A stretch of DNA of 64,000 nt from NCBI GenBank assembly GCA_013359265.1, contig JABWCD010000005.1, positions 73,678 to 137,677 on the forward strand, given 5' to 3'. This stretch comes from Candidatus Hydrogenedentota bacterium (GTDB lineage Bacteria > Hydrogenedentota > Hydrogenedentia > Hydrogenedentales > SLHB01). The notes under the pieces are model-generated. The model was not told the origin of the DNA. It searched no databases and was given only the letters and a program-made list of their open reading frames with translations. Positions 1 through 64,000 of this stretch are shown piece by piece (positions within the stretch are counted from its first letter, which is position 1; each line of letters opens with the position of its first letter). The position numbers and the translations under genes were made by a program.

Positions 1-1
1 C

Positions 2-724
2 GCTCCAGTGCCCGACCATCTCGATTGGGACCTGTGGCTGGGCACCGCGCCGGAGCGTCCGTACGCACCGGAGGTGTATCACCCGTTCTGGTGGCGGCGC
101 TGGCGCGATTTCGGAAACGGCGCGACGGGCGATTTCGGCTGTCACATTTTCGACACCGTGTTCACCGCGCTCGACATTGGCGCGCCCTTGACCGTCTGCG
201 CGCAGGTCGAAAGCGTGGACGGCGACCAGTGGCCGGAATGGACGATATCGCGCTACGTGTTTCCCGGCGTCCCGATGAGCGCGGGAAAAACGATTACTGC
301 GACGTGGCTGGACGGAGGCAAGCGGCCGTCGTGGACCGTGTCGCGACATTTGACAAAAGATTTTGCGATGCCGTCGAGCGGATCGGTCGTCATCGGCGAA
401 GAAGGCACACTCGTCATTCCGCACGTGGGCGAGCCGTCGCTGCACCCCATCCACAAGTACAAGGACTATCCGAAGCCAAAGCTCGAGCCAATCAATCACT
501 ACCACCAGTTTGTCGAAGCCGCGCTCGGAAACGGCGTCGCCGGATCGCACTTTGACTACGCGGGCCCGCTCACCGAAGCGGTGCTACTTACCACAGTCGC
601 GGACCGATTCCCCGGTCAAACGCTCGAGTGGGATGCGCGGAAGATGCGCTTCGCGAATTCGCGGGAAGCGAACAAATTTCTGCGCCGCAAATACCGCGAT
701 GGTTGGCAGGTGAAAGGACTCTAA
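2..724 (+). CDS. Gfo/Idh/MocA-family oxidoreductase, C-terminal fragment (5' end truncated by the window edge)
   Basis: Translation has the typical Gfo/Idh/MocA C-terminal block (DWDLWLG...HPFWWRRW.DFG.GA.GDFGCH) seen in Planctomycete oxidoreductases. The ORF runs off the window start. Confidence 0.6.
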   Translation, partial: APVPDHLDWDLWLGTAPERPYAPEVYHPFWWRRWRDFGNGATGDFGCHIFDTVFTALDIGAPLTVCAQVESVDGDQWPEWTISRYVFPGVPMSAGKTITATWLDGGKRPSWTVSRHLTKDFAMPSSGSVVIGEEGTLVIPHVGEPSLHPIHKYKDYPKPKLEPINHYHQFVEAALGNGVAGSHFDYAGPLTEAVLLTTVADRFPGQTLEWDARKMRFANSREANKFLRRKYRDGWQVKGL

Positions 725-859
725 ATCAACGCCACGCCGTAATATTCGTTGAAAAATTCGGGCCCCTCCGCTATCCTACTGTCGCCCTCTCGGGCTGGGG
801 GACTGTTTTTTTGAAGCAGTTGCGGTTTGGGCCGCAGTCCCAAAGAGGAGAACCGACCT

Positions 860-1159
860 ATGGCGAAGCGAACGAGCAAGAATCCGGTACAAGAGATGTT
901 GGGCATGGCGGGCGATTTTGTCGTCAAGCAAAAAGGCAAATGGGAACACAAAGATTGGGAAGCGTTTGTCGAGAAAGTGCAGAAGGCCGGCGTCGATCTG
1001 TCCGATGAACTGAAGAAGAGCCTTGGCCATATTCTTGAAGCGACCAAACGTTTTTACGGTGATGTATCGAGCATTCCCGACAAGAAGCCCGCAAAGAAGG
1101 CCAAGCCAAGCGCCAAGGCCAAATCGAAATCGAAAGCGAAGGCCAAGTCCAAAGCCTGA
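860..1159 (+). CDS. Small basic protein with a lysine/alanine-rich histone-H1-like C-terminal tail
   Basis: AGGAGA sits 8 nt upstream of the ATG at 860. The C-terminus is KKPAKKAKPSAKAKSKSKAKAKSKA, a low-complexity KA(K/S) repeat. Confidence 0.5.
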   Translation: MAKRTSKNPVQEMLGMAGDFVVKQKGKWEHKDWEAFVEKVQKAGVDLSDELKKSLGHILEATKRFYGDVSSIPDKKPAKKAKPSAKAKSKSKAKAKSKA

Positions 1160-1251
1160 TTCTCTTTTGGTGCTCACGAGTCCGTTTGCCCGCCGGTTGT
1201 GTGGCAGCACATCCGGCGTGGCGTATACGTTTGCCATGATGTAAAGGAAAG

Positions 1252-2127
1252 TTGATGTTTCGTCTGGGCATTGTGGGTTCCGATAACAGTCACGCCGAGG
1301 CGTTTTCGCGGCTGACCAACCTCGAGGGCGAGAACCGGATTCCCGATGTGCTGGTCACGCACATCTACGGCACGGACGAGGCCCGCACAAAGGAAGTCGC
1401 CACCAACTGCGAGATTCCAAACATCGTCACGCGCACGGAGGACATGATCGGTCAGGTAGACGGCATTCTGTGTGTATGGCGACACGCCAGCAAACACAAG
1501 AACGATTCGTTGCCGTTCATCAAGGCGGGAATTCCCGCGTTCGTAGACAAACCACTCGCGCATACGGTGGCGGACGCGCGCGAACTGATCGACACTGCCG
1601 AGCAGGCCAAGGTCGGTTTCACGTCATTTTCGACGTTGCGGTTTTGCGTGCCGACCGTGCAATGGCTTGCTTCGTTGAAAGATTCGATCGATGTACCTGT
1701 TTCCGGCGTCAGCACTGGGCCCGCGGAAGTGGACAGCGAATACGACGGGCTGTGCTTCTACGGCGTACATACGGTCGAGCTCATGCACGCCGCGTTTGGT
1801 TACGGTGTGACGAGCGTCACGGCGAGCGAGCACAACAAGTACATCATGGCGGTCTGCAAATACGCGACCGGCCCGATCGTGGCCTTGAATTTTCAGTACA
1901 ACGAACCATACGTCTTCCATATATCCGCGTTTGGGAAGAAGGGATTTTCCGATCACAAAGTTGATTCGGGGACCAGTTACGTCGAAGGCATGAAAGTCAT
2001 CATGGAAATGATGCGCACGGGAAAGTGGCCGCTGACGCCACAGCAACTGATCGAACCCGTCCAGGTCCTCGCCGCCATAACGAAATCGCTCGCGGAAAAA
2101 CGCGAAGTCGCGTTGTCGGAAGTGTAA
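1252..2127 (+). CDS. Gfo/Idh/MocA-family NAD(P)-dependent oxidoreductase
   Basis: N-terminal Rossmann-type GIVGSDNSHAE motif, conserved FVDKPLA motif, 291 aa. Confidence 0.7.
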   Translation: MMFRLGIVGSDNSHAEAFSRLTNLEGENRIPDVLVTHIYGTDEARTKEVATNCEIPNIVTRTEDMIGQVDGILCVWRHASKHKNDSLPFIKAGIPAFVDKPLAHTVADARELIDTAEQAKVGFTSFSTLRFCVPTVQWLASLKDSIDVPVSGVSTGPAEVDSEYDGLCFYGVHTVELMHAAFGYGVTSVTASEHNKYIMAVCKYATGPIVALNFQYNEPYVFHISAFGKKGFSDHKVDSGTSYVEGMKVIMEMMRTGKWPLTPQQLIEPVQVLAAITKSLAEKREVALSEV

Positions 2128-2169
2128 TTACTACTGCGCGGCGCTCGTCTGCCATCCCTCGCTCCACAA

Positions 2170-2244
2170 GGGACTGTCCCCGATTTCAGTCTCGAGGATC
2201 CGAAGCGTACTGTTAGGCCGATGTCCGAAATCGGGGACTGTCCC
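2170..2244. terminator. Long imperfect inverted repeat (18-nt arms GGGACTGTCCCCGATTTC / GAAATCGGGGACTGTCCC) between convergent genes; likely a bidirectional terminator
   Basis: Arms at 2170-2187 and 2227-2244 are reverse complements with one mismatch. The repeat lies between the + gene ending at 2127 and the - gene ending at 2253. Confidence 0.5.
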
Positions 2245-2252
2245 TGATCCGT

Positions 2253-4358
2253 CTACGGCGCAGCAGCCGTCTGCCACCCCTCGCACTGCATGATGAAATA
2301 CTGATCCAGCTTGTCGGTCCAGTTCTTTGTCGCCTGCGGAGAACGCGATGAGATGTCCCGCATCGGCGCTCCGGCCCGTACGTTTGTCAGGTCGTACAAC
2401 GCCGCCGCCGCGGGCGGGCCCACGGCCCTCATGGTGAACGGCTCGCGCTGCGTCGACCAGACCAAACGCAATTTCGCGTTACGAATGCTGAGCATCAACG
2501 GATTGCCGACCATCGAGATGGGTTCACGCGATACCGGCGCGTTGATCAAGTCCGCTGTGCTTGCGTAGGGACCCAGCGTTACGTGCATCATCCTGGCCAG
2601 GGTGGATGCGACATCCTCGAGCCCTGTCAGTTCGCTGCGTTTTGCCGCGGTCACGCCAGGCGCGGACAGCACGAATGGCACGCGCAAGCTCCAATCGGCC
2701 AACACGGTGTCGTCGGGCAGGTAACTCCCGCGCGTCGATGTCACCACGATACAGGTCTTGGCTCCCTGCGCATTTCTCACGTGCCCGATGAACTGCCCAA
2801 CTTCGCGATCGAGATATTGGACCGCGGCGTTGTACAGCGCGCTTGGCGTCGCGCTGGCCAAATCGGGAAGGAGGGAGCGGGCGTGAAGTTCTCTCGAGCG
2901 CGGATTGCGCAGGTCGGTCAGGCGGACGAGCAGGAAGTAATTTGTGTCTTTGTGCGCGTCAAACCAACGGCGCGCTTTGCTCAACGTTTCACTCGAACCC
3001 ATGGCGGGACCGGGCGCGTTCGGATCGAGTTGCACACTCGCAGCGGGCGGTTCCGCGATGTAACCGTCGTCGAATGTGTCAAACCCGCGCTCGAAACCCC
3101 GTCCGTGCACGAGATCGCCCCAGCCCTCCCCTTCGGTGAACGCTGCTGTTGCGTACCGCTCGCCGCGCAACGCTTCCGAAATGGTCTTGAGTTCCTTTGG
3201 CAGCGGGCCTGCGCGGTCGCCCAGATAACCGTGCCGCAGCGGTGAAACGCCGGTAAGCAGCGTCATGCACGATGCCGCGGCCTCCGGCGCCGGCGCATAG
3301 GTGAGCGGATACGTCAGCGCCGCCGCTCCAATACGTTCGAGATTCGGCGTCGTTCCCTTTGCCGAACCCATGCTCGACACGCGATCGGCGCCAAGTCCGT
3401 CAACAACGATCAGGACCAGGCTGGGATTCGATTCATTGCCCTGCATTCTGCGAACGTGCGGCCCGTCGATCAGGAGCGTTCGGTCCGATGTGAGGACTGG
3501 CAGAACACCGACTGCTTTGCGCCACTTCGATTCCTTCTCCGTGGACCAGCGCACGACGCACGTGGTCATCTTGCGGGGAACATCTTCGGCAGGGATTTGG
3601 AGGTAAGACCACTCGCCGGCCGCCAAATCAATCGAACCCGAAAACTGCGTCGTGGTATCGCCGCGCATCTCAATCGTGAGGTAGGCGACTTCCAACGCGT
3701 CTTCAAGCGCGGTTTCGGGCGGGTTCGCGCAGCCGATCATGAGGCATTCGCCGATCGACGCGGTCGCGTTGGTGGTCAGCACGGAGCCTTCGGGTAGTGC
3801 GCGCGCACTCGCGTACGCGGTACCGACGCGGTAGGTCTGCACTTCCTCCGGCGCTTTCGGCCGCGCCTTCTCGACGCTGCCGGCCCAAACCTCGAACATG
3901 ATAAAACCGGCTAACAGCAAGGGCATACCGCTCGCCATCCACGCGACGTTCCACGCGCGCGGACCGGATTCGCTGCGCAGAATCGCATAGAAGCCGACCA
4001 GTTTTAGCGTCGCGTGAATCCCGGCGAATGCGGCAAAATAGATGAGCGACTCGAAGTCGTTGAGCGCCGGGTGCGGCCAATTTACGTCGAATCGGGCGAG
4101 GTAGGGCAGGAAGGCGGCGACCGCCCCGTGCGAGAGGCATTCGCCCAACAGCGGCCAATTGGTTTTCGTGGGCCAGGTGAAGCGCACGAGCCCGACGTAG
4201 AGCAATTGAAGTCCGGCATATGTGGCCGCAACGCCGCAGGCCACCATCAACCCCGGCGTCAGTCCCGGCACGTAACCCTGTTCGCCCAAGGCCTGCCGCG
4301 CAAATAAACCGGTAACGCCCGACGAGATTCCAAGCGTGATTGCGTAAACGAAGATCAT
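2253..4358 (-). CDS. Membrane-anchored alkaline-phosphatase-superfamily (sulfatase-like) hydrolase/transferase
   Basis: The N-terminal ~170 aa are hydrophobic with several TM segments. They are followed by a sulfatase-family core (LVLIVVDGLGADR...AASCMTLLTGVSPLRHGYLGD). The usual C/S-x-P-x-R active-site motif is replaced by S-C-M-T-L. Confidence 0.6.
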   Translation of the reverse strand: MIFVYAITLGISSGVTGLFARQALGEQGYVPGLTPGLMVACGVAATYAGLQLLYVGLVRFTWPTKTNWPLLGECLSHGAVAAFLPYLARFDVNWPHPALNDFESLIYFAAFAGIHATLKLVGFYAILRSESGPRAWNVAWMASGMPLLLAGFIMFEVWAGSVEKARPKAPEEVQTYRVGTAYASARALPEGSVLTTNATASIGECLMIGCANPPETALEDALEVAYLTIEMRGDTTTQFSGSIDLAAGEWSYLQIPAEDVPRKMTTCVVRWSTEKESKWRKAVGVLPVLTSDRTLLIDGPHVRRMQGNESNPSLVLIVVDGLGADRVSSMGSAKGTTPNLERIGAAALTYPLTYAPAPEAAASCMTLLTGVSPLRHGYLGDRAGPLPKELKTISEALRGERYATAAFTEGEGWGDLVHGRGFERGFDTFDDGYIAEPPAASVQLDPNAPGPAMGSSETLSKARRWFDAHKDTNYFLLVRLTDLRNPRSRELHARSLLPDLASATPSALYNAAVQYLDREVGQFIGHVRNAQGAKTCIVVTSTRGSYLPDDTVLADWSLRVPFVLSAPGVTAAKRSELTGLEDVASTLARMMHVTLGPYASTADLINAPVSREPISMVGNPLMLSIRNAKLRLVWSTQREPFTMRAVGPPAAAALYDLTNVRAGAPMRDISSRSPQATKNWTDKLDQYFIMQCEGWQTAAAP

Positions 4359-4475
4359 CGTTCCCTCAAACGAGTGAGTGTACGCAGTCCGGCGCCCCGT
4401 TCACAATCGGTCGGGTGCAATGGATGTCTTGGATGCTACCTGGCTTCTGGCGCCCGAAGTCGTTTCCACTGCGTC

Positions 4476-5276
4476 TTAACCAAGCAACTCCCGCTCGGCA
4501 TATTCCACGGCATTGCGAAAGACACGCAGCCCGATTCCCTCCTCTGGCCGAGCCTCGCGTGTCCAAAGAGGATGGTGTGTGCGCTCGGTGTGGGCTTCGG
4601 GATGCGGCATCAACCCGAACACGCGCCCGGTCGTGTCACAAATGCCCGCCACGTCGTCAATCGATCCGTTCGGGTTGGCCGGGAAGTCGCCGCGCGCCGC
4701 TTCGCCGTCGTGCAGGCAGTAGCGCAATACGATCATGCCGCGATCGCCAAGCGATTTGAGTACGTCCGCGTCGCGCGGGATAAACTTGCCCTCGCCGTGG
4801 CGCACGGGCAATTCGAGTTGGTCCAATCCCTTTACCCAAACGCATGAGGTGTTCTTCGCGGTCTTTAAGTGTACCCACCGATCTTCGAAGCGCCCCGAGT
4901 CGTTGTGCGTCAGCGTCACTTCCTGCCGGAAATCGCCTTCGAGCATGGGGAGCATGCCCATCTTCACGAGCACTTGGAATCCGTTGCAGATGCCGATGAC
5001 AAGCTTTCCCTCCGCGACAAACCGCCTGAGCGCGTCGCCCAGCTTGTAGCGGAGCCGGTTCGCCAATATCTTTCCCGATGCAACGTCGTCGCCGAATGAG
5101 AACCCGCCGGGCACCGCGAGTATCCGGTACTCCTTCAGCATGGCGGGCCGCGCAATGACGTCATTGAGGTGAACGCGGACCGGTCCCGCGCCCGCGCGTG
5201 CGAACGCGTCGGCCGTTTCATGGTCGCAATTGATACCGAATCCGGTCAGGATGAGTGCGCGTGTCGTGGTGCTCAT
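4476..5276 (-). CDS. purQ: Phosphoribosylformylglycinamidine synthase subunit PurQ (glutaminase)
   Basis: Class-I glutamine amidotransferase core (LAVPGGFSFGDD...GICNGFQVL...HPE), ~266 aa, sits immediately downstream of purL. Confidence 0.85.
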   Translation of the reverse strand: MSTTTRALILTGFGINCDHETADAFARAGAGPVRVHLNDVIARPAMLKEYRILAVPGGFSFGDDVASGKILANRLRYKLGDALRRFVAEGKLVIGICNGFQVLVKMGMLPMLEGDFRQEVTLTHNDSGRFEDRWVHLKTAKNTSCVWVKGLDQLELPVRHGEGKFIPRDADVLKSLGDRGMIVLRYCLHDGEAARGDFPANPNGSIDDVAGICDTTGRVFGLMPHPEAHTERTHHPLWTREARPEEGIGLRVFRNAVEYAERELLG

Positions 5277-5289
5277 AATTAATCCATCG

Positions 5290-8200
5290 CTACCAGCGGA
5301 GCGTGCGTTGCCACGCTTCTTTCAATTCGGGAAGGCTTGCCTCGTCCGCGTAACCGTCGCGTCCGCGGATGCGAAGCACCTCGAGCGGAATTACGGAGCC
5401 TATCCGCGTTACCGGGACGCCGTCCATGGCGGACTCAAACTCCGCGGCTTTCGCAGCGGGCACAGTAACCACGAAGCGGCTTTGCGATTCGCTGAACATC
5501 GCGATCACATCGTTCGCGGCCGGTATCTTCGTTAGGTCAATCTCCATGCCGAACCCGCCTGCGAACGCCGACTCGGCAAGCGCTGCGCCGAGTCCGCCGT
5601 CCGAGCAGTCGTGGCACGACGAAACATAACCACGGCCGATCGCGTCCGACAACTTTTCGTATGTCATGCGCGCTCGCTTTGCATCGACCTTGGGTACGAC
5701 TGCTCCGAGTTGGCCGCGCAGCGCGAGATATTCGCTGCCGCCCATCTCGGGCTTCGTTTCACCGACAACGTACACGGCGTCGCCGGCGTGTTTTACGTCC
5801 ATCGACACCACTTTGGTCACGTCGTCGATGATTGCGGCGGCGGTGAAGAGTACCGTGGGTGGAATGGAAATCTTCGTGCCACCGATCTTGTAGTCATTTT
5901 TCATACTGTCTTTGCCACTGATCAATGGGATGTCGTAGGAAGTGCAGATGTCGTAGAGCGCCTCGCAGCAGCGCACGAGCTGGGCGAGTTTGTACTCGCC
6001 GTCGGGCGTCTTCTCGCTCTGCACCGGATCGGGCCAGCAGAAATTGTCCAATCCGGCAATGCTCCCGATGCGCGCGCCGACTGCGATGAGGTTGCGCACG
6101 GCCTCGTCCACCGCGCTCGCCATCATCCAGTAGGTATCAAGATCGCTGTACTTGGGCGCGATGCCGCACGACACCGCGATGCCGCGTTTGGAACCGGGCA
6201 CCGGACGAATTACGCCGGCGTCGCCGGGGCCGTCGTGGTCGACGCCCTGGAACTGTTTCAGCACGCTCTGCGCGAGGACTTCATGGTCGTACATGCGCAC
6301 GAACGATTCTTTGCTGCACACGTTTAGTGAACCGAGCACGGCCTTCAAGTCGGCGATGAGATCGCTTTGTTCAACGATAATCTCCCGCGTGACGGCGGGC
6401 GGCTCCCACCTCGCTTTCAGATGCATTCTCGGCACGCCGTCATGCAGAAAGTGCATGTCGAGCGCGCCGATCAGCTTGCCTTCGTAACGGCATTCGAGGC
6501 GGCCAGAGCCGGTGAATTCGCCGAGGACAGTCGCTTCGACCTCGCGGCGCCTTGCCAAGTCCAGGAAGGCGTCGACCTTGTCCGGCGGAACAGCGAGAGT
6601 CATGCGCTCTTGCGCTTCGGACAGGAAAATCTCCCATGGCGCGAGGCCCGGATACTTCAGCGGCGCGCGTTCAAGATGCACGACGGCGCCGCCCGAACCT
6701 TTCGCCATTTCGCCGATACTCGATGACAAACCGCCCGCGCCGTTGTCGGTGATGTTCGAAAAGAGGCCGAGGTCGCGCGCTTCGATCAGAAAGTCGGCCA
6801 TTTTCTTTTGCGTGATTGCGTCGCCGATTTGCACGGCTGTTGCGGGCGAACCTTCGTGCAACTCCTCGGACGAAAACGTCGCGCCGTGAATCCCGTCTTT
6901 GCCTATGCGGCCGCCGCACATGACAATTCGATCGCCGGGCCGGGCTGTTTTTTCGTGGCTGGGTTGGCCGTTGATCGTTGCGGGGATGAGACCGCCGGTG
7001 CCGCAGAACACAAGAGGCTTGCCAAGGAAGCGTTCGTGAAACACGATCGCGCCGTTCAGGTCCGGAATGCCGCTTTGGTTGCCGCCGTCCTTCACGCCTT
7101 GATGCACACCGCGCAGCACGCGCCGGGGATGCATCAGGCGCGCGGGGATGTCGCCATCGTAGAACGGCGACGCAAAACAGAACACGTCCGTGTTGAAAAT
7201 GCAGCGGCAACCAAGTCCGGCGCCGAGAACATCGCGGTTCACGCCAACGATGCCCGTAATCGCGCCGCCGTACGGATCGAGCGCGGAGGGGCTGTTGTGC
7301 GTCTCCGCCTTCAACGCGAAATTCCAGTTCTTGTCAAACCTGATAATGCCGGCGTTGTCGTGGAACACGCTGACGAGCCAATCGACGCGCTTGCCGACTT
7401 CGTCCGTCGTCGCCTTTACGTAGGACTTGAACAGGCTGTCGATCGTGCGCGTGTTTCCCGCTTCGTCGGTGTACTCGATGACGGCATTGAATATCTTGTG
7501 TTTGCAGTGCTCGGACCAGGTTTGGGCGAGGATTTCGAGCTCGATATCTGTCGGCTGTTGCGGCAGGCCCGCGGCGGCCCGCCACGTCTGGACGGACGCG
7601 TCACCGTAATGCGCTTGTATCGCTTTCATTTCGCCAAGTTCGAGCGCCAGCATGCCGTCGCGGCTGAGGGCCATGAGCGCGTCGTCGGAAATGTTCAGAT
7701 CGATTGTCCGCACTTCTGCGCTGCTGCGTTCGGTAACGAGGGGCAGCCCGAGCAGGCCGTGACCGCCTATGTCCCCGAGCTCCGACGCCGGCTTCACAAT
7801 CCAACGCTGGATGAGTTCATTTGCGAGCAGATCGCGCGCAATGCGCTCGCATTGTTTCGCGTTGACGCGGCCCTTGAGCGCGTACAGGGTCGACTTGTAG
7901 ACCGCGTCACCGGGGGAGAGGGCGCGCCCAATTGTATCGGCGATGCCTTCCGCGGAACTCTTGCCGATGTTATCGGTGACGCCCGGCCGGAACCCGACTT
8001 CGATCGCGAAATCGAAATCGCGGGCCAGCAGGGAATCAACGGCCGAATCCTGAATGATCGGATCGGTGAACAGCTCGCGGCGGACGAGTTCGAGTTCTTC
8101 TGTGCTCAAATTCGCGTGGATGGTATACACGTCGATTGCGCGCACGTCCTCGATGTGGATGCCCAAATCGTCCGCCACGCGGGCGCGAACGCCAAGGCCC

Positions 8201-8295
8201 GCCGGGTCCGGCATGCCCTGTTTCATCCCGACCTCGATTCGGTGCACGGCGTGTGACGTCGCGGCGGGGGCGGTGGCAGCGGCCTCTTTAGGCAT
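5290..8295 (-). CDS. purL: Phosphoribosylformylglycinamidine synthase subunit PurL (1001 aa, with an extra N-terminal PurS-like/linker region)
   Basis: AIR-synthase-related repeated domains; flanked by purM and purQ; overlaps the purM stop by 8 nt. Confidence 0.85.
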   Translation of the reverse strand: MPKEAAATAPAATSHAVHRIEVGMKQGMPDPAGLGVRARVADDLGIHIEDVRAIDVYTIHANLSTEELELVRRELFTDPIIQDSAVDSLLARDFDFAIEVGFRPGVTDNIGKSSAEGIADTIGRALSPGDAVYKSTLYALKGRVNAKQCERIARDLLANELIQRWIVKPASELGDIGGHGLLGLPLVTERSSAEVRTIDLNISDDALMALSRDGMLALELGEMKAIQAHYGDASVQTWRAAAGLPQQPTDIELEILAQTWSEHCKHKIFNAVIEYTDEAGNTRTIDSLFKSYVKATTDEVGKRVDWLVSVFHDNAGIIRFDKNWNFALKAETHNSPSALDPYGGAITGIVGVNRDVLGAGLGCRCIFNTDVFCFASPFYDGDIPARLMHPRRVLRGVHQGVKDGGNQSGIPDLNGAIVFHERFLGKPLVFCGTGGLIPATINGQPSHEKTARPGDRIVMCGGRIGKDGIHGATFSSEELHEGSPATAVQIGDAITQKKMADFLIEARDLGLFSNITDNGAGGLSSSIGEMAKGSGGAVVHLERAPLKYPGLAPWEIFLSEAQERMTLAVPPDKVDAFLDLARRREVEATVLGEFTGSGRLECRYEGKLIGALDMHFLHDGVPRMHLKARWEPPAVTREIIVEQSDLIADLKAVLGSLNVCSKESFVRMYDHEVLAQSVLKQFQGVDHDGPGDAGVIRPVPGSKRGIAVSCGIAPKYSDLDTYWMMASAVDEAVRNLIAVGARIGSIAGLDNFCWPDPVQSEKTPDGEYKLAQLVRCCEALYDICTSYDIPLISGKDSMKNDYKIGGTKISIPPTVLFTAAAIIDDVTKVVSMDVKHAGDAVYVVGETKPEMGGSEYLALRGQLGAVVPKVDAKRARMTYEKLSDAIGRGYVSSCHDCSDGGLGAALAESAFAGGFGMEIDLTKIPAANDVIAMFSESQSRFVVTVPAAKAAEFESAMDGVPVTRIGSVIPLEVLRIRGRDGYADEASLPELKEAWQRTLRW

Positions 8296-9349
8296 AGCGA
8301 AGTGTTCCCGAGTAGGTTACGCGGCGCTCTCCCTTGATAACGCGGCCGATAACCCGGCCTTCGCTGCCGGCCTGATCGAGTGTCTTCAACGCGCGCTCGG
8401 CCTCGTCCTCGGATACAATCACGAGGTAGCCCATGCCGCAATTGAAGGTGCGCAGCATTTCAAATTGTTCGACTTGACCCGCCCGCTGAAGGAAGCCGAA
8501 AACCGGCGGCGCAGTCCACGCGTCGAGATTGATTTCGACGCCCGTTTCGTGTGGCAACGTGCGGGGGAGATTGTCGGTGATGCCGCCCCCGGTGATGTGC
8601 GCCATTCCTTTGACCGTCACGATTTTCATGAGCACGCGAATAATCGTCGCGTAACTGCGGTGCGGCTCGAGCAGCGCTTCGCCGACCGTTCGGTCGACGC
8701 CGGGCATCGGGTCGCTGCAATCGAGTTTGGCGACCTCGAAGCATATCTTGCGCGCGAGGCTGTAGCCGTTGGTGTGTAGTCCTGATGATGGCAGGCCAAT
8801 GACGACGTCGCCAGGCTGCACTGTCGAACCATCGACAATCTTTTTGCGATCGACGACGCCGACAATCGTTCCAGAGATGTCGTATTCCCCGGGCTGGTAG
8901 AGTCCCGGCATTTCCGCGGTCTCGCCGCCGATAAGCGCGCAGCCCGCGTAGCGGCACCCGTTGGTCAGGCCGCGAATGACTTCTACAACCACGTTGGGTT
9001 CGAGCCGCCCAAACGCGAGATAGTCGAGAAAGAAGAGAGGCTTCGCGCCCTGCACCAGAATGTCGTTGACGCAATGGGAAACCAGATCGACACCGATCGT
9101 GTCGTGCTTGCCCGTCATGAATGCGAGCTTAATCTTGGTACCAACGCCGTCTACGCTCGATACGAGCACCGGTTCGTCCATGCCCTTGGTGTCGAGGCTG
9201 TACATCGCGCCGAAGGTTCCGATATCGCACAGCACGCGATCGTCGAACGTTTTGTTCACGAGGTTCTTTATTTCGCGGACTGCCTTGTCCGCGGCGTCAA
9301 TGTCGACGCCGGCGTCGCGGTACGTCAGGCCGCGTTTGTCGTTGCTCAT
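8288..9349 (-). CDS. purM: Phosphoribosylformylglycinamidine cyclo-ligase (AIR synthetase) PurM
   Basis: PurM signature near the N-terminus (MSNDKRGLTYRDAGVDIDAADKAV...). Start placed at the ATG at 9349 rather than the upstream in-frame extension. Confidence 0.85.
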   Translation of the reverse strand: MSNDKRGLTYRDAGVDIDAADKAVREIKNLVNKTFDDRVLCDIGTFGAMYSLDTKGMDEPVLVSSVDGVGTKIKLAFMTGKHDTIGVDLVSHCVNDILVQGAKPLFFLDYLAFGRLEPNVVVEVIRGLTNGCRYAGCALIGGETAEMPGLYQPGEYDISGTIVGVVDRKKIVDGSTVQPGDVVIGLPSSGLHTNGYSLARKICFEVAKLDCSDPMPGVDRTVGEALLEPHRSYATIIRVLMKIVTVKGMAHITGGGITDNLPRTLPHETGVEINLDAWTAPPVFGFLQRAGQVEQFEMLRTFNCGMGYLVIVSEDEAERALKTLDQAGSEGRVIGRVIKGERRVTYSGTLRYA

Positions 9350-9489
9350 ACAGGTGCACCTCATCGAATCGCGTTCGGGCCCGCGGGGCCGATGGCACGC
9401 GAAGCATGCGGTTAGATTACGGGCAGGATGGAGATAAAGCAATTGAATTAAATCTATTATGCCGATAAGATTTTCTGATTGGAGATCCG

Positions 9490-10371
9490 ATGACCCTCGA
9501 GCAACTACGTTTCTTCCGCGCCGTAATTGACGGCGGCAGTTTTCGCGCCGCCGCCGAACGGGTGCACCGCACTCAACCCGCCATTACCCACCAGATTAAA
9601 GCGCTCGAACGCGAATTGGGTCACGTGCTGATCGACCGCAAGACGGCCGCGCCCACGCCTGCCGGCAGACTTCTGTATACGCGAGGCAGTGCGCTGATCT
9701 CCGACGCGGATGCGATGCGGGCTGCGATGCAGGATTTTGACGAGACACAGGCCGGCGAACTGCGCCTCGGTACGAGCGACACAACCGCCCTCTACACCTT
9801 GCCCCCGATAGTGCGCCGGTTCCGCCGCGCAAACCCCGGAACACGGCTGCATATCGTGAATCGCCCGACCGAGGTCATCGCGCAGATGGTGCAGCTCGGG
9901 GACTTGGACATCGGAATCGTGACGCTGCCGGTGTCGTCCGCGCAATTGATGGAACGCGTGTTGTTCGAGCAGGAACTTGTCCTTGTCGTGCCACGGCGGC
10001 ACCGGATGGCGACGCGAACGATCGTACGCGCGCGCGATTTGCAGTCCGAACCGCTGCTGTTGCTCGAAGACGTGACGCGGACCGGAAAATTGCTGCGCGA
10101 GTTTTTTCGGATGAGTGGGTTTACACCGAACATTGTTTTGGACACGAGCAGTTTTGAAGTGATCAAGCGGTACGTGGCGGAAGGTATCGGCATATCGTTT
10201 CTGCCGCGCGCCGCGGTTAGGCCGCGGGACACAACATTGCACGTTGTGCGCGTGCCCGGTTTGCCGCGCGTCACGATAGGCGCCATTTGGAGGACCGGCG
10301 CATACCAGACCCGGGCCGCGCTGAATTTACTCGAGCTGTTCGACACACCGCGCAAGACCCGGCGCCGTTGA
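9490..10371 (+). CDS. LysR-family transcriptional regulator
   Basis: N-terminal HTH (LEQLRFFRAVIDGGSFRAAAERVHRTQPAITHQIKALE) followed by a LysR substrate-binding domain; divergent from purM. Confidence 0.85.
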   Translation: MTLEQLRFFRAVIDGGSFRAAAERVHRTQPAITHQIKALERELGHVLIDRKTAAPTPAGRLLYTRGSALISDADAMRAAMQDFDETQAGELRLGTSDTTALYTLPPIVRRFRRANPGTRLHIVNRPTEVIAQMVQLGDLDIGIVTLPVSSAQLMERVLFEQELVLVVPRRHRMATRTIVRARDLQSEPLLLLEDVTRTGKLLREFFRMSGFTPNIVLDTSSFEVIKRYVAEGIGISFLPRAAVRPRDTTLHVVRVPGLPRVTIGAIWRTGAYQTRAALNLLELFDTPRKTRRR

Positions 10372-10372
10372 C

Positions 10373-11956
10373 TTAGCGGCCCTGTGCGATATCCACCGGC
10401 GCGTTGTTGTCCGTGTACAGCTTGCCGTCCCGCGCGGCGGTGTGAGCGGCGGAGAACTGCGTGAGGCGTTTCGGAAAGTTTGGCGGAAGGTAATTGCCTT
10501 TCGCGGCAAGTTGCGCCGCGAGATCGGACAAGTCTGCGGGGTGCGCCAGCCACGGGCCATCGGGCCAACCTTTGCCGTCCCGCGTGCCGTTCGGCGCGAG
10601 CTTCGCCGGGTCTATCTTCTGCGCGAGATACACGGTGTTCCAACTGGATTCCGCCTGAAACACGTAGACCTTTTGGAAAACGGATTCCAGCGTCTGCAAC
10701 ATCCCGCGCACAATGTTGTCGTTCGATCCGCCATACTCGCCCATTACGTTGTACACGAGACAGCCACCGTTCTCGATGCGATCGAACGCGCTGCGAAAGA
10801 ATTCCTGGGTCGCAAGATGGTAGGGGAGATACGCGCCATTCGGCCCGGACGCGTAGGCGTCCATGATGATCGCACCGTAGGTTTGCTTCGTGCGTTGGAT
10901 GAAGGTCCGGCCGTCAATCGTGACGATGCGCAGGCGCGGGTCTTCGGGCAGTTCGAAATACTGCTTGGCGACCTTGACCACGGCAGGATCGATTTCCGAC
11001 ACCTCGATTTTCATTTCGGGATAGTGCTTCAAGAAATACTTCGGACCGGTCCCTCCGCCGAGTCCCACGAACAAAACGGATTTCGTCGTTGGGTCCAACA
11101 CGAGCGGCGCGTAGAAGAATTCGGTGTACTCGAAGCCGCCGGCGTATGCGTCCGTCTTGAACATTGTCGATTGGGGCGAGCTGTCGAAATACAGAATCCG
11201 TTTCTCGGCTTCGTCGCGGACCAGAATGTGGTGGTACGCGGAGTAGTTCTCGTAGATGGTCTGCGCGAACGCGGCTGGCGCAAGAAACGGCGCGCTTGCC
11301 ACGATCAACGCGGCTACCGGAGCGGTTTTGCGCCGCGCGGCGAAGTGAGCGAACACGATGAACACTCCTCCAACGACGAGCGCCGCGCAGGTCGCGTACA
11401 ACGATTCACGCACGCCCCAGGTCACGAACAGCGTGGAGGTCGCCATGGTTCCGCAGATGCTTCCCAATGTCGAAAGCGCCGCGATACGTCCCGCGCTCGA
11501 GCCGACTCTGTCCAAGCGCGTGACCGCGAGGCGAATGGCCTGCGGCATGACGGTGCCCAGGGCGAGCAGGGGAACGAGCGTCGCCGCCGCGGACGCGACC
11601 AGCGGTTCCCACCAGCGCATCACTTCGCTCTGCGCGACGTGTTCGGCGGTCTTCACGACTATCGGTTCCATGAAGACTGCGCTGAAACCGGCGATGCACA
11701 AGACGACGCCCAGCGGCGCCCACGAGCGAAAGCGGTCCGCCATCCATCCTCCCAGCGAATAGCCCGCTGCCAATCCGAGCAGACACACCGATATCTCCGC
11801 GGACCACACCTCGAGCGAACTGCCGAAGAACCGCTGCAGCATGCGCACGGCGATGAACTCGTAGATCATCACCGCCGCGCCCGAAACGAAGACGAGCACG
11901 CCGAGACACAGCGCCGGGACAAATGAAGCAGACGATACATTTTGTTCGTTGGACAT
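10373..11956 (-). CDS. Fused MFS-type membrane domain / spermidine-synthase-like (polyamine aminopropyltransferase) protein
   Basis: The N-terminal half is polytopic membrane. The C-terminal half has a spermidine-synthase-like SAM-fold block (VLFVGLGGGT...EIDPAVV...IIMDAY). Start placed at the ATG at 11956 (MSNEQ). Confidence 0.65.
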   Translation of the reverse strand: MSNEQNVSSASFVPALCLGVLVFVSGAAVMIYEFIAVRMLQRFFGSSLEVWSAEISVCLLGLAAGYSLGGWMADRFRSWAPLGVVLCIAGFSAVFMEPIVVKTAEHVAQSEVMRWWEPLVASAAATLVPLLALGTVMPQAIRLAVTRLDRVGSSAGRIAALSTLGSICGTMATSTLFVTWGVRESLYATCAALVVGGVFIVFAHFAARRKTAPVAALIVASAPFLAPAAFAQTIYENYSAYHHILVRDEAEKRILYFDSSPQSTMFKTDAYAGGFEYTEFFYAPLVLDPTTKSVLFVGLGGGTGPKYFLKHYPEMKIEVSEIDPAVVKVAKQYFELPEDPRLRIVTIDGRTFIQRTKQTYGAIIMDAYASGPNGAYLPYHLATQEFFRSAFDRIENGGCLVYNVMGEYGGSNDNIVRGMLQTLESVFQKVYVFQAESSWNTVYLAQKIDPAKLAPNGTRDGKGWPDGPWLAHPADLSDLAAQLAAKGNYLPPNFPKRLTQFSAAHTAARDGKLYTDNNAPVDIAQGR

Positions 11957-12047
11957 GATGCGCCAGTATACCGAATGAGCGGAGCGAATCGGAACGAAAA
12001 TGGGCGGCCACGTTTGGCCGCCCATAAAATCGATCACGAGTGCCGGT

Positions 12048-13664
12048 CTACTTCCGCTTTGACTTCGACAGTTTGCGGAGCTTGCCATCGATCGAAATCA
12101 GACCGAGCATCTTCGACAGTCCCGTCTTACTGTGCAAGACGTCGAGCAGCGCGCTCAGCAGCGCGTACTTTTCCTTCGAGTAGGGAAACCAATGCGGCTC
12201 GATCTTGTTGCCCGCGTCCACGATGACGGACTTGATGTGCGAGAAGCTGTGCAGCCCGTGCGGGCCGAAATAGCGGCCGAACCCGCTCTCTTTCGTTCCG
12301 CCGAACGGCAACGCCGCGTTGCCCTGCGTCGCGAGCACATTGTTTATCGACACGTTGCCGCTCTCGATATTCCGCGCAACGCGCTCCGCACGCGCGAGAT
12401 CGGTGGACCACACCGCTGCGCTCAACCCGTACGGCGTATCGTTCGCCATGCGCACGGCTTCGTCTTCAGACTTGAACTTCTCGACCGTGATGACCGGTCC
12501 AAATGTCTCCTCCGTGATCACGCGCATCGAATCGTTCACGCCCGAGATCAATGTCGGGGGATAGGCGTGCGAATCGCCCTCGCGCTTGCCGCCGGTGTGA
12601 ATGGTCGCGCCTTTCGCGCGCGCGTCCTCGACCAGTTCCTCGACCTTCTTCACCTGGAACGGCGCAGTCATGTGGCCTACGTCGAGATCGCCCGCATCGG
12701 GTTTGTCGCCGTGTTCCGCCGCGTGCGTCAGGTCCTCGATTTTCGAGGCGAGCGCCTTCACGAAATCGTCGTGGATGCGTTCGTGCACGAGCACACGCTC
12801 GATGGACGTACACGTCTGGCCGCAGTTCATCAGACCGCCCCACATCGCGCCGGCGGCCGCCCGGTCAATGTTCACATCGTCGAATACGACCATCGGGTCT
12901 TTGCCGCCCAGTTCGAGTTCGACGGGAATTAGGTACTGCGCGGCCTGTTCCATGATCTGCTTGCCCGCGCGCGTGCTGCCCGTGAAAAGGATTTTCGCGG
13001 GACGCTGATCGATGAGACGGCGGCCCGTCTCCTTCCCGCCGTACATCACCGTGATTGCGTCCTTCATGAAGCCGCTGCCTTCGATAATCTCTTCGTACAG
13101 GCCCTTGAGCGGCGTCCACTCGGACGGCTTGAACACGATCGAATTGCCCGCGACAAACGCCGTAATCATCGGCACCCACGCGAGGTTGAACGGGAAGTTC
13201 CACGGCGAGATGATCAACACGGCGCCCATCGGTTCGTAGTGGATGTACGACTTCTTGCCCTGCAGAATGATCGGCGTGGGGACCTTCTCATCCGCCAGAT
13301 ACTTCTCCGCCGTGTTCTTGTAGAAATCGATGATCGACAACGCCTGCGCGACATCCGCCATCAACGCGTCCACGCGCGACTTGCCCGTCTCCTGCACGAT
13401 GCGATCGACGATCTTCTCCTTGTGCTTGAGAATGTAGTCGCGCAGCTTCAGCGTCTCTCGAACGCGGTCGGCAACCGGCATCGCGCGAATCTTCTCGAAC
13501 GCCGCGCGCGCCCGCGCAAACGCCGCGGTCACCTCGGCGTCCGCCGGTTCGCGGAAGGAGTACAGCACTTTTTGCGTGCGCGGATCGCGCACGACCACCT
13601 CGGACGCGGACGCGCCGGACGTCTCGATGCGGATCGCTTCGGGGGCGAGCGTAGCTTCAGGCAT
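12048..13664 (-). CDS. NAD(P)-dependent aldehyde dehydrogenase family protein
   Basis: ALDH motifs FTGSTRAGK, ELGGKDP and catalytic-Cys region (GQTCTSIER). AAGGAGG sits 9 nt upstream of the ATG at 13664. Confidence 0.8.
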   Translation of the reverse strand: MPEATLAPEAIRIETSGASASEVVVRDPRTQKVLYSFREPADAEVTAAFARARAAFEKIRAMPVADRVRETLKLRDYILKHKEKIVDRIVQETGKSRVDALMADVAQALSIIDFYKNTAEKYLADEKVPTPIILQGKKSYIHYEPMGAVLIISPWNFPFNLAWVPMITAFVAGNSIVFKPSEWTPLKGLYEEIIEGSGFMKDAITVMYGGKETGRRLIDQRPAKILFTGSTRAGKQIMEQAAQYLIPVELELGGKDPMVVFDDVNIDRAAAGAMWGGLMNCGQTCTSIERVLVHERIHDDFVKALASKIEDLTHAAEHGDKPDAGDLDVGHMTAPFQVKKVEELVEDARAKGATIHTGGKREGDSHAYPPTLISGVNDSMRVITEETFGPVITVEKFKSEDEAVRMANDTPYGLSAAVWSTDLARAERVARNIESGNVSINNVLATQGNAALPFGGTKESGFGRYFGPHGLHSFSHIKSVIVDAGNKIEPHWFPYSKEKYALLSALLDVLHSKTGLSKMLGLISIDGKLRKLSKSKRK

Positions 13665-14083
13665 GAGGACAGACCTCCTTCGTGGGCCGGGAGCGGTTGA
13701 CGGCGCATTGGCTTGCATTTACCTAAGAGTAGGTAACACCCGGGCCGAAACGCTCACAACCGTGCGGGCACCTTGCAGATTCCGACTCCAAAACCGTGAA
13801 TTCACTATAGCAGAGGGTACGATCTGTGGCAAGGGGGGCGCCCAGTCCAATCGCGAGCGAATTGCGCGTTGCCGGCCGCTCACAGAGCGTGTGTCTACCG
13901 GGTGTCGAGCGCCCGCGACTCGACGAACTGCAAGAGTCGCGCCGTCGGTTTCCATCTCGCTGTATCGTAGCGACGACGTCTTTAATGTTCGTGGAAGCAG
14001 CATGACAAGCCGGCGGAGCACCGGTGCACCAAGTGGGACGACAGAGGTCGGACCTGCGGCATAATCGCGTCTGCCGCAAATTG

Positions 14084-15403
14084 CTAATGCGGCAACGGCC
14101 AATGGGAGCGGACGTACTCGAGGGCGGCTTTTTTTGTGGGGATGCTGCCTTCGAGTTGGGCGTCTTCGATGGTGCGGAGGATTTCGCCGAAGAGGGGGCT
14201 GGGGGTGTAGCCCAGGGCGATGAGGTCGTCGCCGGTGAGGAGGGGGGTGGGGCGGATGGCGTCGGGCGGGATCTTGTCGACGTAGTGTTCAATCCAGTCG
14301 ATGGTTTTGGTGTCGCCGTGGCTGGCGAGGCAGTCGAGGCGGCCGAGCTGCAGGAGTTCCGGGAAGCCGGGTTCGCGCACGAAGCGCTTGAGTTTGCTCA
14401 CGCGCATCTGCGGGGCGTGGGCGAGGCGCATGTGTTGGTCGACAAGCCAGACGATTCGCTCGGTGTCGTGGTTCGACATGCGTAGTCGTTTGCAGATCGC
14501 CTCGGCCATTTCCGCGCCTATCTTGTCGTGGTTGTTGAAGCGGATGCGGTCTTCGACCGTCATCGTTGCCGGCTTGCCGACATCGTGCAGCAGTGCGCCG
14601 AAGGCGAGCGTGGGCGGCGCGCCCTTGAGCATGTCCGCGAGAATGAGGGTGTGGGTGAACACGTCGCCTTCGGGATGGAACTCCGGCGGCTGCTCGACGC
14701 CTTTCATTTGCGCGATTTCGGGCAACACGTGTTCGAGCAGGCCCGTCTCGTCCATGAGTTCGAGGGCGCTGCGGGCGCCGCCTTCGGTGAGGATTTTGGT
14801 GAGTTCGTCGCGAATTCGTTCCGCGCTGGTTGTCGTCACCAGATGCGCCATCTCGCGGATCGCGTCGAACGTGGCCGGCTCGATGGCGAACCGGAGACGT
14901 CCCGCGAAGCGCACGGCGCGCAGGAGCCGCAGGTGATCTTCGGCGAAGCGCTGGCGCGGTTCGCCGACGGTGCGTATCAGCCGGGAGTCGAGGTCGTCCT
15001 GGCCGCGCACGTAGTCGACGATCTGTTCCGATTCCGGGTCGAAGAACATGGCGTTGATCGTGAAATCGCGGCGTTGCGCGTCTTCGACTTCGCCGCGAAA
15101 CTGAACAAACGCGGGGTGGCGTCCGTCGGTGTACGGGCCGTCCGTGCGAAAGGTCGTGACTTCAAACTGCGCTTCGGGCAAAACGACGACCGTCACACCA
15201 AAAGACGCGCCGACATGAATCGTTTTGTCGAACAGCGCTGCGACTTCGCCGGGCGTAGCGCTCGTGGCGACGTCGTAATCCTTCGGCGGTGTGCCAAGCA
15301 GCATGTCGCGCACGCATCCGCCCGCGAACAGGGCGCGGTGCCCGGCGCGGCGCAGCGTTTCGCAGATGCGTTCGGCCGCGGCTCGGTTCGGACTTGCGAG
15401 CAC
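14084..15403 (-). CDS. cca: CCA-adding tRNA nucleotidyltransferase with HD domain
   Basis: Pol-beta nucleotidyltransferase head (GGCVRDMLLG...DYDVAT) and HD domain (ALLHDVGK). GTG start at 15403 follows the upstream gene's stop by 1 nt; the longer ORF extension overlaps the upstream gene. Confidence 0.8.
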   Translation of the reverse strand: MLASPNRAAAERICETLRRAGHRALFAGGCVRDMLLGTPPKDYDVATSATPGEVAALFDKTIHVGASFGVTVVVLPEAQFEVTTFRTDGPYTDGRHPAFVQFRGEVEDAQRRDFTINAMFFDPESEQIVDYVRGQDDLDSRLIRTVGEPRQRFAEDHLRLLRAVRFAGRLRFAIEPATFDAIREMAHLVTTTSAERIRDELTKILTEGGARSALELMDETGLLEHVLPEIAQMKGVEQPPEFHPEGDVFTHTLILADMLKGAPPTLAFGALLHDVGKPATMTVEDRIRFNNHDKIGAEMAEAICKRLRMSNHDTERIVWLVDQHMRLAHAPQMRVSKLKRFVREPGFPELLQLGRLDCLASHGDTKTIDWIEHYVDKIPPDAIRPTPLLTGDDLIALGYTPSPLFGEILRTIEDAQLEGSIPTKKAALEYVRSHWPLPH

Positions 15404-15404
15404 G

Positions 15405-17567
15405 TTACTTCCCGGCGGCGAGGCGGGCGCCGTCGTGCACGTGCCGCCGCGGGAACAGGAACCATACGGCGCAGAGAATTGCCACGAACACGCCGCCGCA
15501 CGCCACGAGCACGGTGACACTCGCGCCGGGATTCGCCGCGCGTTGCGCGATGGCGAGCCATGCGGCGGAGCCGATGACCAGGAGCAGCGTGGTCCAGCGA
15601 AATTCGGGTTCGGGCACCATGATGCACAGGACGATCCACAAAAACGCGTGCGCGAAGAGGAGGACGGCGCGCCACTCGCCGTCGGACGCGATCGCCAGCG
15701 TGCCCGCGCCGATAGCGCCGGCGAGCAGGAGTGCGACTACTTGTGCGAGGTGGTCGATTGTGCCGCGCATCAATTCGCTCTGCACGCGCCACGGGAAGCA
15801 CCGTTCGACGGCGACGCACGTCACGATTAGCGCCGCGGCCATGAGCCAGACTTGTGCGCCGGAAATCGCAGCGCCCGGATGGACCAACGCGTAGAACCAC
15901 AGTCCCGCCGAAACGGCAAGAGCCGCGACCGCGCTCAGCTTGAGGCCCGCGGCCCGCAGCGCGACGCCCGAAAACGCGAGGCACAATGCGCTGCCCGCGA
16001 GAACTAGCGGCGTGTATGCAGCGCCGGCGAATCGGTGAACGAGGACCGCGGTGGACCCGATCGCGACTACGTACGGGATCGACGCGCTTGCGTGGTGGTC
16101 GGAGCTGCGCCCGCCGCTAATGCGGGCGAGGAATCGTTCCGATCGGTAGCCGCCGACAAAGGTGTAGGCTGCGAGGAGCGCGGTGTACAGCGTGAACATC
16201 GGCTGCTCGTGGAACCCTTCTTTCCCGACGTACAGGAAGAAATAAAAGCTGACGTGCGACGCAACGATCAGCATCACCGCGCCCACTTCGATCTGCGGCG
16301 TGCGAAGCGCGACGCCAATTACCGCGAGCGCGAAGCTTGACAGCGCCAGCATGAACGGCAGGGACGGAAGGTTGCCGAGATCGGAGATCATCAGCAGAGT
16401 CAGTAGCAGCGCCGCGCCGGCCGCGTGCAACAGCGACACGGTCGAGGACGGCACGTCGAACATCGTGTCCGCGAGAAACCAGTGGCCGCTCAATCGGCGG
16501 TGTTGCGGTTTCACGCTGCGAATGTGCGTGGCGTAATACCACGCCGTAAGGAGGAACACGCCGACCGCGAACAGTCCCTGCAGCCAGTTCGAGTACAGGG
16601 CGCGCTCGCCGACGTAGAGTGGTCCCGTAAACTTCATGGCCTGCATCGTCAACACGAAGGTGACGATCAGAACCGCGACATTTGCCGATTTCAAGACGAC
16701 AATCCCCGTCCAGTGGTGGAGCGCGGCGAGCAGGAGGCATTCGACGGCCAAGGCCGCGAGAAACCACGCGCCGTCGAGGATGGTGTTCATCGCGAAATTG
16801 AAAAGCACCAGCGCGGCGGCGACGAATATCTGAAACAGGTAGTTGCGGTGGGTGCCGCTGCTTTCGGCGTACACGGCGAGCAAAACCGCGATTCCGCCGA
16901 GGCACGCGTAGATGGGGCCCGCGTTCGTCGCGCCGTACAGGTTCAGTCCGTGCCAGACCAATGGGTAAAAGGCGAGGCAATTGATCGTGCCAATCAGCGC
17001 GGATCGGCCACGGCCACGGCCGATTCTGCGCGATTCCATCACGCACAGCATCGACACGAGCGTGTGCCACGCGGTCAGTGCGCCAAACGCGGTCCAGGCG
17101 TACGCGCGTTCGGATATCGGCAATGTCAGCGCCGGACGCATCAGATAGAGCGCGAACGCGGGGTACACCGCGCACACGGCGAAGAATAGGAAACCCAGCG
17201 TGAGCCGCCTATACAGAAACAGTGCGATCAGCGCGCAGGCGCCGCAGGCCATGAGCGCGGGGCTGACGCGAACGCTCGCCAAGCGTTGGGTCGCGGTCGA
17301 CCAATCGCTGAAATCGATGTCGCGGACGGAGTAGTTGACCGCGACGGCCGCGCCGGTCGCCAGCGCCATCAAGACCATGATCGCGCGAATGGTCCATGCG
17401 CGGCCCGTGGGTGGCGGCGGCTTCGGCAACGGATCGCCGATGCGGCGCCCGCGCGCGGACGATCGCCGATCCGCGCGCAGCAATTCCAACTCGCGCGTTA
17501 ACTCTGCGACGCGTCCTTCGAGTTCGCGAACGCGATGATTCGGGTCCTGTTGCACGTCCGGGGTCAT
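15405..17567 (-). CDS. Large polytopic membrane protein with N-terminal coiled-coil; unknown function (DUF2339-like architecture)
   Basis: 720 aa. The N-terminus RVRELEGRVAELTRELELLRAD is a coiled-coil, followed by more than 15 predicted hydrophobic helices. Confidence 0.5.
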   Translation of the reverse strand: MTPDVQQDPNHRVRELEGRVAELTRELELLRADRRSSARGRRIGDPLPKPPPPTGRAWTIRAIMVLMALATGAAVAVNYSVRDIDFSDWSTATQRLASVRVSPALMACGACALIALFLYRRLTLGFLFFAVCAVYPAFALYLMRPALTLPISERAYAWTAFGALTAWHTLVSMLCVMESRRIGRGRGRSALIGTINCLAFYPLVWHGLNLYGATNAGPIYACLGGIAVLLAVYAESSGTHRNYLFQIFVAAALVLFNFAMNTILDGAWFLAALAVECLLLAALHHWTGIVVLKSANVAVLIVTFVLTMQAMKFTGPLYVGERALYSNWLQGLFAVGVFLLTAWYYATHIRSVKPQHRRLSGHWFLADTMFDVPSSTVSLLHAAGAALLLTLLMISDLGNLPSLPFMLALSSFALAVIGVALRTPQIEVGAVMLIVASHVSFYFFLYVGKEGFHEQPMFTLYTALLAAYTFVGGYRSERFLARISGGRSSDHHASASIPYVVAIGSTAVLVHRFAGAAYTPLVLAGSALCLAFSGVALRAAGLKLSAVAALAVSAGLWFYALVHPGAAISGAQVWLMAAALIVTCVAVERCFPWRVQSELMRGTIDHLAQVVALLLAGAIGAGTLAIASDGEWRAVLLFAHAFLWIVLCIMVPEPEFRWTTLLLVIGSAAWLAIAQRAANPGASVTVLVACGGVFVAILCAVWFLFPRRHVHDGARLAAGK

Positions 17568-17599
17568 GCAATCAGTTTACTCGTGCGCGATTCGCAACG

Positions 17600-18925
17600 C
17601 TAACGCTGGTCCGCTGGTCGCAGGGCGAACCGCGTCGTTCCCGTTGGCGCCAGTTCGATTGCGAGTAGCGTTTCCGTCTTGCCGTCGGGAAGCGCGCGCA
17701 CCTGTGTCTGATGGGGCAAGCTGGTCCCGTCGCCGGCGGTGAGGACGTTGTCCGGCGATGCGTTCGAGACTTTGAAGTAGGCCATGACTGGACTCGAGGG
17801 CATCGGCAACACGCCGGGTTTTGGGGGCGGGGGCAATTTGAAGAGCCAGGCGGTCGTCGCGACAAGTACGACGGCCGCCGCGGACGCGAGCCACTTTGGG
17901 CGAATGCGCGCGTAGATCGTGCCGGGAACCGGGCGCGCACCGTAACCGAAGACGACGACTGCGAGCAACGCGAACATCACGCTGCCAACCGGCCATGATA
18001 TCTTCGCCAAGGCCATAGCGACGCGCTGCATGATTGCAGGTGGCGCAGAGGGTGGAGGCGGGGCCGGTTGTTCAAATGCGGCTTCGATGTTCACGGGCTC
18101 GCTTCCGACTTCCTGATCGATCGTGAAATAGCCCGTCGATCCGTCGAATCGAACGAATTTAGCGCCGGCAACGGAAACTCGCGCGAACGGCATCGCCCCT
18201 AGCCCGCGGATTGCTTCCTTCAGTTCGTCGTTCGATTGGCACGCCAACAGCATGATCGACGCGCGCCGCGGTCCGCTGTAGGTGCTGCGATAGCCATAGC
18301 CGCCCGAGATGCGTCCAATGCTGTTGCGAAAGTTGATCATCGAAGCAACTTTTTCATCGAGATGTCCGAATTGAATCCATGGTTCGGCGACAACAGCGGC
18401 GGAATTCGGGTTCTTACCGTTGAAGGAAGTCTGCTTATTCAACTCTTCTTCGGAACTCATTACCAGCGGCATCGAGAACTTCGCGCCGCCGTACCATCCG
18501 AGCAACAAATCCGGCGGTGTTCCGTGCGGTTTAACGTCGGCCACGGCAAATATGTGCGTTGGATAACAGTAAAGGTCAATTCCGATGTCCGCTTCGAGAT
18601 CAGTCCACCACAGATTGGAGAGGCCGATTCTGGCCAGGACAGGCCCGGTCTCGATCTGTACCGACCCCGGCCCATTTACCTTACCCGTGTTAAGCGTGGG
18701 GCACAGCGGCACGTCTCCAATCAATTCCTGATCGCCGGACGTAAACTTTTCGATTAGGGCGTCCGTGCAGTTGACCAGCATCGAATACGTCTCGCCGGTC
18801 ACGAGTAACTTGTGTGGCGTACCGCCGTCGTCGCGGACTTGTACGGTGCCCGGTTCTTCGGCTGCCGCCGCCCCCGCGACGTGGGCCGCGAAAACACACC
18901 AACATGTCAACACGATTCGTTTCAT
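17600..18925 (-). CDS. Secreted protein with signal peptide, proline-rich linker and C-terminal TM anchor; unknown function
   Basis: Signal peptide MKRIVLTCWCVFAAHVAGAAAA; a PAPPPPSAPP linker; C-terminal hydrophobic segments. Start at the ATG at 18925. Confidence 0.5.
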   Translation of the reverse strand: MKRIVLTCWCVFAAHVAGAAAAEEPGTVQVRDDGGTPHKLLVTGETYSMLVNCTDALIEKFTSGDQELIGDVPLCPTLNTGKVNGPGSVQIETGPVLARIGLSNLWWTDLEADIGIDLYCYPTHIFAVADVKPHGTPPDLLLGWYGGAKFSMPLVMSSEEELNKQTSFNGKNPNSAAVVAEPWIQFGHLDEKVASMINFRNSIGRISGGYGYRSTYSGPRRASIMLLACQSNDELKEAIRGLGAMPFARVSVAGAKFVRFDGSTGYFTIDQEVGSEPVNIEAAFEQPAPPPPSAPPAIMQRVAMALAKISWPVGSVMFALLAVVVFGYGARPVPGTIYARIRPKWLASAAAVVLVATTAWLFKLPPPPKPGVLPMPSSPVMAYFKVSNASPDNVLTAGDGTSLPHQTQVRALPDGKTETLLAIELAPTGTTRFALRPADQR

Positions 18926-19065
18926 CTTCCAACCGGCTCCGCTGCGTGGCGAAACGCAGCATGCTACCCGCGGCAGGCGTTCAGTTTCCATACGTTGCAG
19001 GGTAGGCCCTTGCGCAATATACTCCCTTGCGGGGAACTTATCTCGAACAGCGGGAGGGCACTGCA

Positions 19066-19233
19066 ATGACAATGGCCGGGTTGATTGTCTGCGTAATTGG
19101 CATCGCGGGGTTCCTCGCCAACTATATGGGCTTTTATCCGATGAGCGGCGTCATGGGGGACAACCGCCTCTGGGTGGGCGTGATGGTAATCGGTGCGATC
19201 ACCGCGATTCTTACCCGCCGCGCCAGCGACTGA
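19066..19233 (+). CDS. Small hypothetical two-TM membrane protein
   Basis: 55-68 aa hydrophobic ORF in the gap between divergent genes; weak support. Confidence 0.25.
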   Translation: MTMAGLIVCVIGIAGFLANYMGFYPMSGVMGDNRLWVGVMVIGAITAILTRRASD

Positions 19234-19265
19234 CTAAGGGCCGCGTCGACCAGTCTGGGGGATTC

Positions 19266-21467
19266 ATGAGTACAGGGAATCATTCTGCGTTGGGTGGCGC
19301 CACTGCGTCACGTGTCCTTTTGGTCCTTTCCTTTTCTGCGCTTTCCTTGCTTGCCGCGGCAGACGACTTCGCCCCGCGCGTTGAAATACTCACGCGCCAC
19401 GTTCAGCGCCTGCACGCCATCACCGTGCCCGATGCGGATGCGCCAACTAAGGCGGAAAAACTGAAGCAACTCGAAGACGCCGTGGCGAAGGGGGCGGCAA
19501 ATTCCGAAGAGTTTATCGCGCTGTACAATCAGATTGACGACGTCCGAATGTGGCTCTGGTCCCACGCGACGGACCAACCACGTATCGCCGCGGGGAGCTT
19601 TGCGGAATCGGACGGCGCCTGGACGATATCCGCGCCTTCCCTCACGGTGACGCTGGCGAAATCCGACCTTGGAATAACGGTGAAGACGCCGGAGGCCGCA
19701 TGGCAGTTCGCGCCGTGTGAGGACCGCGACATCGTCATGCCGGGAAAGGCGATTGGGCTGCTCAAGGCGGGCGCGCGCAATGTCGAGGAATTCCGCACGG
19801 GGTACAGCGTGGGGCTTATCGCAGTTTTCTCGGAATTTGCGGAAGCGCCCGGATTGGAAGTTCGGCTTTGTCTAAACGTAATTGGCAACGCATTGGTGTG
19901 CGAGTTCATCGCGACCGACGACGGGCAGACCTTTACGGACGTGTACTGGCCGAAGGCGATCGTCACCGGAATCACCGCCAACGATGTTGCCGTGATTCCG
20001 CACATGCAGGGCATGCTGTTGCCCGGCGACTGGCACCAGGAGATCAAACAACATAGTCTCGTCAATTCACGCACGCTTTACATGCCGTGGTGGGGACATC
20101 TTGCGAACGGCGTGCGCGGCGCGGGGCCCGGTGTCGTCGCGATTATCGAGACGCCCGACGACGCGGGCGCCGATTACAGACACGCACCGGGAGGGCCTAC
20201 GGTGGTTGCGCCGTATTGGGCGCCGAGCCTCGGCAAAATGCGGTACCAGCGCGTCATCCGCTATATCTTTGACGACGACGCGACCTACGTCACGCTTGCG
20301 AAGCGCTATCGACAACACGTGCAGGAAACAGGGCGTTTCGTATCCCTGTCGGAAAAGGCGCTGCGTACGCCCAATGTGAACGAAGTGATCGGACGTCCCG
20401 TGATTCACATCGGGGCCCTCTATCACTTCGTGCGCGAAGCGTCGCTATTCAATAAGGAACGCATTGAGAACAACCACGGCCTTACGACGTTCGAGGAACT
20501 GGCGAACGGCTTGAACGAATTGAAAGTGCGCGGTGTGGAGGACGCGTACATCCACCTCGACGGTTGGGGCTTCTACGGCTATGACAATGGACACCCCGAC
20601 GTGTTGCCGCCCGGCGAGGAGCAGGGGGGATGGGACGGCCTGCGCGCGTTCGCGGACACGTGCGATCGGCTCGGCTACCTTTTTGCCGTGCACGATCAGT
20701 ACCGCGATTTTTACCTCAACGCCGTGTCGTTCGACGATCGCCTCGTGGCGTACCGATTCGATGGCACCTGCGAACAGCATTCGACGTGGTGCGGCGGTCC
20801 GCAGACGATTCTCAACCCGCGTTTCGCTCCGGACTATGTGCGCCGCAACCATGACCTGTTCGCCGCGAACGGCGTGCAGGTGAAGGGCGCCTATCTCGAC
20901 GTGTTCTCGATCGTGCCGATCGAGGAAAGCAGCGAGAAATCGCACCCCGTCTCGCGCAGCGAATGCGCGCGCTATCGCGCGGACTGTTTCGATCTGCTCC
21001 GTGCGCGCGGTTACGTGGTGAGTTCAGAAGAACCAACGGACTACCTGGCGCCGCACATCGATCTGGTCCATCACGGCCCGTACGCGACGTACCCGAACAT
21101 TGGCGGTGGCGATGCGCGCGGCATCCCCGTCCCGCTATGGAACCTCGTCTATCATGACGCGCTACTGCTGCCGTGGGACATGGGCGAGAACGGCGGTTGG
21201 GGCACGCCGGCCGGCGACGCGGGATACCTGCACTGCTTCCTGAACGCGGGCCTGCCGTATCTGGGACTTGGGGCGGGCCCGGACCAGATTGCGCGCATGA
21301 AAGAGGCGTGCGCACTTAATCAACGCTGCGCCACGAGCGATATGGTGTCGCACGAGTTTCTGGACGATGCGTACCGTCAACAGCGCACGACCTACAGCGA
21401 CGGCACGACAGTCACGATTGACTTCGCTGCAAAGTCCTACACGATTGAGCCACCGGCCAATGGCTGA
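19266..21467 (+). CDS. Secreted protein, putative TIM-barrel glycoside-hydrolase-like enzyme
   Basis: Start ATG at 19266 gives a signal peptide (ASRVLLVLSFSALSLLAAAD). Motifs IHLDGWG and HDQYRDF are typical of sugar-active barrels. The upstream in-frame extension overlaps the opposite-strand gene and is rejected. Confidence 0.4.
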   Translation: MSTGNHSALGGATASRVLLVLSFSALSLLAAADDFAPRVEILTRHVQRLHAITVPDADAPTKAEKLKQLEDAVAKGAANSEEFIALYNQIDDVRMWLWSHATDQPRIAAGSFAESDGAWTISAPSLTVTLAKSDLGITVKTPEAAWQFAPCEDRDIVMPGKAIGLLKAGARNVEEFRTGYSVGLIAVFSEFAEAPGLEVRLCLNVIGNALVCEFIATDDGQTFTDVYWPKAIVTGITANDVAVIPHMQGMLLPGDWHQEIKQHSLVNSRTLYMPWWGHLANGVRGAGPGVVAIIETPDDAGADYRHAPGGPTVVAPYWAPSLGKMRYQRVIRYIFDDDATYVTLAKRYRQHVQETGRFVSLSEKALRTPNVNEVIGRPVIHIGALYHFVREASLFNKERIENNHGLTTFEELANGLNELKVRGVEDAYIHLDGWGFYGYDNGHPDVLPPGEEQGGWDGLRAFADTCDRLGYLFAVHDQYRDFYLNAVSFDDRLVAYRFDGTCEQHSTWCGGPQTILNPRFAPDYVRRNHDLFAANGVQVKGAYLDVFSIVPIEESSEKSHPVSRSECARYRADCFDLLRARGYVVSSEEPTDYLAPHIDLVHHGPYATYPNIGGGDARGIPVPLWNLVYHDALLLPWDMGENGGWGTPAGDAGYLHCFLNAGLPYLGLGAGPDQIARMKEACALNQRCATSDMVSHEFLDDAYRQQRTTYSDGTTVTIDFAAKSYTIEPPANG

Positions 21468-21479
21468 ATCGTCGCTCCG

Positions 21480-21746
21480 CTAACGAGATTGTGCCTCGAT
21501 ATAAGAGCGCAGCACGGCATTGATTCGTGTCTGATATCCCCGCCCTTGTTTGCGGAACCATCCCAGTACATCCGGGTCGATGCGTATCGAGACTAGTTCC
21601 TTGGGTTTGGGTAAGCGCACTTCCATCCGCTTGAACACCCTCGGATCGATCTCCGGCGCCTCGCCCAGATCGATCTCATTATCGGGCATGGAGGCGAGCT
21701 TTCTCCATTTTGTCCTAGACTTTTTCGTGGTAGATTTTTTCTTCAC
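21480..21746 (-). CDS. brnA: BrnA/DUF4415-family antitoxin of a type II BrnT/BrnA module
   Basis: C-terminal DPDVLGWFRKQGRGYQTRINAVLRSYIEA is a BrnA/DUF4415 signature. GTG start at 21746. Overlaps the upstream brnT remnant by ~32 nt. Confidence 0.75.
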   Translation of the reverse strand: MKKKSTTKKSRTKWRKLASMPDNEIDLGEAPEIDPRVFKRMEVRLPKPKELVSIRIDPDVLGWFRKQGRGYQTRINAVLRSYIEAQSR

Positions 21747-21991
21747 GTTTTGTCGCCTTTCGCGCGGATACGATGCGGATCGAGTCCGTGTCCCGCTCTA
21801 CAAACACGACTACGGCGACGATTGACTTGAGTATTCCGAATCCCAAACCATCTATCTTCCCCGTAGTCCTTGCGATCATCCAAGAACAGCACCATTGGGT
21901 GTTGAAACATGGTCGGTACATCAACAAAATCAATTCCGTGTTTGCGAATGTTCATTCGATTTTTTGCTTCGTCCCATTCGTAAACGATTTC
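21715..21991 (-). pseudogene. brnT: brnT (DUF497 ribonuclease toxin) pseudogene: frameshifted and missing a start codon
   Basis: The N-terminal part EIVYEWDEAKNRMNIRKHGIDFVDV...DRWFGI is in one frame; the C-terminal part KSIVAVVVFVERDTDSIRIVSARKATKREEKIY is in the -1 frame. The conserved EWDEAK opening follows a TAG directly, with no in-frame ATG/GTG/TTG before it. Confidence 0.7.
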
Positions 21992-22096
21992 CTATAGTGT
22001 AGATACAATTTGTATTGATATCAAGGGCGGGTATGCGGGGGATGCACCTGTCGAGTGCGTTTGACGATCCGGAGAACACAGCGCTACGCTGGCGGC

Positions 22097-23092
22097 ATGA
22101 AAGTCGTGGCAGGAGGCGGCCCGAAAATCAGCGGGCATCTTACTATTGATCCCTTTGCCCCGGCATATCTCGCCTTACACGAATCTGGCGCACTTTCGGC
22201 GCGGGTCGAGCGGGCGCTTGCCGAGTTGCGCGATTGCTGCGCGTGTCCGCGGAATTGTCATGTCAACCGCATGGCGAACGAAACGAAAGTGTGCAACACC
22301 GGGCGCTACGCGCGCGTCGCCAGCGCATTTCCGCATTTTGGGGAAGAGGATTGCCTTCGCGGACGCAAGGGATCGGGGACCATCTTCTTTGGTTTGTGCA
22401 ACCTGCGCTGCGTGTTTTGCCAAAACTGGGACATCAGCCAGAAGGTGTCGGGCGCGGAGATGACCGCGGACCAAATCGCGGACGTGATGATCGAATTGCA
22501 GGGCTACGGTTGTCACAACATCAACTTCGTCACGCCGGAGCACGTCGCGCCGCAGGTCATTGAGGCCGTTGCGGCGGCCGTGCCGCGAGGCCTTCGCCTG
22601 CCGATTGTGTACAACACGAGCGCGTACGACTCGGTATCGTCGCTGCGGTTGCTCGACGGCCTCATCGATATCTACATGCCGGACTTCAAATTCTGGGAGC
22701 GCGAAACCGCGAAGCGGCTGTGCAAGGCGAAGGACTACCCTGATCGCGCGCGCGAAGCCATCGCGGAAATGCACCGGCAAGTCGGGGTGCTCAAGTTTGG
22801 CCCTGATGGCATGGCGCGGCGCGGCGTGCTTGTGCGTCATCTCGTCATGCCCGGACAAACGGCGGAAGCCGCGGCCATTTTTCGATGGCTCGCCAATGAA
22901 CTCTCGCCGGATACCTACGTCAACATCATGGGACAGTATCACGTTGACTACCAGGTCGGCTCCATCGCCAGCAATGGCACGGCCAAGTACACCGACATCG
23001 AACGTCGCGCCACCGACGCGGAAATGCGCGATGCTTTCGCCGCTGCGCGGGATGCCGGCCTCTGGCGTTTCGACGCACGCTGGCTCCCATGA
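22097..23092 (+). CDS. Radical SAM protein, PflX-like (putative glycyl-radical/other enzyme activase)
   Basis: CNLRCVFCQNW is a CxxxCxxC motif. The N-terminal Cys cluster CCACPRNCHVN is typical of the COG1313/PflX family. Confidence 0.7.
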   Translation: MKVVAGGGPKISGHLTIDPFAPAYLALHESGALSARVERALAELRDCCACPRNCHVNRMANETKVCNTGRYARVASAFPHFGEEDCLRGRKGSGTIFFGLCNLRCVFCQNWDISQKVSGAEMTADQIADVMIELQGYGCHNINFVTPEHVAPQVIEAVAAAVPRGLRLPIVYNTSAYDSVSSLRLLDGLIDIYMPDFKFWERETAKRLCKAKDYPDRAREAIAEMHRQVGVLKFGPDGMARRGVLVRHLVMPGQTAEAAAIFRWLANELSPDTYVNIMGQYHVDYQVGSIASNGTAKYTDIERRATDAEMRDAFAAARDAGLWRFDARWLP

Positions 23093-23175
23093 ATACCCGC
23101 CTGTGGTTTGTACCGCGAACGCGCCCCAAGTAGGATTGCGCTCGCAGTGCACGTGGGAAAATTGGAGAGGCGCAG

Positions 23176-24132
23176 GTGCAGATTCGGAAAGCCGTTATTA
23201 CCGCGGCGGCGCGCGGGTCCCGGTTGTATCCCGCCGCGGATACGGTGCAGAAAGCGATGTTGCCGCTGGTGGACCGCGATGGTCTCACCAAGCCGGTGAT
23301 TCAGATCATCGCGGAAGAGGCGATTGAAAGCGGTATCGAGGAGATTGTAGTCATTTGCGCGCCGGGCGACGAGGCGAACTACCGGCGGCAGTTTCAGTCG
23401 TTGCGCGAGAATCTGCTCGAAGCGTACCGGGGCGCGGAGTGGGCGCGTCTGCAATCCGAAAAGATCGCCAGCCTCGAAGGCCGCCTGCGGTTTGCCGTTC
23501 AGGATGAACCGTTGGGATACGGCCACGCCGTCAGTTGCGCGCGGCCTATCGTGGGCGACGAGCCGTTTCTCCTGCTGCTCGGCGATCACTTGTACGTATC
23601 GCAAATCGAGGGCAAGCGCTGCGTCGAGCAACTGGTCGAGTTGGCGCAGCGCGAGGACTGCGCCGTCGCCGCAGTTCAGGCGACGCGCGAACATCTTGTT
23701 GGCCGCTACGGCACGTTGACGGGTAAGCGCCAGCAGGGCGCGCCCGGCATCTACCAAATCGATCGCATTATCGAGAAGCCGTCGTTGAGTCAGGCCGAGT
23801 TGGAACTGCACACACCGGGCCTGCGCGTCGGGCACTATCTGTGCTTCTTCGGCATGTACGTGCTCACGCCGTCCCTGTTCGCCATTCTCGACGAGGCGCT
23901 GCATTCGAGCAGCGAAAAGCACGACGTTGCGTTGACGCCCGCCTTGCAGGAATTGGCGCGCCGAGAACGGTTCCTTGCGCTGGAACTAAAGGGCACGCGC
24001 TACGATATCGGCGCAAAGTTTGGCCTGCTGCAAACGCAACTCGCGCTCGCGCTCGCGGGCGCGGACCGCGAGGAGATGATGACGGTTGTCCTTGAACTGC
24101 TCGCGGAATCCGCGCGCCGCTCGAAGCACTAG
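23176..24132 (+). CDS. UTP--glucose-1-phosphate uridylyltransferase-like sugar nucleotidyltransferase
   Basis: GalU-type N-terminus (ITAAARGSRLYPAADTVQKAMLPLVD), GTG start preceded by GGAGAGG; 318 aa. Confidence 0.65.
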   Translation: MQIRKAVITAAARGSRLYPAADTVQKAMLPLVDRDGLTKPVIQIIAEEAIESGIEEIVVICAPGDEANYRRQFQSLRENLLEAYRGAEWARLQSEKIASLEGRLRFAVQDEPLGYGHAVSCARPIVGDEPFLLLLGDHLYVSQIEGKRCVEQLVELAQREDCAVAAVQATREHLVGRYGTLTGKRQQGAPGIYQIDRIIEKPSLSQAELELHTPGLRVGHYLCFFGMYVLTPSLFAILDEALHSSSEKHDVALTPALQELARRERFLALELKGTRYDIGAKFGLLQTQLALALAGADREEMMTVVLELLAESARRSKH

Positions 24133-24428
24133 TGGTTCATACTATTTGTTCGAGCGAGTGCATTCCACGCCGCCTTGGGAAGAGGAATCTCAAATCTCAG
24201 ATTTGAAACCTCAAATGGGAGAGGACATCGGGAGTCAGGAGTTGGAAGTCAGTAGCCGGGAGTCAGGCGTGATGCGTCACGATTCGGGGATCCAATCGAT
24301 CCGGACAAAATGGATCGGGGGAAAAGTGCCGCCGCGTTTCGACGGGCGCAGAACTGCGGCGCGCCTCGAGACGCCGCTGTACGCCAGCCACGCGCAATTC
24401 CGAATGGAACGAGCCACTAGGCCGTAGC

Positions 24429-27400
24429 ATGGACCCTTTTATCGAGACCATCACCAGCGACCAGTCCGTCGTGCGCGAACGCGCGTTCCGCGAACTGTGC
24501 GAAGGCAAGAGCGTGGCCGAACTGTTGCAGTCCTGCGCCGAGTTGGAAACGTTCCGCCGAAAGTCCGACAACCTGTACGAGCGCGTACGCGCGACCTTGT
24601 TCCTGTATGCGGCGCACCGGTTCTATCTGTCCGAGGCGCGCGAGTTACCCGAGGCCGGCGCAGTTCCGTTTGCCGCGGTGCGCGATCTGCACGAGCGGCG
24701 CTTCGAGGAAGCGATTGCGCAGTTCCGCGCGGCACAGCAGGCTAGCGGCGCAAACGGCGCGCTGATGAGCGCCTTGGCCGAAGGTTACCACCATCTCGCG
24801 TTCCAGACGCTCGCGGACCAGGTGCGCCGCAGCGTGCGCGGGAGCCGCGGCAACCAATGGATGTTTCGCGTCGGACACGCCGACAACCATCCGGTCCGAA
24901 TTCGGCCCGAACTCTTGCGCCGAAGCGACGGCTCGATCTTGTATCCCGTGCTCACCGAGCGAACGCCGGTACGGCTGGACCTCAGCCATAGCGGCTGGTC
25001 CGACATATTTTTTCTCGGCATGGATTATCCCGAAGGCGCGCGCGTGGTGAACATTAGCGTTGACCTCGGGGTATACGGCCGCGACACGGACGTTCGCCCG
25101 CCGGTCGAAGCGCATGTACGTGTGATACCCGAACCGGTACTGCGAATTTCGAGCATCGATCTCGGTGTGACGAAGGACATCGTGGACCTCGTCGATCTCT
25201 TCAACTTTGGGAATGACTATCTCAGCCTCGTGAAAGCCGGGGTTATCGCGTCCGGGCTGGTGCCGGCTTCTTTCGAAGGCACTCACCATTCCGTTGCCGC
25301 GGTTCTTGCGTCTGTCGTCGGTCCGGGAATGGGGATTGAGCTAGTCACGAAAGTAAACGACATTCCGAAAGGGTCGCGTCTCGCGGTATCTACAAACCTC
25401 CTCGCGAGCATTGTCAGCGTGCTCATGCGCGCGACGGGACAGACCGCGTCGCTCGAGGGCGGGCTGACCGAGAGCGAACGGAGGCTGGTGGCTTCGCGCG
25501 CGATTCTCGGCGAGTGGCTTGGGGGTAGCGGGGGCGGGTGGCAAGACAGCGGCGGTGTGTGGCCGGGTATCAAGGTCATCGAGGGCGCGCCCGCGAAGGA
25601 AGGCGAACCGGAATTCGGCATCAGCCGCGGCTGTCTTTTGCCGCGGCACCATGTGCTGGGCAAAGACGAAGTCCATCCGGAATTCACGGAGCGATTTGCG
25701 CAGTCGCTGGTGTTGCTCCATGGCGGCATGGCGCAGGACGTTGGGCCGATCCTGGAAATGGTCACGGAGAAGTATTTGCTGCGTTCCGCGGACGAATGGC
25801 GCGCCCGGCAACACATGCGCGCAATATTCGACGGCATACTTACGGCGCTGCGGAAAGGCGACGTGAAATCGCTCGCGACGCACACCACACAAAACTTCGA
25901 CGGGCCTTTGAGGACCATAATTCCCTGGGTGACGAACTATTTTACCGAAACGATTATTTCGCACGCGCGGGCCGCGCTTGGGCGGAACTATTGGGGATTC
26001 CAGATGCTCGGCGGCATGTCCGGCGGGGGCATGGCGATGTACGTTGCACCGGAGGCGCACGCGGAATCGCGCGATCGAATTCTCGATATCATGCGCGCGG
26101 CGAAACTTGGCGTCGATGACGCGCTTCCCTTCGCGATGGAGCCGGTCGTGTACGATTTCCGGATCAACGAGCGGGGTACGTGGGCGACACTGCACGCCGG
26201 CGAAGATGCGATGATGCCGTCGCGGTACTATGCGCTCCAGGTACCGGAACTGGTGCGCCATTCGGCCGACGCGTTGCCGTACTTGCGCCGGGCGGAACTC
26301 GATCACTTCACCGCGAGCAGCAAGGAACCGATCGAGACCTTCGGCCTCCTGCGTACAATCGTCAGCAATTTGTTCCGCGTCGCGAACCCGGCATCTCGTT
26401 CAGAGCGTATCGAGTGGGACCGGGAATCCGAGGCGATCAAGGCGCAGAACGGCTTCGACGTCGTGCAGCACGAGCAGATTCGCGCAGACTTGAGGGCAGG
26501 CCGCATCGGGCTCGCGCATAATCGCATGTCGGTGGAGACCGCCATTGACGATGTGCTTGACGCAGACGTCGCCAAGCTCTCTGACCAGACAAAGCACGCT
26601 TCACGCGGCGAGCGCGCACTGCGCGAAGGCCGCGTCGCCGTGCTGTCCCTTGCGGGCGGCGTGGGCAGCCGATGGACCACCGGGGCGGGTGTCATCAAGG
26701 CGTTGAATCCGTTCGTCAGCATTGCCGGGAAACATCGCAGTTTTCTCGAAATTCATTTGTCAAAGTCACGCGCAACCGCGCAGAAATATGGGGCACATCC
26801 GCCTCACATCGTTTCGACCAGTTTTCTCACGCACGCGCCCATCGAGCGCCACCTTGCAGCGTCGCAGCACTTCGGATACGGCGGTCCAGTGCACTTATCG
26901 CCGGGCCGATCGATTAGCCAGCGGCTGGTGCCGATGGTGCGCGACCTCGTTTTCCTCTGGGAAGAGATGCCGCAGGAAACGCTCGACGAGCAGAAGCAAA
27001 AAGTGCGCGAGGCCGTGCACGGAGCGCTGACGCAGTGGGCGCGCGACGCAGGCGAAGGCAGCGACTACGCCGACAACGTGCCCATCCAACGCTTCAATCC
27101 GCCCGGCCACTGGTACGAGGTTCCAAACCTTTTCCGAAACGGCGCGTTGGCGCGGTTGCTGCGCGAGCGTCCAAACGTCGAGACCATCATGCTGCATAAC
27201 ATCGATACGCTTGGCGCCGATTTGGACCCCGCTGCGCTTGGCTGTCACCTCGAATCCGGCAACGTCCTCACGTTCGAGGTGGTGCCGCGGCGCATCGGCG
27301 ACAGCGGCGGCGGTCTTGCGCGGGTGGGTGGGCGCGTGCGCCTGCTCGAAGGCCTCGCCCAACCGCGCGAGGAAGACGAGTACAAACTCCGGTACTACAA

Positions 27401-27764
27401 TTCGATGACAACATGGATTCAAATCGATCCGCTCCTGAATGTGTTCGGCCTGACGCGCGACGACTTAAACGGGCCGGAGGAATTCATCGCCGAGGCCGTG
27501 CGCAGAATGGCGCAGCGTTTGCCCACGTACGTAACCATCAAGGACGTGAAGAAGCGCTGGGGCCACGGACAAGAGGATGTGTACCCCGTGGCCCAGTTTG
27601 AGAAGTTGTGGAGCGATATGAGTGGACTCCCGGATGTCCGCTGCGGATTTCTCGCGGTACCGCGTTTGCGCGGGCAACAACTCAAGGACCCCGCCGAACT
27701 TGACCCGTGGGCGAACGACGGCAGCAAAGACCACGTCGCGTCCCTGTGCGTGTTTGACGCGTGA
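24429..27764 (+). CDS. 1111-aa fusion protein: N-terminal GHMP-kinase-like region plus C-terminal UDP-sugar pyrophosphorylase (UDPGP)-like nucleotidyltransferase
   Basis: Degenerate GHMP motif II (IPKGSRLAVSTNLLASIVSV) and a C-terminal GHMP glycine block (LGGMSGGGMAMYV) in the first ~550 aa. A UDPGP-type motif LSLAGGVGSRWTTGAG lies around residue 700. Confidence 0.5.
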   Translation: MDPFIETITSDQSVVRERAFRELCEGKSVAELLQSCAELETFRRKSDNLYERVRATLFLYAAHRFYLSEARELPEAGAVPFAAVRDLHERRFEEAIAQFRAAQQASGANGALMSALAEGYHHLAFQTLADQVRRSVRGSRGNQWMFRVGHADNHPVRIRPELLRRSDGSILYPVLTERTPVRLDLSHSGWSDIFFLGMDYPEGARVVNISVDLGVYGRDTDVRPPVEAHVRVIPEPVLRISSIDLGVTKDIVDLVDLFNFGNDYLSLVKAGVIASGLVPASFEGTHHSVAAVLASVVGPGMGIELVTKVNDIPKGSRLAVSTNLLASIVSVLMRATGQTASLEGGLTESERRLVASRAILGEWLGGSGGGWQDSGGVWPGIKVIEGAPAKEGEPEFGISRGCLLPRHHVLGKDEVHPEFTERFAQSLVLLHGGMAQDVGPILEMVTEKYLLRSADEWRARQHMRAIFDGILTALRKGDVKSLATHTTQNFDGPLRTIIPWVTNYFTETIISHARAALGRNYWGFQMLGGMSGGGMAMYVAPEAHAESRDRILDIMRAAKLGVDDALPFAMEPVVYDFRINERGTWATLHAGEDAMMPSRYYALQVPELVRHSADALPYLRRAELDHFTASSKEPIETFGLLRTIVSNLFRVANPASRSERIEWDRESEAIKAQNGFDVVQHEQIRADLRAGRIGLAHNRMSVETAIDDVLDADVAKLSDQTKHASRGERALREGRVAVLSLAGGVGSRWTTGAGVIKALNPFVSIAGKHRSFLEIHLSKSRATAQKYGAHPPHIVSTSFLTHAPIERHLAASQHFGYGGPVHLSPGRSISQRLVPMVRDLVFLWEEMPQETLDEQKQKVREAVHGALTQWARDAGEGSDYADNVPIQRFNPPGHWYEVPNLFRNGALARLLRERPNVETIMLHNIDTLGADLDPAALGCHLESGNVLTFEVVPRRIGDSGGGLARVGGRVRLLEGLAQPREEDEYKLRYYNSMTTWIQIDPLLNVFGLTRDDLNGPEEFIAEAVRRMAQRLPTYVTIKDVKKRWGHGQEDVYPVAQFEKLWSDMSGLPDVRCGFLAVPRLRGQQLKDPAELDPWANDGSKDHVASLCVFDA

Positions 27765-29500
27765 CCACGCGCGGCGCGTTTGCGCGGTACGGCGCATGGG
27801 TCCCGCTGGCTATCGCCGCTGCATTGGCGGCGACGGGCCTGGGCACGGGTTTTGTCGGCGACGACGCGTATCACCTGCTGATTCTCCATGGCGAGCGCAC
27901 GCCATCGGTTGACGGCAATCTCTATTCGTTCATGTCCGGCGATCCCGAAGTTACGCAACAGTTCATCGAATCCGGACCGTATCCGTGGTGGACATGGCCT
28001 GAAGCGAAGGCCGTTTTTTACCGCCCCCTGACGGTCGCGCTGCAACGGCTGGACTTTGCCGTGTTCGGAAACCATGCCGTGTATTGGCATATCCACGGGA
28101 TCGCGTGGTATCTCGCGATGGTCTATGCATGGATTCTGATCGCGCGCAGATCGCTCTCCGCGCCGATTGCCTTTCTCGCGGCGATCCTGTTCGCGATCGA
28201 CGAATCCCATTGGATGCCCGCGGTCTGGATCGCGAACCGTAACGCGGTTGTTGCGTGTGTGCCTGCGTTGTTCGGTCTATACGCGCACCTGCGATGGCGG
28301 GAAAACGGTTGGAAGCCGGGCCTTCCACTTTCCATCGCCGGATACGTTCTCGGCATGTTCGGGGGCGAAGCCTGGCTCGGGATGGCGGCGTACGTGGCGG
28401 CGTATGAACTGTTTCACACGCGCGAAACGATAGCGCGCCGGTTCCTGCACCTCGCTCCCGCGGCGACCTGTGCCATCGCGTACGCTGTCGCGTACAAACT
28501 CTCGGGCTACGGCGCGTACGGTTCGGGCAGCTATACCCAACCGCTCAGTGCGTTGTACTTCTCCGAAGCGCCGGGGCGCATACTCGCGCTGATCGGCGGT
28601 CTGCTCCTCTCCTCGCCGGTCGATGCGTGGGCATTTTTCCCGCAACTGCGCTGGGCGCTCATCGCCATTGGAATATTCTCCCTCATCCTATTCTCCGGCT
28701 TGTTGCACCGGTGCTGGCCCGGGCTGGACGAGCGCGACCGCGCTGCGCTGCGCTGGCTCATACCCGGCGGAATCCTGTCGCTCCTTCCGGTGATTGCCGC
28801 ATTTCCGATGGGCCGTCTCCTGCTCGGGCCGTCGCTTGCGGGCAGCGCAGTCGTCGCCGTGTTACTGCGCCACTGGTGGATGACCCGGCGGAAACGGCGC
28901 ATTCAACTCGCAGGTGTCGCGTGCGCGGCGCTTGCGTTTGTCCACATCGTAGTCGCCACCATTGCGTGGCCCGCGCAGTCCGCGATTATCACGTTTATCG
29001 GGTATTGGGCCGATCGCGTTTTTCTCGAGGCGCCGATCGACGACGCGCGCGTTTCCAGGCAGAAGGTTTTCCTGCTCGCCGCGCAGGACCCGTTCACATT
29101 GATGTATCCGCCCATCGTTCGTCGGCTGAAAGGCAAGCCTTTGCCGGAGGGATGGCACGCGCTATCCGCCTCGATGTCGGACCATGTGTTTACGCGCACT
29201 GGGGCGAACTCGTTCGAGTTCGAGTCCGCGCGCGGACCGCTCGTGGACGGCGTATTCGCGGACATCTTGCGGGGCCCTGACCATCCGCTCGCGGAGGGCG
29301 ACACGGTCAGCCTCGGCGATGCGCGGATCATTGTGCTCGATGTTATCGACGGAAGGCCGAGGAAGATTCGCGTCGAGTGCGACCAGCCGCTCGATGGTCC
29401 GCGGTACGTGTTTCTGCAATGGATCGATTACCGGCTGCAACTGTTCCCGTTACCACCGGTGGGCGAGTCGCGGGTTGTCAGGTACGCTAAAGCAAATTGA
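27761..29500 (+). CDS. Polytopic membrane protein, GT-C-like glycosyltransferase architecture
   Basis: GTG start overlaps the upstream TGA (GTGA). About 11 TM helices, followed by a soluble ~170-aa C-terminal domain. Confidence 0.45.
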   Translation: MTTRGAFARYGAWVPLAIAAALAATGLGTGFVGDDAYHLLILHGERTPSVDGNLYSFMSGDPEVTQQFIESGPYPWWTWPEAKAVFYRPLTVALQRLDFAVFGNHAVYWHIHGIAWYLAMVYAWILIARRSLSAPIAFLAAILFAIDESHWMPAVWIANRNAVVACVPALFGLYAHLRWRENGWKPGLPLSIAGYVLGMFGGEAWLGMAAYVAAYELFHTRETIARRFLHLAPAATCAIAYAVAYKLSGYGAYGSGSYTQPLSALYFSEAPGRILALIGGLLLSSPVDAWAFFPQLRWALIAIGIFSLILFSGLLHRCWPGLDERDRAALRWLIPGGILSLLPVIAAFPMGRLLLGPSLAGSAVVAVLLRHWWMTRRKRRIQLAGVACAALAFVHIVVATIAWPAQSAIITFIGYWADRVFLEAPIDDARVSRQKVFLLAAQDPFTLMYPPIVRRLKGKPLPEGWHALSASMSDHVFTRTGANSFEFESARGPLVDGVFADILRGPDHPLAEGDTVSLGDARIIVLDVIDGRPRKIRVECDQPLDGPRYVFLQWIDYRLQLFPLPPVGESRVVRYAKAN

Positions 29501-29514
29501 AAATGTTGCGTAGC

Positions 29515-29860
29515 TGTGCTCTCGTTTTCGTGCTCGTTTTCGTGCTCGTAATCGTAATCGCAGACTCGATCCGCACCGAAACCTACGGGACATACCGGCT
29601 ACGACCTTTCTTGAATCGCGCGAGCACAATTCGAGAATTCTCTTAGCTGCGGGCGCGGGCATTGGTCGGTCATGAAGCCAAACACCCGATTACGATTACG
29701 AAGACGATTACGATTACGAGTCACAATGGGGCATGGATCCACCCAAACGAATTCAGATTCATGGAATGGATGGACGGGATAGACACGATGGACGGCACTA
29801 AGGACGAATGCCGATTATCGATTACGATTACGAGCACGATTACGAGCACGAGCACGAAAA
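29515..29860. repeat. Hexamer-repeat element: three arrays of CGATTA/CGAGCA-type hexamers, with the outer two in inverted orientation
   Basis: Left array 29515-29562 is (TCGTTT/TCGTGC/TCGTAA)n. Middle array 29687-29720 and right array 29812-29860 are (CGATTA/CGAAGA/CGAGCA)n, i.e. the reverse complement of the left array. Confidence 0.6.
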
Positions 29861-29887
29861 TGCGGCTACCTGGTTACTGAAATTGCT

Positions 29888-31264
29888 CTAGCCCGTGACG
29901 GCGCGCTGGCGCTGACGCGGGCGCTGCGTGCGATCCCACAACGGCGCGACGTTGCGCGCGTTCCACGCGTCCCAATCTGCCTGCAGTTCCTTCACCACTT
30001 CCGGCATTTCCGCCGCGAGGTTCTTGTCTTCGTGAATGTCTCTTGTAAGGCTGTACAACGCGAGCGGCTCTTCCGCCTGCTTCACCAGCTTGAAGTCGCC
30101 TTTGCGGATTGCCATGTTTTCGCCTTGCCGCCAGTACAAGGCGTCATGCGGCGCGCCGGACGCTTTGCCGTTGAGATAGGGGAGGAGACTCACGCCTTCG
30201 CATTTCGCCGACGCGTCGAGTGTCCCGCCCGCCGCCGCGATCGCCGTCGGCAAAATGTCGAGCGAATTGACCGGCTGCGAATAAGTGACGCCCGCGGGAA
30301 TTTGCCCCGGCCATTGCATCATGTATGGCACGCGTATGCCGCCCTCGAGCACCTGTCCCTTGAACCCGCGCAGCGGATCGTTCTTCGACGAGATTTGCGC
30401 CGTCGGCCCGCCATTGTCGCTGATGAAAATCACGAGCGTGTCACCGGTCAGCCCGTTCGCGTTGAGCGCGCCGAGGATGCTGCCAACGCCGGCATCGAGT
30501 GCCGACAACATTGCCGCAAACTTCCTGCGCTTTTCGTCCGAAATCGAAGCGAACGGCGCCAAATAGTTTTCCAGCGCGTCCATCGGGGCATGCACCGCGT
30601 TGAACGGCATGTACAGAAAGAATGGATGGTCCTTGTGCCGATTGATGAAATCGCACGCCTCACGCGCGAAGTCGTCGGTCGTGTAGCTGATCTCCTTCAC
30701 GGCCTCCCGCCCGCGCAGGATTGGGTTTTTCGCATCCGCGCCGGCGTTCACATACGAATGCGCGCCACCGAGGAACCCATAGTATTCGTCAAACCCGCGG
30801 TCCATCGGGTGGAACCCATCCTGTCCGCCGAGGTGCCACTTACCAACCATTCCCGTTGCGTACCCGAGCTGTTTCATGCGCTGCGGGAACGTCGTTTCCG
30901 ACAGGGGCAGTCCGACGTTCTTCGCCTCCGTGCCGGCTGGACCGGGATTGAACTCATGGCCAAAGCGCTGCTGGTATCGACCCGTCATCAGGCCTGCGCG
31001 CGTGGGACTGCATACCGGACACGTCACGTACCCGTCCGTGAATCGCACGCCGTTCTTGGCGATGGAATCGATATTCGGCGTCAGGATGTCTTTCGAGCCT
31101 TGCGCACTCAACTCGCCATACCCGAGATCGTCCGCGACTATGAGCACGACGTTCGGCTTTCTGCGCGCGGCGGTCGCGGTAGCGGTGGTCGTGCACCCCG
31201 CGCCGTTTATCGCGGCAGCGACCCCAAACGCACCGCACAGCGAAATGAATTGGCGTCGATTCAT
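29888..31264 (-). CDS. Arylsulfatase (formylglycine-dependent, Cys-type), secreted
   Basis: CSPTRAGLMTGR active-site motif; a RRQFISL TAT-like signal; start placed at the ATG at 31264. Confidence 0.85.
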   Translation of the reverse strand: MNRRQFISLCGAFGVAAAINGAGCTTTATATAARRKPNVVLIVADDLGYGELSAQGSKDILTPNIDSIAKNGVRFTDGYVTCPVCSPTRAGLMTGRYQQRFGHEFNPGPAGTEAKNVGLPLSETTFPQRMKQLGYATGMVGKWHLGGQDGFHPMDRGFDEYYGFLGGAHSYVNAGADAKNPILRGREAVKEISYTTDDFAREACDFINRHKDHPFFLYMPFNAVHAPMDALENYLAPFASISDEKRRKFAAMLSALDAGVGSILGALNANGLTGDTLVIFISDNGGPTAQISSKNDPLRGFKGQVLEGGIRVPYMMQWPGQIPAGVTYSQPVNSLDILPTAIAAAGGTLDASAKCEGVSLLPYLNGKASGAPHDALYWRQGENMAIRKGDFKLVKQAEEPLALYSLTRDIHEDKNLAAEMPEVVKELQADWDAWNARNVAPLWDRTQRPRQRQRAVTG

Positions 31265-31879
31265 GTCAAGTCTCCGTATTGGTCCATGCCGCTTGAAACT
31301 TTTGGCAGGTCTATAGCGCAGACCCCGCCAAAGGGGTGACTGTCCCCGCGCCACCCCGTATATTAAATGGCACGAGCCAGAAGTTTCTTGAAGAGCACTG
31401 GGGACATGCGGAATCGTAGTCCGATCACCACTCCGTTGCAACACACCTCCACGGCGGCCATGTAGCCATTCGAAGAGAGAGTTTTTCGAACGCTACGCAT
31501 TTGAGCCGGTACGACCGGAGTCGGCGGCTCCAGGCATCCGCCCTCCGAAAAGGAGTGTCACTTCTTAGGGGAATGTATTGCACCCGCGAAGCGGGAATTG
31601 CCGCTCGAGAAATTGAAACAAAGGTGTGTGGCGATTAAGACTAATGGTCCCCGTCAATGGATTTTGTTGATGTTTGTAGCGCCCGGTCTCCGTGCCGGGC
31701 GGAATTCCACGTGACTGGAACCGCCAAATTCAAATGACGCAGACCACTGGCGCAACTTCACGTGATACGCGGTCGTGGGCAGAAACTGCGCTTCGGAGGT
31801 TTGTGGCAGGATATTGTCGCGCCGAGCCATGGGTACCATCGCAAAAGTGAATATCCACTCAAATCGAGCAGAATCGGAC

Positions 31880-32965
31880 ATGTCCCGCCGCGAGTTTCTC
31901 GCTGCGGGAGGTAGCCTCGCGTTGACGGCGGGCCTGGCATATGCCGCATCAGGACCGGAGCGGCACGGCGGCGACGCCGATCTCCTCGCAAAACTCTGCA
32001 CGCCAAACAAGCACCCGGAGCTTGTGCTTGCACCGTCCTACGAAGCCGGCTCCTACGACGCGTTGGCAATCGATTGTCCGTTTGTTTTCGCCGCGGACGG
32101 TCTGTACTACATGGTCCACATCGGCTTCGATGGCATCGGCTACCGGACGGGACTGGCCCATTCAAATGACCTGATTCATTGGAAGAAAAAGGGCCTCATT
32201 CTCGATCGTGGCGAAGCGGGGTCGGTCACGGAATACAACATCGCGTTGACGTGGATCGTCCGCGACAACGACTTGTTCGGTACCGGCGCATTGAAACGTG
32301 TTCAAGGCCGCTACCTTGGCACCTATCACGCCTATCCCAAACCGGGGTACGAAACCGGACCTGCGGTGATCGGACTGTGTTGGAGCGACGACTTGCGCGA
32401 ATGGACCATCGAGCCGCCCTGCCTCAGCGCATCGGACACTTCGGCGGGTCCGTGGGAACAAGGCGGTCTATACAAGTCGTGTCTCGTAGAAGAGAGTGGC
32501 ACGTACTACATGTTCTATAACGCAAAAACGAAAACCGAGCCGTGGATCGAGCAAACCGGTGTGGCGATATCCGCGGACCTCAAGACCTGGCGGCGTTTCG
32601 AGCGCAATCCGATCCTGCCCGTCGGACCCCGCGGCGCGTTCGACGATGTTTTCTGCAGCGACCCTGCCGTGGTTCGCGTCGGCGAAACGTGGGCCATGTT
32701 CTTCTACACCCTCGGCAGCGACGGCCGTGCGCGGGATTCCGTAGCGTTCTCCGGCGACCTCTTCGCATGGCGCAAAAGTAACGAGATTTTGATCGATGTC
32801 GGCCCGCCGGGCGCCGTCGACTCCCGATACGCACACAAACCGTCCGTCATTGTCAAAGACGGCACGCTCTACCACTTCTATTGCGCCGTCTCGCCTATGC
32901 CCGAACGAACCATCGGCGATCACAAACAGACCGAACGCCGCGGCATAGGCGTCGCCACCTCGTAA
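31880..32965 (+). CDS. Secreted beta-propeller glycoside-hydrolase-like protein (GH43/GH130 clan-like)
   Basis: TAT signal SRREFLAAGG; repeated aromatic/Asp blades (YYMFYNAKT, WAMFFYTLGSDG). The family assignment is approximate. Confidence 0.45.
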   Translation: MSRREFLAAGGSLALTAGLAYAASGPERHGGDADLLAKLCTPNKHPELVLAPSYEAGSYDALAIDCPFVFAADGLYYMVHIGFDGIGYRTGLAHSNDLIHWKKKGLILDRGEAGSVTEYNIALTWIVRDNDLFGTGALKRVQGRYLGTYHAYPKPGYETGPAVIGLCWSDDLREWTIEPPCLSASDTSAGPWEQGGLYKSCLVEESGTYYMFYNAKTKTEPWIEQTGVAISADLKTWRRFERNPILPVGPRGAFDDVFCSDPAVVRVGETWAMFFYTLGSDGRARDSVAFSGDLFAWRKSNEILIDVGPPGAVDSRYAHKPSVIVKDGTLYHFYCAVSPMPERTIGDHKQTERRGIGVATS

Positions 32966-33026
32966 GTTGCCAGAGGAGCGGAGAATGTGAGCAGAATCGC
33001 GTGGCAACGCAGCGCCTGCCCCGCGG

Positions 33027-33530
33027 CTAAGGCGCGTCTAGCGACCGAAATGTTGCGAGTGGGAGGAACAAGTGCGACGAATGATCGTGGAATTGCTGGA
33101 ATCCATATTTCTGGTAGAACTGCGTCGCGCGTTCGTCGATCGCGTGAACCTCTACGGCAAGAATCGCCATTTGGTCCGCGATTCGCGCTACCCGTTTGAG
33201 CGCATCGACGAGGAGCGTCTGCCCGAGGCCTCTCCCCTGAGCGGTCTTATCTACGGCAAGCTTGCCAATCAATGCCACGGGCAAGGGATACTTGGGTAAC
33301 TTCTTCCGCAGCTCTTCCGGCATATTCTCGAACGCAACGGAGGAGGCAGAAAGTGTGTAATACCCGACGACGGTCGTTTCTCCGGGGTGTACGGCCACAA
33401 ACGTGCGGCCAATGTGTTTGCGTTCGTGCTGCCCTGCATATCTGCGAATATATTCGTCGAGCTGCCCGCGGCCACAGCGGAATTGTTGCCGAACGTGCCG
33501 AGGTCCCAACGGCTCGATGAGCCAACTCAC
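33027..33530 (-). CDS. GNAT-family N-acetyltransferase toxin (TacT/KacT-like) of a type II TA pair
   Basis: GNAT acetyl-CoA motif (QGRGLGQTLLVDAL). Its start overlaps the stop of the upstream DUF1778 antitoxin gene by 4 nt. Confidence 0.65.
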   Translation of the reverse strand: MSWLIEPLGPRHVRQQFRCGRGQLDEYIRRYAGQHERKHIGRTFVAVHPGETTVVGYYTLSASSVAFENMPEELRKKLPKYPLPVALIGKLAVDKTAQGRGLGQTLLVDALKRVARIADQMAILAVEVHAIDERATQFYQKYGFQQFHDHSSHLFLPLATFRSLDAP

Positions 33531-33793
33531 CTCAATCGGCGCTTTTGGTGTGACTTTACGGCATCTCGCAGCGCCTTATTCGGTCTGGGCGGTGCATCGA
33601 GCAACTTTAGGAAGAGGTCGCGATCCCTGTCGGACAGCACGACTTGTGCATGTTCGGCAACTACCTTACCCGCCTCGTCCAGCAGCGTCGCGACGACAAA
33701 CTGGGTGACGGTTTGGTTTCGCAATTCAGCTGCCTGTTGGATCAACGTTTTCGAATCCGCATTCAGTCGGATATCGAGTCGTGTCGCGTTCAT
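33527..33793 (-). CDS. DUF1778 (TacA-like, RHH) antitoxin
   Basis: MNATRLDIRLNADSKTLIQQAAELRNQTVTQFVV is the canonical DUF1778 N-terminus; start at the ATG at 33793. Confidence 0.65.
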   Translation of the reverse strand: MNATRLDIRLNADSKTLIQQAAELRNQTVTQFVVATLLDEAGKVVAEHAQVVLSDRDRDLFLKLLDAPPRPNKALRDAVKSHQKRRLR

Positions 33794-33873
33794 GCTTTGC
33801 TCCGAAGGCCCTAACGCCGGGCGCAGTATACCACGCTGTACGGCAATTTGCCGCACAAACCTTGTCTGTACGA

Positions 33874-34524
33874 CTACGCCGATTCCTCTTTTTCCGCGAT
33901 GCCTTTTTCCTTGGCGTACTCACGGAGTTTTTCGCGGAGCATTTTGCGGCCGCGGAACAGGCGGGACATGACGGTGCCGATGGGGCAGCCCATGCGGTCT
34001 GCGATTTCCTTATAGGACAGGTCTTCGATGTCGGCCATGACGACGGCGTTGCGGAAGTCATCTGGAAGGGACTCGATGGCGAGTTTGACTTCGTCATCGA
34101 GAAGTTCCATGAGTTCCTTGGCGCCGCGGTGTTCGGGCTCGTAGCGGACGGTTGGGTCGGGTGACGTGTCTTCTGCCGCCTCGGCGCCGGTCAGTTCGAC
34201 GGCCGCGGGGCGTCGGGCGCGGCGGCGGTACTCATTAATATAGGTATTGCGGAGGATAGTCAGCAGCCACGCCTTGATGTAGGTGCCCTTCTCGAACTTG
34301 TCGTGGAACCGCAGGGCCTTCAGGACGGTGTTTTGGGTCAGGTCGGCGGCGTCCGCGGGGTTTCGCGTGTGGCGCAGGGCGACGGCGTAGAGCATGTCCA
34401 TATGCTCGATAACGAGTTGCTCGAACTCGGGAGAACGGGCCTTCCCGTCGTTGTCGGATGGTTCCAAGGGGTTACTGCTTTCGTTGGTGGTGGGGTGGGG
34501 ATCGGACGGCTTCCCCCGAGTCAA
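33874..34524 (-). CDS. ECF-subfamily RNA polymerase sigma-70 factor
   Basis: Region 2 (LTQNTVLKALRFHDKFEKGTYIKAWLLTILRNTYIN) and region 4 (LSYKEIADRMGCPIGTVMSRLFRGRKMLR). Confidence 0.85.
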   Translation of the reverse strand: MTRGKPSDPHPTTNESSNPLEPSDNDGKARSPEFEQLVIEHMDMLYAVALRHTRNPADAADLTQNTVLKALRFHDKFEKGTYIKAWLLTILRNTYINEYRRRARRPAAVELTGAEAAEDTSPDPTVRYEPEHRGAKELMELLDDEVKLAIESLPDDFRNAVVMADIEDLSYKEIADRMGCPIGTVMSRLFRGRKMLREKLREYAKEKGIAEKEESA

Positions 34525-34660
34525 CAGGAATATTCCCGCACCGTTCGGGAATATTAACAGTCTTCCGGGCAGGCTTCAACCGTAATATTCCCGCTTGAAG
34601 GTCAATGCAGCGCGACTTTATGATCCTACCGGGACAAAAAGGGGCGAATGGGGATTCGTA

Positions 34661-35662
34661 ATGGCTTGTGAAGCAATAGCTTATGCGCGCGCTGGGCTGA
34701 TCGGCAATCCCTCGGACGGGTATTTTGGAAAGACGATCAGCTTTACCATACGCGACTTCGGGGCGAAGGTGAGCTTCTACGAGCACCCCGAGGTTGAAAT
34801 CGTGCCGAGTATGCGCGACCGCTCGACCTATGCGTCCGTGCGCGACCTGGTGGAAGACGTCGAGCAGTTTGGGTACTACGGCGCGATCCGGCTGGTGAAG
34901 GCGGCGATTCGGAAATTCGCGGACTACTGCGACGCCGAGCGCATTGCCCTGCCCAATCGGAACTTCCAGGTCCGGTACCGAACGACCATCCCGCGGCACG
35001 TCGGGTTGGCGGGGTCAAGCGCACTCGTGACCGCGACGATGAAGTGTCTTCTCGAATTCTACGAGGTGGAGATTCCACGCGAGATTCTGCCGAACTTGAT
35101 CCTCAGCGTCGAGACCGAAGAACTCGGTATCGCGGCGGGCCTGCAAGACCGGGTCATTCAAGTCTACGAAGGCTGCGTGTTCATGGATTTCGACCGCGCG
35201 CTGATGGAGTCGCGCGGTTACGGCAACTACGAAGAACTCGACGCGGCACTCTTGCCGAATCTGTATATTGCGTACCGGACGCGGCTGGCGGAAGGGTCGT
35301 ACGTGTTTCACAATAACATTCGCGAGCGCTGGCGCAATGGCGACCCTGTTGTCGTGGATGCCATGAAACAGTTCGCGGAGTTCGCGCAGGAAGTGCGCGA
35401 TCTGCTACTGGCCGGACGCGGCGGCGAGATCGGCCCAATCCTGAACAAAAACTTCGATCTGCGGCGGACGTTGTACCGAATCTCAGACGATAACATCGAT
35501 CTCGTCGAGCGCGCGAGGTCCGTGGGCGCGAGCGCGAAGTTCGCGGGTTCCGGTGGCGCGATAGTCGGCACGTACGAAGACGAGGCGATGTTTCAGAATT
35601 TGTTGCGCGTTTACGAAGGAACCGGCACGGCGGTGATTAAGCCAAACTTGGGGCAGGCGTGA
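34661..35662 (+). CDS. GHMP-family sugar/sugar-acid kinase
   Basis: Motif II PRHVGLAGSSALVTATM and a C-terminal AKFAGSGGAIVG block; ATG at 34661 is preceded by AAAAAGGGG. Confidence 0.7.
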   Translation: MACEAIAYARAGLIGNPSDGYFGKTISFTIRDFGAKVSFYEHPEVEIVPSMRDRSTYASVRDLVEDVEQFGYYGAIRLVKAAIRKFADYCDAERIALPNRNFQVRYRTTIPRHVGLAGSSALVTATMKCLLEFYEVEIPREILPNLILSVETEELGIAAGLQDRVIQVYEGCVFMDFDRALMESRGYGNYEELDAALLPNLYIAYRTRLAEGSYVFHNNIRERWRNGDPVVVDAMKQFAEFAQEVRDLLLAGRGGEIGPILNKNFDLRRTLYRISDDNIDLVERARSVGASAKFAGSGGAIVGTYEDEAMFQNLLRVYEGTGTAVIKPNLGQA

Positions 35663-36558
35663 TGCGCGTCCGTCGCGCGTTGGATCGCCGCATTGCGCTG
35701 ACAATGAGCGTATGTGCGATCGGCGCGGCACAGGCCGCACCGCTTGCGCATGACGCGCCGGAGACAATCGCCGCCGCGACGCTCGAAGAATTTCCTGTCA
35801 GCGTTGGCGCGCGGACGATTACCGTGCGCGTGCTGTCTCCGCCGGCAGGTAAACTTGCAGCGGACCCGGCGCTATTGTTCATGTTCGCACTCGACAGCGC
35901 CACGACACTGTCCAAGCGGCCGTATTGTCTCGCGGCGGAACACTTTCTTTCGCACGGACACCGCGCGGCAAGTTTCGATTTGCCCGCGCACGGCGATCGC
36001 GTCGGCACGGGCCGCAGCGGAATTGAAGGAATGCGCGATGCCTACGTCGCGGGCGAAGACGTGTTCGCCGCATTTGTAGACGACGGTAAAGCCGCGATCG
36101 ACGAGTGCATCAAGTGCGGCCTCGCAAAACCCGGACGCATTGCGGTCGCGGGCACGTCACGCGGCGGATACATGGCGCTGCGCCTCTTGGCGGGCGACGA
36201 TCGCATCGCCGCGGGCGCGGGCTTTGCGCCGGTGACGGATTGGCGCGCGCTACGCGAATTCGAGGCGGACAAGGAACGCGCCGACGTGCGCGATCTGCAA
36301 TTGACCAATTTCGTCAGCGGCATGACGGGCAAGCGCGTGTTTGTCGCCATCGGAAAAACGGACGCGCGCGTGAGCACGGAGCGTTGCACGGAGTTCGCGA
36401 ACGCGTTGAAGCAGGCAAATGCCGACGCGGGGCACAGCGCGGACGTGATCGAATTTCATCTTACCGATGACGCGGGCCACTCGCTTGGCGACGCGTGGTA
36501 CGACCGCGCACGCACATTTCTCTTGAACGCAGTGACGGCGGCTGCACCGTCGCCATAG
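35659..36558 (+). CDS. Secreted alpha/beta-hydrolase (esterase/dienelactone-hydrolase-like)
   Basis: Nucleophile elbow GTSRGG, signal-like N-terminus, start overlaps the upstream stop as ATGA. Confidence 0.6.
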   Translation: MMRVRRALDRRIALTMSVCAIGAAQAAPLAHDAPETIAAATLEEFPVSVGARTITVRVLSPPAGKLAADPALLFMFALDSATTLSKRPYCLAAEHFLSHGHRAASFDLPAHGDRVGTGRSGIEGMRDAYVAGEDVFAAFVDDGKAAIDECIKCGLAKPGRIAVAGTSRGGYMALRLLAGDDRIAAGAGFAPVTDWRALREFEADKERADVRDLQLTNFVSGMTGKRVFVAIGKTDARVSTERCTEFANALKQANADAGHSADVIEFHLTDDAGHSLGDAWYDRARTFLLNAVTAAAPSP

Positions 36559-36560
36559 CC

Positions 36561-37052
36561 GTGTCTGAAATCGCGATATGGGCGATCACGCCGGACGACG
36601 CATCATTCCTGCCGGAGGTTGTGTATTACGCGATTCATGTTCCACCCGGCGCGTTGCCGCCCCCTCGCGACATCGTGAACGATCCGGGCGTCGCCAAGTA
36701 TGTGCGCGCGTGGGGGAGAGCGGGGGACTACGGTGTGGTCGCAGTTGATCTCGGGACGAGTGAACGCGTCGGCGCGGCGTGGATGCGCTTGTTCACTTCG
36801 GGCGATCCTGGATACGGATTTATCTCGGAGGATGTCCCGGAGATTTCGGTCGCGCTTCTCCCGGAATTCCGAAACCGAGGTGTCGGATCGCGATTGATTA
36901 AACATCTCATCGACTACGCGACCGGAAAGTATCCTGCGCTGTCTCTGAGTGTAGTCGATTCGAACCCAGCGATCCGGCTCTATGATCGATTCGGCTTCCA
37001 GCGGGTGGGCATCACCGGCAATTCGATCACCATGCGGTTGGAACTGGCATAG
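36561..37052 (+). CDS. GNAT-family N-acetyltransferase
   Basis: NRGVGSRLIKHLIDYA acetyl-CoA-binding motif. GTG start immediately follows the upstream stop. Confidence 0.6.
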   Translation: MSEIAIWAITPDDASFLPEVVYYAIHVPPGALPPPRDIVNDPGVAKYVRAWGRAGDYGVVAVDLGTSERVGAAWMRLFTSGDPGYGFISEDVPEISVALLPEFRNRGVGSRLIKHLIDYATGKYPALSLSVVDSNPAIRLYDRFGFQRVGITGNSITMRLELA

Positions 37053-37260
37053 ATGGGCACGAACTACCTTCGTTAAACCGGCGGGTCGATGTAGGGTGGG
37101 AGGTTCGCCAAGCGTTAACGCCTTTCCATAACAGGAGTTACACGGTGTCTGTCAGTCCCGCGACGCGCTTGGTCTTGCGCTCTTTACGAATGATGTCTTT
37201 TTTGGTATAAATTAGGGGCTGTCCTTACCGACCGATAGGTAAATTACGAGGAGATCCCCC

Positions 37261-38046
37261 ATGTCTGACGCAATAACATTGTCCCACGAAGGTACGGCCT
37301 CTGTCGTTACGCTCACGCTTCCCCCGTTTAACCTGTTGGATATCGAGACGATGGAGCAGCTCGTTGCGATTCATCGCGAGGCAGACGCGCACGAGGGGAC
37401 GCGGGTCATTGTCACGCGATCCGGGTTGGACGGGATGTTTTGTAACGGGCTGAATCCGATGACTGTGTTGGACGCCGACCTCGCTGGGCGAAGGGCCATC
37501 TTCGAGGCCGTTGGCCGGTTGGCGGCGGGATTGTACACGCTGACCAAGCCGCATATTGCCGTACTCAATGGACCCGCAATGGCCGGCGGAGCGGTGTTGG
37601 CGATTCTCGCGGACTTTCGCTACATTGACGCGGAGCGCGGCGCAATTTGCTTCGCGGAGGCGAAGGTGGGCGTACCGATTCCCGAGGGACTCGTAGCGGT
37701 AATCGGCAATGTCTGCCAGACGCCGGCAATGCGCGAGGTGGTGATGCTGGGCAAGAATTTCGACGCGCAGAGCGCGTTGAACGTCGGCTTGGTCGATGGC
37801 ATCGCGACGCGAGACGGGCTCGATGAGATAGTCGCAAAGCAGGTGGCGCGGTTGTCGCGGCTTAGCTTGGACGTGCTTGTCGCGTCGAAAGCGTCGCTGC
37901 GCGCGGCGGTGCGCGCGAAAGCCGTCGATCCCTTTGCATCGGGCTCGAGCAACGGTAAGCATTTCATGGATTTCATTGGCGACGACTACCTCGGCGAAGG
38001 GTTGCGCGCTTTTATGGAAGGACGGCAGCCGGTGTTTACAAAGTAA
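37261..38046 (+). CDS. Enoyl-CoA hydratase/isomerase (crotonase) family protein
   Basis: Crotonase fold motifs (AVLNGPAMAGGAVLAILADFRY, FAEAKVGV); GAGGAG lies 7 nt upstream. Confidence 0.8.
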   Translation: MSDAITLSHEGTASVVTLTLPPFNLLDIETMEQLVAIHREADAHEGTRVIVTRSGLDGMFCNGLNPMTVLDADLAGRRAIFEAVGRLAAGLYTLTKPHIAVLNGPAMAGGAVLAILADFRYIDAERGAICFAEAKVGVPIPEGLVAVIGNVCQTPAMREVVMLGKNFDAQSALNVGLVDGIATRDGLDEIVAKQVARLSRLSLDVLVASKASLRAAVRAKAVDPFASGSSNGKHFMDFIGDDYLGEGLRAFMEGRQPVFTK

Positions 38047-38152
38047 CTGGGAAACGGGAAACGTGTTTCGGAAGAACCTGCGAGCGTTCACGCGAGTACA
38101 AGATTGTCACTCGCGATCACGTGTCCAATGCGTTCGCAGGGCTGTAACCCTC

Positions 38153-38941
38153 TCAGGCGGCGCTCCAATTCGGACTTAACTCGATGTCGCACAGGTTCGC
38201 GATCGAATCGACGATCACGTCGGGACGATAGGCGAACTTTTTGAGGTCTTCGTGCCGTGTGCCGCCGCTGAGGACGAGAATCGTGCGATAACCCATCTGT
38301 AACCCGCCGACAATGTCCGTTTCCATGGTGTCGCCGATCATGGTGCACTGCTCGGCAGACAGGCCCAATTCCTTTCGCGCGGCGCGCATCATGATCGGGT
38401 TGGGTTTGCCGACGCTGAACGCCGGGATGCCGGTGGCGCTTTCGAGCATGGCGGTGATTGCGCCACAGCCGGGTCGAATGCCGTCTGCAGTGGGGCAGTT
38501 GGGGTCCATGTTCGTCGAGACCAGTTTCGCGCCGTTGAAAATCATGCGCGTTGCCCGCTCCATGATCTCGAATGTCATCGTGCGGCCTTCGCCGACGACG
38601 ACATAATCCGGATCGCTGTCTACGATTGCGTATCCGTTCGCGTGCAACGCCTGGAGCAAGCCGCCTTCGCCGATGACGAACGCGGTGCCGTTCGGTTTTT
38701 GCGCCGCGAGAAAACGGGCGGTCGCCATCGCACACGTGTAGATGTGGCGTTCTTCAACGGCAATGCCCATGCGCTGCAGGCGCGTCGCAACGTCGCGGCG
38801 CGTTCGCTGGCTGTTGTTTGTAAGAAACATGAACGGCACATCCATTTCGCGCAACCGGCGGATGAACTGGTCCGCGCCGGCGATCAACTGTGTGCCGCGG
38901 TAGATAACGCCATCCATATCGATCAGGTAACCACGCTTCAT
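38153..38941 (-). CDS. HAD-superfamily hydrolase, subfamily IIA (NagD-like sugar phosphatase)
   Basis: DMDGVIY motif I, FLTNNS motif II, GDTMETDIVGG motif IV. Confidence 0.8.
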   Translation of the reverse strand: MKRGYLIDMDGVIYRGTQLIAGADQFIRRLREMDVPFMFLTNNSQRTRRDVATRLQRMGIAVEERHIYTCAMATARFLAAQKPNGTAFVIGEGGLLQALHANGYAIVDSDPDYVVVGEGRTMTFEIMERATRMIFNGAKLVSTNMDPNCPTADGIRPGCGAITAMLESATGIPAFSVGKPNPIMMRAARKELGLSAEQCTMIGDTMETDIVGGLQMGYRTILVLSGGTRHEDLKKFAYRPDVIVDSIANLCDIELSPNWSAA

Positions 38942-39273
38942 ATCAGAACTACTGCTCCTTGCTATTTACTACTGGCCCGTCACCGGCTGCACGAACTATG
39001 CGCGACCGAGGTGTGGACCCGGTTAGGGTTTCGATTAAATCAGGTTTGGTAGAGGCAACTCACGGGCCAACGTTGGGGAGATTCGCCGTAACCTGCGCGC
39101 TGGCATGGGATTGCGTGATGCCATGAACGGTTTCTCCATGAGAAACGCGCGCAGAATTCGCTACGGCGACGTAGGAGGTATTGTCGAAACATACCGTGGT
39201 GTAGGCAGTTATAGGGCAGTAGTTCCCGCGAAAGACCGAATCTCGATCGAGCGAAACAGCTTGGGCGCGGAGT

Positions 39274-39314
39274 CGAAAAATGGTCGGGGCGACTGGATTC
39301 GAACCAGCGACCCC
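39274..39314 (-). repeat. Partial 3' fragment of tRNA-Pro (T-arm, acceptor 3' strand and CCA, plus 6 nt of flank): att-like direct repeat marking the distal end of the island
   Basis: A 41-nt block exactly identical to 48611-48651, followed by weaker similarity. No complementary 5' acceptor strand is present, so this is not a functional tRNA. Confidence 0.8.
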
Positions 39315-39485
39315 TGCCCAGGCTGCACGATGTGCGCAGTGCACCGCCATAGAACGTCCTTTCGTTGGCCCGCCTCAATCTTGATCCGCCAGCGCACACC
39401 CTGTTACATATCAGTCTAACGGGTGCATGGCGTGTCGGGCGCAGGCAATGACCGTCCCCCGTTGGGATTCGAGTGGGGAGAATTC

Positions 39486-42400
39486 ATGGCCGAGAAGCCC
39501 AATCCTAGAAGCGAGCCGCGCGGCAAAGACCTGTTCATTGTCGACAACAGCGACACGGACTGGAAGGTCAAGAGCTACCTCCAGGAATGGACAGAGGTCG
39601 CGCATCAGTTCGACATTGCCACGGGATATTTCGAGGTGGGCGCACTGCTTGCGCTGGACGGTCAGTGGCAGAAGCTCGACAAGGTCCGCATTCTCATGGG
39701 CGACGAGGTCAGCCTCCGCACCAAACGTGCTTTCACAAACGGACTCGCCAAGGTCGAAATGGCGCTCGACGCGAGCATCGAAAAGGAAAAAGAAACGAAC
39801 GACTTTCTCCACGGCGTACCGGGGATTGTCGAGGGCATTCGGTCGAACAAAATCGAGTGCCGCGTCTACACGAAAGACAAATTCCACGCCAAGGCCTTTA
39901 TCACCCACGGCAAGCTCGCCGTTGTCGGCTCGACCGCCTTGGTCGGCTCCAGCAACTTCACTTACCCGGGTCTGACGGACAATGTCGAGCTGAACGTCCA
40001 GATTCAGCGCGAGGTCAAGGACCTTCAAGAGTGGTACGAACGCCACTGGAACGAAGCGAAGGACGTTTCGGAAGATGTCCTCCGCGTCATCGAACGCCAC
40101 ACGCGCGAGTTCACGCCCTTCGAGGTATACGTCAAGGCGCTTCAGGAGTTCTTCCGAGGCCACGAACTGACGGCATCGGAATGGGAACTGACCAAATCGC
40201 TGATGTACCCCAAACTGGATCAATACCAGAAAGAGGGCTACCACGCGCTGCTCAAAATCGCCATGCAACACAAGGGCGCTTTTCTCTGCGACGGCGTCGG
40301 TTTGGGCAAGACGTTTATCGGCATGATGCTGATCGAACGCCTCACGATGTTCGACCGCAAACGTGTCGCGCTATTCGTCCCAAAGGCTGCTCGCAAGCCA
40401 GTCTGGGAAGCCGCGCTCAGAAAGTATCTGCCCAATCTCGGCGGGGACTTTACGAACCTTGTGATTTACAACCACACCGACTTGCAGCGGGGCGGCGAAT
40501 ATCAGTCGCGCTTGGCCCGACTGAAAGACATGGCTGACGTGGTGATAATCGACGAAGCGCATCACTTCCGCAATCCCGGCGTAAAGGGCGAAGGCACGAA
40601 GCGGCCCTCACGGTACTGGCACATGTTTGACCTGTGCGAAGGCAAGACGGTGTTCATGCTCACCGCGACGCCCATCAACAACAGTCTACTCGACTTTCAG
40701 CACATGATCGAGCTGTTCAGCCGCCGCGAGTCGGCGTATTTCCAGAACACAGTCGGAATCCATTCCCTCGCTGGCCATTTTCGCAAGCTGGAGAAGGCGC
40801 TGGAACGCGCCGTTGGCATCGGCGTGGAACAGATGGAACTGCCCATCGAAGTGAATCAGGCGGAAGCCGCCGAAGTCATTACCGGCGATCCCCTCCTGAC
40901 AAAGCTGGTCGTGCAGCGCAGCCGCGCCTACGTGCGTAAGAGCCAAGAACAACACGACGGGCGGACAGCCATTTTCCCCGAACGCCAGGCCCCGCAGGTC
41001 GCGGATTACTCGATCAAGAAAACATACGGGCGCTTGTTGAAAATGCTTGAGGACGCATTCAACAAGGAAAAGCCGCTATTCTCGCTCGCCATCTACTACC
41101 CATTGGCCTACTACAAAGGGCCGAACGACGCGATTGACACCAAGCTGGAAAACCGGCAAAAGCAGGTCGTCAGCCTGATCCGCACGCAGTTCCTAAAGCG
41201 ATTCGAAAGCTCGGCGCGCGCGTTCCAAATGTCTTGTCAGGCGCTGATGCTCAAGCTGCTTGCCTTCGCGACAAAGCACAGCACGTCGATCACCGAGAAA
41301 CACCGGCTGGAACGGTGGAAGGGACAACACGAGGACCTCATCGGATACGTCCGCGAGCATCAGCACGAATTCTGGGGCGACGCGGAGGAAGACGACGCGG
41401 ACGCGGACATCATCACCGATGAAATGATGGAAGACATCGACGAACTTCACGAAGACGAGTACAACATCGATGAAATCCTGTCCGAAACTTTCCTCGACCT
41501 CGACCAGGTCGCCGCATTCCTTCAGGAACTACAGAAGTTCAAGCCATCGCACGACGACAAGCTGAAGGCCCTCGTGAAACTGCTGAAATCAGACCCCGTG
41601 CTCAAAGAGCACAAGGTTATTATCTTCTCCGAATACATGGCGACGGCTCGCTATCTCAGGAAGCAACTGGAAGAACAGGGCTTTACCCGCGTCGACGAAG
41701 TGGACTCCGCCAGCAAGAAAGACCGGGGCGTGGTCATCACCCGCTTCGCGCCGTACTACAACGATTCGTCGTCGGGAAAGCTGGCGGAGGAGGGTCACGA
41801 TGAAACGGGCATCCTTATCGCCACGGACGTGCTCTCCGAAGGCCTGAACCTCCAGGACGCGACGCGGCTCATCAATTACGACCTCCACTGGAACCCTGTC
41901 CGCCTCATGCAGCGCATTGGCCGCGTGGACCGCCGCATGAACCCGGATGTCGAGGCCGCGATTCTCAAGGACCATCCGGAACAAGAGAAGATTCGCGGCA
42001 AGGTCGCCTACTGGAACTTCCTGCCCCCGGACGAACTGGACGAACTGCTCCGGCTGTATTCGCTCGTGTCGCACAAGACGCTGAAGATTTCGAAAACGCT
42101 CGGTATCGAAGGCAAAAAGCTGCTCCGGCCCGAAGACGACTACGAGGCCCTGAAAGACTTCAACCACGCCTACGAAGGCACGCCCAGCGGCGACGAGGCA
42201 ATGCACCTCGAATACCAGCGACTATTGAAGGAACACCCCGGTTTGGAGGAACGGCTAAACGCGTTGCCCAAGCGGGTATTCTCCGGGAAGGAACACCCTA
42301 AGCCGGGCACCAAGGCCGTCTTCTTCTGTTTCTCGCTGCCCGCGTTCGATACCAGCGTGAAACTCGAAGAGGGCGATCCGGAAACGAACGCCTGGACAGA

Positions 42401-42647
42401 CGACGCGGGCCTCACGCAGTGGTATCTGTACGATCTGGCGACCGAAAATATTCACACCGACGCTGCCGAAATCTTCACAGTGATCCAGAGCGAACCGGAC
42501 ACGCCACGACACCGATCCGTGACGGACGAGACGCTTTCCGAAATTCGCGCTAAGGTTGAAAGACACGTCAAGAACACATACTTCAAGCAAGTTCAGGCTC
42601 CGGTCGGAGTTCGGGCCACGCTCAAATGCTGGATGGAACTAAGCTAG
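39486..42647 (+). CDS. Fusion protein: N-terminal PLD-family nuclease domain plus SNF2-family (SF2) helicase
   Basis: HxK PLD motif (FHAKAFITHGK...GSSNFT). SNF2 Walker A (LCDGVGLGKTF), DEAH box (VIIDEAHHFRNP), helicase-C (ILIATDVLSEGLNLQDA...QRIGRVDR). GGGGAGA RBS before the ATG at 39486. Confidence 0.8.
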   Translation: MAEKPNPRSEPRGKDLFIVDNSDTDWKVKSYLQEWTEVAHQFDIATGYFEVGALLALDGQWQKLDKVRILMGDEVSLRTKRAFTNGLAKVEMALDASIEKEKETNDFLHGVPGIVEGIRSNKIECRVYTKDKFHAKAFITHGKLAVVGSTALVGSSNFTYPGLTDNVELNVQIQREVKDLQEWYERHWNEAKDVSEDVLRVIERHTREFTPFEVYVKALQEFFRGHELTASEWELTKSLMYPKLDQYQKEGYHALLKIAMQHKGAFLCDGVGLGKTFIGMMLIERLTMFDRKRVALFVPKAARKPVWEAALRKYLPNLGGDFTNLVIYNHTDLQRGGEYQSRLARLKDMADVVIIDEAHHFRNPGVKGEGTKRPSRYWHMFDLCEGKTVFMLTATPINNSLLDFQHMIELFSRRESAYFQNTVGIHSLAGHFRKLEKALERAVGIGVEQMELPIEVNQAEAAEVITGDPLLTKLVVQRSRAYVRKSQEQHDGRTAIFPERQAPQVADYSIKKTYGRLLKMLEDAFNKEKPLFSLAIYYPLAYYKGPNDAIDTKLENRQKQVVSLIRTQFLKRFESSARAFQMSCQALMLKLLAFATKHSTSITEKHRLERWKGQHEDLIGYVREHQHEFWGDAEEDDADADIITDEMMEDIDELHEDEYNIDEILSETFLDLDQVAAFLQELQKFKPSHDDKLKALVKLLKSDPVLKEHKVIIFSEYMATARYLRKQLEEQGFTRVDEVDSASKKDRGVVITRFAPYYNDSSSGKLAEEGHDETGILIATDVLSEGLNLQDATRLINYDLHWNPVRLMQRIGRVDRRMNPDVEAAILKDHPEQEKIRGKVAYWNFLPPDELDELLRLYSLVSHKTLKISKTLGIEGKKLLRPEDDYEALKDFNHAYEGTPSGDEAMHLEYQRLLKEHPGLEERLNALPKRVFSGKEHPKPGTKAVFFCFSLPAFDTSVKLEEGDPETNAWTDDAGLTQWYLYDLATENIHTDAAEIFTVIQSEPDTPRHRSVTDETLSEIRAKVERHVKNTYFKQVQAPVGVRATLKCWMELS

Positions 42648-42671
42648 CCGACGAGCAAGGGGATAGGGACC

Positions 42672-43163
42672 ATGCCGTATCGAATCACTGAGAAACTTCA
42701 GGGGGTGAAGGTTTCGGCGGGTACACTGGCCAACGCCGTGTCAACCATCCAAGGTGCAAAAGGTGGCGTTCCCGTATTCAGCTTTGCCAAGGGTGAGTTC
42801 GAACTTCGGCGACTCGATGTTGCAGTCACCATACCCGCCACCGGTGCATGGCCCGGCCCCGTCCAAGTTCGCGTGGCACAACTGCCACGTTTGAAAAAGT
42901 ACTTGGATTTGAAGTCCCTGGACGCGGAAATCGATATTTTGCCCACGCTAAGAGCGTTGAGGATTGGCGAGATTCAGGTTCCTTGCACGTGGCGCGCTAG
43001 GGCGTATGAAATCTTACGGGGCGCAACTGTAATTACATCGCCGGAACACCGACGCAAGTTCGAAGAGGTGGACAAAATAATTGGGAGCAAGTACGCCGCT
43101 CAAGCGATGAAAGATGCGGTCAACCCAAAAGAAGATGAAGAATGGCGCGAGACACTATTCTAA
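42672..43163 (+). CDS. Hypothetical 163-aa protein, second gene of the island cassette
   Basis: GGGGA RBS; 25 nt downstream of the helicase gene; its 3' end overlaps the methyltransferase start by 22 nt. Confidence 0.5.
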   Translation: MPYRITEKLQGVKVSAGTLANAVSTIQGAKGGVPVFSFAKGEFELRRLDVAVTIPATGAWPGPVQVRVAQLPRLKKYLDLKSLDAEIDILPTLRALRIGEIQVPCTWRARAYEILRGATVITSPEHRRKFEEVDKIIGSKYAAQAMKDAVNPKEDEEWRETLF

Positions 43164-46100
43164 GCATCGTTGATTTCCCTAGCCTTGTTACCTTCCTGGC
43201 CGACGAACTCGATTGGCCAATCGAGGACGACCAGTTTGACGACCTCGATGCGCTGGCATTCGACTACACGCCGGACGAACTCAACTTGCCGGACGAACTC
43301 CATGCCCGCGTGCGCAACGTCAAACAAATGCGCCCGCTCACGACCAACCAGCCGTGGGCGGTGTTCTACGTCGAGTTCGAGTCGAAGCGCCTGCCCCTTA
43401 CCGCGCTCCGCCGCATTCTGAATCGGTTCGTCGAGAAAAAGCGCACGTCCGCCGGTGACCGTGTCACGTGGAAAATGCAAGACCTCCTGTTCGTGAATGC
43501 CCACGGCGACGGCGAAGATCGGGGCATGACCTTTGCCCACTTCTCGAAGCCGGACGCGGGCTACACCGCCGTCATGCGCGAGTTCATGTGGACGCGCAAA
43601 GAAACGCACTTGGCCCATATTCACAATTATATCGAGTGCCTCCACTGGCCGGATGACGGTACGAGCCAGAAAGACTGGCGCGAGCAGTGGCGTTCGGCCT
43701 TTGTCGGCTCGAAGCGAAAAGCCATCCGGGACTCGAAAGAATTGGCCCAGGAAATGGCGCACTTCGCGCGGGACGTGCGCAAGCGCGTCGGTGAAGTGCT
43801 GGACATTACGCGCAAACGGCAGTTTGAGCCATTGCAGCAACTGTACAAGGCATTCAAGACGCTCTTAATCCATGACCTGTCGGAGGACGATTTCGCCGAC
43901 ACCTACGCGCAGACCCTTGCGTATGGACTGTTTGCGGCGCGCGCGGCCCATCCCAACGAATCATTTGACGTGGCCCACGCGCCGGAGCGCATTCCGCCTA
44001 CAAATCCTTTCCTACAGGGCCTATTCGCGCAGTGCTTGGGTCTGACAAAGGTTGGCGGTGGGAAGATCGACATTGAAGAAATCGGCGTGGGCCGATTGGT
44101 TGAACTCTTCGAGGGCCTGCGCCCCGAGGATACGACACGCATTCTCAACGAATTCGGGTCGCAGACCGGCGATCCAGTCATTCACTTCTACGAGGAATTC
44201 CTGACGGAATACGACAAGCGGAAGAAGGTTCAGCGCGGTGTGTTCTACACGCCCAAGCCGGTCGTGTCCTACATCGTGCGCAGCGTACACGAATTGCTTC
44301 AGACCGAGTTTGGGCTTGAGGACGGTCTTGCTTCGACCGATACGTGGGCAGATATGGCCGCACGATTTCCGAAATTAAAGATTCCGGATGAAGTAAACTC
44401 GAAATCCGCTTTCGTACAAATTCTCGATCCCGCTACCGGCACCGCCACCTTCCTCGTGGAGGTTATCGAAGTAATTCATCGCACACTGACCGAGCGGTGG
44501 AAGCGCGAGAAGGTTTCCGCGCAACAGCAGCAGGTCCTGTGGAATCAGTATGTCGTCAAGCACCTTCTTCCGCGACTCCACGGCTACGAACTCATGATGG
44601 CCCCCTACACCATCGCCCACATGAAAATTGGGCTGAAGTTGAGAGAACTGAATTTCACCGCACTCCAATCACTTGGTGCGAATGACCGGGTTCGAGTATA
44701 TCTCACAAATGCGCTAGAAGAACCTGACGATGCAAGCGGTCAAGCGCAAATCGAACAATGCACCCCCGCGCTCGCGCGAGAAGCCACTGAGGTTGGAAAG
44801 ATTAAGCGTGGCACGGTTTTTACAGTTGTAATTGGTAATCCGCCATACTCCGGGATATCGGCCAATCTGTCAACTGCAATGCGCCGCAGTGTCGACCCGT
44901 ACCGTTTTGTGGATGGCGATCCAATTAGGGAAAAAAGTGCGCTCCAATTCGAGAAGAATCTCAACGACGATTATGTGAAGTTTTTTCGTTTTGCCGAGAA
45001 GCAAATAGAGAAACGAGTTGGTCTTATCGGCCTCATCACAAACAATGGCTATCTGGAAAGCGCGACCCTGCGTGGCATGAGGAATCACTTGCTGCAATCG
45101 TTTGGTCGGCGTTGGTTCCTAGATCTGCATGGTGATGCTGACAAGCGAGAGCGTGATGAACTGGACCAGACAGACGAGAATGTCTTTGAGATAAAGCGCG
45201 GGGTTTGCATCGCACTCCTCGTTCGCCGTCCGAAGATCCATCTAGCCGACAACGAGTTGTTCAGACAGGACATACGAGGAAGTTCTGGGCACAAGTATCA
45301 TTGGCTAACCACTAATTCGATTTTGTCCACGCGGTTTTCTGCATTCGCAGCTAGAGAACCAAACTACTATTTCTTTGCGCGCAACGCCGAAACGGAGGCC
45401 GAATATAACCAAGCGATTCCTATGGTCGAACTTTATGGAATAAACTCGACCGGCTTTGAATCTGGACGTGACGAGATCCTTACCGACTTTACTGCAATGG
45501 AACTTCGATCCAAACTTGTGCATTTTGCGACGTCACCAAAGGACGAGATTGTCCAAAGGTACTCTGTTTCCGAAGCGTGGGGAAAGAAACTATTCGATGA
45601 AAGGGCGACCATCGTCGCGGAAAAGGATTTTGCGAGGCATATCACGCCTTTCTTGTTTGGCCCTTTCGACTTGCGATACTGCTTCTACCGAAAAGACCTC
45701 TTGAAGACAAACAGTCACAGCGCGGGGAAACATCTCCTTGCAGGACAAAATGTTGCCCTGATGGTAATGCGGCAAGTCTCCATTGATGGCCCATTTACGC
45801 ATATTGGCGTGTCCAAAGTCATTCCAAACAACCGGTGTTTCTATAGTACCAAAGGGAAAATCTCATATTTTCCGCACGAACTCTTAGCTGGTGATCGAGA
45901 CCTGCCGTATTCGAGAGATCGATTTGTAGGATCTAACTTCAGACCGCAGGCATTGGCGCGAATCAAACGTCTTCTTAAACCCCACCAATCTGAGACCGAA
46001 CTCTCTGATCGAGCAGTGTTCGACTATGCTTACGCGGTGTTTCACAGTCCCGGCTACAGGAGCCGCTACGCGGAGTTTTTGAAGACCGATTTCCCGCGCT

Positions 46101-47158
46101 TGCCGTTAACCGGGAACCTGGAACTGTTCGGCGCGCTGGCCCGGCTCGGCGGCGAACTCGTCGCTCTGCACCTGCTGGAATCGCCCAAGCTCGACAAACC
46201 AATTACCGAATTTATTGGTGGGCGGAATCCCGAGGTCGAAAAGGTCTCGTGGTCGAATAACACCGTGTGGGTGGACAAGGCACAGACCACCGGCTTCCAG
46301 GGCGTGCGCGAGGACGTGTGGAACTTCCATGTCGGCGGCTATCAGGTCTGTGAGAAATGGCTCAAAGACCGCAGAGGCCGCACGCTGTCGGACGACGACA
46401 TCGCGCACTACCACAAAATCGTCGTCGCGCTCACCGAGACCATCCGGATCATGAAGGAAATCGATGAGGTCATCGACCAACACGGCGGCTGGCCCGGCGC
46501 TTTCTTGACGGGCAATTCCGCGGCGACGGTCCCCCCGGAAGCATCCGAGACAGTAGATCTCACATCAGCAAATAACGAACCAGAGTCACCCTGCGCCGCC
46601 GCCGATGAACCTGATCTGTTTTCATCCGTCGAGTCAGTCGGCTCCGACGAACTGGAGGGCGCCGCCGAGGAGTTGCCGGAAGTGCAGGACGAGGACGATG
46701 CGCCAAGTTATCGTCCGATCAGCGAGGTGCCGCGCGAGGAAGTGCTGTGCGCGGTGCGTAAGATACTCACCGCCGAATCGCCCTTGGACCGGGACGACCT
46801 GCTGAAACGCCTAGCCGAAGAGTTCGGTTATCAGCGGCTCGGCCCGAAGGCGCGCGACTTGCTCGAAGACGATCTGAAGACGGCAGTGCGCCGTGGCATC
46901 GCCAAGCGTAACAGCAACGAATACTCGCTGATCGCGCGCGGCATCAACGGCTACAACCGCAACTGGCTCAAAGACTGTTTCGTCAGCGCAACGGGCCGCA
47001 CGTGGATTTCCCGCGAGGACGCCATCCGCCAGTTTGCGCGGCACCTCGGATTCGCCCGCACCGGCAGCGCTATCGAGGACATGGCCCGCTCCCTCATTAA
47101 AGGCCTCCTCCGCGAGGGGCGGCTCGAATCCGACGGCCCGAATATTCGACGGGTGTAG
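43142..47158 (+). CDS. Giant (1338 aa) gamma-class N6-adenine DNA methyltransferase, type IIG/ISP- or BREX-PglX-like, with acidic linker and extra C-terminal domain
   Basis: Motif order FYTP (X), then ILDPATGTATFL (I), then VIGNPPYSG (IV). Long central/TRD-like region, an acidic linker ELEGAAEELPEVQDEDD, and a ~150-aa C-terminal domain. Confidence 0.75.
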   Translation: MARDTILSIVDFPSLVTFLADELDWPIEDDQFDDLDALAFDYTPDELNLPDELHARVRNVKQMRPLTTNQPWAVFYVEFESKRLPLTALRRILNRFVEKKRTSAGDRVTWKMQDLLFVNAHGDGEDRGMTFAHFSKPDAGYTAVMREFMWTRKETHLAHIHNYIECLHWPDDGTSQKDWREQWRSAFVGSKRKAIRDSKELAQEMAHFARDVRKRVGEVLDITRKRQFEPLQQLYKAFKTLLIHDLSEDDFADTYAQTLAYGLFAARAAHPNESFDVAHAPERIPPTNPFLQGLFAQCLGLTKVGGGKIDIEEIGVGRLVELFEGLRPEDTTRILNEFGSQTGDPVIHFYEEFLTEYDKRKKVQRGVFYTPKPVVSYIVRSVHELLQTEFGLEDGLASTDTWADMAARFPKLKIPDEVNSKSAFVQILDPATGTATFLVEVIEVIHRTLTERWKREKVSAQQQQVLWNQYVVKHLLPRLHGYELMMAPYTIAHMKIGLKLRELNFTALQSLGANDRVRVYLTNALEEPDDASGQAQIEQCTPALAREATEVGKIKRGTVFTVVIGNPPYSGISANLSTAMRRSVDPYRFVDGDPIREKSALQFEKNLNDDYVKFFRFAEKQIEKRVGLIGLITNNGYLESATLRGMRNHLLQSFGRRWFLDLHGDADKRERDELDQTDENVFEIKRGVCIALLVRRPKIHLADNELFRQDIRGSSGHKYHWLTTNSILSTRFSAFAAREPNYYFFARNAETEAEYNQAIPMVELYGINSTGFESGRDEILTDFTAMELRSKLVHFATSPKDEIVQRYSVSEAWGKKLFDERATIVAEKDFARHITPFLFGPFDLRYCFYRKDLLKTNSHSAGKHLLAGQNVALMVMRQVSIDGPFTHIGVSKVIPNNRCFYSTKGKISYFPHELLAGDRDLPYSRDRFVGSNFRPQALARIKRLLKPHQSETELSDRAVFDYAYAVFHSPGYRSRYAEFLKTDFPRLPLTGNLELFGALARLGGELVALHLLESPKLDKPITEFIGGRNPEVEKVSWSNNTVWVDKAQTTGFQGVREDVWNFHVGGYQVCEKWLKDRRGRTLSDDDIAHYHKIVVALTETIRIMKEIDEVIDQHGGWPGAFLTGNSAATVPPEASETVDLTSANNEPESPCAAADEPDLFSSVESVGSDELEGAAEELPEVQDEDDAPSYRPISEVPREEVLCAVRKILTAESPLDRDDLLKRLAEEFGYQRLGPKARDLLEDDLKTAVRRGIAKRNSNEYSLIARGINGYNRNWLKDCFVSATGRTWISREDAIRQFARHLGFARTGSAIEDMARSLIKGLLREGRLESDGPNIRRV

Positions 47159-47207
47159 AACATTGACGAGCAATGATCAGCACCAATCCAACTACGAGGT
47201 TTAACGA

Positions 47208-48317
47208 ATGCCATACAGGCCAAAGGAAGAATTTGTCCAAATGGCTAAGCAGGTGGTGGTAACGGGAAGGCCGCTCACTATTTCCGTGCGACAGTTGTTG
47301 GAGTTCTTTTGGCAGGAAAGGCGCGGCAAATACGTTACTCGGTACATTCGGAGCAAACTAACGAGTCTGGGGGTCGAGACGGATCCTCCATTTGAAGATG
47401 AACATATTGACGGTATAATCAAACTCTTTCCGCGGGAAAAGCGGGGCCCGGGCCGACCACCAAAAGCTGGTAAGAAAACGCCCGGTGCCGTTGCTGTGGT
47501 ACCACCTGCCCTTGTCGTAAACGATACGGAGTCGAGCCCCGTTATCGAGGAAAATATCCCGGTCGAAGATTCGGTTGAAGATGAGCGCCGCTCGTACTTG
47601 CCCATTTCGCTATTGAGCGCAGCAAACCGAAAGCCTGTGAGTGTGCGTCCAGGCGATGAGATTGAAACGGTCGTGTTCCAATTAATGTCCGAAGGACTCG
47701 CTCATTTGCCCGTGTTACGGGATTCTAGAAGTCCTGAGGGAATCATCACTTGGCAATCATTGGGCAAGGCAAACGCGGGTGGCGATCCTCCGAAGACCGC
47801 AAGAGAGTGTTTGGATGTCGACGTCCGTGTTGTCGGCTTGGATACGCCGCTGTTCGATGCTGTTAGGGACATCATCAAAAGCGGCGTAGTATTGGTGCGG
47901 AACAAGAGCAATGAGATATGCGGCATGCTCACGGCGCAGGACATCGCGGAGCAGTTCGTTGCGCTCTCTGAACCTTTTTTGTTTCTCGAACAGATCGAGA
48001 ACCATCTTCGTAATTTGTTGATTCGTGCCAAGCTCTCGCAACAAGAACTGAATTCTTTTATTGATCCGGCCGACAAAAGAAGAACTCAAGGAAAAATAAC
48101 CGTAGATGACCTGACCTTTGGCGAGTATTTGCGGGCGATGTCGAAGGAAGAGGTTTGGTCGCGACTAGCACTTAGAATTAATCGGAAGCTGTTCATCGAT
48201 CGGATGGATAAAGTGCGCGAGATCCGAAATAGCGTAATGCATTTTCATCCGGATGGAATTTCAGATGGCGATCGTGAACTGCTCGCCAAAACGCGTGAAA
48301 TGCTACAAGGTCTGTAA
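47208..48317 (+). CDS. CBS-pair / HEPN-domain protein with AT-hook (putative nucleotide-sensing RNase effector)
   Basis: AT-hook KRGPGRPPKAGKK; two CBS-like segments (ETVVFQLMSEGLAHLPVL; LFDAVRDIIKSGVVLVRN); C-terminal HEPN Rx4H motif REIRNSVMHFH. Confidence 0.6.
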   Translation: MPYRPKEEFVQMAKQVVVTGRPLTISVRQLLEFFWQERRGKYVTRYIRSKLTSLGVETDPPFEDEHIDGIIKLFPREKRGPGRPPKAGKKTPGAVAVVPPALVVNDTESSPVIEENIPVEDSVEDERRSYLPISLLSAANRKPVSVRPGDEIETVVFQLMSEGLAHLPVLRDSRSPEGIITWQSLGKANAGGDPPKTARECLDVDVRVVGLDTPLFDAVRDIIKSGVVLVRNKSNEICGMLTAQDIAEQFVALSEPFLFLEQIENHLRNLLIRAKLSQQELNSFIDPADKRRTQGKITVDDLTFGEYLRAMSKEEVWSRLALRINRKLFIDRMDKVREIRNSVMHFHPDGISDGDRELLAKTREMLQGL

Positions 48318-48529
48318 CAGAAATGCCATAGGATATAGGATTCTTGCGAATCTCACGGCATGGAGCCCAATTTAGTCCTACGGCAAGATTCATCGTATCA
48401 CAGAAAATGCGAATTGATAACACGAATGCGCCGTGATGCACACGAATGGGCGCCAGGCCAGCGGGTTTGGGACGCGCCGTAAACGGCTAACCGACAAGAG
48501 CCTGTAAATGTTGGGAGAGGGCTGCGTAT

Positions 48530-48616
48530 GCCATGCAAGTCGAAAGCGGAATTTGTGGCACTTGCGAAGCAGCAAGTTCGAAAAACCGGACGTCGTGCAT
48601 GGGCAAGAGTGAAAAA
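48530..48616 (+). pseudogene. Remnant N-terminus of a paralog of the CBS/HEPN gene, running into the tRNA-Pro 3' end
   Basis: MPCKSKAEFVALAKQQVRKTGR aligns with MPYRPKEEFVQMAKQVVVTGR of the 47208 gene (12/22 identical). The reading frame continues into tRNA sequence. Confidence 0.5.
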
Positions 48617-48695
48617 TGGTCGGGGCGACTGGATTCGAACCAGCGACCCCTTGCCCCCCAGGCAAGTGCGCTAAACCGGGCTGCGCTACGCCCCG
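48617..48695 (-). tRNA. tRNA-Pro (anticodon GGG), CCA encoded
   Basis: Manual fold: acceptor CGGGGCG/CGCCCCG, D-arm GCGC..GCGC, anticodon stem CTTGC/GCAAG with loop CTGGGGG (anticodon GGG, G37), T-arm GCTGG-TTCGAAT-CCAGT, discriminator A, CCA. Confidence 0.8.
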
Positions 48696-48847
48696 ACCGA
48701 AGGTGAGAATGCGTGATTTGTACGTGAAGTTTATCAAATGGGTGGCGACTGTTCCAGTGGCGGCTTCTTGCCGAACTATCTCCAGCGAATAAAGCGAATG
48801 CCGCGCAGGACTTGCGCGGCACTTCGCATTGATCGCGTGCGTTCGGG

Positions 48848-49249
48848 CTATCGACTGCAGGTCCAGAATCCGTCACGCCACACTCTGTATGTCTTCGTCG
48901 TGTAGTGTCCGGGCACCCAGACTTTCGTGTGGTAACCGTTGGACACCATCACGGTGAACGTGACGCCGTGTACCGTCTTGTGTTTGTAGACGGGCGGCAC
49001 ATAGTCCGTTCGGTAGTAGCCGGGGACCCACACTCGCTGATACACGGTTTCGTAGCGGCCGGGGACGTACTTGCAGTGTTTCCCGTGCTGATGGTGGCCG
49101 TGATGACCGCCATGCGGTTCGCCAACCGCGATGTTCGGCACGTAGAAGTTGTAGGGAGCCGTAACCGAAACGCTGGCGCCGTGGGCCCAGGCCGGCGCCG
49201 AAATCAGCGCTACTGTGAGGGCCGCAATTGTATACCTTCGCATAACCAA
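48848..49249 (-). CDS. Small secreted protein with His-rich motif (HGGHHGHHQHGKH) and YxxP/VPGxY repeats
   Basis: Signal peptide MVMRRYTIAALTVALISAPAWA; His cluster; repeated VWVPGYY/VWVPGHY segments. Confidence 0.5.
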   Translation of the reverse strand: MVMRRYTIAALTVALISAPAWAHGASVSVTAPYNFYVPNIAVGEPHGGHHGHHQHGKHCKYVPGRYETVYQRVWVPGYYRTDYVPPVYKHKTVHGVTFTVMVSNGYHTKVWVPGHYTTKTYRVWRDGFWTCSR

Positions 49250-49409
49250 CGCTCCTTTCGTCTGCTGGGATTGTTCCAGCCTTGCGTTCGCAATACTCGT
49301 AGATCAGGACGCGCGGGGGGATGCCGCATTCATTCCGGCGTAGACGGGGCGCGGATTTGACGTTATGCGGAAATCGTGACGACGCGCACGGAATGGGGGA
49401 GACGGGGCG

Positions 49410-50309
49410 TTACGAGAACAGGCGGCGAATCGAGCCGAAGAGGCCGGGCTTTCCCAAGGTGACGGGCTTTGCGCCTTGGGCCATGCTCGTCTTGAACGGC
49501 TGTTCCAAGACTCGCACCAGCAGCACTGTCACGTTGTCCGGCGCGCCGCCTTCAAGCGCGCGGCCGACGAGTACGCGCGCGGCGCCTTGCAGATTGCCGC
49601 CGGTAAGTATGCCTGCGATGGTGTTGTCATCGACGAGGTTCGACAATCCATCCGAACACATCATGATTGTATCGCCGACTTTGAGCCTGACGGCGTAGAG
49701 GTCTGCCTTCACGGCGTCTTTTGTTCCGACCGCGCGCGTGATGAGGTTTTTCAGCGAATGCGTGCGGGCTTCGTCTTCCGAGATGTATCCGTTGCGCACT
49801 TGTTCGGCCACGAGGCTGTGGTCTTCCGTGACCTGGTACAGGGCGTCGCGGTAGAGGTAGAGGCGGCTGTCGCCGACGTGCGCGATGTACGCGTGATCGC
49901 CGTGCACGAGCAGCGCGCACATGGTGGTGCCCATTCCGTAGAACTCGGGATGATTCTCCGCTTCCTGGAAGATGCGGCGGTTGGCCTGGCTGACGGCTTC
50001 CTGCAAGCGCTCGGGCGCGGTGGTCTCGTTGCGCGCGTAATATTCCTCGACGAGCGTTTGCAGACCGAGCCGGCTGGCAAAGTCGCCGCCGCTCACGCCG
50101 CCCATCCCGTCGGCCACGGCAAATAGAATGCCGCGTTCGCGGGCGAGTTCCCTGTCCTCCGGGACGCACAGCGTGCAGCCGTCTTCGTTGCGCTGCCGCT
50201 TCTTGCCCACGTCCGACAACAGGTGCGCTTCGAGAAACGGACCGGACCAGTGATATTCAAAATTTCCGCCGCGGGGCGGACCTAGTTGGGTCTGTGGAAT
50301 TACCGCCAT
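49410..50309 (-). CDS. PP2C-family Ser/Thr protein phosphatase
   Basis: FAVADGMGG, HVGDSRLY, MCSDGL and GAPDNVT motifs. Confidence 0.85.
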   Translation of the reverse strand: MAVIPQTQLGPPRGGNFEYHWSGPFLEAHLLSDVGKKRQRNEDGCTLCVPEDRELARERGILFAVADGMGGVSGGDFASRLGLQTLVEEYYARNETTAPERLQEAVSQANRRIFQEAENHPEFYGMGTTMCALLVHGDHAYIAHVGDSRLYLYRDALYQVTEDHSLVAEQVRNGYISEDEARTHSLKNLITRAVGTKDAVKADLYAVRLKVGDTIMMCSDGLSNLVDDNTIAGILTGGNLQGAARVLVGRALEGGAPDNVTVLLVRVLEQPFKTSMAQGAKPVTLGKPGLFGSIRRLFS

Positions 50310-50456
50310 CCGGTTTTTTCATTCCTGCGATGCAGTGCGAATGTGCGCGCGAATTCGCCGCAGCTCATGGCCGCACCCGGTTAGTATCTGCCTATAGTTT
50401 ACCGTATTCCCCGCAGCGGGGTATTCTAGGGGCGGATTCCGGCGCATTGCAACCGT

Positions 50457-51479
50457 TTAACTGGCGCGCGACGGCCTGGCCGGACGCCTGGGCGCGGCGA
50501 GCTTGATGACCAGCAGTTCGAGCGCGAGGGTCCGGTCGACGCCGGTCGAGCGGAGCATCACTTCCGTATTCATGCACAGCGCGAACGCGTCGCGAAACTT
50601 TTCCTTTCCGAGCTTTTCCGCGAGGGGTCTGACCTTGTTTGCCAGGAACGGTTTCACGCGGGAGGCGTTGGCCGTCGCGGCGAAATAGGCGGTCTTGATA
50701 AGCCACGTGATCGTGCTGAGAATCTCGAACTCGCTCTTGTTCATGTCGAGCACGGTCCGCAAGGTCAGCAGCGCCGTGCGGGTGTCGGACTGCGCGATGG
50801 CGTCCGTCAGCGTCCAAATCTCGTCCTCGGCCACGTCGGCGCACGCCGCGTGTACATCGGACTCCTGAATTGTCGATTCCGTGCCGATGTAATTACAGAC
50901 GAGTGTGACCGCGTTGAGCACGTCAGAGAGTTTTGTGCCGCTGCGTTCGACGAGCAGTACGGACGCATTCGCGCCAAGCGTTTTTCCACGCGCTTGTGCC
51001 TCGTTCCGTGCCCATGCCGCGGCTTCCCGCTCGTGCATTTCCGGGCATTCGACGACGACGCCGTGCTTCTCGCACAGTTTGAACAACCTCAATCGCTTGT
51101 CGATCCGCGGGGCGATGAGCATGAGTATCGTGGTGTCGTTCGGCGATTCGAGATAGGCGTGCAAGGCCGCGCCGCTGGATTCGGACTCGTACTTGTCGGC
51201 TGCGTGCACGACAACGACGCGGTACTCCGTGAGAAAGGGGAGCGTGCGCGCGGCGTCGACAACATCCGAGGCGGCGGTTTCGTCGCCGTAGTAGAGGTGG
51301 TAGCTGAGGTCGCGCATCGAGGGTTCGACGTGGCGCGCGACGACATCATCGACCGCGCGGTGGGCCAGCAGCGGTTCAAACGTCGCTTCGCGCGCTTTCG
51401 GCGCCCGGTGCGGACAGAAGAGGTAGACGTTTGCGGGTTTGCCTTTACCGCTTGTCTTCAGGAATTCGGCGACGTCCAC
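50457..51479 (-). CDS. holA: DNA polymerase III delta subunit
   Basis: HolA-like N-terminal domain (VYLFCP...). Conserved lptE-holA synteny, as in E. coli. Confidence 0.7.
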   Translation of the reverse strand: MDVAEFLKTSGKGKPANVYLFCPHRAPKAREATFEPLLAHRAVDDVVARHVEPSMRDLSYHLYYGDETAASDVVDAARTLPFLTEYRVVVVHAADKYESESSGAALHAYLESPNDTTILMLIAPRIDKRLRLFKLCEKHGVVVECPEMHEREAAAWARNEAQARGKTLGANASVLLVERSGTKLSDVLNAVTLVCNYIGTESTIQESDVHAACADVAEDEIWTLTDAIAQSDTRTALLTLRTVLDMNKSEFEILSTITWLIKTAYFAATANASRVKPFLANKVRPLAEKLGKEKFRDAFALCMNTEVMLRSTGVDRTLALELLVIKLAAPRRPARPSRAS

Positions 51480-51482
51480 GGC

Positions 51483-52043
51483 CTACCAAGGCTCGACCGT
51501 GCGATAGAAAATGTCCGAGGCGAGTTGTTCGAGCGCTTCGGATGCGCCGCGGTTTTCCTCTTCCGTCGAAAACGAACGTACGCTCGGCAGGAACGCTTCG
51601 GCATTGCCGCGGAGGCGGTCCGACGACTGGCCGGACGCGCGCGTGTAGAAGCTGGTTTCGCCGGCCATCGTTTTCTCTTCCCATACGACGCGGCCGGTGC
51701 CGCCTTCCGTAAGGCGCGCGCTCGCGAGCACAACACAGAGGAACTGGGTCACTTCGTCGTCTTCGTCGTAGGTGATGCCCTTTAGGCGGTAATCGCGAAT
51801 GATGCCTTCGAGGACGAGGTCGGCCTCGCCTCGCCCGACGACGCGCAGGCGCCCGTCGGTGATGAATTTCCGCGTGATCGCGTTGGTGAGCGGCGCCTGA
51901 AGGTCGTACTGGCGGCTCGTGTTCTGGAACGCGGACACGAAGATTGTCTGGTACTTCTCGTCCAGCGAACTTTTCGTGGTGTATCCACAGCCCGCCGAAA
52001 TCAATACCCCGCCGGCGAGCAGGGGCAACAGGAGCCGGCGCAT
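51483..52043 (-). CDS. lptE: LPS-assembly lipoprotein LptE
   Basis: Lipobox LISAGC; LptE-like beta-sandwich region; positioned immediately upstream of holA. Start at the ATG at 52043 overlaps the bamD stop (ATGA). Confidence 0.65.
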   Translation of the reverse strand: MRRLLLPLLAGGVLISAGCGYTTKSSLDEKYQTIFVSAFQNTSRQYDLQAPLTNAITRKFITDGRLRVVGRGEADLVLEGIIRDYRLKGITYDEDDEVTQFLCVVLASARLTEGGTGRVVWEEKTMAGETSFYTRASGQSSDRLRGNAEAFLPSVRSFSTEEENRGASEALEQLASDIFYRTVEPW

Positions 52044-53026
52044 TACGACGGGGCCTGCCAACGCTTGCTGTGTCCGTGCTGTTCCAACCATGCCTGGGCT
52101 TCCGGCGCGGAGGTCGTACTCGGGAACTGCTCGACGACCACCTCATAGTAGATAGCCGCGGAATCGAACTTGCGGCGCTTCTCGTAAAACTTCGCCGTGC
52201 GCAACCGCTGTTCGGCGACGCGGTTCAACATCTCGGTCTTGATGGAATCCAGTTCGGCGACGCGGCTGTCGTCGGGGAATTTTCGCTTGAAATTGTCGAC
52301 CGCATCGACGGCCAACAAGCTGGGCGATTGGTCGTACGCCGGCGGACGCGAGTCCTTGTAATGGCACATGGCCAGGCCGTGGCTCGCTTCGTCCACGTAG
52401 TCCGATGCGGCGTAATCGTCGATGACGCGCTGATACTCGAACGCCGCTTCCCTATATTCTTCCAACGTGTAGTGGCAGAGGCCTACCTTGTACTGTGCCT
52501 GGGCCGCGGAATCCGTAAACGGCTGGTTGTCGATCACCATCGCGTACACGGTTATCGCGCGGCGGAACGGCCGCTTGCGGAACGGGTGCCACCAGCCCTT
52601 GTTCAGGTTCGCGGTGCCGCGATCGTAGAAGTGGTCGCCGATCTCGTATTGTTTCGCAATGACTTGATCGAACAAGTCGCTGTCGGGATAGACAGCGACG
52701 ACTTGCTGAAATTCCTTCGCTGCCGGCAGCAGATCGCCTTGCGCCAACATGATCTCGCCACGGAGATACTGGTTGTCGTCCGCCCATTCCGTGTCGCTGT
52801 AGTAGTCCTTGAACTTCTCGGTTTCGCGCAGGGCCTTTTTGTAGTCGCCTTGGACCATGAGGCTGCGCGCGAACTCGACTTGGAGTTCGGGGGTTTCTTT
52901 GGGAAGGCGCTTCACGTTGATCCACCGGCCGGTCTGCGGACTCCACGTCCACTGGGCCTGGGCGACACCCTGAACCATCACCGTCAGCGCGATTGCCGCG
53001 CCTACCCACCGCAACATGCTGTGCAT
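52043..53026 (-). CDS. bamD: Outer-membrane protein assembly factor BamD-like TPR lipoprotein
   Basis: Signal peptide, TPR-like repeats (LMVQGDYKKALRETEKF..., YKVGLCHYTLEEYREAAFEY) and a ComL/BamD-type C-terminus. Confidence 0.6.
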   Translation of the reverse strand: MHSMLRWVGAAIALTVMVQGVAQAQWTWSPQTGRWINVKRLPKETPELQVEFARSLMVQGDYKKALRETEKFKDYYSDTEWADDNQYLRGEIMLAQGDLLPAAKEFQQVVAVYPDSDLFDQVIAKQYEIGDHFYDRGTANLNKGWWHPFRKRPFRRAITVYAMVIDNQPFTDSAAQAQYKVGLCHYTLEEYREAAFEYQRVIDDYAASDYVDEASHGLAMCHYKDSRPPAYDQSPSLLAVDAVDNFKRKFPDDSRVAELDSIKTEMLNRVAEQRLRTAKFYEKRRKFDSAAIYYEVVVEQFPSTTSAPEAQAWLEQHGHSKRWQAPS

Positions 53027-53475
53027 GTACAGGTCTCCTGGCTCCATAAATTGTGCCGAACAAGTCTACACTAGGAGACTTCACCCCCGCAAAGACCCAC
53101 CATCGGCGTCGTCAACATTCTAACAAGAGCTCCGGAGTGGTGCAAGGGCCGAGTTTTGAAGGACCTAAGGGACCAAAAGGACAGGAAGGACCGACCGAAC
53201 CGAAGGGGCACGGATGTCGCACTTATTCGTGCATGGACGCACGGGCACGATGCCCGTGCTCCCTTTGTGCGCAAGACAGAGCGAGGGTGAAACACGGCCC
53301 AGCCTTTGCGCAGCCCGTCATTTGGACGGACGATATGTCTGTCCATACTCGCCAATTTACGATGTCCGTTTGGACAATGGCGGCGGGCTTCGACGTTGAG
53401 GGGAGAGCGTCCCGGCTTTGCGCTCGATTCGGCTGCCTTGCGATACAGCCGGCGTTCGAGGCGGCCATTATTCCT

Positions 53476-53504
53476 TGACGGTTTCGCGCAAAGCGAGTAG
53501 TATC
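53476..53504 (+). promoter_or_regulatory. Sigma-70-type promoter: TTGACG, 17-nt spacer, TAGTAT; upstream of a ~155-nt leader of the MFS transporter gene
   Basis: ttgacggtttcgcgcaaagcgagtagtat gives near-consensus -35 and -10 boxes with 17-nt spacing. Confidence 0.5.
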
Positions 53505-53661
53505 TCGCCTAACCGCTGCGCGGCGGGGGCCGGGTGCGAAATCCTTATCAGACGCGGGAGGCGCGTGTCTGCGCGAGGCCGCTCCGGTAAACGCTGTAGC
53601 AGCAAAGAGGGCGTCACGCTGGGAAGGGCCCCAGCCGTAACACGAGAGGGAAGGGGATAAC

Positions 53662-55239
53662 ATGGGTGCGCAAGCCGAAGCCGGCCAGACCAAGGCCGAC
53701 AAAGCACTGTTCTGGGCCTGTTTCATGTCGCTCATTGCGACGGCGTTCGGGTTCGTTGTCCGCAGCATGATCATCAAGGACCTTGGCGCGGAGTTCGACT
53801 TGTCGCCGACGCAACAGGGCGAAATTTTCGGCGCGGGGCTGTGGCCGTTCGCCATAAGTATCGTGCTGTTCAGCTTAATCGTGGACAAGATCGGTTACGG
53901 CCGGGCGATGGCGTTCGCGTTCGTTTGCCACGTCGTTTCGTGCGTGATGACGATCTTCGCGACGGGATACTGGTCGCTCTATCTCGCGACGTTCATCATG
54001 ACGCTGGGCAATGGTTCGGTCGAGGCTGTTATCAATCCCGTCGTCGCCACGATGTTCTCGAAAGAGAAGACGAAGTGGCTCAATATCCTGCACGCGGGTT
54101 GGCCAGGCGGTTTGGTGGTTGGCGGCGTGATGGCGATTGCTCTAACGGCTTTCGGAATAGAAAGCTGGAAGTGGAAGGTCGGTCTGGTGCTAATTCCGAC
54201 CATCGTGTATGGCGTCATGATGATTGGGCACAAGTTCCCGGTGCACGAACGCGTCGCGGCGGGCGTCTCGTATCATGCGATGTTGAAGGAAGTCGGCATT
54301 CTCGGCGCACTCATCATCGTCAGCTTGATGACGTTCGAAGTGGGGCGCGTGTTTGATTTTGCGCGATTCGGTGCGTTTGAAATCGCCGGTGGAAAGATTC
54401 CGTACCTCAACATTGCGATCATCGTCGTGTTGGTCGGGGCGTTTGGCGCGTTCACGAAATCGTTGGGCCAACCTCTGTTCATATTCCTGCTGTTCATCAT
54501 GATGCCGCTTGCGACCACGGAACTTGGTACGGATAGCTGGATCACGCCGTTGATGGAAGGCGAGATGGGCAAGCTCGGTCTGAACGCCGCGTGGGTTCTT
54601 GTGTACACGTCGTTCATCATGATGGTGTTGCGGTTCAGCGCGGGTTCGATTGTGCACCGCATTTCGCCGCTCGGATTGCTCGCGGCGAGCGCGGCGATCG
54701 CGGCACTGGGGCTAGTCTCACTTTCGTATGCGTCGGGCGTGATGATCCTGCTGGCGGCGACTTTGTACGCGTTCGGCAAGACGTTTTTCTGGCCGACGAT
54801 GCTCGGTGTCGTGGCGGAGCGCTTCCCGAAGGGCGGCGCGATGACGATTAACACCATCGCGGGCGTGGGCATGCTCAGTGTGGGAATCGTGGGCGCGGTG
54901 TTCATGGGCAAGATTCAGGACAGCGCGATCGACCGCGACCTGCTCGCGTACGATCAGAAGAACAACACCCAGTTCCACGCCAACCTGGTCACGGAGAAGA
55001 AGACCAGTATCTTCGGCGATTACTTGACCGTCGACCAGAAGAAACTCGAAGCGGAGAGCGAGGAGAACAAGGCGGTCGTGAAGGAGGTTAGCATGCTCGC
55101 GAGCAAGGGCGCACTGCGCACGGTCGCCGTGCTCCCGTGCATCATGCTCGTGTGTTATATCATCCTAATCGTTTATTTCCAATCGCAGGGCGGCTATAAG
55201 CCGATTCACCTCGAAGGGGAAGGCGGAAGCGCGCACTAG
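53662..55239 (+). CDS. MFS transporter (sugar/fucose-permease-like)
   Basis: 12-TM MFS topology; GAGGGAAGGGG RBS region upstream; 525 aa. Confidence 0.75.
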   Translation: MGAQAEAGQTKADKALFWACFMSLIATAFGFVVRSMIIKDLGAEFDLSPTQQGEIFGAGLWPFAISIVLFSLIVDKIGYGRAMAFAFVCHVVSCVMTIFATGYWSLYLATFIMTLGNGSVEAVINPVVATMFSKEKTKWLNILHAGWPGGLVVGGVMAIALTAFGIESWKWKVGLVLIPTIVYGVMMIGHKFPVHERVAAGVSYHAMLKEVGILGALIIVSLMTFEVGRVFDFARFGAFEIAGGKIPYLNIAIIVVLVGAFGAFTKSLGQPLFIFLLFIMMPLATTELGTDSWITPLMEGEMGKLGLNAAWVLVYTSFIMMVLRFSAGSIVHRISPLGLLAASAAIAALGLVSLSYASGVMILLAATLYAFGKTFFWPTMLGVVAERFPKGGAMTINTIAGVGMLSVGIVGAVFMGKIQDSAIDRDLLAYDQKNNTQFHANLVTEKKTSIFGDYLTVDQKKLEAESEENKAVVKEVSMLASKGALRTVAVLPCIMLVCYIILIVYFQSQGGYKPIHLEGEGGSAH

Positions 55240-55370
55240 CAACGCTACAAACGTATTCAGCGGGGCGCGGCACGTGCGAGTGCCGCGCCCCGTTTTTACT
55301 ATATAGCGATGCGTGAAGCGATGGCTTGCTCGTGATACACTTGCATTGTTTGAAGCAAGGAAACTAAGCA

Positions 55371-55577
55371 ATGGCAACCCCATCTATTGTGCCTCGATTC
55401 ATTGTGGACGAGTCCGGAAAGCGCACGCAGGTGGTGCTTTCGGTTCGTGATTACAATCGACTTCTCGCTGCATGGGAAGACGTCGCGGATGCGCGGGATT
55501 TCGGCGAGGCCAAGCGCACTTCGAAGACCTTCGTGCCGCTTTCTAAGTTAAGCCAAACGCGTAAGCGCCGCAAGTAG
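55371..55577 (+). CDS. Small hypothetical protein (68 aa), possibly an orphan antitoxin-like protein
   Basis: ORF with a basic C-terminus; no partner gene; weak. Confidence 0.3.
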   Translation: MATPSIVPRFIVDESGKRTQVVLSVRDYNRLLAAWEDVADARDFGEAKRTSKTFVPLSKLSQTRKRRK

Positions 55578-55712
55578 ACGTGAGTCAGAAGTACGAAGGG
55601 CGAGCACGAAGAAATCGTGTTGAGAGTGTTTTGGCGACGTTGCAATCCCTGACTCCACTTCGCACAATACCTCGATTCCGCTTGGGGAGCGGGTGAGAGG
55701 GAGCTTTGCCGA

Positions 55713-57233
55713 ATGAGTTTGTTGGGGTTGGATGTCGGCACGACCGGCACCAAGGGCGTCGCGTTCGATCTCGATGGCAAGCCAATTGCCTCGGCATACC
55801 GCGAATATCCGTTGCTGTCGCCGCGGCCGGGTTGGCAAGAACTCGAACCCGAGCACGTGTGGCGTTGCGTGCGCGAGGTGTTGGGGGAAGTCGCGCAAAA
55901 GACGAAGGGCGATCCGATCCGTGCGATGGCGATGTCCGCGCAGGGGGAGGCGGTCCATGCTGTCGGCAAAGATGGGTCGTGTCTCACGAACAGCCCGGTT
56001 ACCTTCGATGCGCGTACGGCGGACCTGCCGGCGTGGTGGCTCGAGCGCAAATCGCGCATGGACCTTGCCCAGATATCCGGGATGCCGCTGCACGGCATGT
56101 ATTCGCTGAACAAGATTCTGTGGTTCAAGCAAAACCAGCCTGAGGTCTTCGCCAAGGCGGCGCGCTTTCACTGCTACGAAGACTTTGTGCAGTTGCGCCT
56201 CGGCATCGATCCGATTATGAGTCACAGTCTCGCTGCGCGGACTATGGCGCTCGACGTGCGAAAGGGCGACTGGTCGCACGAATTGCTCGATATCGCCGGT
56301 GTGCCGTGCGAACTGTTGCCGAAGACTGCCGCGTCGGGGACCGTAGCCGGCACGATTCCGGACGCGGTTGCGAACGACATAGGGCTTCCGCGCGGCATCG
56401 TTGTGTCGACGGGCGGACACGACCAACCGGCGGGAGCGCTTGGTGCGGGGATTCTCGAGAGCGGGGAGGCGGTGTATGCGACGGGGACAGTCGACTGTAT
56501 CTGCCCCATATATGAGACCTACTCGGTCACCGAGCGGACCGTGGCGGGAAACCTTTGCTGTTATCCAAGTTGTGTGCCTGGTCTCTATGCGTCGATTGCG
56601 TTCAATTTTACGGGCGGATCGCTGCTGAAATGGTATCGGGACACTTTCGCGGCGGAGGAGCGGCGGGAGGCGGACGCGGCGGGTAAAGACGTCTACGAGA
56701 TTCTCTGTGACGCCGTACCTGCTGACCCTGAGAAACTCCTTATACTGCCGCACTTTACGGTGACGGGCACCCCGCATTTCGACACCGCCAGCCGGGGCGC
56801 GATCCTGGGTTTGACGTTGAACACGACCCGCGCGGAGATTGTGTCCGCAGTCCTCTCCGGCGTCACGTATGAAATGAAACTGAACCTCGAAATGTTACAA
56901 TCCGCAGGAGTTGGGATAGCGCGCTTACGCGCGGTTGGGGGCGGCGCGAAGAGCGCCGTCTGGACGCAGCGTAAGGCGGACATTATGGGCGTACCCGTCG
57001 CGGTATTGGAGACGACCGAGGCCGCGTCGCTGGGTGTTGCACTCCTGGCCGGGCAGGCAGCAGGGCTTGTCACGGACGTGAAAGCCGCGCTGGCGGGCGC
57101 GGTGAAAATCCTGTATGTGTGCGATCCCGATGCACGCCGCTCGCGGGAATACGCCGAGCGGTATGCCGTGTATCGAGATGTGTACGGAGCGTTAAAGGAC
57201 GTCAACCACCGGTTGGCGGGCTTGGACAAGTAG
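55713..57233 (+). CDS. FGGY-family carbohydrate kinase (xylulokinase/fuculokinase-like)
   Basis: N-terminal GLDVGTTGTKGVAFD; FGGY C-terminal domain (GGGAKSAVWTQRKADIMG). Confidence 0.85.
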   Translation: MSLLGLDVGTTGTKGVAFDLDGKPIASAYREYPLLSPRPGWQELEPEHVWRCVREVLGEVAQKTKGDPIRAMAMSAQGEAVHAVGKDGSCLTNSPVTFDARTADLPAWWLERKSRMDLAQISGMPLHGMYSLNKILWFKQNQPEVFAKAARFHCYEDFVQLRLGIDPIMSHSLAARTMALDVRKGDWSHELLDIAGVPCELLPKTAASGTVAGTIPDAVANDIGLPRGIVVSTGGHDQPAGALGAGILESGEAVYATGTVDCICPIYETYSVTERTVAGNLCCYPSCVPGLYASIAFNFTGGSLLKWYRDTFAAEERREADAAGKDVYEILCDAVPADPEKLLILPHFTVTGTPHFDTASRGAILGLTLNTTRAEIVSAVLSGVTYEMKLNLEMLQSAGVGIARLRAVGGGAKSAVWTQRKADIMGVPVAVLETTEAASLGVALLAGQAAGLVTDVKAALAGAVKILYVCDPDARRSREYAERYAVYRDVYGALKDVNHRLAGLDK

Positions 57234-57248
57234 GCAGGCGTACGAGTC

Positions 57249-58007
57249 GTGACTTCAAGAAAGCGCTGGCAGAACATCTACACCGAGGACAACCCGTTTG
57301 CGCTGCCGCAGGCGGTCGCGGGCGCGTTGACGCGGTGTTGCAAAGGTCATGAAGGCGACACGTGCCAGGGCGTGAAGTACTTGTGGATTCACCTGCCCGG
57401 AACGGCCGAGAAGGCCGCCGCGGACGCCGCGGAAAAATCACTGTCCCCCGACGAATGGATGTGTGTAATCGATGAGGCTTCCTCGATAGGGGTGAAAAGC
57501 ATCATCGTCAGCGTGGGGAGTCCTCTTCAGCAAGTTCCCCAACTGCTGCAACTGTGTCAGTGGGCGCAGACTGCGCACGAGATGGTCGTCGGCATCCATG
57601 CCTATGTGCCGCTCGATCCCGGTGACGCCGGGGTGCTGCGCAAGTTGAACGCGAGCAAGACCCGCGTTTTCGCCGATGGTGAGCATATCGAATCCGCGCG
57701 GTTTGTCGAGGAACTCGGCATTCCGCTTCACTGCGCGGACGGCCTGCACGATCACGAGGAACAGCCGCATTGCGACCTGCCATCGACGATGGCGTGCGTC
57801 GGCCCCGAGGGCACGATGTACACGTGCGGGCTTGTGCTCGGCCAAGAGCAGTTCAGCCTTGGGCACTTTTTCGGACGAAAGTTGACCAGTGTGATTAAGG
57901 ACAACTCGTTGCCGCACGAAATCCCCGCGGGTTCGTCCACCAGCACCCATCGCTGCAACGGGTGCCCTCCGCTCATGGCCAAGCGCATGCAGGAAGATGT
58001 GCTATAG
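57249..58007 (+). CDS. Cysteine-rich hypothetical protein
   Basis: Several Cys clusters (CCKGHEGDTCQG; CVGPEGTMYTCG; HRCNGCPP); no confident family. Confidence 0.35.
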   Translation: MTSRKRWQNIYTEDNPFALPQAVAGALTRCCKGHEGDTCQGVKYLWIHLPGTAEKAAADAAEKSLSPDEWMCVIDEASSIGVKSIIVSVGSPLQQVPQLLQLCQWAQTAHEMVVGIHAYVPLDPGDAGVLRKLNASKTRVFADGEHIESARFVEELGIPLHCADGLHDHEEQPHCDLPSTMACVGPEGTMYTCGLVLGQEQFSLGHFFGRKLTSVIKDNSLPHEIPAGSSTSTHRCNGCPPLMAKRMQEDVL

Positions 58008-58052
58008 TCCGAGCGGTGACCGCCGGGCAGAAACCGTAACGGGAGTCCGCGC

Positions 58053-58805
58053 GTGAAGCTGCTCGTCGTTTCCGATCTGCACTATAGCATCAAGCAATTC
58101 GACTGGTTGCTCGATCGCGCCGCGCGGCACGACATGCTCGTGTTGGCGGGCGACCTGCTCGATCTAGCCGGGCACGCGGATGTCGACACGCAGATCGTCG
58201 TTGTCGAGAAATACTTGAAGCGCCTCGCGGCTATTGTTCCCGTAGCGGTATGCTCCGGCAACCACGACCTCGACGACGAAAACGCGGAGGGCGAGCGCTG
58301 CGCGGAATGGTTGCAACATGTGCAAATCGAAAATGTGTCCGTAGACCGGCAATCGGTCTTCTTCGATGGACTCATGATCACGATTTGCCCGTGGTGGGAA
58401 GGGGACGACGCCAAGTCACGCGTTGAGTCCCTTCTCGAGTCTGACGCGGCGCGCCGGGGCGAGGCGCGATGGATTTGGGTCTACCACGCTCCGCCCACGG
58501 GTTCCAGGACTTCATGGAACGGGAAAGTGTATTCCGGCGATGCGTTCGTGGCGGAACTGATCGCCCGGCTCAAACCGGGAATCGTCCTGGGCGGGCATAT
58601 CCACAACTCGCCGTTCTACGCGATGGGCTCGTGGCACGATCGCATCGGCGAAACGTGGGTGTTTAACCCCGGTCGGCAGATGTCTTCGATACCCACATGC
58701 ATCTCGATCGATTTTGACACCATGCAAGCCACATGGGAATCGTCGGAGGGTGAAGAGACGATCGACCTGAACGCGCCGGAACAAACCTACTCGCCGGCCG
58801 TCTGA
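58053..58805 (+). CDS. Calcineurin-like metallophosphoesterase
   Basis: Motifs VVSDLHY, AGDLLD, GNHD and GGHIHN. Confidence 0.8.
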   Translation: MKLLVVSDLHYSIKQFDWLLDRAARHDMLVLAGDLLDLAGHADVDTQIVVVEKYLKRLAAIVPVAVCSGNHDLDDENAEGERCAEWLQHVQIENVSVDRQSVFFDGLMITICPWWEGDDAKSRVESLLESDAARRGEARWIWVYHAPPTGSRTSWNGKVYSGDAFVAELIARLKPGIVLGGHIHNSPFYAMGSWHDRIGETWVFNPGRQMSSIPTCISIDFDTMQATWESSEGEETIDLNAPEQTYSPAV

Positions 58806-59260
58806 CGCGGTTGAATTTGGCGCGGGTGGCGAATCATCAGAGCGTCGAGGACCTCGTCAATCATTCCGAGGTGCCCTTCCTGTTCGCGGAGCTGGTGTTT
58901 CACGTCCACGAGATACCGGTTGAGCGACTCGAGCCGTCGCGCGAGAATGCGCGCGACGTAGAACATCACCTCGGGGTTTGCCTTCATGAACGCGATGGGG
59001 TCCGCGGCGACCCGGCATTCCACGTCCGTCGATGCAACGACCGTCGCCGTATGCGGGCAACCGAGCAGCACGGACATCTCGCCAAACATCGCGCCGCGTT
59101 CCCGAATGCGCGTTATGAGTTCCTGTTCTTTGCGAACCTCGACCGAACCACTCGTCAAAAAGAACAACTCGGACTCGGCCGTGCCTTCGTCCATGAGGAT
59201 GTCGCCCTTGGAAAAAGCGCGCGTTGGCAGGGTCTCGATGGCTTCGGGCAGCGTGTCCAT
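58787..59260 (-). CDS. Cyclic-nucleotide-binding domain protein (no DNA-binding domain)
   Basis: cNMP-binding signature FGEMSVLLGCPHTATVVA; 157 aa. Confidence 0.7.
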   Translation of the reverse strand: MDTLPEAIETLPTRAFSKGDILMDEGTAESELFFLTSGSVEVRKEQELITRIRERGAMFGEMSVLLGCPHTATVVASTDVECRVAADPIAFMKANPEVMFYVARILARRLESLNRYLVDVKHQLREQEGHLGMIDEVLDALMIRHPRQIQPRQTAGE

Positions 59261-59388
59261 GACGGCACCTCACTTCACGGCAAAACCGTGGCGTCGTAGC
59301 GCCGCCGCCCGTAGCCGCGCCGTATCCGAATTGCTCAACCCTGGATTGATCTCCAGGATTTTCGTATGATAGCATACGTTTTCGCTGA

Positions 59389-59463
<75 letters not shown>

Positions 59464-59537
59464 TTTTCGATTTCCCTTGGGGTAGGCGCCGCCTCCAACA
59501 CCGGACCGCGAGCCTCCCCTTCGCGTGACGACCGCGC

Positions 59538-59613
59538 GGGCCGTTAGCTCAGTTGGTAGAGCAGGTGACTCTTAATCACAAGGTCGCAGGTTCGACTCCT
59601 GCACGGCCCACCA
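59538..59613 (+). tRNA. tRNA-Lys (anticodon CTT)
   Basis: Manual fold: acceptor GGGCCGT/ACGGCCC; D-arm GCTCAGTTGGTAGAGC; anticodon loop CTCTTAA; T-loop TTCGACT; CCA present. Confidence 0.85.
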
Positions 59614-59884
59614 TCTTTCCCCGTATTGATTAGATTTGATGCCGGCGGGAGTATCCTGTTTCGTCAAGAATGCTTGTGTCGCTCGAGCGGGCGTGGCCAT
59701 CGATGGCGGAGGAGGGAGCGCGCTTCGCGGCCGAGGCCGCGACGCTCGCCCGTGGCGTATACCCTGCACCATTGTTTGCAATTGCGCGCAGTTTGGTTCC
59801 ATTGTAGGTCTCTTCAATTACTCGATACATGTGCGATCGCCGTTGGTGCGAGGGCGGCGCCGGCGCTGCGCAGGGGAGGTTAAC

Positions 59885-60811
59885 GTGTCTGCACATTCGC
59901 TGTCCCGTCGGTCGTTTCTTACCGCTGCAACGCTTGGGGGCAGCGCACTAATTCCCACCGGCGCTTGGGCCGCGGCGCCCGTTGCGCGAGAGCACGGGCC
60001 GTACATGAAGCTCAGCCTTGCCGCCTATTCATTCCACAGCATCTTGCCGAAGCGCGCATCCGCAGAGGAGTATGCGAAGGCGGAGATGAAATTGGAGGAC
60101 TTCGTTCGTTACTGCGCCGAACTGAATCTCGATGGGTGCGAACCTACGTCGTACTACTTTCCGGCCGAGGTCACGCCGGAGTATCTGCTTAACCTGAAGC
60201 AACTCGCGTTTCGTCTGGGTCTCGACATTTCCGGGACGGCGATTGGCAACGATTTCTGTGTGCCGGATGGGCCGAAGCGCGAAGAAGAGCTACGGATGAC
60301 GCGCGAGTGGATCGATCATGCCGCCGTGATCGGCGCGCCGGTCATTCGCATCTTCGCGGGGAACGTGCCGCAGGGCGATACGGAGGAAACGGCGCTTGCG
60401 CGGTGCATCAGCGGCATCAATGAATCTCTCGACTACGCCGCGCAAAAGGGCGTGATGCTGGCGCTCGAAAACCACGGAGGCATTACGGCGACGCCCGAAC
60501 AAATGCTCCGCATTATCGAGGGTGTGAAGGAGTCGCCTTGGTTCGGTGTGAACTTTGACGGCGGCAACTTTGCGACCGCCGACCCCTATGCGGACCTTGC
60601 GAAGATCGCGCCGTACACGGTCAATGCACAACTCAAGGTAATGATCAATCGCGCGGGCAAAAAGGAACCGGCCGACTTTAATCGCGTGGTCGGCATCCTG
60701 CGCGATGCAGGTTATCGCGGGTATCTCGTCCTTGAATACGAAGAAAGCGAAGACCCGCGCACCGCCATACCACGCCATGTCGAAACATTGCGCAAGATTC
60801 TTGGCCGGTAG
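59885..60811 (+). CDS. Secreted sugar-phosphate isomerase/epimerase (xylose-isomerase-like TIM barrel)
   Basis: GGAGG RBS then GTG; TAT motif SRRSFLTAATLGG; the TIM-barrel is supported mainly by LALENHGG (...LALENHGGITATPEQ...). Confidence 0.7.
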   Translation: MSAHSLSRRSFLTAATLGGSALIPTGAWAAAPVAREHGPYMKLSLAAYSFHSILPKRASAEEYAKAEMKLEDFVRYCAELNLDGCEPTSYYFPAEVTPEYLLNLKQLAFRLGLDISGTAIGNDFCVPDGPKREEELRMTREWIDHAAVIGAPVIRIFAGNVPQGDTEETALARCISGINESLDYAAQKGVMLALENHGGITATPEQMLRIIEGVKESPWFGVNFDGGNFATADPYADLAKIAPYTVNAQLKVMINRAGKKEPADFNRVVGILRDAGYRGYLVLEYEESEDPRTAIPRHVETLRKILGR

Positions 60812-60824
60812 CCGCCACGAATTC

Positions 60825-62135
60825 CTATTTCCTCTTGAGGACTTTGTCGAGGATCGGTTGCAGCCGGTTGCGAACGTCTTCTGAATCCGCTCCGGAAACC
60901 GGATTTTGCTCGTCGATGTCTTTCGATAAATCGAACAGGGTTCCATCCGAATACAGCTTCCAGTGCGTATCGCTCACGAAGTGCCGGTAATCCGCTTGCG
61001 ATTCCGGGTTTCGCGCGTAGGACATGAATACCCAACCGCGCGCCTTATCTTCGCGGCCGGTCATGATCGGCATCAGGTTCTGCCCGTCGGCGTAGTCGGG
61101 GATGGGGAGTCCGGCAACGTCGGCCATCGTGGGTAGCAGGTCCGAGAAGTCGATCGGCGAATTCACGACGGTACCGGGTTTGATGCGGCCCGGCCAATTT
61201 GCGACGAAGCCTACGTGCGTGCCGGCGTCCGTCATGGTCCCTTTACCGCCCTTCACCACGCCGCGGCCCGGTAACGGAGACGTAATCTCGCGCCCGGTGC
61301 CGTTATCGCCGGTGACGATGATCAACGTGTTTTCGCGCAAACCCAGCGCGTCCAATTTGTCCACGACGCGCCCGATGCACTTGTCCATATAGTGGACCAT
61401 GTCGGGGAAGTGTCTCGTGTCCTTTCCGCCGGACTCCCAGTCCGGCGAACCGGGCACGGGTTCGTACGGTTCGTGCACGAGGATCATCGGGTAATAGACC
61501 AGAAATGGTTCGCTCTTGTTGCGCTCCATGAACTCGGCGATGAACTCGTCGCACAGATCGGGTCCGTACTTTCCTTCGGTGTTTTCGACGCGTTTGCCGT
61601 TGCAGTAGAGCTTGGGGGATTTGTAGCGCGACCCTTTGTCCGCGAACTCGCCGGCGTTGGTCCGCGCCTGACCCTCGAATTGAAAGTGCCAGAGGAGGTA
61701 CTCGTCGAATCCAGCTTTGCGCGGTCCATCGAGATCGCCGGGGCTCAACTGCCACTTGCCGGCGATGCACGTCTTGTATCCCGCTTCTTTCAGCATTTTG
61801 GCGAAGGTGTGCTCGGCGAAATCGAGCACGCCAAACTTCACGTAGTTGCGGAAGTTGTACTTGCCGGTCATCAACTGCACGCGCGACGGCGTGCACAGCG
61901 GCTGCGCGTATGCGTGCGTGAACAACGCGCCTTCGCGCGCCAACGCATCGAACCGCGGCGTCCGGTAGTGCGTGCTGCCGTACGCGCCGTAGCACTCGTA
62001 GGCGATGTCGTCGGCGAGAATGAGGACGATGTTTGGACGCTTACGGGCGGGCGCTTGCGCCAACGCGGGACCGGTGGCCAACATTGCTCCAGTAGCGACG
62101 CAGGTGCCCAGCATTTCGCGTCTGCTGATGTCCAT
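60825..62135 (-). CDS. Sulfatase (formylglycine-dependent, Cys-type), secreted
   Basis: CTPSRVQLMTGK active-site motif; TAT-like RREMLG signal; start at the ATG at 62135. Confidence 0.85.
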   Translation of the reverse strand: MDISRREMLGTCVATGAMLATGPALAQAPARKRPNIVLILADDIAYECYGAYGSTHYRTPRFDALAREGALFTHAYAQPLCTPSRVQLMTGKYNFRNYVKFGVLDFAEHTFAKMLKEAGYKTCIAGKWQLSPGDLDGPRKAGFDEYLLWHFQFEGQARTNAGEFADKGSRYKSPKLYCNGKRVENTEGKYGPDLCDEFIAEFMERNKSEPFLVYYPMILVHEPYEPVPGSPDWESGGKDTRHFPDMVHYMDKCIGRVVDKLDALGLRENTLIIVTGDNGTGREITSPLPGRGVVKGGKGTMTDAGTHVGFVANWPGRIKPGTVVNSPIDFSDLLPTMADVAGLPIPDYADGQNLMPIMTGREDKARGWVFMSYARNPESQADYRHFVSDTHWKLYSDGTLFDLSKDIDEQNPVSGADSEDVRNRLQPILDKVLKRK

Positions 62136-62358
62136 TACGCTTACTCCAGAGTCCCGCAGCCGGCGCCGCCCCGCACGGAGCGGCCTGATCTCGAAAGTAT
62201 CGGGCGACGGGTATGACGATTCAACCTTCCAGCGCGTCGCGCGAGCGGCTGGGCAAGGCGTATGTTGATAAATTGGCCGACCAAAGCCCACGATACGGCT
62301 TCCATTACTTAGCCCAAGGCGTTGCATGCGATTCAGGACCAATCAGGAGGAAGTCATA

Positions 62359-63282
62359 ATGATTCGATCTGGCGCGGCCTTGCTTTGGGCGGCATCACTC
62401 CTGGCGGGCTTAGCGGGCGCGGAGCATCGCGTGCTGTGCTCCGCCAACGACAAGCTTGTAGTTGTTTCGCCGGGCGGCGAGGTCGAGTGGGAGGTGCCAT
62501 GGAAGGGTGGGACGCATGATTTGCATGTGCTGCCGAACGGGAACCTTCTCGCGATTCGAGATGGTCATGTCGTCGTCGAAGTGGACCGTGCGACTAAGAA
62601 GGACGTGTGGACCTATGACAGCGCGGCGATGAACGGCAATGCGGGCAAACGCGTGGAAGTGCACGCGATCCAGCCGTTGGCGGACGGTAACGTAATGATC
62701 GCTGAGTCCGGCCCGGCGCGAATCATTGAAGTGGACCGCCAGGGAACGTTGTTGAAATCGATTGCGCTTAAAGTGGACAAGCCCGACCCGCACCGCGATA
62801 CGCGGCTGGCGCGAAAGGTGGACAGCGGGAACTACCTCGTATGCCACGAGGGCGACGGCGTCGTGCGCGAATACGACGGCGGCGGTAAGGTTGTGTGGGA
62901 GTTTCCGGTGCCGTTGTTCGGCAAGGAGCCAAAGCCGGGGCATGGACCTGAGTCGTTTGGTAACCAGGTGTTCGGCGCGATTCGGATGAAGAACGGCAAC
63001 ACGTTGATCGGCACGGGTAACGGGCATGCGGTGATTGAAGTGACTCCAGAGAAAGAGATTGTCTGGGAAGTGCATCAGAACGATTTGGCGGGCATCACGT
63101 TGGCGTGGATTACCACGGTGATGATGAAACCGAACGGCAACGTCGTATTCGGCAATTGCCATGCGGGGCCTGGCCAGCCGCAGATCGTGGAGATCGAACA
63201 CGACTCGCGCCATGTGATTTGGACGTTTGCGCATTTTGATATGCTGGGGAATGATATGACGAATTCGGTACTATTGGATTAG
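62359..63282 (+). CDS. Secreted beta-propeller protein of unknown function
   Basis: AGGAGG RBS; signal peptide; repeated DG/NG/HV blade-like segments. Confidence 0.5.
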   Translation: MIRSGAALLWAASLLAGLAGAEHRVLCSANDKLVVVSPGGEVEWEVPWKGGTHDLHVLPNGNLLAIRDGHVVVEVDRATKKDVWTYDSAAMNGNAGKRVEVHAIQPLADGNVMIAESGPARIIEVDRQGTLLKSIALKVDKPDPHRDTRLARKVDSGNYLVCHEGDGVVREYDGGGKVVWEFPVPLFGKEPKPGHGPESFGNQVFGAIRMKNGNTLIGTGNGHAVIEVTPEKEIVWEVHQNDLAGITLAWITTVMMKPNGNVVFGNCHAGPGQPQIVEIEHDSRHVIWTFAHFDMLGNDMTNSVLLD

Positions 63283-63327
63283 CCACAAAAGAACGCAAAG
63301 AACGCAAAGAAATCGCTGAGTACGTCG

Positions 63328-63723
63328 ATGCGATTGAAGAAAACGAAAATCGATCCGAAGGCGAAAGCACAGTTTCTCGATAACCTGCGAAAGGATCGCG
63401 CTTCGCGGGAGTCGGGTTATCGCGAACAGGCGTTGGCGCTGTTTCCGCATATCTGCGCGCGGTGCGGGCGCGAGTTTGCCGCCAAGAACCTTGCCGAACT
63501 CACCGTCCATCACAAGGATAACAACCATCTCAACAATCCTCCTGATGGAAGCAACTGGGAGTTGCTGTGCGTGGCATGCCACGACGACGTTCACCAGGAC
63601 GGCGAGCGCGTGAACCATTTTGGCGGTTATGCGCTGGGGGCCGCCCCGGACCAGTCGCTGGGACATAATCCGTTTGATGCGCTAAAGAACCTTCTGGACG
63701 ACGATTCCAACCGCGACACGTAA
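63328..63723 (+). CDS. YajD-like HNH endonuclease family protein
   Basis: CxxC...HH...N...CxxCH HNH core (CARCGREF...VHHKDNNHLNNPPDGSNWELLCVACHDDVH). Confidence 0.7.
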   Translation: MRLKKTKIDPKAKAQFLDNLRKDRASRESGYREQALALFPHICARCGREFAAKNLAELTVHHKDNNHLNNPPDGSNWELLCVACHDDVHQDGERVNHFGGYALGAAPDQSLGHNPFDALKNLLDDDSNRDT

Positions 63724-64000
63724 GCTGCCGTCGCGCCGCGGCTGCGATGTCCTTCACCCTTTAGCCCATTGTGTTGCACTTTTCTGACCGCGTATCACAC
63801 GGAAGACACGAGAGAGGCCTGGCATGCGAAACGACCCCTGTTTGGTTGACGGAATCGTATGATGGCGGTAGCGAAACAAGGGTAGACATTTTGCGAGACG
63901 AGGGGTAATCTGTTGACAGGAGGAGAGATAAGCTTCTGGAACATTTAGAGTTAGCCATACGGACGGCGGATCGCGCGGATAACACGGACGGAATCGAGCA

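Follow-up and report, generated by a model that had tools for sequence, protein, structure and literature searches.

A conserved two-gene cassette encoding a GalU-like protein and a putative sugar kinase/nucleotidyltransferase fusion in a Candidatus Hydrogenedentota bacterium

Organization of the locus

Four open reading frames follow one another on the forward strand of the window (the whole stretch of 64,000 nucleotides that was analysed); they code for a radical SAM protein, a GalU-like protein (hereafter the partner), a fusion protein and a polytopic membrane protein (Table 1). Their coordinates are those of the original prediction, which was made from the sequence alone, and the GTG start codon of the membrane protein gene does overlap the TGA stop codon of the fusion gene, in the tetranucleotide GTGA. 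The three motifs that had been singled out in the fusion protein, PKGSRLAVSTNLLAS, GGMSGGGMAM and LAGGVGSRW, are also where they had been placed. These frames are not chance, since the fusion protein has more than 8000 homologues, the best 120 of which are full length (68–100% identity).

Table 1. Genes, domains and motifs of the locus (window coordinates).
Feature	Position	Strand	Remarks
Radical SAM protein, 345 aa, activase-like	22055–23092	+	Pfam Radical_SAM 51.9 bits; CNLRCVFC = CX3CX2C
GalU-like partner, 318 aa, divergent GalU-family nucleotidyltransferase, type A	23176–24132	+	Pfam NTP_transferase 78.7 bits
Spacer between partner and fusion genes, 296 nt	24133–24428	+	
Fusion gene (whole), 1111 aa	24429–27764	+	
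N-domain, all-helical, weakly TPR-like	24429–24938	+	aa 1–170
GHMP-type anomeric sugar kinase domain, FKP/HddA branch	24939–26213	+	aa 171–595
Motif II region	25365–25409	+	aa 313–327
Glycine block GGMSGGGMAM	26010–26039	+	aa 528–537
Helical linker	26214–26633	+	aa 596–735
UDPGP-fold sugar-1-phosphate nucleotidyltransferase domain	26634–27764	+	aa 736–1111
LAGGVGSRW	26649–26675	+	aa 741–749
GTGA overlap	27761–27764	+	
GT-C-fold polytopic membrane protein, 579 aa	27761–29500	+	C-terminal beta-rich domain

We compared the locus with those of 80 species-level genomes from about 10 phyla. The partner gene lies directly upstream of the fusion gene, on the same strand, in 76 of the 80 loci, that is 76 of the 78 informative ones, two of the four exceptions being truncated by contig ends. 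No third neighbour gene is conserved in these 80 loci. The conserved unit is thus an uncharacterised cassette of two genes, coding for the GalU-like and fusion proteins, which occurs in many bacterial phyla; the three-gene operon initially proposed is not supported as the functional unit, the membrane protein gene being a neighbour in Hydrogenedentota only.

The distance between the two genes is unusual at this locus: 296 nt, versus a median of 17.5 nt in the loci of 74 relatives (about 9 nt in L001, and an overlap in nine loci). The sequence of this spacer occurs once in the window and is missing from the relatives. An Rfam search gave no convincing match to the spacer, the sole match (23870–24105, E 0.34, below the gathering score) lying upstream of it. 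The radical SAM gene is outside the conserved cassette: no such gene lies beside the cassette in the 80 genome loci, and an orthologue (80% identical) occupies the same position in L089 only. The NCBIfam matches of its product, to NrdG, PflA and AmmeMemoRadiSam, are all weak.

The fusion protein

The results of profile searches, sequence-to-PDB comparisons and AlphaFold/Foldseek analyses agree on the four parts of the fusion protein, whose AF2 model has a pLDDT of 88.7 and a pTM of 0.88. The N-domain has no match in Pfam or NCBIfam; its model shows helices at residues 29–45, 49–67, 81–88, 92–106 and 110–138 (pLDDT about 90), and a profile search against the PDB returns weak TPR matches only (residues 86–126, E 9e-6). 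Conservation is lowest in the linker (mean identity 0.44), which includes a loop (636–655) with a pLDDT below 50 and is partially deleted in distant homologues. Across the 80 genomes, the mean identity to the protein of the window is 66% for the kinase domain and for the UDPGP domain alike. The 1111-residue protein is a genuine fusion of a sugar-1-kinase with a UDP-sugar-pyrophosphorylase-type domain, and a literature search on the family found no paper and no characterised member.

The C-terminal domain is of the UDPGP type, as predicted: it scores 44.8 bits with the Pfam UDPGP model (cut-off 22), matches the UGPases of the PDB (E 2e-9), and its Foldseek matches are UAP1/AGX/UGPase (E 1e-15 to 1e-16). 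It has the fold of the UDPGP enzymes (UGPase, UAP1/AGX1, USP) and their GGxG(S/T)R, PGH, NxDxLGA, EV...D..GG and C-terminal Lys motifs, which appear as GGxGS(R), PPGH, NxDxLGA, EVxxxxxDxxGG and YxNxxxxW in the alignment with UGPases. Residues G744, R748, K757, H894, D926, E950, D958, K1038, R1081 and K1086 are invariant in all 80 genomes. The domain differs from the solved members, to which it is about 15–19% identical, in that it sits behind a kinase and has no stand-alone context.

The presence of a GHMP-type anomeric sugar kinase in the N-terminal half is borne out by the NCBIfam FKP model (PRK13412, kinase part; residues 175–548, E about 3e-21 to 3e-22), by the FKP sequences of the PDB (9iip/5yys, E about 8e-11 to 1e-10) and by Foldseek, which matches the domain to the fucokinase of FKP (9iip, TM 0.80) and to the heptokinase WcbL (4usk, TM 0.83). 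The domain belongs to the fucokinase/heptokinase branch of the GHMP kinases. The Pfam GHMP_kinases_N/C models, against which the original prediction was to be checked, give no match even at E ≤ 10, which is a limit of the sensitivity of these models and not an absence of the fold, since it is recognised by profiles of narrower scope and in the structural model.

The FKP residues R592, W599, D601, E751, Q761, D762 and S719, whose catalytic or sugar-pocket roles have been described (PMC11982464), align with R182, W190, D192, E362, Q372, D373 and S321 of the fusion protein. All seven, together with T322, R317 and the G528–G534 block, are invariant in the 80 genomes, and motif II (PKGSRLAVST) is unchanged in every one of them. 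Motif II is thus unusual but not decayed, and the kinase domain is probably active, as judged from the invariance of this motif and of all FKP-equivalent catalytic residues, contrary to the idea that a degenerate motif II may leave it inactive. In the phosphate-binding loop, two glycines of FKP are replaced (G715 by R317, G717 by A319; KGSRLAVST versus AGSGLGTSS), which could alter the ligand that is bound. R317 does not vary within the main clade; members of the remote clade have a glycine there, and a near-canonical GSGLAVST.

It may also be asked whether the domain, instead of catalysing a reaction, senses a ligand and exerts allosteric control on the UDPGP domain and/or the partner, the whole being a regulated UDP-glucose pyrophosphorylase. 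Two glycines of the canonical PxGSGLGSS are replaced in motif II, the Pfam GHMP models miss the domain, the closest sequence relatives of the C-terminal domain are UDP-glucose pyrophosphorylases and the partner is GalU-like; GalF, the regulatory paralogue of GalU, is a precedent. We nevertheless hold this to be improbable: the invariance of Asp373, Arg182, Glu362, the Mg-binding Ser321 and glycine block III in about 10 phyla is unexpected for a mere binding domain, and one of the remote homologues with the near-canonical loop even passes Pfam GHMP_kinases_N.

Comparison with known systems

Like the fusion protein, FKP (the L-fucokinase/GDP-L-fucose pyrophosphorylase of Bacteroides fragilis, with plant FKGP and Leishmania AFKP80/FKP40) combines in one polypeptide a kinase of this GHMP branch and an NDP-sugar pyrophosphorylase, and the two kinases have their fold and their catalytic and sugar-pocket residues in common. 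The analogy had been proposed with a reversed domain order, which is correct, but the pyrophosphorylase of FKP is an NTP_transferase with a beta-helix whereas that of the fusion protein has the UDPGP fold, so that the two fusions are independent of one another. The fusion protein also differs from FKP by its extra TPR-like N-domain and its obligatory GalU-like partner gene, and as a whole it scores 74.9 with the FKP model, versus a cut-off of 721. A GHMP sugar-1-kinase is also naturally fused to a UTP-dependent pyrophosphorylase in a salvage enzyme, the zebrafish glucuronokinase/UDP-glucuronic acid pyrophosphorylase (PMC3938481); that protein occurs in animals, and its pyrophosphorylase has its relatives among bacterial NTP_transferase-type enzymes, not in UDPGP.

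The partner is not a GalU equivalog, since its score with TIGR01099 (galU) is 158.5 bits for a cut-off of 326.8. Among proteins of solved structure, YngB (7o2n, E 1e-40) is its closest relative. It keeps R16, K26, Q109, D137 and K201 (EKP), and shares with GalU/GalF the uracil-binding Gln, the Mg-binding Asp and the Lys of EKP; it differs from them by its Gly-rich signature loop (AAARGSR...QKAMLP versus AAGLGTR...PKEMLP), by the conserved insertions DRDG and PGLRxGxYLCFFG, and by being encoded beside the fusion gene. In some genomes (type B) the partner has lost the Lys-bearing segment, and with it the catalytic Lys, yet the gene is retained, which recalls the non-catalytic paralogue GalF. The partner and the fusion protein diverge in step (Spearman 0.79). 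As the cassette already codes for a UDPGP domain, the need for a second nucleotidyltransferase-like protein is puzzling.

Proposed function of the cassette

We favour, with a probability of roughly 0.55, a model in which the fusion protein is an ATP-dependent anomeric sugar kinase that goes on to form an NDP-sugar, with the partner as a second or regulatory subunit and a GT-C protein coupled to the cassette in a subclade of Hydrogenedentota. With ATP as phosphate donor, the kinase domain would phosphorylate a monosaccharide at its anomeric hydroxyl, by means of the catalytic residues that it has in common with the Bacteroides FKP: Asp373 as general base, and Arg182, Glu362 and Ser321 working with Mg-ATP. 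The UDPGP domain would then convert the sugar-1-phosphate and an NTP, most likely UTP, into the NDP-sugar and pyrophosphate. Gene coupling and co-variation suggest that the N-domain and the partner form a complex with the fusion protein; the partner may be a second nucleotidyltransferase where the catalytic Arg and Lys are kept, as in this lineage, and a non-catalytic, GalF-like subunit where the Lys-bearing segment is deleted. In the absence of a third conserved gene, the kinase and the nucleotidyltransferase would make up a complete minimal salvage route.

The fusion protein is 56–80% identical over 1100 residues across phyla, an unusual degree of conservation for a salvage enzyme, which points to a role that is more central or more constrained than salvage alone, and the genomic contexts of the cassette are scattered and housekeeping-like. 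These two observations are consistent with a de novo route resembling the heptose pathway. Its substrate would be a sugar 6- (or 7-) phosphate, to which the kinase would add a second phosphate at C1, as HddA/WcbL do. Arg317, a residue specific to the clade, would serve to bind the distal phosphate; a phosphatase whose gene lies elsewhere would then cleave this phosphate off, after which either of the two nucleotidyltransferases would form the NDP-sugar. A nucleotide sugar would in this way be derived from central metabolism without a mutase, which would account for the housekeeping-like conservation. The GDP-D-glycero-alpha-D-manno-heptose pathway indeed pairs a kinase of the same branch (HddA/WcbL) with a separately encoded GalU/RmlA-type nucleotidyltransferase (HddC), and WcbL, a heptose-7-phosphate kinase, is the best structural match of the kinase domain to a complete target chain.

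The remote homologues (30–40% identity) lie throughout beside genes that act on sugars or NDP-sugars (ROK kinase, HAD/IMPase phosphatases, SIS isomerase, NDP-sugar dehydrogenase), which also speaks for the model that we favour. Some of these neighbours or fused domains correspond to the remaining steps of a heptose-like route: one homologue adjoins a HAD beta-PGM-family hydrolase and a GmhA-like SIS domain (L093), three have a ROK kinase (L092, P0140, P0146), and in P0140 an IMPase-family phosphatase is fused. An isomerase and a phosphatase in such contexts would fit a sugar phosphate better than a free sugar as substrate. However, these homologues have neither R317 nor the partner gene, none of the 80 main-clade loci has a phosphatase or isomerase gene linked to the cassette, and the sugar-pocket residues W190, D192, Q372 and D373 match those of FKP, which acts on a free sugar; the main clade also differs from HddA/WcbL by its additional UDPGP domain. 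We therefore see this route as possible but rather unlikely, and retain phosphorylation of a free sugar, followed by NDP-sugar formation, as our working model.

The GT-C membrane protein

The AF2 model of the membrane protein (pLDDT 94.1) confirms the suspected GT-C fold: the top 25 Foldseek matches are all GT-C enzymes (AglB, PglB, STT3, ArnT, DPY19, PMT4, AftA/D, PimE; probability 0.96–1.0), with low query-normalised TM values of 0.28–0.42. As in ArnT, PglB/AglB/STT3, PMT and DPY19, there is an acidic pair; D34 and D35, which follow the first TM helix, are invariant in 39 homologues. Unlike these enzymes the protein belongs to no Pfam family (PMT_2, 17.2 for a cut-off of 26.1). Its own family is small (about 105 clusters) and found chiefly in Hydrogenedentota.

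The membrane protein gene is a lineage-specific add-on to the cassette, present in relatives of the source organism only. In Hydrogenedentota, four loci have a gene of this family that overlaps the 3' end of the fusion gene; besides the source genome, the family adjoins the cassette in L001, L082 and L089 only. In L010 a GT-C protein of another family (PMT_2, 39.9 bits) is encoded at this position. The original prediction of a dedicated three-gene operon, in which a kinase-dead fusion would serve the salvage of an unusual sugar and its periplasmic transfer, could draw on the common strand, the GTGA overlap, the GT-C fold, the persistence of the arrangement in Hydrogenedentota down to 46% GT-C identity, and the unrelated GT-C protein in the same slot of L010. 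As a general model it is refuted by the comparative data, and we judge it very unlikely overall: of 80 genomes from other lineages, 78 lack this gene beside the cassette, as do four of the six Hydrogenedentota loci of the genome set, it has homologues where there is no cassette (L083, L084, L090, L091), and no catalytic residue of the kinase varies.

GT-C enzymes take lipid-phosphate-linked donors, not NDP-sugars, and the polyprenyl-phosphate glycosyltransferase that would make the link is missing from the locus, which speaks against the product being passed straight on to the membrane protein. In our model, where translational coupling ties the GT-C gene to the cassette in the Hydrogenedentota subclade that includes the source genome, the product of the cassette probably reaches envelope glycosylation indirectly, via a polyprenyl-phosphate sugar that would be formed by an enzyme whose gene lies outside the locus.

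Organization of the locus and conserved gene unit

The four open reading frames (ORFs) announced by the original prediction are found on the same strand and where it had placed them (see table). They encode a radical SAM protein, a GalU-like protein of 318 aa (hereafter the partner), a fusion protein of 1111 aa that combines a GHMP kinase with a UDPGP-type pyrophosphorylase, and a membrane protein of 579 aa. The GTGA tetranucleotide in which the fusion gene was said to stop and the membrane protein gene to start (with GTG) is also present.

Features of the locus and its surroundings (positions in the window)
Feature	Position	Strand	Remark
Glycan-degradation-type flanking gene	19269-21467		
BrnA/BrnT region	21480-21955	-	
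BrnA-type antitoxin gene	21480-21746	-	Pfam 67 bits
Apparent BrnT toxin, C-part	21715-21933	-	ends in ...RIVSARKATKREEKIY
Apparent BrnT toxin, N-part	21743-21955	-	
Radical SAM gene	22055-23092	common to the four ORFs	ORF
GalU-like partner gene	23176-24132	common to the four ORFs	ORF
Spacer between partner and fusion genes	24133-24428		296 nt
Fusion gene	24429-27764	common to the four ORFs	ORF, 1111 aa
GTGA overlap	27761-27764		
Membrane protein gene	27761-29500	common to the four ORFs	ORF, 579 aa, GTG start
Glycan-degradation-type flanking gene	29888-31444		
Glycan-degradation-type flanking gene	31775-32965		
TacAT-type toxin-antitoxin pair	33027-33856	-	
GNAT acetyltransferase gene	33027-33530	-	
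TacA-like antitoxin gene	33527-33856	-	Pfam 82 bits

When one genome was scanned per species, at least 589 loci were confirmed. The best 80 of these, whose fusion proteins are 56-80% identical to that of the window, were compared in detail. The GalU-like gene is directly upstream of the fusion gene, on the same strand, in 76 of these 80 loci; in the four exceptions, either a contig end truncates the locus (two cases) or a different gene lies upstream (two cases). The two genes are separated by a median of 17.5 nt (at most 30 nt in 45 of 74 cases, with an overlap in 9), the partner is present even in an outlier whose fusion protein is only 47% identical (4-nt overlap), and the divergence of the partner tracks that of the fusion protein (Spearman 0.79). 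On the contrary, no third conserved gene emerged in the 80 loci from an all-against-all clustering of 4165 neighbour ORFs and from the Pfam tallies of downstream genes: the other large clusters are shadow ORFs within the big gene, no further genuine family reaches more than 7 loci, and the genes downstream vary in strand, size and family. The three-gene operon originally proposed is thus not the conserved unit, which consists of the partner and fusion genes only (hereafter the cassette).

The spacer between the two genes is unusually long in the window, compared to the median of its relatives and to the approximately 9 nt of the closest one (locus L001). It is not repeated within the window and has no counterpart in any fetched locus. 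Rfam searches of positions 21400-30000, which include the spacer, returned no credible match, and a promoter and terminator scan of the locus gave no informative signal.

A protein identical to the fusion protein is recorded from a Candidatus Hydrogenedentes MAG, in keeping with an origin of the window in Hydrogenedentota. The family of the fusion protein is large: over 8000 clusters at 90% identity match it, the 120 best of them over the full length and with 68-100% identity. Its members are named in databases solely "UTP--glucose-1-phosphate uridylyltransferase" or "predicted kinase". The best 80 loci come from Hydrogenedentota, Nitrospirota, Bacteroidota (Hymenobacter, Spirosoma, Larkinella, Pontibacter, Adhaeribacter, Mucilaginibacter, Chitinophagaceae, Saprospiraceae), Planctomycetota (Singulisphaera, Tautonia, Paludisphaera), Verrucomicrobiota, Chloroflexota, Acidobacteriota, Armatimonadota and Lentisphaerota, and Sumerlaeota and Omnitrophota are also among the protein matches. 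Hymenobacter, Spirosoma, Pontibacter, Adhaeribacter and Singulisphaera are among the cultured carrier genera.

We considered that the cassette could be a mobile accessory module and rejected this idea, since no relative was found on viral contigs and the cassette is essentially absent from plasmids (the one copy, apparently disrupted, is carried by a Hymenobacter megaplasmid whose annotation calls the partner simply "sugar phosphate nucleotidyltransferase"). The idea of a defence system was also dropped, as the PADLOC models do not match any of the three genes.

Domains and fold of the fusion protein

The AlphaFold2 model of the fusion protein (27 homologues, pLDDT 88.7, pTM 0.88) consists of a helical N-domain (aa 1-170), a GHMP kinase domain (171-595), a helical linker with a disordered loop (636-655) and a UDPGP domain (736-1111). 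Foldseek recovers the two-lobe GHMP fold in the kinase region, with matches to the fucokinase of FKP, the Bacteroides L-fucokinase/GDP-L-fucose pyrophosphorylase (9iip, E 2e-18, TM 0.80 to target), and to the heptose-7-phosphate kinase WcbL (4usk, E 6e-15, TM 0.83). The C-terminal part matches UAP1 (8yp3, E 3e-16), AGX1 and UGPase (E ~1e-15), with target-normalised TM values of about 0.6, and thus has the UDPGP fold. The same two relationships are apparent in a phmmer search of the PDB, which returned FKP structures (E ~1e-10) and plant, yeast and fungal UGPases (E 1e-8 to 4e-6).

In Pfam, the whole protein matches only UDPGP (PF01704, residues 886-1005, 45.2 bits against a cut-off of 22), and the isolated C-terminal domain gives 44.8 bits, as expected from the original prediction. 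Splitting the protein did not reveal the anticipated GHMP_kinases_N/C match: neither the whole protein nor the isolated kinase domain matches these models, even at E<=10. This is a matter of model sensitivity, since the homologue P0152, which is 32% identical and has the same architecture, passes GHMP_kinases_N (27.8 against 22.3). The NCBIfam FKP model does match residues 175-548 (E 3e-21); the match covers only the kinase part (model positions 610-943) and its 74.9 bits are far from the 721 of the FKP equivalog NF009948. In the latter, an NTP_transferase/beta-helix part precedes the linker and the kinase, unlike the fusion protein, in which the kinase comes first and the UDPGP-fold pyrophosphorylase is C-terminal, so that the proposed reversal of the domain order relative to FKP is borne out. 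No Pfam or NCBIfam family matches the N-domain, for which a profile search against the PDB gave a weak TPR similarity at 86-126.

Conservation of the catalytic residues

Asp762 serves as general base in FKP, with Arg592 and Mg2+ stabilising the transition state and Glu751 also indispensable; the sugar-binding residues are Trp599, Asp601 and Gln761, and the glycine-rich loop 712-720, including Ser719 and Ser720, binds ATP-Mg (PMC11982464). The HMMER alignment relates Asp762, Arg592, Glu751, Trp599, Asp601, Gln761, Ser719 and Ser720 to Asp373, Arg182, Glu362, Trp190, Asp192, Gln372, Ser321 and Thr322 of the fusion protein, respectively. Motif I, which forms the anomeric site (PxRxDxxGGW(T/S)D), is present, TPVRLDLSHSGWSD being aligned to SPVRIDMAGGWTD of FKP, and R182, W190 and D192 are found in 80/80 of the aligned species-level genomes. 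The general-base region GGGWQD, with D373, and E362, aligned to D762 and E751 of FKP, do not vary among the 80 genomes either. The kinase pocket is that of FKP except for the replacement of T602 by I193; a deduction of the sugar from the pocket residues was considered and discarded as unreliable.

The original prediction quoted three motifs, all of which are found in the protein (aa 313-327, 528-537 and 741-749), and took the first of them, motif II, as the sign of a degenerate and possibly inactive kinase. Motif II, canonically PxGSGLGSS, reads PKGSRLAVST (KGSRLAVST against AGSGLGTSS in the FKP loop): the equivalent of S719 is kept, Thr stands for S720, and Arg and Ala occupy the places of two Gly. 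It is important to note, however, that all the FKP-equivalent catalytic residues and the glycine block III are fixed in 80/80 genomes, and that the variant loop is itself fixed save L318 (L or F) and K314 (one R). Since this loop is fixed in the main clade (the close homologues, which have Arg317 and the partner) and reads GSGLAVST in distant homologues (30-35% identity), Arg317 appears to be a fixed feature of the clade rather than a sign of erosion. The view of a degenerate kinase is hardly compatible with these alignments, and a three-gene pathway with an inactive kinase is very unlikely. The fixed catalytic residues also make it quite improbable that the kinase-like domain is a sensor.

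The motifs of the UDPGP domain align to those of UGPase 8c0b/7ppr (GGVGSRW, PPGHW, HNIDTLGA and EVVPRRIGDSGGG). R748, K757, H894, D926 and K1086, the last of which we take to be the catalytic Lys from the UGPase motif PRxRFLPVK, are fixed in 80/80 genomes, like GGxGSRW, PPGHW, HNIDTLGA, EV..R...D.GGG, K1038 and PRxRGQQLK. Over the 80 genomes, the mean identity to the window protein is 0.66 for each catalytic domain, 0.53 for the N-domain and 0.44 for the linker.

The GalU-like partner

By sequence, the partner is a member of the GalU family (YngB, E 1e-40) and passes NTP_transferase PF00483 (78.7 bits, cut-off 21.2), but it fails the GalU equivalog TIGR01099 (158.5 bits, cut-off 326.8). The GalU signature GxGTRxLPxTK...PKEMLP is replaced in the window by AAARGSRLYPAAD...QKAMLP. 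This partner is of a type (A) found in Hydrogenedentota, Nitrospirota, Bacteroidota and Isosphaeraceae, whose consensus ITAA(A/G)RGxRLYPxADTxQKAMLP keeps the Arg and Lys of the nucleotidyltransferase loop; these two residues act on the NTP phosphates in RmlA, GlmU and GalU. In the other type (B; Verrucomicrobiota, Chloroflexota, Acidobacteriota, Armatimonadota and Lentisphaerota), the segment that carries the Lys is missing, owing to a deletion of 8 residues. The uracil Gln, the GD Mg-binding site and the EKP motif are common to the two types, as are the family-specific insertions DRDG and PGLRxGxYLCFFG. That the partner can lose a catalytic residue and yet stay adjacent to the fusion gene, coupled to it and co-evolving with it, is best explained if it is a structural or regulatory subunit of a complex.

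The membrane protein

The top 25 Foldseek matches of the AlphaFold2 model of the membrane protein (pLDDT 94.1) are all GT-C glycosyltransferases (AglB, PglB, STT3, ArnT, DPY19, PMT4, AftA/D, PimE), with probabilities of 0.96-1.0 and low TM-scores (0.28-0.42 query-normalised, 0.19-0.44 target-normalised). D34 and D35, just past the first helix and, judging from the secondary structure, probably in the first extracytoplasmic loop, are fixed in 39 homologues (25-71% identity). These data support the earlier GT-C-like reading, at the level of the superfamily as judged from the model: the protein is not a member of Pfam PMT_2 (17.2 bits, cut-off 26.1), and its own family, approximately 105 clusters mostly from Hydrogenedentota, has no homologue with a precomputed Pfam domain.

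The membrane protein gene begins within the 3' end of the fusion gene in the window, as it does in loci L001, L082 and L089, whose GT-C proteins are 61%, 67% and 46% identical to that of the window, respectively. In another locus from Hydrogenedentota (L010, 11318-13897), the same slot is occupied by an unrelated PMT_2-type GT-C (859 aa, 39.9 bits), with an 18-nt overlap. No GT-C gene is found at that position in four further loci from Hydrogenedentota, nor in any locus from other phyla. Homologues of the membrane protein also occur without the cassette, beside a PMT_2 protein, a GT2 and GT4s (L090), after an acetyltransferase and a HAD hydrolase (L083), or in unrelated contexts (L084 and L091). 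The link between the cassette and GT-C proteins is thus real and confined to Hydrogenedentota. GT-C enzymes use polyprenyl-phosphate-linked donors, so an intermediate glycosyltransferase would be needed between the cassette and the membrane protein, and the locus encodes none.

Remote homologues and proposed function

Remote homologues (30-40% identity) have the same order of N-domain, kinase and UDPGP domains, carry Gly rather than Arg at position 317, and lack the GalU-like partner gene; among the samples checked, Arg317 and the partner gene co-occur. One protein, P0244, has the UDPGP domain ahead of the kinase. ROK sugar kinases are fused to or beside P0140, P0146 and the homologue of locus L092, and an IMPase-family phosphatase accompanies P0140. 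Locus L093 encodes a HAD hydrolase (beta-phosphoglucomutase family) and a protein with a GmhA-like C-terminal half, and L087 an NDP-sugar dehydrogenase. In L081 (1-19048), P0152 is clustered with a B12-binding radical SAM protein, five more radical SAM genes, a GT2 and a xylose-isomerase-like TIM barrel. Such surroundings speak for a general function in NDP-sugar biosynthesis, and suggest for the remote clade a heptose-pathway-like route, with an isomerase, a kinase acting on a sugar phosphate, a phosphatase and a nucleotidyltransferase.

The L081 cluster resembles a pathway for a heavily modified sugar. The P0140 protein and that of L086 (8001-16820) are giants of 2318-3096 aa, with signal-peptide-like N-termini, in which the full N-domain/kinase/UDPGP core lies between ROK kinase and IMPase-family phosphatase domains; P0134 and P0144, from Omnitrophota, are related to them.

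The mechanism that we favor, with a probability of about 0.55, is that the kinase domain would phosphorylate a free sugar at C1, the UDPGP domain would convert the sugar-1-phosphate into an NDP-sugar, and the GalU-like protein would be a second or regulatory subunit; in the lineage of the window, the NDP-sugar may feed GT-C-dependent envelope glycosylation indirectly. The main alternative is that the substrate is itself a sugar phosphate, and the intermediate a bisphosphate. This would better account for Arg317 and for the housekeeping-like conservation of the family, but no phosphatase is linked to the cassette in the main clade, and we consider this alternative unlikely.

One may also, as a rather unlikely reading, see the cassette as a heteromeric sugar-activation enzyme new to science, kept at 56-80% identity over about 10 phyla, in which the clade-specific Arg317 of the kinase phosphate loop and the GalU-like subunit would evolve together, both serving a single mechanism. 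Its product might be a nucleotide sugar new to bacteria, or a common one (a UDP-hexose, for example) made by a mutase-independent kinase route, and in Hydrogenedentota it would feed a new GT-C family devoted to envelope glycosylation.

In only four loci (L036, L048, L050 and L072; three from Planctomycetota and one from Chthoniobacteraceae/Verrucomicrobiota), a gene for a GalE-like NAD-dependent epimerase/dehydratase lies just downstream of the cassette, which is consistent with further modification of the NDP-sugar product.

Comparison with known fusion enzymes

Bifunctional kinase/pyrophosphorylases of the FKP type are widely used in one-pot nucleotide-sugar synthesis and define salvage routes that shape cell-surface glycans. 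The known natural fusions are FKP, plant FKGP, the Leishmania enzymes and a zebrafish glucuronokinase fusion (PMC11982464, PMC3938481). The present family differs from them by its UDPGP-fold pyrophosphorylase and its reversed domain order, and adds the N-domain, the fixed variant phosphate loop and an obligatory GalU-like partner. A full-text literature search found no description of a bacterial GHMP-UDPGP fusion.

The family is an independent invention of the FKP-type logic on a UDP-type pyrophosphorylase fold. Its interest lies mainly in its breadth, its extreme conservation and its pseudo-enzyme-like partner, which, being retained although catalytically eroded, makes a tractable case of a pseudo-enzyme subunit. 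Once its sugar is named, a missing piece of carbohydrate metabolism would be in place for Bacteroidota, Planctomycetota, Verrucomicrobiota, Chloroflexota, Acidobacteriota and several candidate phyla, and the family could yield a new biocatalyst.

Neighbouring genes

The radical SAM protein has the cluster motif CNLRCVFC (CX3CX2C) and matches Pfam Radical_SAM with 51.9 bits; its NCBIfam matches (NrdG, AmmeMemoRadiSam, PflA) are weak and far under their cut-offs. An orthologue (80% identity) is found at the same position in L089 only.

Other flanking genes suggest glycan degradation: they encode a DUF5696 protein with a weak GH101-like match, a sulfatase, and a beta-propeller glycoside-hydrolase-like protein (weak GH130/43/32). 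A sulfatase gene is also next to the cassette in L001 and L082.

Last, we note toxin-antitoxin genes near the locus. The BrnA-type antitoxin gene is followed by an apparent BrnT toxin split in two frames: either the toxin gene has undergone a frameshift or the sequencing introduced an error here. In the TacAT-type pair, the antitoxin gene overlaps that of the GNAT acetyltransferase.

Follow-up and report, generated by a model that had tools for sequence, protein, structure and literature searches.

A tRNA-Pro-associated island with a putative split, ATP-dependent restriction-modification pair beside a DS-11 gene

The interval 39275–48651 of the window (the whole 64-kb stretch of DNA that was analysed) is probably a small island integrated at a tRNA-Pro gene, whose integrase was lost or never carried and which holds two independent anti-phage systems. 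We put the probability of this reading at about 70%. On the best reading of its four genes (g1 to g4, table 1), this decayed tRNA island combines a split ATP-dependent restriction-modification system, similar to Type ISP enzymes and to MANTIS, with the defence system DS-11. The original prediction had taken the four genes for a single cassette, and this is not supported: the conserved unit is g1 plus g3, g2 is a rare occupant of the slot between them, and g4 is DS-11. The proposal that the cargo serves in anti-phage defence is itself supported.

The borders of the ~9.3-kb island at tRNA-Pro are marked by an exact 41-nt direct repeat, made up of the final 35 nt of the tRNA (CCA included) and 6 nt of adjacent sequence. 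By chance, ~4e-16 such exact pairs are expected in 64 kb. This bears out the footprint of site-specific integration at a tRNA 3' end that had been described for the locus, with two corrections: the repeat is 41 nt in total rather than 41 nt of tRNA plus 6, and its left copy lies at 39275–39315, not at 39274–39314. Between the copies are four co-directional ORFs, as tightly spaced as had been claimed (24 nt, a 22-nt overlap and 49 nt). Housekeeping genes lie outside the repeats, with HAD hydrolase and enoyl-CoA hydratase at one end and PP2C plus holA at the other. The GC content of the island is 55.4%, compared with 60.6% overall and 58–65% in 500-nt windows for the neighbouring chromosome, and falls to 46% at 45300–45360. 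The local drop reported earlier is thus real, but the figure of ~68% given for the neighbourhood was too high. Third-position GC (GC3) forms a mosaic within the island (0.76 in g1, 0.56 in g2 and 0.535 in g4). As the original prediction stated, the island is integrase-less: no integrase, transposase, DrmA/B, BrxC or PglZ was found in the island or in the Pfam-scanned flanks (34.6–38.9 kb on the left, 49.4–51.8 kb on the right), and the integrase of a related island (L022, see below), used as a tblastn query, had no match anywhere in the whole 64-kb window. It is the repeat that suggests the island was mobile.

Table 1. Coordinates of the island's features in the window.
Feature	Position	Strand	Description
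Left 41-nt repeat copy, att-like	39275–39315		exact match to 48611–48651; 6 nt of tRNA-downstream sequence + duplicated 35-nt tRNA-Pro 3' end
g1	39486–42647	+	1053 aa; HKD/PLD nuclease fused to Snf2-type SF2 helicase; predicted motor-nuclease (R) subunit
g2	42672–43163	+	163 aa, in the g1|g3 slot; predicted single sliding-clamp-like domain (residues ~8–110), then low-confidence helical tail
g3	43142–47158	+	gamma N6A methyltransferase; NPPY at residue 566
g3 N-terminal domain, aa 1–343	43142–44170	+	restricted to partner proteins of g1-family helicases; predicted to serve as adaptor to g1
g3 methyltransferase + Type ISP-type target-recognition domain (aa 764–1106)	44171–46471	+	motif I DPATGT429, motif IV NPPY566
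g3 C-terminal extension	46472–47158	+	acidic linker + DUF3320-type domain; Pfam DUF3320 at aa 1195–1237
g4	47208–48317	+	CBS pair + HEPN protein; DS-11 member, independent of g1–g3
Right 41-nt repeat copy	48611–48651		overlaps 3' end of intact tRNA-Pro
tRNA-Pro(GGG)	48617–48695	minus	ARAGORN; Rfam tRNA 60.4 bits; integration target, 3' end toward island

The earlier domain calls for g1 (a PLD nuclease and an SNF2 helicase) agree with its Pfam domains: PLDc_2, ResIII, SNF2-rel_dom and Helicase_C. Its motifs are intact (H134xK136, GSSN154, GLGKT272, DEAHH356 and QRIGR809), and the HKD, Walker A and DEAH motifs, together with the NPPY motif of g3, are invariant across the family, which for g1 numbers more than 6000 homologues. 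An alternative GTG start at 39423 would give a product of 1074 aa. The ATG at 39486 is served by a GGGGAG ribosome-binding site, and this start agrees with the 1053-aa gene on Logan contigs and with the NCBI-listed protein P0002.

The call of g3 as a gamma N6A methyltransferase stands, although the recognition domain (Type_ISP_C) and the DUF3320 tail had gone unnoticed. Pfam matches Type_ISP_C (PF18135, 221 bits), Eco57I and N6_Mtase, and residues 424–1012 are homologous to three proteins of solved structure, namely DrdV (7lo5, 8.6e-28), LlaBIII (4xqk, 5.5e-23) and LlaGI (5ffj, 2.9e-20). PglX-type matches reach only ~20 bits and DrmMI 24.5 bits. The PADLOC Type IIG model REase_MTase_IIG (PDLC03610) scores 621 bits, so standard tools would label g3 a Type IIG restriction-modification enzyme, and family members are listed as enzymes complete in themselves. 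The earlier statement that the set matches no canonical system holds for the helicase-nuclease/methyltransferase part and is too strong for g3. The N-terminal domain of g3 matches no known fold or restriction-endonuclease fold, and its D/E-x-K residues are not conserved; an E-x-K does occur in its alpha/beta subdomain, both in the window's g3 and in 50% or more of relatives. Judged by its sequence, g3 appears to be without a recognisable nuclease of its own, and this subdomain may hide a cryptic one. The same N-terminal domain accompanies g1 even when the methyltransferase is of the Eco57I/TaqI_C or DUF7008 type. The C-terminal tail was found by tblastn in ~10 of 80 related loci (e.g. L008, L047, L049, L055, L069, L078 and L080).

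These loci come from a scan of a 185,579-species genome set, which returned at least 576 stretches encoding g1 relatives, 80 of them kept as species-representative loci. Every one of the 80 has a g1-family gene, and 75 have one of the g3 family. The two genes are separate ORFs in the window and in 75 of the 80 relatives, and ~56 of ~74 pairs are directly adjacent. On viral contigs, every locus that extends past g1 has the pair (8/8). There is no third core gene: other families of at least 150 aa recur in at most 15 of the 80 loci, antisense shadow ORFs aside, and neither the DUF499 ATPase nor DrmA/B nor PglZ is recurrent among them. Of the island's other two genes, g4 has a homologue near the pair in 3 of the 80 loci and g2 in none. 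Together, g1 and g3 make up a widespread and apparently unnamed two-gene restriction-modification-like pair.

The small protein g2, previously listed as unknown, does remain without a match in Pfam (even at E<=1), PADLOC and NCBIfam. Its predicted fold, modelled from a 4-sequence alignment, is that of one DNA sliding-clamp domain, and so recalls DnaN, PCNA and 9-1-1. There are clear differences from such clamps. The g2 model has one domain, against three per chain in DnaN and two in PCNA, whose rings have six domains; the sequences are not similar (hhalign of profiles against E. coli DnaN gives a probability of 0.5%); and the g2 gene sits in a restriction-like operon, not with replication genes.

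The last gene, g4, scores 293.3 bits on the NCBIfam equivalog NF053863 (DS11_antiphage), for which the cut-off is 260, over profile positions 1–305 of 305. The CBS/HEPN domain call of the original prediction is confirmed by two CBS stretches (Pfam) and a HEPN Rx4H motif (RNSVMH, residues 340–345), features shared with DS-11. The only differences seen are 27 N-terminal residues outside the profile and ~34 inserted residues. DS-11 protects as a single gene, as shown for its prototype (PMC13092281). By analogy, g4 would act alone, with the CBS pair binding an adenine nucleotide and thereby controlling the HEPN RNase.

How does the g1–g3 pair compare with known systems? Type ISP enzymes (LlaGI, LlaBIII) likewise have a gamma N6A methyltransferase and a Type_ISP_C recognition domain, homologous in sequence to g3, to which an SF2 motor and a nuclease are added, and both lack an AAA+ loader. 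Type ISP enzymes translocate along DNA by ATP hydrolysis and cleave when enzymes from head-to-head sites collide. They are single polypeptides (nuclease, SF2 helicase, coupler, methyltransferase and recognition domain), whereas g1 and g3 are separate; their nuclease is an Mrr-type PD-(D/E)XK enzyme, whereas that of g1 is PLDc_2/HKD with a Snf2-type motor; and g3 carries a different N-terminal domain. The MANTIS/Gao_RL/Type-2 BREX-related system (MtsA-D) has an effector built like g1: MtsD also joins an N-terminal HKD/PLD nuclease to an SF2 helicase. In both, the effector is paired with a self-marking N6A methyltransferase, and the operon contains a small enigmatic protein. Yet MANTIS needs a DUF499 AAA+ ATPase (MtsA), which is not found in the window; the same ATPase belongs to Hma (as HmaC) and to BR types 1 and 3. 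MtsB is a small DUF3780/DUF3870 protein, and DUF3780 is described as a four-strand sheet with five helices, unlike the predicted clamp domain of g2. MtsC is an alpha-class enzyme (DPPY) with a central recognition domain, whereas g3 is gamma-class (NPPY), with motif I first and a C-terminal Type ISP recognition domain. In sequence, g1 is distant from the MtsD type, with 136 bits on NF042964 (cut-off 1100), a PLD-helicase anti-phage model that may not represent MtsD; it scores 80 bits on HmaA and 127 bits on DrmD (cut-off 610).

Other systems share single parts. Type IIL/IIG enzymes (DrdV, MmeI family) include the best solved-structure sequence match of g3, but these enzymes bring an N-terminal PD-(D/E)XK nuclease of their own and work without a helicase, whereas the N-terminal part of g3 lacks conserved catalytic residues and g3 is nearly always paired with g1. 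SauUSI (Type IV, ATP-dependent) resembles g1 in its N-terminal PLD nuclease and SF2 motor, and its dimer builds one PLD site. It acts alone on modified DNA through its own methylated-cytosine recognition domain, and Pfam and PDB sequence searches found no such domain in g1. The pairing of g1 with a methyltransferase implies that it would instead target unmodified DNA. Class 1 DISARM (DrmD, DrmMI, DrmA, DrmB, DrmC) also combines a Snf2 helicase, an N6A methyltransferase and a PLD nuclease, but DrmA and DrmB (DUF1998) are absent here, and the sole DrmA match is a generic helicase C-terminal match inside g1. BREX differs in PglZ and BrxC, which the island lacks.

Several other readings of the locus have to be weighed. 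The four genes might make up a single new defence system: the methyltransferase would mark self, the helicase-nuclease would sense or cut DNA, and the CBS-HEPN protein would serve as RNase effector. Their shared direction and tight spacing would fit, as would the g4 homologues lying within 10 kb of the pair in L023, L027 and L040. Against this, a g4 homologue is missing from 77 of the 80 loci and is on the opposite strand in L023, g4 is above the equivalog cut-off of a single-gene system, and its GC3 (0.535 vs 0.76 in g1) suggests separate acquisition. We regard the one-system reading as very improbable. With a g4 homologue near the pair in so few loci, the HEPN RNase is not the effector of the restriction-like module that it had been proposed to be. 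It is also unlikely, in our view, that g3 is complete in itself as a Type IIG/IIL enzyme whose N-terminal nuclease has diverged, and that g1 is a stand-alone, SauUSI-like protein that merely tends to lie next to it. The PADLOC score, the Type IIL enzyme DrdV as closest solved relative and a beta-beta-beta-alpha N-terminal subdomain with E-x-K in the window sequence favour such a g3, and SauUSI, with the PLD and SF2 architecture of g1, does work alone.

A further alternative concerns g2, which could be unrelated cargo or a spurious ORF with no part in restriction. Elsewhere, the content of the g1|g3 slot varies (PIN/VapBC, DUF433+DUF5615, MNT+HepT, NYN, RhuM-Fic and YhcG genes), and unrelated genes, including toxin-antitoxin genes, fill it in ~16 loci; g2 is missing from all 80 representative loci, its family comprises only 4 clusters, and its GC3 (0.56) is below that of g1. 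The protein is basic and fast-evolving. Against the cargo reading, PAxGxW and PCxW motifs are conserved between family members only 26–30% identical, which argues for a real, constrained protein, as does the confident fold prediction. Moreover, three family members share the slot (g2, P0124 and P0125), and the fourth (P0123) adjoins a DUF499 gene of a BREX-related system. One ancestral insertion may explain the slot association, because the g1 of L092 is 72% identical to that of the window. On balance we doubt that g2 is mere cargo, while granting that reading a real share of the probability. Finally, the repeat might be a local partial duplication of the tRNA, with the intervening genes ancestral to the lineage. 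No integrase is present, and no empty site or excised form was found, either in a junction scan of JGI metagenomes or on Logan contigs, which end inside the repeat. We nevertheless give a local duplication hardly any credence: the repeat is direct, corresponds precisely to the 3' end of the tRNA with its flank, and brackets only defence cargo amid housekeeping genes; island composition departs from the flanks; L022 holds the same module in an integrase-bearing tRNA island; and the closest g1 relative (81% identical) lies in another genomic context.

Returning to the preferred reading, g1 and g3 would be the two subunits of an ATP-dependent system resembling restriction-modification, and g2 an accessory to it. 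As the modification and recognition subunit, g3 would read a short asymmetric site and methylate adenine to mark self, probably on one strand as in its homologues LlaGI, LlaBIII and DrdV. At an unmodified site, g3 may recruit or activate g1 through its family-specific N-terminal domain, and the Snf2 motor of g1 would then work on double-stranded DNA. Because each g1 chain has a single HKD motif, a PLD active site would need two chains, as it does in BfiI, SauUSI and MtsD, and cleavage would thus be expected when two complexes meet. Homology is the source for the recognition site, the methylation pattern, the g1–g3 contact and the cleavage requirement alike. Most likely, though this is speculative, g2 modulates DNA engagement by the complex.

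A variant of the g1–g3 module, with an Eco57I/TaqI_C-type methyltransferase, lies inside a 21-kb tRNA-Ser island (L022). With its att repeat of 59 nt, its tyrosine integrase and its DUF3987 primase, this island illustrates how the module travels.

The island at tRNA-Pro(GGG) holds a known defence system, DS-11 (g4, a CBS and HEPN protein), and a widespread, uncharacterised two-gene ATP-dependent restriction–modification variant. The latter consists of a PLD/HKD–Snf2 helicase-nuclease (g1) and a gamma-class N6A methyltransferase with a recognition domain (g3), joined here by a rare accessory of predicted clamp fold (g2, 163 aa). The original prediction treated all four genes as one novel system. 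It is right only in part: g4 belongs to a known system, and the g1–g3 pair is uncharacterised.

The four ORFs and the repeated tRNA end are real features of the sequence, the left repeat copy lying one base from where it was first placed. A repeat search of the window reported this as its single outstanding direct repeat (chance expectation about 4e-16 pairs per 64 kb). Read from the sequence, it is made of the final 35 nt of tRNA-Pro, the encoded CCA included, and 6 nt downstream; the first description had given the tRNA share as 41 nt, with 6 more. The geometry, with the tRNA 3' end facing the interval, is that of classical tRNA-gene integration. Between the repeats, gaps of 24 nt (g1 to g2) and 49 nt (g3 to g4) lie on either side of a 22-nt overlap of g2 with g3. 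The g1 product agrees with the gene call on Logan contigs and with the NCBI-record listing (P0002); an alternative upstream GTG start lies at 39423.

Features of the tRNA-Pro island, in window coordinates
Feature	Position	Strand or direction	Details
Direct repeat, left copy	39275-39315		41 nt, 100% identical to right copy; repeat search of window
g1 ORF	39486-42647	co-directional with g2-g4	ATG start, GGGGAG ribosome-binding site, 1053 aa
g2 ORF	42672-43163	co-directional with g1, g3, g4	
g3 ORF	43142-47158	co-directional with g1, g2, g4	
g4 ORF	47208-48317	co-directional with g1-g3	
Direct repeat, right copy	48611-48651		41 nt, 100% identical to left copy; repeat search of window
tRNA-Pro(GGG)	48617-48695	minus	ARAGORN and Rfam; 3' end directed into island

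The composition of the island differs from its surroundings, with a GC content of 55.4% against 60.6% in the remainder of the window. In 500-nt windows the lowest values are 47–49% and the flanks reach 58–65%, so the 68% initially given for the neighbouring chromosome was overstated. The flanks carry housekeeping genes (GHMP kinase, S9 peptidase, GNAT, enoyl-CoA hydratase and HAD hydrolase to the left; PP2C phosphatase and holA to the right). As originally noted, the island has no integrase: none was found within it or in the tested flanks (34.6–38.9 kb and 49.4–51.8 kb), and tblastn with the integrase of a related island found no remnant across the whole window. Promoter and terminator scans gave counts no higher than the shuffled background, and an Rfam scan returned nothing besides the tRNA. 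In the search for an empty site, exact matching with the HAD protein of the flank recovered only Logan contigs ending inside the repeat. These end 30 nt into it, as expected of a k=31 assembler at a two-copy repeat. A scan of JGI metagenomes found no island junctions, empty or circular. The island has the look of a decayed or pared-down form with both att copies in place and no integrase.

In a Phycisphaerae genome, g1 and a variant g3 sit on an element that seems to be a complete mobile carrier of the module. This 21-kb tRNA-Ser island (L022:1175-22634) contains an att repeat of 59 nt, a DUF3987 primase and, adjoining the tRNA, a tyrosine integrase; it carries the module as cargo in an Eco57I/TaqI_C methyltransferase variant. 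Its further cargo includes Nmad2 and an AAA_15 ATPase. Several other loci have a tRNA less than 2 kb upstream of g1. Within the cargo studied here, GC3 is host-like at about 0.75 in g1 (0.76) and at both ends of g3 (N-terminal domain and C-terminal tail). It is lower in the methyltransferase (0.57) and recognition domain (0.62) of g3, in g2 (0.56) and in g4 (0.535). This mosaic suggests recombination within the cargo, in which the methyltransferase and recognition region of g3 was exchanged.

The g1 family is large and strongly conserved, with more than 6000 homologues in the protein database. Scanning a single genome for each species gave at least 576 g1 relatives, from which 80 loci were kept with 10-kb flanks; they span many phyla, and their g1 homologues are 56–72% identical to that of the window. 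In about 74 of these loci, the sequence for the g3 N-terminal domain (aa 1–343) directly follows the g1 homologue (tblastn, protein parts), and about 56 pairs are 15–40 nt apart or overlapping. When every ORF of at least 150 aa in the 80 loci was clustered, only two real recurrent families emerged, g1 (80/80 loci) and g3 (75/80); the next real families reach at most 15 loci, and a cluster present in 69 consists of antisense shadow ORFs. A third core gene, be it a DUF499 ATPase, DrmA/B, PglZ or any other, is therefore absent. In IMG/VR, eight of nine loci reach beyond g1 and all eight contain the pair. Plasmids searched by tblastn with g1 yielded only homologues of 25–30% identity. Some partners, in about 13 loci, combine the N-terminal domain of g3 with another N6A methyltransferase and recognition domain, of the Eco57I/MmeI type with TaqI_C or DUF7008; the nearest g1 relative (81% identical) has such a partner. 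Other genes lie downstream of the pair. Two families of ~1250-aa proteins recur there in eight and four loci (e.g. L074:20751-23135 and L078:17485-21234). Downstream of the pair that contains the nearest g1 relative, a gene for a protein of 538 aa (L089:16264-17880, L090:13238-14854), in which dCMP_cyt_deam_1 and MafB19-deaminase domains are recognised, may be another defence or toxin gene.

Pfam assigns PLDc_2, ResIII/SNF2 and Helicase_C to g1, and its HxK, GSSN, Walker A, DEAH and motif VI sequences are all intact and invariant in 20 relatives (64–81% identical). Its best PADLOC model is C3a139, a type III CRISPR-associated ‘HKD+Snf2’ cluster. In g3, motif I (DPATGT429) precedes NPPY566, which is the gamma-class order; Pfam finds a DUF3320 at its C-terminus and a Type_ISP_C recognition domain (221 bits). 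Residues 424–1012 align with three enzymes of known structure: DrdV (Type IIL, 8.6e-28), LlaBIII (5.5e-23) and LlaGI (2.9e-20). The PADLOC Type IIG REase-MTase model scores 621 bits, and PADLOC would label g3 ‘Type IIG’.

Several known systems share parts of this design. Type ISP and Type IIL enzymes are closest for the methyltransferase and recognition domain of g3, but g1 and g3 are not a single polypeptide and have no Mrr nuclease, which rejects Type ISP. MtsD of MANTIS/Gao_RL and SauUSI come closest to the PLD–SF2 effector of g1, and DISARM class 1 has Snf2, methyltransferase and PLD ingredients in common with the pair. Membership of MANTIS, DISARM or BREX is rejected because the core genes are missing: the locus has no DUF499 or DUF3780 protein as in MANTIS and BREX-related systems (its methyltransferase is also gamma, not alpha), no DrmA/B, and no PglZ or BrxC. 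The Snf2-nuclease and methyltransferase operons described in the searchable literature (Hma, BR types 1–3 and MANTIS) all contain DUF499. No named two-gene HKD–Snf2 and methyltransferase system appears in that literature, which leaves REBASE and subscription journals outside its reach.

The junction between g1 and g3 is a variable slot, occupied by one or two additional genes in about 16 loci. Pfam identifies PIN toxins, DUF433 with DUF5615, MNT with HepT, NYN, RhuM-Fic and YhcG/DUF1016; further occupants are AbiEii-like or AAA-like, judged by eye only. The small upstream ORFs paired with slot PIN toxins have no Pfam match. Embedded toxin–antitoxin or Abi-type genes make the slot a hotspot in L007, L010, L020, L023, L029, L035, L039, L040 and L050, the pairs in L040 and L050 being PIN-like by eye only. 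This position resembles that of embedded genes in Type I restriction–modification operons.

In the window, the slot is filled by g2, which has no match in Pfam, PADLOC or NCBIfam; a word-index search returned only g2 itself. When 1.8 billion cluster representatives were scanned in full with HMMER, four weak matches emerged, one of them an assembly artefact. The latter (P0122, 1293 aa) consists of seven near-identical tandem units of ~190 aa, all of which show weak similarity to residues 21–69 of g2. It looks like an artefact of a tandem or circular template, not a real protein, and was discarded as a homologue. The three real homologues (P0123–P0125) have the PAxGxW and PCxW motifs of g2 at 26–30% identity. 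P0124 lies between a g1 homologue (72% identical) and a g3 homologue (41–46% identical), and P0125 follows the C-terminus of a g1 homologue by 40 nt; these two same-slot cases may descend from a single insertion. P0123, carried by an element that has an integrase, is 584 nt from a gene for DUF499, an ATPase that is a hallmark of BREX-related, Hma and MANTIS systems. From these contexts, g2 is real, fast-evolving (29% identity where g1 keeps 72%) and associated specifically with HKD–Snf2/methyltransferase systems. The g1 homologue beside P0124 (L092:4859-7999) is split in the gene calls into ORFs of 836 and 174 aa, and tblastn reads through at 71% identity; the split is thus due to a frameshift, a sequencing error or a pseudogene. 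P0123 (L096:3-4370) adjoins genes for DUF499 and DUF7680 where its integrative element ends; that element also carries AlpA, Prim-Pol and AAA_25; the contig ends within a putative BREX-related system.

A g2-family profile gave no signal against E. coli DnaN. Where the g2 stop overlaps the g3 start (43142-43163), g2 ends in ...WRETLF, superficially like a clamp-binding xLF peptide; this ending is not conserved in the three homologues. A motif scan found no clamp-binding motif of the QLxLF type in g1–g4.

The fourth gene scores 293 bits against the NCBIfam equivalog ‘DS11_antiphage’ (cut-off 260) and has a CBS pair and an Rx4H motif. DS-11 is a one-protein CBS and HEPN system from the DefensePredictor study, and its CBS and HEPN mutants lose defence (PMC13092281). 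Of the four genes, only the g1–g3 pair is common in the 80 representative loci: no g2 family member occurs in them, and g4 homologues lie near the pair in three, once on the opposite strand. The GC3 of g4 also differs from that of g1 (0.535 against 0.76). It is a system separate from g1–g3 and would work independently as a CBS-gated HEPN RNase.

The computation establishes the domain content, the intact catalytic motifs, the conserved g1–g3 pairing, the slot variability, the predicted fold and contexts of g2 and the DS-11 membership of g4; the mechanism of the pair is a proposal that goes beyond these. By homology with Type ISP and Type IIL enzymes, g3 would read a short asymmetric site and methylate one strand. 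The architecture suggests that its N-terminal domain engages g1 at unmodified sites, that the g1 Snf2 motor travels on DNA, and that a PLD active site forms from two paired g1 chains, as in BfiI, SauUSI and MtsD. With one HKD motif per chain, two chains would have to pair, so that cleavage would follow the meeting of two complexes. More speculatively, g2 may modulate DNA loading.

We give a probability of roughly one in five to the combined reading, in which g2 is a genuine, fast-evolving, single-domain clamp-like accessory of HKD–Snf2/methyltransferase defence, and g1 and g3 form a distinct and widespread two-component ATP-dependent class. Under it, g2 could oligomerize into a ring encircling DNA, tethering or licensing the motor-nuclease or the methyltransferase, or could be a decoy, baiting phage proteins that target the host beta-clamp; the pair would do the job of MANTIS without an AAA+ loader. 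If either the ring or the decoy were true, g2 would be the first clamp-fold component of a restriction–modification-like system.

The DS-11 assignment of g4 brings a recently validated system to Hydrogenedentes. The predicted clamp-like g2 is the first slot example without precedent and the most surprising element of the locus, and the variable slot may be a source of further accessory or defence genes. The pair joins the methyltransferase and recognition of Type ISP/IIL enzymes to the PLD–Snf2 effector of MANTIS and SauUSI in two subunits without an AAA+ loader; if true, this makes it a natural minimal comparator for the mechanisms of MANTIS, BREX-related and Type ISP systems. If g1 and g3 act together, they would be a common system that now goes mislabelled or unlabelled, with the at least 576 relatives from the species scan and the more than 6000 in the protein database, and a large family of proteins called ‘Type IIG’ by automated annotation would have its label corrected.

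Follow-up and report, generated by a model that had tools for sequence, protein, structure and literature searches.

A fused PLD–Snf2 protein and its adenine methyltransferase neighbor: a putative two-gene restriction-modification-like module

In a 64,000-nucleotide stretch of a Candidatus Hydrogenedentota genome (GenBank assembly GCA_013359265.1, contig JABWCD010000005.1, positions 73,678 to 137,677; hereafter the window), one gene encodes a protein that an earlier note described as a PLD nuclease fused to an SNF2 helicase. What does this protein do, and which partners does it require? We conclude that the conserved unit is a two-gene module consisting of the PLD-Snf2 gene and an N6-adenine methyltransferase (MTase) gene. 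Because the PLD-Snf2 protein is nearly always encoded beside a large adenine MTase, it is probably the cutting arm of a widespread, putative two-gene defense. The reading that we favor, with a probability of roughly 68%, is that the two proteins form a compact, ATP-dependent restriction-modification-like (R-M-like) system in which PLD-Snf2 is the restriction subunit.

Architecture and conservation of the PLD-Snf2 protein

The gene begins at an ATG (39486) preceded by a Shine-Dalgarno-like GGGGAG, which gives a product of 1053 amino acids identical to a database protein of the same length from a Candidatus Hydrogenedentes MAG. A PLD/HKD nuclease domain at the N terminus is followed by a complete Snf2 ATPase core and then by a C-terminal tail of ~223 residues (Table 1). 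The central claim of the earlier note, that PLD and SNF2 lie in one polypeptide, is borne out by the ORF and by Pfam matches above the gathering cutoffs, and the motifs it listed (FHAKAFITHGK, GSSN, GLGKT, DEAH and helicase-C) lie where it placed them. It was also right about the order of the domains, although the PLD domain does not directly precede the core but is joined to it by a ~40-residue helical linker. The fusion is less unusual than had been implied: it is the effector of Type-2 BREX-related (BR) systems, has more than 6000 relatives in databases, and has been catalogued as an HKD+Snf2 family since 2018. The best profile match is to that entry, PADLOC PDLC01075 C3a139 “HKD+Snf2” (4e-56, 188.9 bits; residues 100–827 against profile positions 86–737 of 948), and it denotes family-level similarity only because PADLOC has no curated cutoff. 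The C3a139 cluster was described as neighboring type III CRISPR (Shah et al. 2018, PMC6546367). The PLD-Snf2 family is essentially missing from phage genomes.

Judged from its sequence, the N-terminal domain is a member of the PLD (HKD) superfamily, an assignment made on the HxK(x)4D(x)6GSxN motif together with a PLD-fold profile match. Pfam PLDc_2 covers residues 40–188 with 39.6 bits (gathering cutoff 27), and in a profile search of the PDB the nuclease domain of SauUSI ranked best (E=2.8e-10), ahead of BfiI, Zucchini, NgoAVII and Nuc. All 61 orthologs (49–72% identity) keep H134, K136 and G154-S-S-N157, as do distant relatives at 26–29% identity, and N166/E168 likewise stay unchanged to 26%; hence on both profile comparison and conservation of the HxK pair the domain is what the earlier note had taken it to be. 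Where HxK(x)4D calls for an acidic residue, the protein has an invariant histidine (H141); SauUSI has a glutamate there (PMC7913695). Each chain contains only one HxK...GSxN, and therefore, by analogy with BfiI, SauUSI and MtsD, two PLD domains would have to pair to form one active site; we infer that the protein dimerizes through these domains. The AlphaFold2 (AF2) model is of moderate confidence overall (pLDDT 73), and the active-site geometry is without structural support because confidence falls below 50 across the catalytic segment (residues 131–176).

The motor was assigned to the Swi2/Snf2 ATPases on SF2 motifs I, II (DEAH), III and VI, the Snf2-type WNP block and the fold. The SF2 motifs are invariant in the ortholog alignment (GLGKT 272–276, DEAH 356–359, TATP 393, QRIGRVDR 809), the WNP block lies at residue 802, and the leading Foldseek matches are RapA, SMARCAD1, Mot1, ISWI, Rad54, CSB and ZorD, with RapA the best over the whole chain. 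Above Pfam gathering cutoffs are SNF2-rel_dom (33.8 bits, cutoff 24.9) and ResIII, and Helicase_C matches residues 692–816 with 66.1 bits. The tail that follows spans about 223–235 residues (831–1053) rather than the ~300 first estimated. It had been described as having no recognizable motif, and this stands: the search for a fold assignment gave none, neither SRA-like nor any other reader fold. The tail nevertheless has 35 invariant positions in the ortholog alignment, and its alpha+beta domain (residues ~930–1053) is confidently modeled by AF2, and it may be a docking or regulatory domain. Both ATPase and nuclease activity are predicted for the family.

Table 1. Features of the PLD-Snf2 locus, in window coordinates
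Feature	Position	Strand	Evidence
att-like exact 41-bp direct repeat, left copy; identical to the tRNA-Pro 3′ terminus plus 6 nt	39275..39315	.	Exact match
ORF enclosing the PLD-Snf2 gene	39423..42647	+	
PLD(HKD)-Snf2 helicase-nuclease gene, 1053 aa; proposed restriction subunit (motor + nuclease)	39486..42647	+	Domain, profile, conservation and Foldseek matches
PLD/HKD nuclease domain, aa ~15–200	39528..40085	+	PLDc_2 5.6e-10; PDB profile matches; invariance
Single HxK (H134, K136; HAK, aa 134–136, inside FHAKAFITHGK)	39885..39893	+	
GSSN motif, aa 154–157	39945..39956	+	
Snf2 ATPase lobe 1, aa 243–420; Walker A GVGLGKT, DEAHHFRN, TATP	40212..40745	+	Pfam; motifs; Foldseek (RapA/Snf2 remodelers)
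Insertion between RecA-like lobes, aa 421–690; mostly helical, conserved	40746..41555	+	No Pfam family
Snf2 ATPase lobe 2/Helicase_C, aa 691–830	41556..41975	+	HWNP...QRIGRVDR invariant
C-terminal tail, aa 831–1053; helical segment and alpha+beta domain	41976..42644	+	
orf163, orphan ORF in variable “cargo slot” between core genes	42672..43163	+	
Gamma-class N6-adenine MTase with C-terminal TRD, 1338 aa; proposed modification and specificity subunit	43142..47158	+	Pfam/PADLOC; PDB; motifs
MTase conserved N-terminal domain, aa 1–190; probable adaptor for PLD-Snf2	43142..43711	+	
MTase catalytic region, aa ~346–700	44177..45241	+	N6_Mtase/Eco57I/MmeI_Mtase matches
Type ISP C-terminal specificity domain, aa 764–1106	45431..46459	+	PF18135 3.2e-65, full profile (2–342/342)
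DUF3320 motif, aa 1195–1237; optional C-terminal extension of MTase	46724..46852	+	Pfam
CBS + HEPN protein, DS-11-type single-gene anti-phage system	47208..48317	+	NCBIfam NF053863; Pfam CBS; RNSVMH
41-bp direct repeat, right copy; overlaps 3′ 35 nt of tRNA-Pro	48611..48651	.	Exact match
tRNA-Pro(GGG), integration site of 9.3-kb islet	48617..48695	-	

A conserved methyltransferase partner

Across related loci the PLD-Snf2 gene has one constant companion. Of the 67 loci with room downstream of the helicase, 65 carry an MTase homolog (or at minimum its N-terminal domain) directly 3′ and in the same orientation. Conversely, when loci were sought by the MTase or by its N-terminal domain, a PLD-Snf2 gene directly preceded it in all eight. 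Clustering of ORFs from 81 loci returned the helicase and the MTase as the sole conserved genes, with no third conserved large gene. The suggestion in the earlier note of a nucleolytic arm fits this pairing, but the multi-gene “island system” it was to serve reduces to a single partner gene. These loci are distributed over many bacterial phyla and one archaeon, PLD-Snf2 proteins of unrelated phyla share 50–70% identity, and distant relatives adjoin Eco57I-type MTases on plasmids of cultured Deinococcus, Calothrix and Halalkalicoccus. At one locus a single helicase is followed by two MTases with the conserved N-terminal domain, and at two others the helicase adjoins housekeeping genes with no MTase; a solitary helicase would be tolerable if the nuclease-motor depends on the MTase-TRD to be targeted, as it does in Type I and Type III systems. 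The same two-gene neighborhood has been recorded as an inversion-locus context, “PLD + SNF CDS next to a Cj0031-like Type II R-M CDS” (Milman et al. 2023, Table 3, PMC9881135); this record and that of the C3a139 cluster (PMC6546367) are catalogue entries only, and neither proposes or tests a system or mechanism.

The MTase has PDB matches to DrdV (7lo5), LlaBIII (4xqk, 5.5e-23) and LlaGI (5ffj, 2.9e-20) and carries DPATGTA at residue 429 and NPPY at residue 566; the NPPY-type motif is intact in 47/47 full-length partner MTases. Because PADLOC labels it “REase_MTase_IIG” (1.2e-186), the default annotation is a self-contained Type IIG enzyme. It nonetheless seems to have no intrinsic nuclease, because the invariant residues of its N-terminal domain (W25, Q70, W72, F75, F79, R90, W110, F117, W150, W183 and F187) are for the most part aromatic or hydrophobic, no PD-(D/E)xK-type catalytic set was found among the conserved residues, and residues 1–353 have zero matches, nuclease matches included, in Pfam or the PDB. 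Among the partner MTases the Eco57I/MmeI-type core is constant, the TRD varies (Type_ISP_C, TaqI_C, DUF7008 or M_Eco57I_C), the DUF3320 extension is present in only some, and the ~190-residue N-terminal domain is retained across all TRD types. In one related locus the helicase is 72% identical to that studied here and the partner MTase only 26%; the far greater conservation of the helicase therefore points to modular exchange and not to tight co-evolution, which weighs against the reading that we favor. The N-terminal domain of the MTase is a likely adaptor that docks the PLD-Snf2 subunit.

Both genes lie, with a CBS-HEPN gene, on a 9.3-kb islet of lower GC at tRNA-Pro, the 41-bp repeat occurring in two copies only in the window; metabolic genes lie upstream of the PLD-Snf2 gene, and the MTase, the CBS-HEPN gene and the tRNA downstream. 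The CBS-HEPN protein is a member of DS-11 (described in PMC13092281), with a match to the NF053863 equivalog (293.3 bits, cutoff 260; profile 1–305/305), a CBS pair matched by Pfam and a HEPN Rx4H motif (RNSVMH, residues 340–345). This DS-11-like gene is a system separate from the PLD-Snf2/MTase module on the same islet. Also outside the conserved module is orf163 (163 residues), an orphan with no Pfam match that overlaps the MTase start by 22 nt; at other loci its slot holds TA pairs, ORF6N, YhcG or PIN genes, typical R-M operon cargo.

Comparison with known systems and alternative readings

It is worth considering whether the two genes act independently, with PLD-Snf2 an autonomous SauUSI-like Type IV (modification-dependent) enzyme and the MTase a co-traveling Type IIG/IIL enzyme. 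We consider this improbable, yet it is the strongest of the alternatives. SauUSI (PDB 7CLG) provides the closest solved PLD domain and has the same order of nuclease, motor, helical segment and terminal domain; it dimerizes through its PLD domains, and cleavage follows ATP-driven translocation (PMC7913695). The IIG label of the MTase and the two loci with a helicase alone also agree with independence. However, SauUSI acts autonomously, reads methylated cytosine through an SRA-like TRD and uses a non-Snf2 SF2 motor, whereas the tail of PLD-Snf2 has neither an SRA-like nor any other reader fold and its specificity would come from a separate MTase-TRD protein. Membership among SauUSI-type Type IV enzymes, which combine a C-terminal SRA-like TRD with autonomous action, was rejected on these grounds. 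Furthermore, the adjacency is near-obligate, same-strand and bidirectional, a specific N-terminal domain of the partner survives TRD swaps, and that partner appears to have no nuclease of its own.

Somewhat less probable is a degenerate or minimal form of MANTIS or of a Type-2 BR (Hma-like) system whose AAA+ ATPase and DUF3780/MtsB gene have been lost or lie elsewhere. MANTIS (formerly Gao_RL) comprises MtsA (AAA+), MtsB, MtsC (MTase) and MtsD, which joins a PLD nuclease at its N terminus to an SF2 helicase-like ATPase. MtsD forms dimers that share a single PLD active site, and the proposal is that it restricts unmethylated DNA at a step after recognition by the adenine MTase (bioRxiv 10.64898/2026.09.23.753747). 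The analogy rests on an unfinished model because interaction of MtsD with the MTase complex and in-vitro cleavage are not yet demonstrable (bioRxiv 10.64898/2026.09.23.753747). Likewise, Type-2 BR systems have an HKD+Snf2 fusion as their defining effector (Rakesh & Krishnan NAR 2026, PMC12839542); in them an N-terminal HKD endoDNase, a Swi2/Snf2 helicase and C-terminal alpha+beta elements accompany an N6-MTase partner (PMC12839542). Profile matches to this group exist but are weak: HmaA at 1.5e-23 over the C-terminal lobe only, a distant relationship by score; PLD_Helicase at 7.5e-24; and NCBIfam NF042964, a PLD anti-phage equivalog that probably corresponds to MtsD, at 136.5 bits against a cutoff of 1100. 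The features that define BR systems are a DUF499 ATPase, DUF3780 (98% of Type-2 loci) and a DUF1156-type MTase whose TRD is inserted in the Rossmann fold (PMC12839542). In contrast, genes for the DUF499 AAA+ ATPase (HmaC) and DUF3780 are absent from the window and are not conserved neighbors in the 81 loci, Pfam finds no DUF1156 in the 1338-residue MTase, and that protein is of the Eco57I/N6_Mtase/MmeI_Mtase type with a C-terminal, not inserted, Type_ISP_C TRD. MANTIS needs MtsA and MtsB to load its MTase; the PLD-Snf2 locus has neither, its MTase-TRD is self-contained and Type ISP/IIG-like, and its helicase is a clear Snf2 motor with 223 additional residues at its end. MANTIS and Hma identities were rejected for want of these components.

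Very improbable, in our estimation, is a non-cleaving, methylation-based exclusion or a non-defense Snf2 role, such as RapA-like RNAP recycling or repair, in which the PLD domain would have a structural part or a substrate other than DNA. RapA as best whole-chain match, the poorly modeled catalytic loop and the histidine at the HKD acidic position would suit such a role, but the PLD profile matches nucleases specifically, H134, K136, GSSN and N166/E168 are invariant even at 26% identity, and the high identity between unrelated phyla, the tRNA islet beside DS-11 and the TA and nuclease cargo are hallmarks of mobile defense. Least probable of all, and an extension of the DISARM framing of the earlier note, is a class 1 variant (DrmA, DrmB, DrmC, DrmD, DrmMI) with the normally separate DrmC (PLD) and DrmD (Snf2) fused and DrmMI as the large N6-adenine MTase: the three domain types are common to both, and DrmD models match the C-terminal half of the helicase (PADLOC 1e-29; NCBIfam 127.5 bits) and PADLOC DrmMI weakly matches ~110 residues of the MTase (1.3e-6), but the defining DrmA and DrmB (DUF1998) occur neither in the window nor at any of the 81 related loci, and every NCBIfam equivalog scores far under its cutoff (DrmD 127.5 vs 610; DrmD_b 96.1 vs 950; DrmC_I 21.2 vs 133), so that this identity too was rejected.

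A proposed mechanism and its implications

In the two-gene R-M-like system that we favor, the downstream MTase would be the obligatory partner of PLD-Snf2. Its Type-ISP-type TRD would recognize a DNA site that is short and probably asymmetric, and the MTase would methylate such sites in the host. At an unmethylated site, the MTase-TRD subunit would recruit or activate PLD-Snf2 through its conserved ~190-residue N-terminal domain; one may guess that this domain contacts the conserved C-terminal tail of the helicase. The Snf2 core would then translocate along dsDNA, fueled by ATP, and a pair of PLD domains would make up the active site, as they do for BfiI, SauUSI and MANTIS MtsD. The breaks would come either from a dimer that is always present or from encounters between translocating complexes. 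This model would entail physical interaction of the two proteins through particular docking domains, translocation with dependence on site orientation, and defense activity of the module.

It is informative to view this proposal in light of the Type ISP enzymes LlaGI and LlaBIII. The partner MTase-TRD is homologous to their C-terminal half, and the logic of nuclease, dsDNA motor, MTase and TRD is the same; however, a Type ISP enzyme carries its Mrr-family PD-(D/E)xK nuclease and Type I-like SF2 motor in one chain, N-terminal to the MTase, whereas here nuclease and motor reside on a separate 1053-residue protein and belong to the PLD and Snf2 families. We tentatively raise the possibility, to which we give somewhat less than even odds, that PLD-Snf2 and its MTase represent a distinct and widespread class of two-subunit, ATP-dependent R-M system, in effect a “split Type ISP”. 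If so, both the nuclease (Mrr to PLD) and the motor (Type I-like to Snf2) would have been non-homologously replaced, and one highly conserved motor-nuclease would dock, by means of a dedicated ~190-residue adaptor, onto exchangeable MTase-TRD cassettes (Type ISP-C, TaqI-C, DUF7008 or Eco57I-C), sometimes two per motor. The AAA+ loader of BREX, MANTIS or Hma would then be dispensable.

Nuclease and motor in one chain

Open reading frame calling, Pfam and motif positions agree that a PLD domain and an Snf2 core lie in a single chain, as the earlier note had read from the sequence. The start codon at 39486 is preceded by a Shine-Dalgarno-like motif (GGGGAG), and the product is 100% identical to a database protein from a Candidatus Hydrogenedentes MAG (P0001, 1053 aa). 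Above their gathering cutoffs, Pfam places PLDc_2 at residues 40–188, ResIII/SNF2-rel_dom at 243–411 and Helicase_C at 692–816. The motifs reported earlier are present (FHAKAFITHGK with H134 and K136, GSSN at 154–157, GLGKT at 272–276 and DEAH at 356–359), as are TATP (393), WNP (802) and QRIGRVDR (809). The region that follows the helicase domain also exists, although at about 223 rather than the proposed ~300 residues; Pfam scans of this tail and of the helicase insertion (residues 421–690) at E≤5 returned nothing meaningful. For an AF2 model of the full chain, in which mean pLDDT is 73 and the PLD catalytic segment (131–176) falls below 50, the best matches are RapA and eukaryotic Snf2 remodellers.

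The PLD assignment was examined by profile comparison and by orthologue alignment. A profile of the N-terminal 235 residues (11 orthologues plus 3 relatives of 26–27% identity) was searched against all PDB sequences. Its top match is SauUSI (7clg, 2.8e-10), in the PLD nuclease domain of that enzyme, with lower matches to a phospholipase, BfiI (2c1l, 5.6e-5), Zucchini/MitoPLD, NgoAVII and Nuc. Among 61 orthologues from 80 genome loci (49–72% identity), F133-H134-A135-K136 is invariant, and so are T140-H141, L152-V-G-S-S-N157, Walker A, DEAHHFRN, TATP and HWNP...QRIGRVDR; an independent second check agreed. Even in distant plasmid relatives H134, K136, GSSN, N166 and E168 are invariant. Each chain has one HKD motif, and the acidic position of HxK(x)4D is taken by the invariant His141. 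The PLD assignment of the N-terminal domain is refuted by neither comparison. The protein is strikingly conserved, with 50–70% identity across phyla.

A near-obligate methyltransferase partner

Relatives of the helicase were collected from 80 loci, all in MAGs, that represent one archaeon and a wide range of bacterial phyla. In 67 of these the helicase gene is complete at its 3′ end and followed by at least 1 kb of sequence; 65 of the 67 have a match to the N-terminus of the partner methyltransferase (MTase) that begins under 4 kb downstream and lies on the same strand. The pairing holds in reverse: a PLD-Snf2 gene stands directly upstream in all eight loci located by way of the MTase or of its N-terminal domain. 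One of these eight (L085, 1–6800) is a decayed copy, since both of its genes are broken into several frames; another (L091, 1–9231) has one PLD-Snf2 gene followed by two MTases that share the conserved N-terminal domain and differ in their target recognition domains (TRDs), one of TaqI_C type (1472 aa) and the other of Type_ISP_C type (1076 aa). When every ORF of at least 100 aa from 81 loci was clustered all-against-all, the helicase and the MTase were the only conserved genes, the remaining large clusters being their shadow ORFs. On plasmids, only PLD-Snf2 relatives at 24–30% identity were found, with the same MTase pairing; those of cultured Deinococcus radiophilus, Calothrix and Halalkalicoccus (26–29% identity) adjoin Eco57I-type MTases. 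Phage genomes gave only 11 matches, all distant and partial. Two loci, L010 and L020, have a PLD-Snf2 gene beside housekeeping genes and no adjoining MTase. Genes for an MrfA-like helicase (DEAD plus MZB/DUF1998) and an RNase_H_2 protein lie upstream in L010.

DrdV and the MTase-TRD halves of LlaBIII and LlaGI are homologues of the MTase of the window, which retains DPATGTA and NPPY and whose Type_ISP_C specificity domain is matched over its full length (3.2e-65). In 45 loci the match runs on through the MTase-TRD; in at least seven it is confined to residues ~4–187, the partner still being an Eco57I/MmeI-type MTase of 1150–1590 aa with TaqI_C or DUF7008 as its specificity region. Because the N-terminal match is kept while the specificity region differs, the module conserved in the partner comprises its first ~190 residues. 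When 1.84 billion representatives were searched exhaustively, in place of a word-indexed search that gave only 10 matches, mostly fragments, the domain appeared in 662 clusters (50% identity), in every case at the very N-terminal end of a protein of some 1100–1550 aa. Most of the positions invariant within it are aromatic or hydrophobic, and the partner MTases show no conserved nuclease-type catalytic set there; a PD-(D/E)xK nuclease, suggested by E78/E80/K82, was dropped because these residues are not conserved. The domain's profile matched no PDB sequence at E≤1, and a Pfam scan of residues 1–353 at E≤5 gave nothing meaningful. The closest helicase relative among the 80 loci, that of L001, is 72% identical, whereas the N-terminal domain of its MTase is only 26% identical, which indicates partner swapping.

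Several accessory features of these MTases may be recorded. A C-terminal extension with DUF3320 is carried by only some of the partners among the 80 loci and also resembles the tails of PADLOC PDC-S37 and NCBIfam anti-phage ProA. The MTase of L001 (13129–17343) contains an IS200-like Y1_Tnp match at residues 974–1025, that of L054 (13123–16941) a C-terminal Schlafen AlbA_2 domain, and that of L087 (1276–5943) GmrSD_N.

These observations define the real unit as PLD-Snf2 plus an Eco57I-type MTase-TRD with a conserved N-terminal domain, near-obligate in both directions. The unit, with modular TRDs and no third component, differs from each of the named multi-gene systems.

A tRNA-Pro islet and a variable cargo slot

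Features of the islet and of a neighbouring region (window coordinates)
Feature	Position	Strand	Remarks
1111-aa protein	24429–29500	+	C-terminal partial UDPGP match only; the span includes the overlapping 579-aa ORF
41-bp direct repeat, first copy	39275–39315		
PLD-Snf2 ORF	39423..42647	+	1053 aa counted from ATG at 39486
orf163 (163 aa)	42672–43163	+	between helicase and MTase genes; SD-like motif; overlaps MTase start by 22 nt
Partner MTase (1338 aa)	43142–47158	+	Eco57I/N6_Mtase/MmeI_Mtase matches; Type_ISP_C; DUF3320 tail
MTase C-terminal extension (aa 1150–1338)	46589–47155		DUF3320
CBS + HEPN protein (369 aa)	47208–48317	+	RNSVMH; meets NCBIfam DS-11 cutoff
41-bp direct repeat, second copy	48611–48651		tRNA-Pro(GGG) 3′ end
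tRNA-Pro(GGG)	48617–48695	-	sole Rfam match within 38–50 kb

The pair lies in a 9.3-kb segment with a copy of a 41-bp direct repeat at either edge; the two copies match exactly and derive from the tRNA-Pro(GGG) 3′ end. The segment has a GC content of 55.3%, against about 60% in its flanks, and contains only the genes for PLD-Snf2, orf163, the MTase and a CBS-HEPN protein. The repeats at tRNA-Pro, the lower GC and the four genes thus mark the system as cargo of a small defence islet integrated at a tRNA. ORFs of at least 100 aa within it comprise these four genes and their shadows, with no integrase; since the repeats are tRNA-derived and only defence genes lie between them, this resembles a tRNA-integrated islet that lacks an integrase or has decayed. 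A promoter and terminator scan of 38.9–48.7 kb gave counts at or below shuffled expectation. The window's genes at 18–39 kb are metabolic (HAD hydrolase, GNAT, GHMP kinase, sulfatase, glycosyl hydrolases). Also outside the islet are two large, uncharacterised ORFs, the 1111-aa protein, whose match is to UTP-glucose-1-phosphate uridylyltransferase, and a 579-aa ORF without Pfam match whose start it overlaps.

DS-11 is a single-gene anti-phage system (DefensePredictor, Science 2026), and the CBS-HEPN gene is of this type, independent of the PLD-Snf2/MTase system within the same islet. Homologues lie near the pair in six other loci of the 80, in either orientation (L021, L025, L026, L068, L071, L080). 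Between the two core genes lies a variable slot, which holds additional genes in about half of the loci (among them L003, L014, L018, L019, L022, L030, L045, L049 and L068), encoding ORF6N, YhcG/DUF1016 nuclease, HigB/HigA-like and MqsA/SecB-like toxin–antitoxin modules, PIN, and Schlafen-AlbA_2/Fic-C proteins. Embedded cargo between core genes is typical of Type I restriction–modification (R-M) operons. Here the slot holds orf163, an orphan whose sole match in 5.8 billion proteins is itself and for which a Pfam scan at E≤5 gave nothing meaningful.

Relation to known systems, proposed mechanism and significance

It is informative to compare this unit with systems of similar composition. The effector side is most like MANTIS MtsD or SauUSI, and the recognition side like Type ISP/IIG enzymes. 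Membership in Type ISP can be rejected, as the system comprises two polypeptides, and its nuclease and motor each come from other families. BR, Hma and MANTIS are likewise rejected: the window has no DUF499/AAA+ ATPase and no DUF3780/MtsB, and the MTase is of the wrong class. DISARM, within which the earlier note had framed the fusion, fails for want of a DrmAB core in the window, with equivalog scores far under cutoff. Nor is the fusion new, as had been implied. The best PADLOC profile match is PDLC01075, ‘C3a139 HKD+Snf2’ (4e-56), which comes from a 2018 catalogue of type III CRISPR neighbours (PMC6546367). HKD–helicase fusions in R-M settings were recorded in 2008 (PMC2292703), Milman et al. 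are also among the prior records, and Rakesh & Krishnan 2026 (PMC12839542) treat a Swi2/Snf2 helicase with HKD at its N-terminus as the synapomorphy of Type-2 BREX-related systems. What stands of the earlier interpretation is the domains and the role as a “nucleolytic arm”.

The anatomy of the locus suggests an ATP-dependent R-M enzyme split in two, M+S in the MTase with its TRD and R in the motor plus nuclease, which is the general scheme of Type I, III and ISP enzymes. With one HxK per chain, two PLD domains would have to pair, as seen in BfiI and SauUSI (PMC7913695); MANTIS MtsD is a dimer in a 2.2-Å cryo-EM structure (bioRxiv 10.64898/2026.09.23.753747). From the two-subunit anatomy and this expected pairing we propose that the MTase, its DPATGTA and NPPY kept, presumably marks host sites; that the MTase-TRD subunit, bound to an unmethylated site, would recruit or license a PLD-Snf2 dimer through its N-terminal domain; and that the dimer would then translocate on dsDNA, driven by Snf2, and cleave upon stalling or collision. 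The solitary helicases of L010 and L020 are consistent with a nuclease-motor that is blind to DNA targets without a specificity subunit. In MANTIS, in-vitro cleavage and an MtsD–MtsABC interaction have not yet been obtained, and handover from MTase to effector is not yet answered in vitro (bioRxiv 10.64898/2026.09.23.753747).

The PLD-Snf2 fusion alone will not surprise specialists, and the parts and likely mechanism are as they would expect; what is added here is the definition of a two-gene unit that is widespread, strikingly conserved and uncharacterised. Databases contain more than 6000 relatives of the helicase. Should the two-gene reading be true, many annotations of a ‘helicase-related protein’ next to a solitary ‘Type IIG’ methyltransferase would together describe one restriction system, which defence-finding tools would split or miss. 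It would also be the simplest of the methylation-based helicase–nuclease defences (DISARM, BREX-3, Hma/BR, MANTIS), and thus a tractable model for the coupling of an Snf2 motor to a PLD nuclease and for the handover of unmethylated DNA from MTase to effector, while interchangeable TRD cassettes on a constant motor-nuclease may find use in programmable long-range DNA cleavage.
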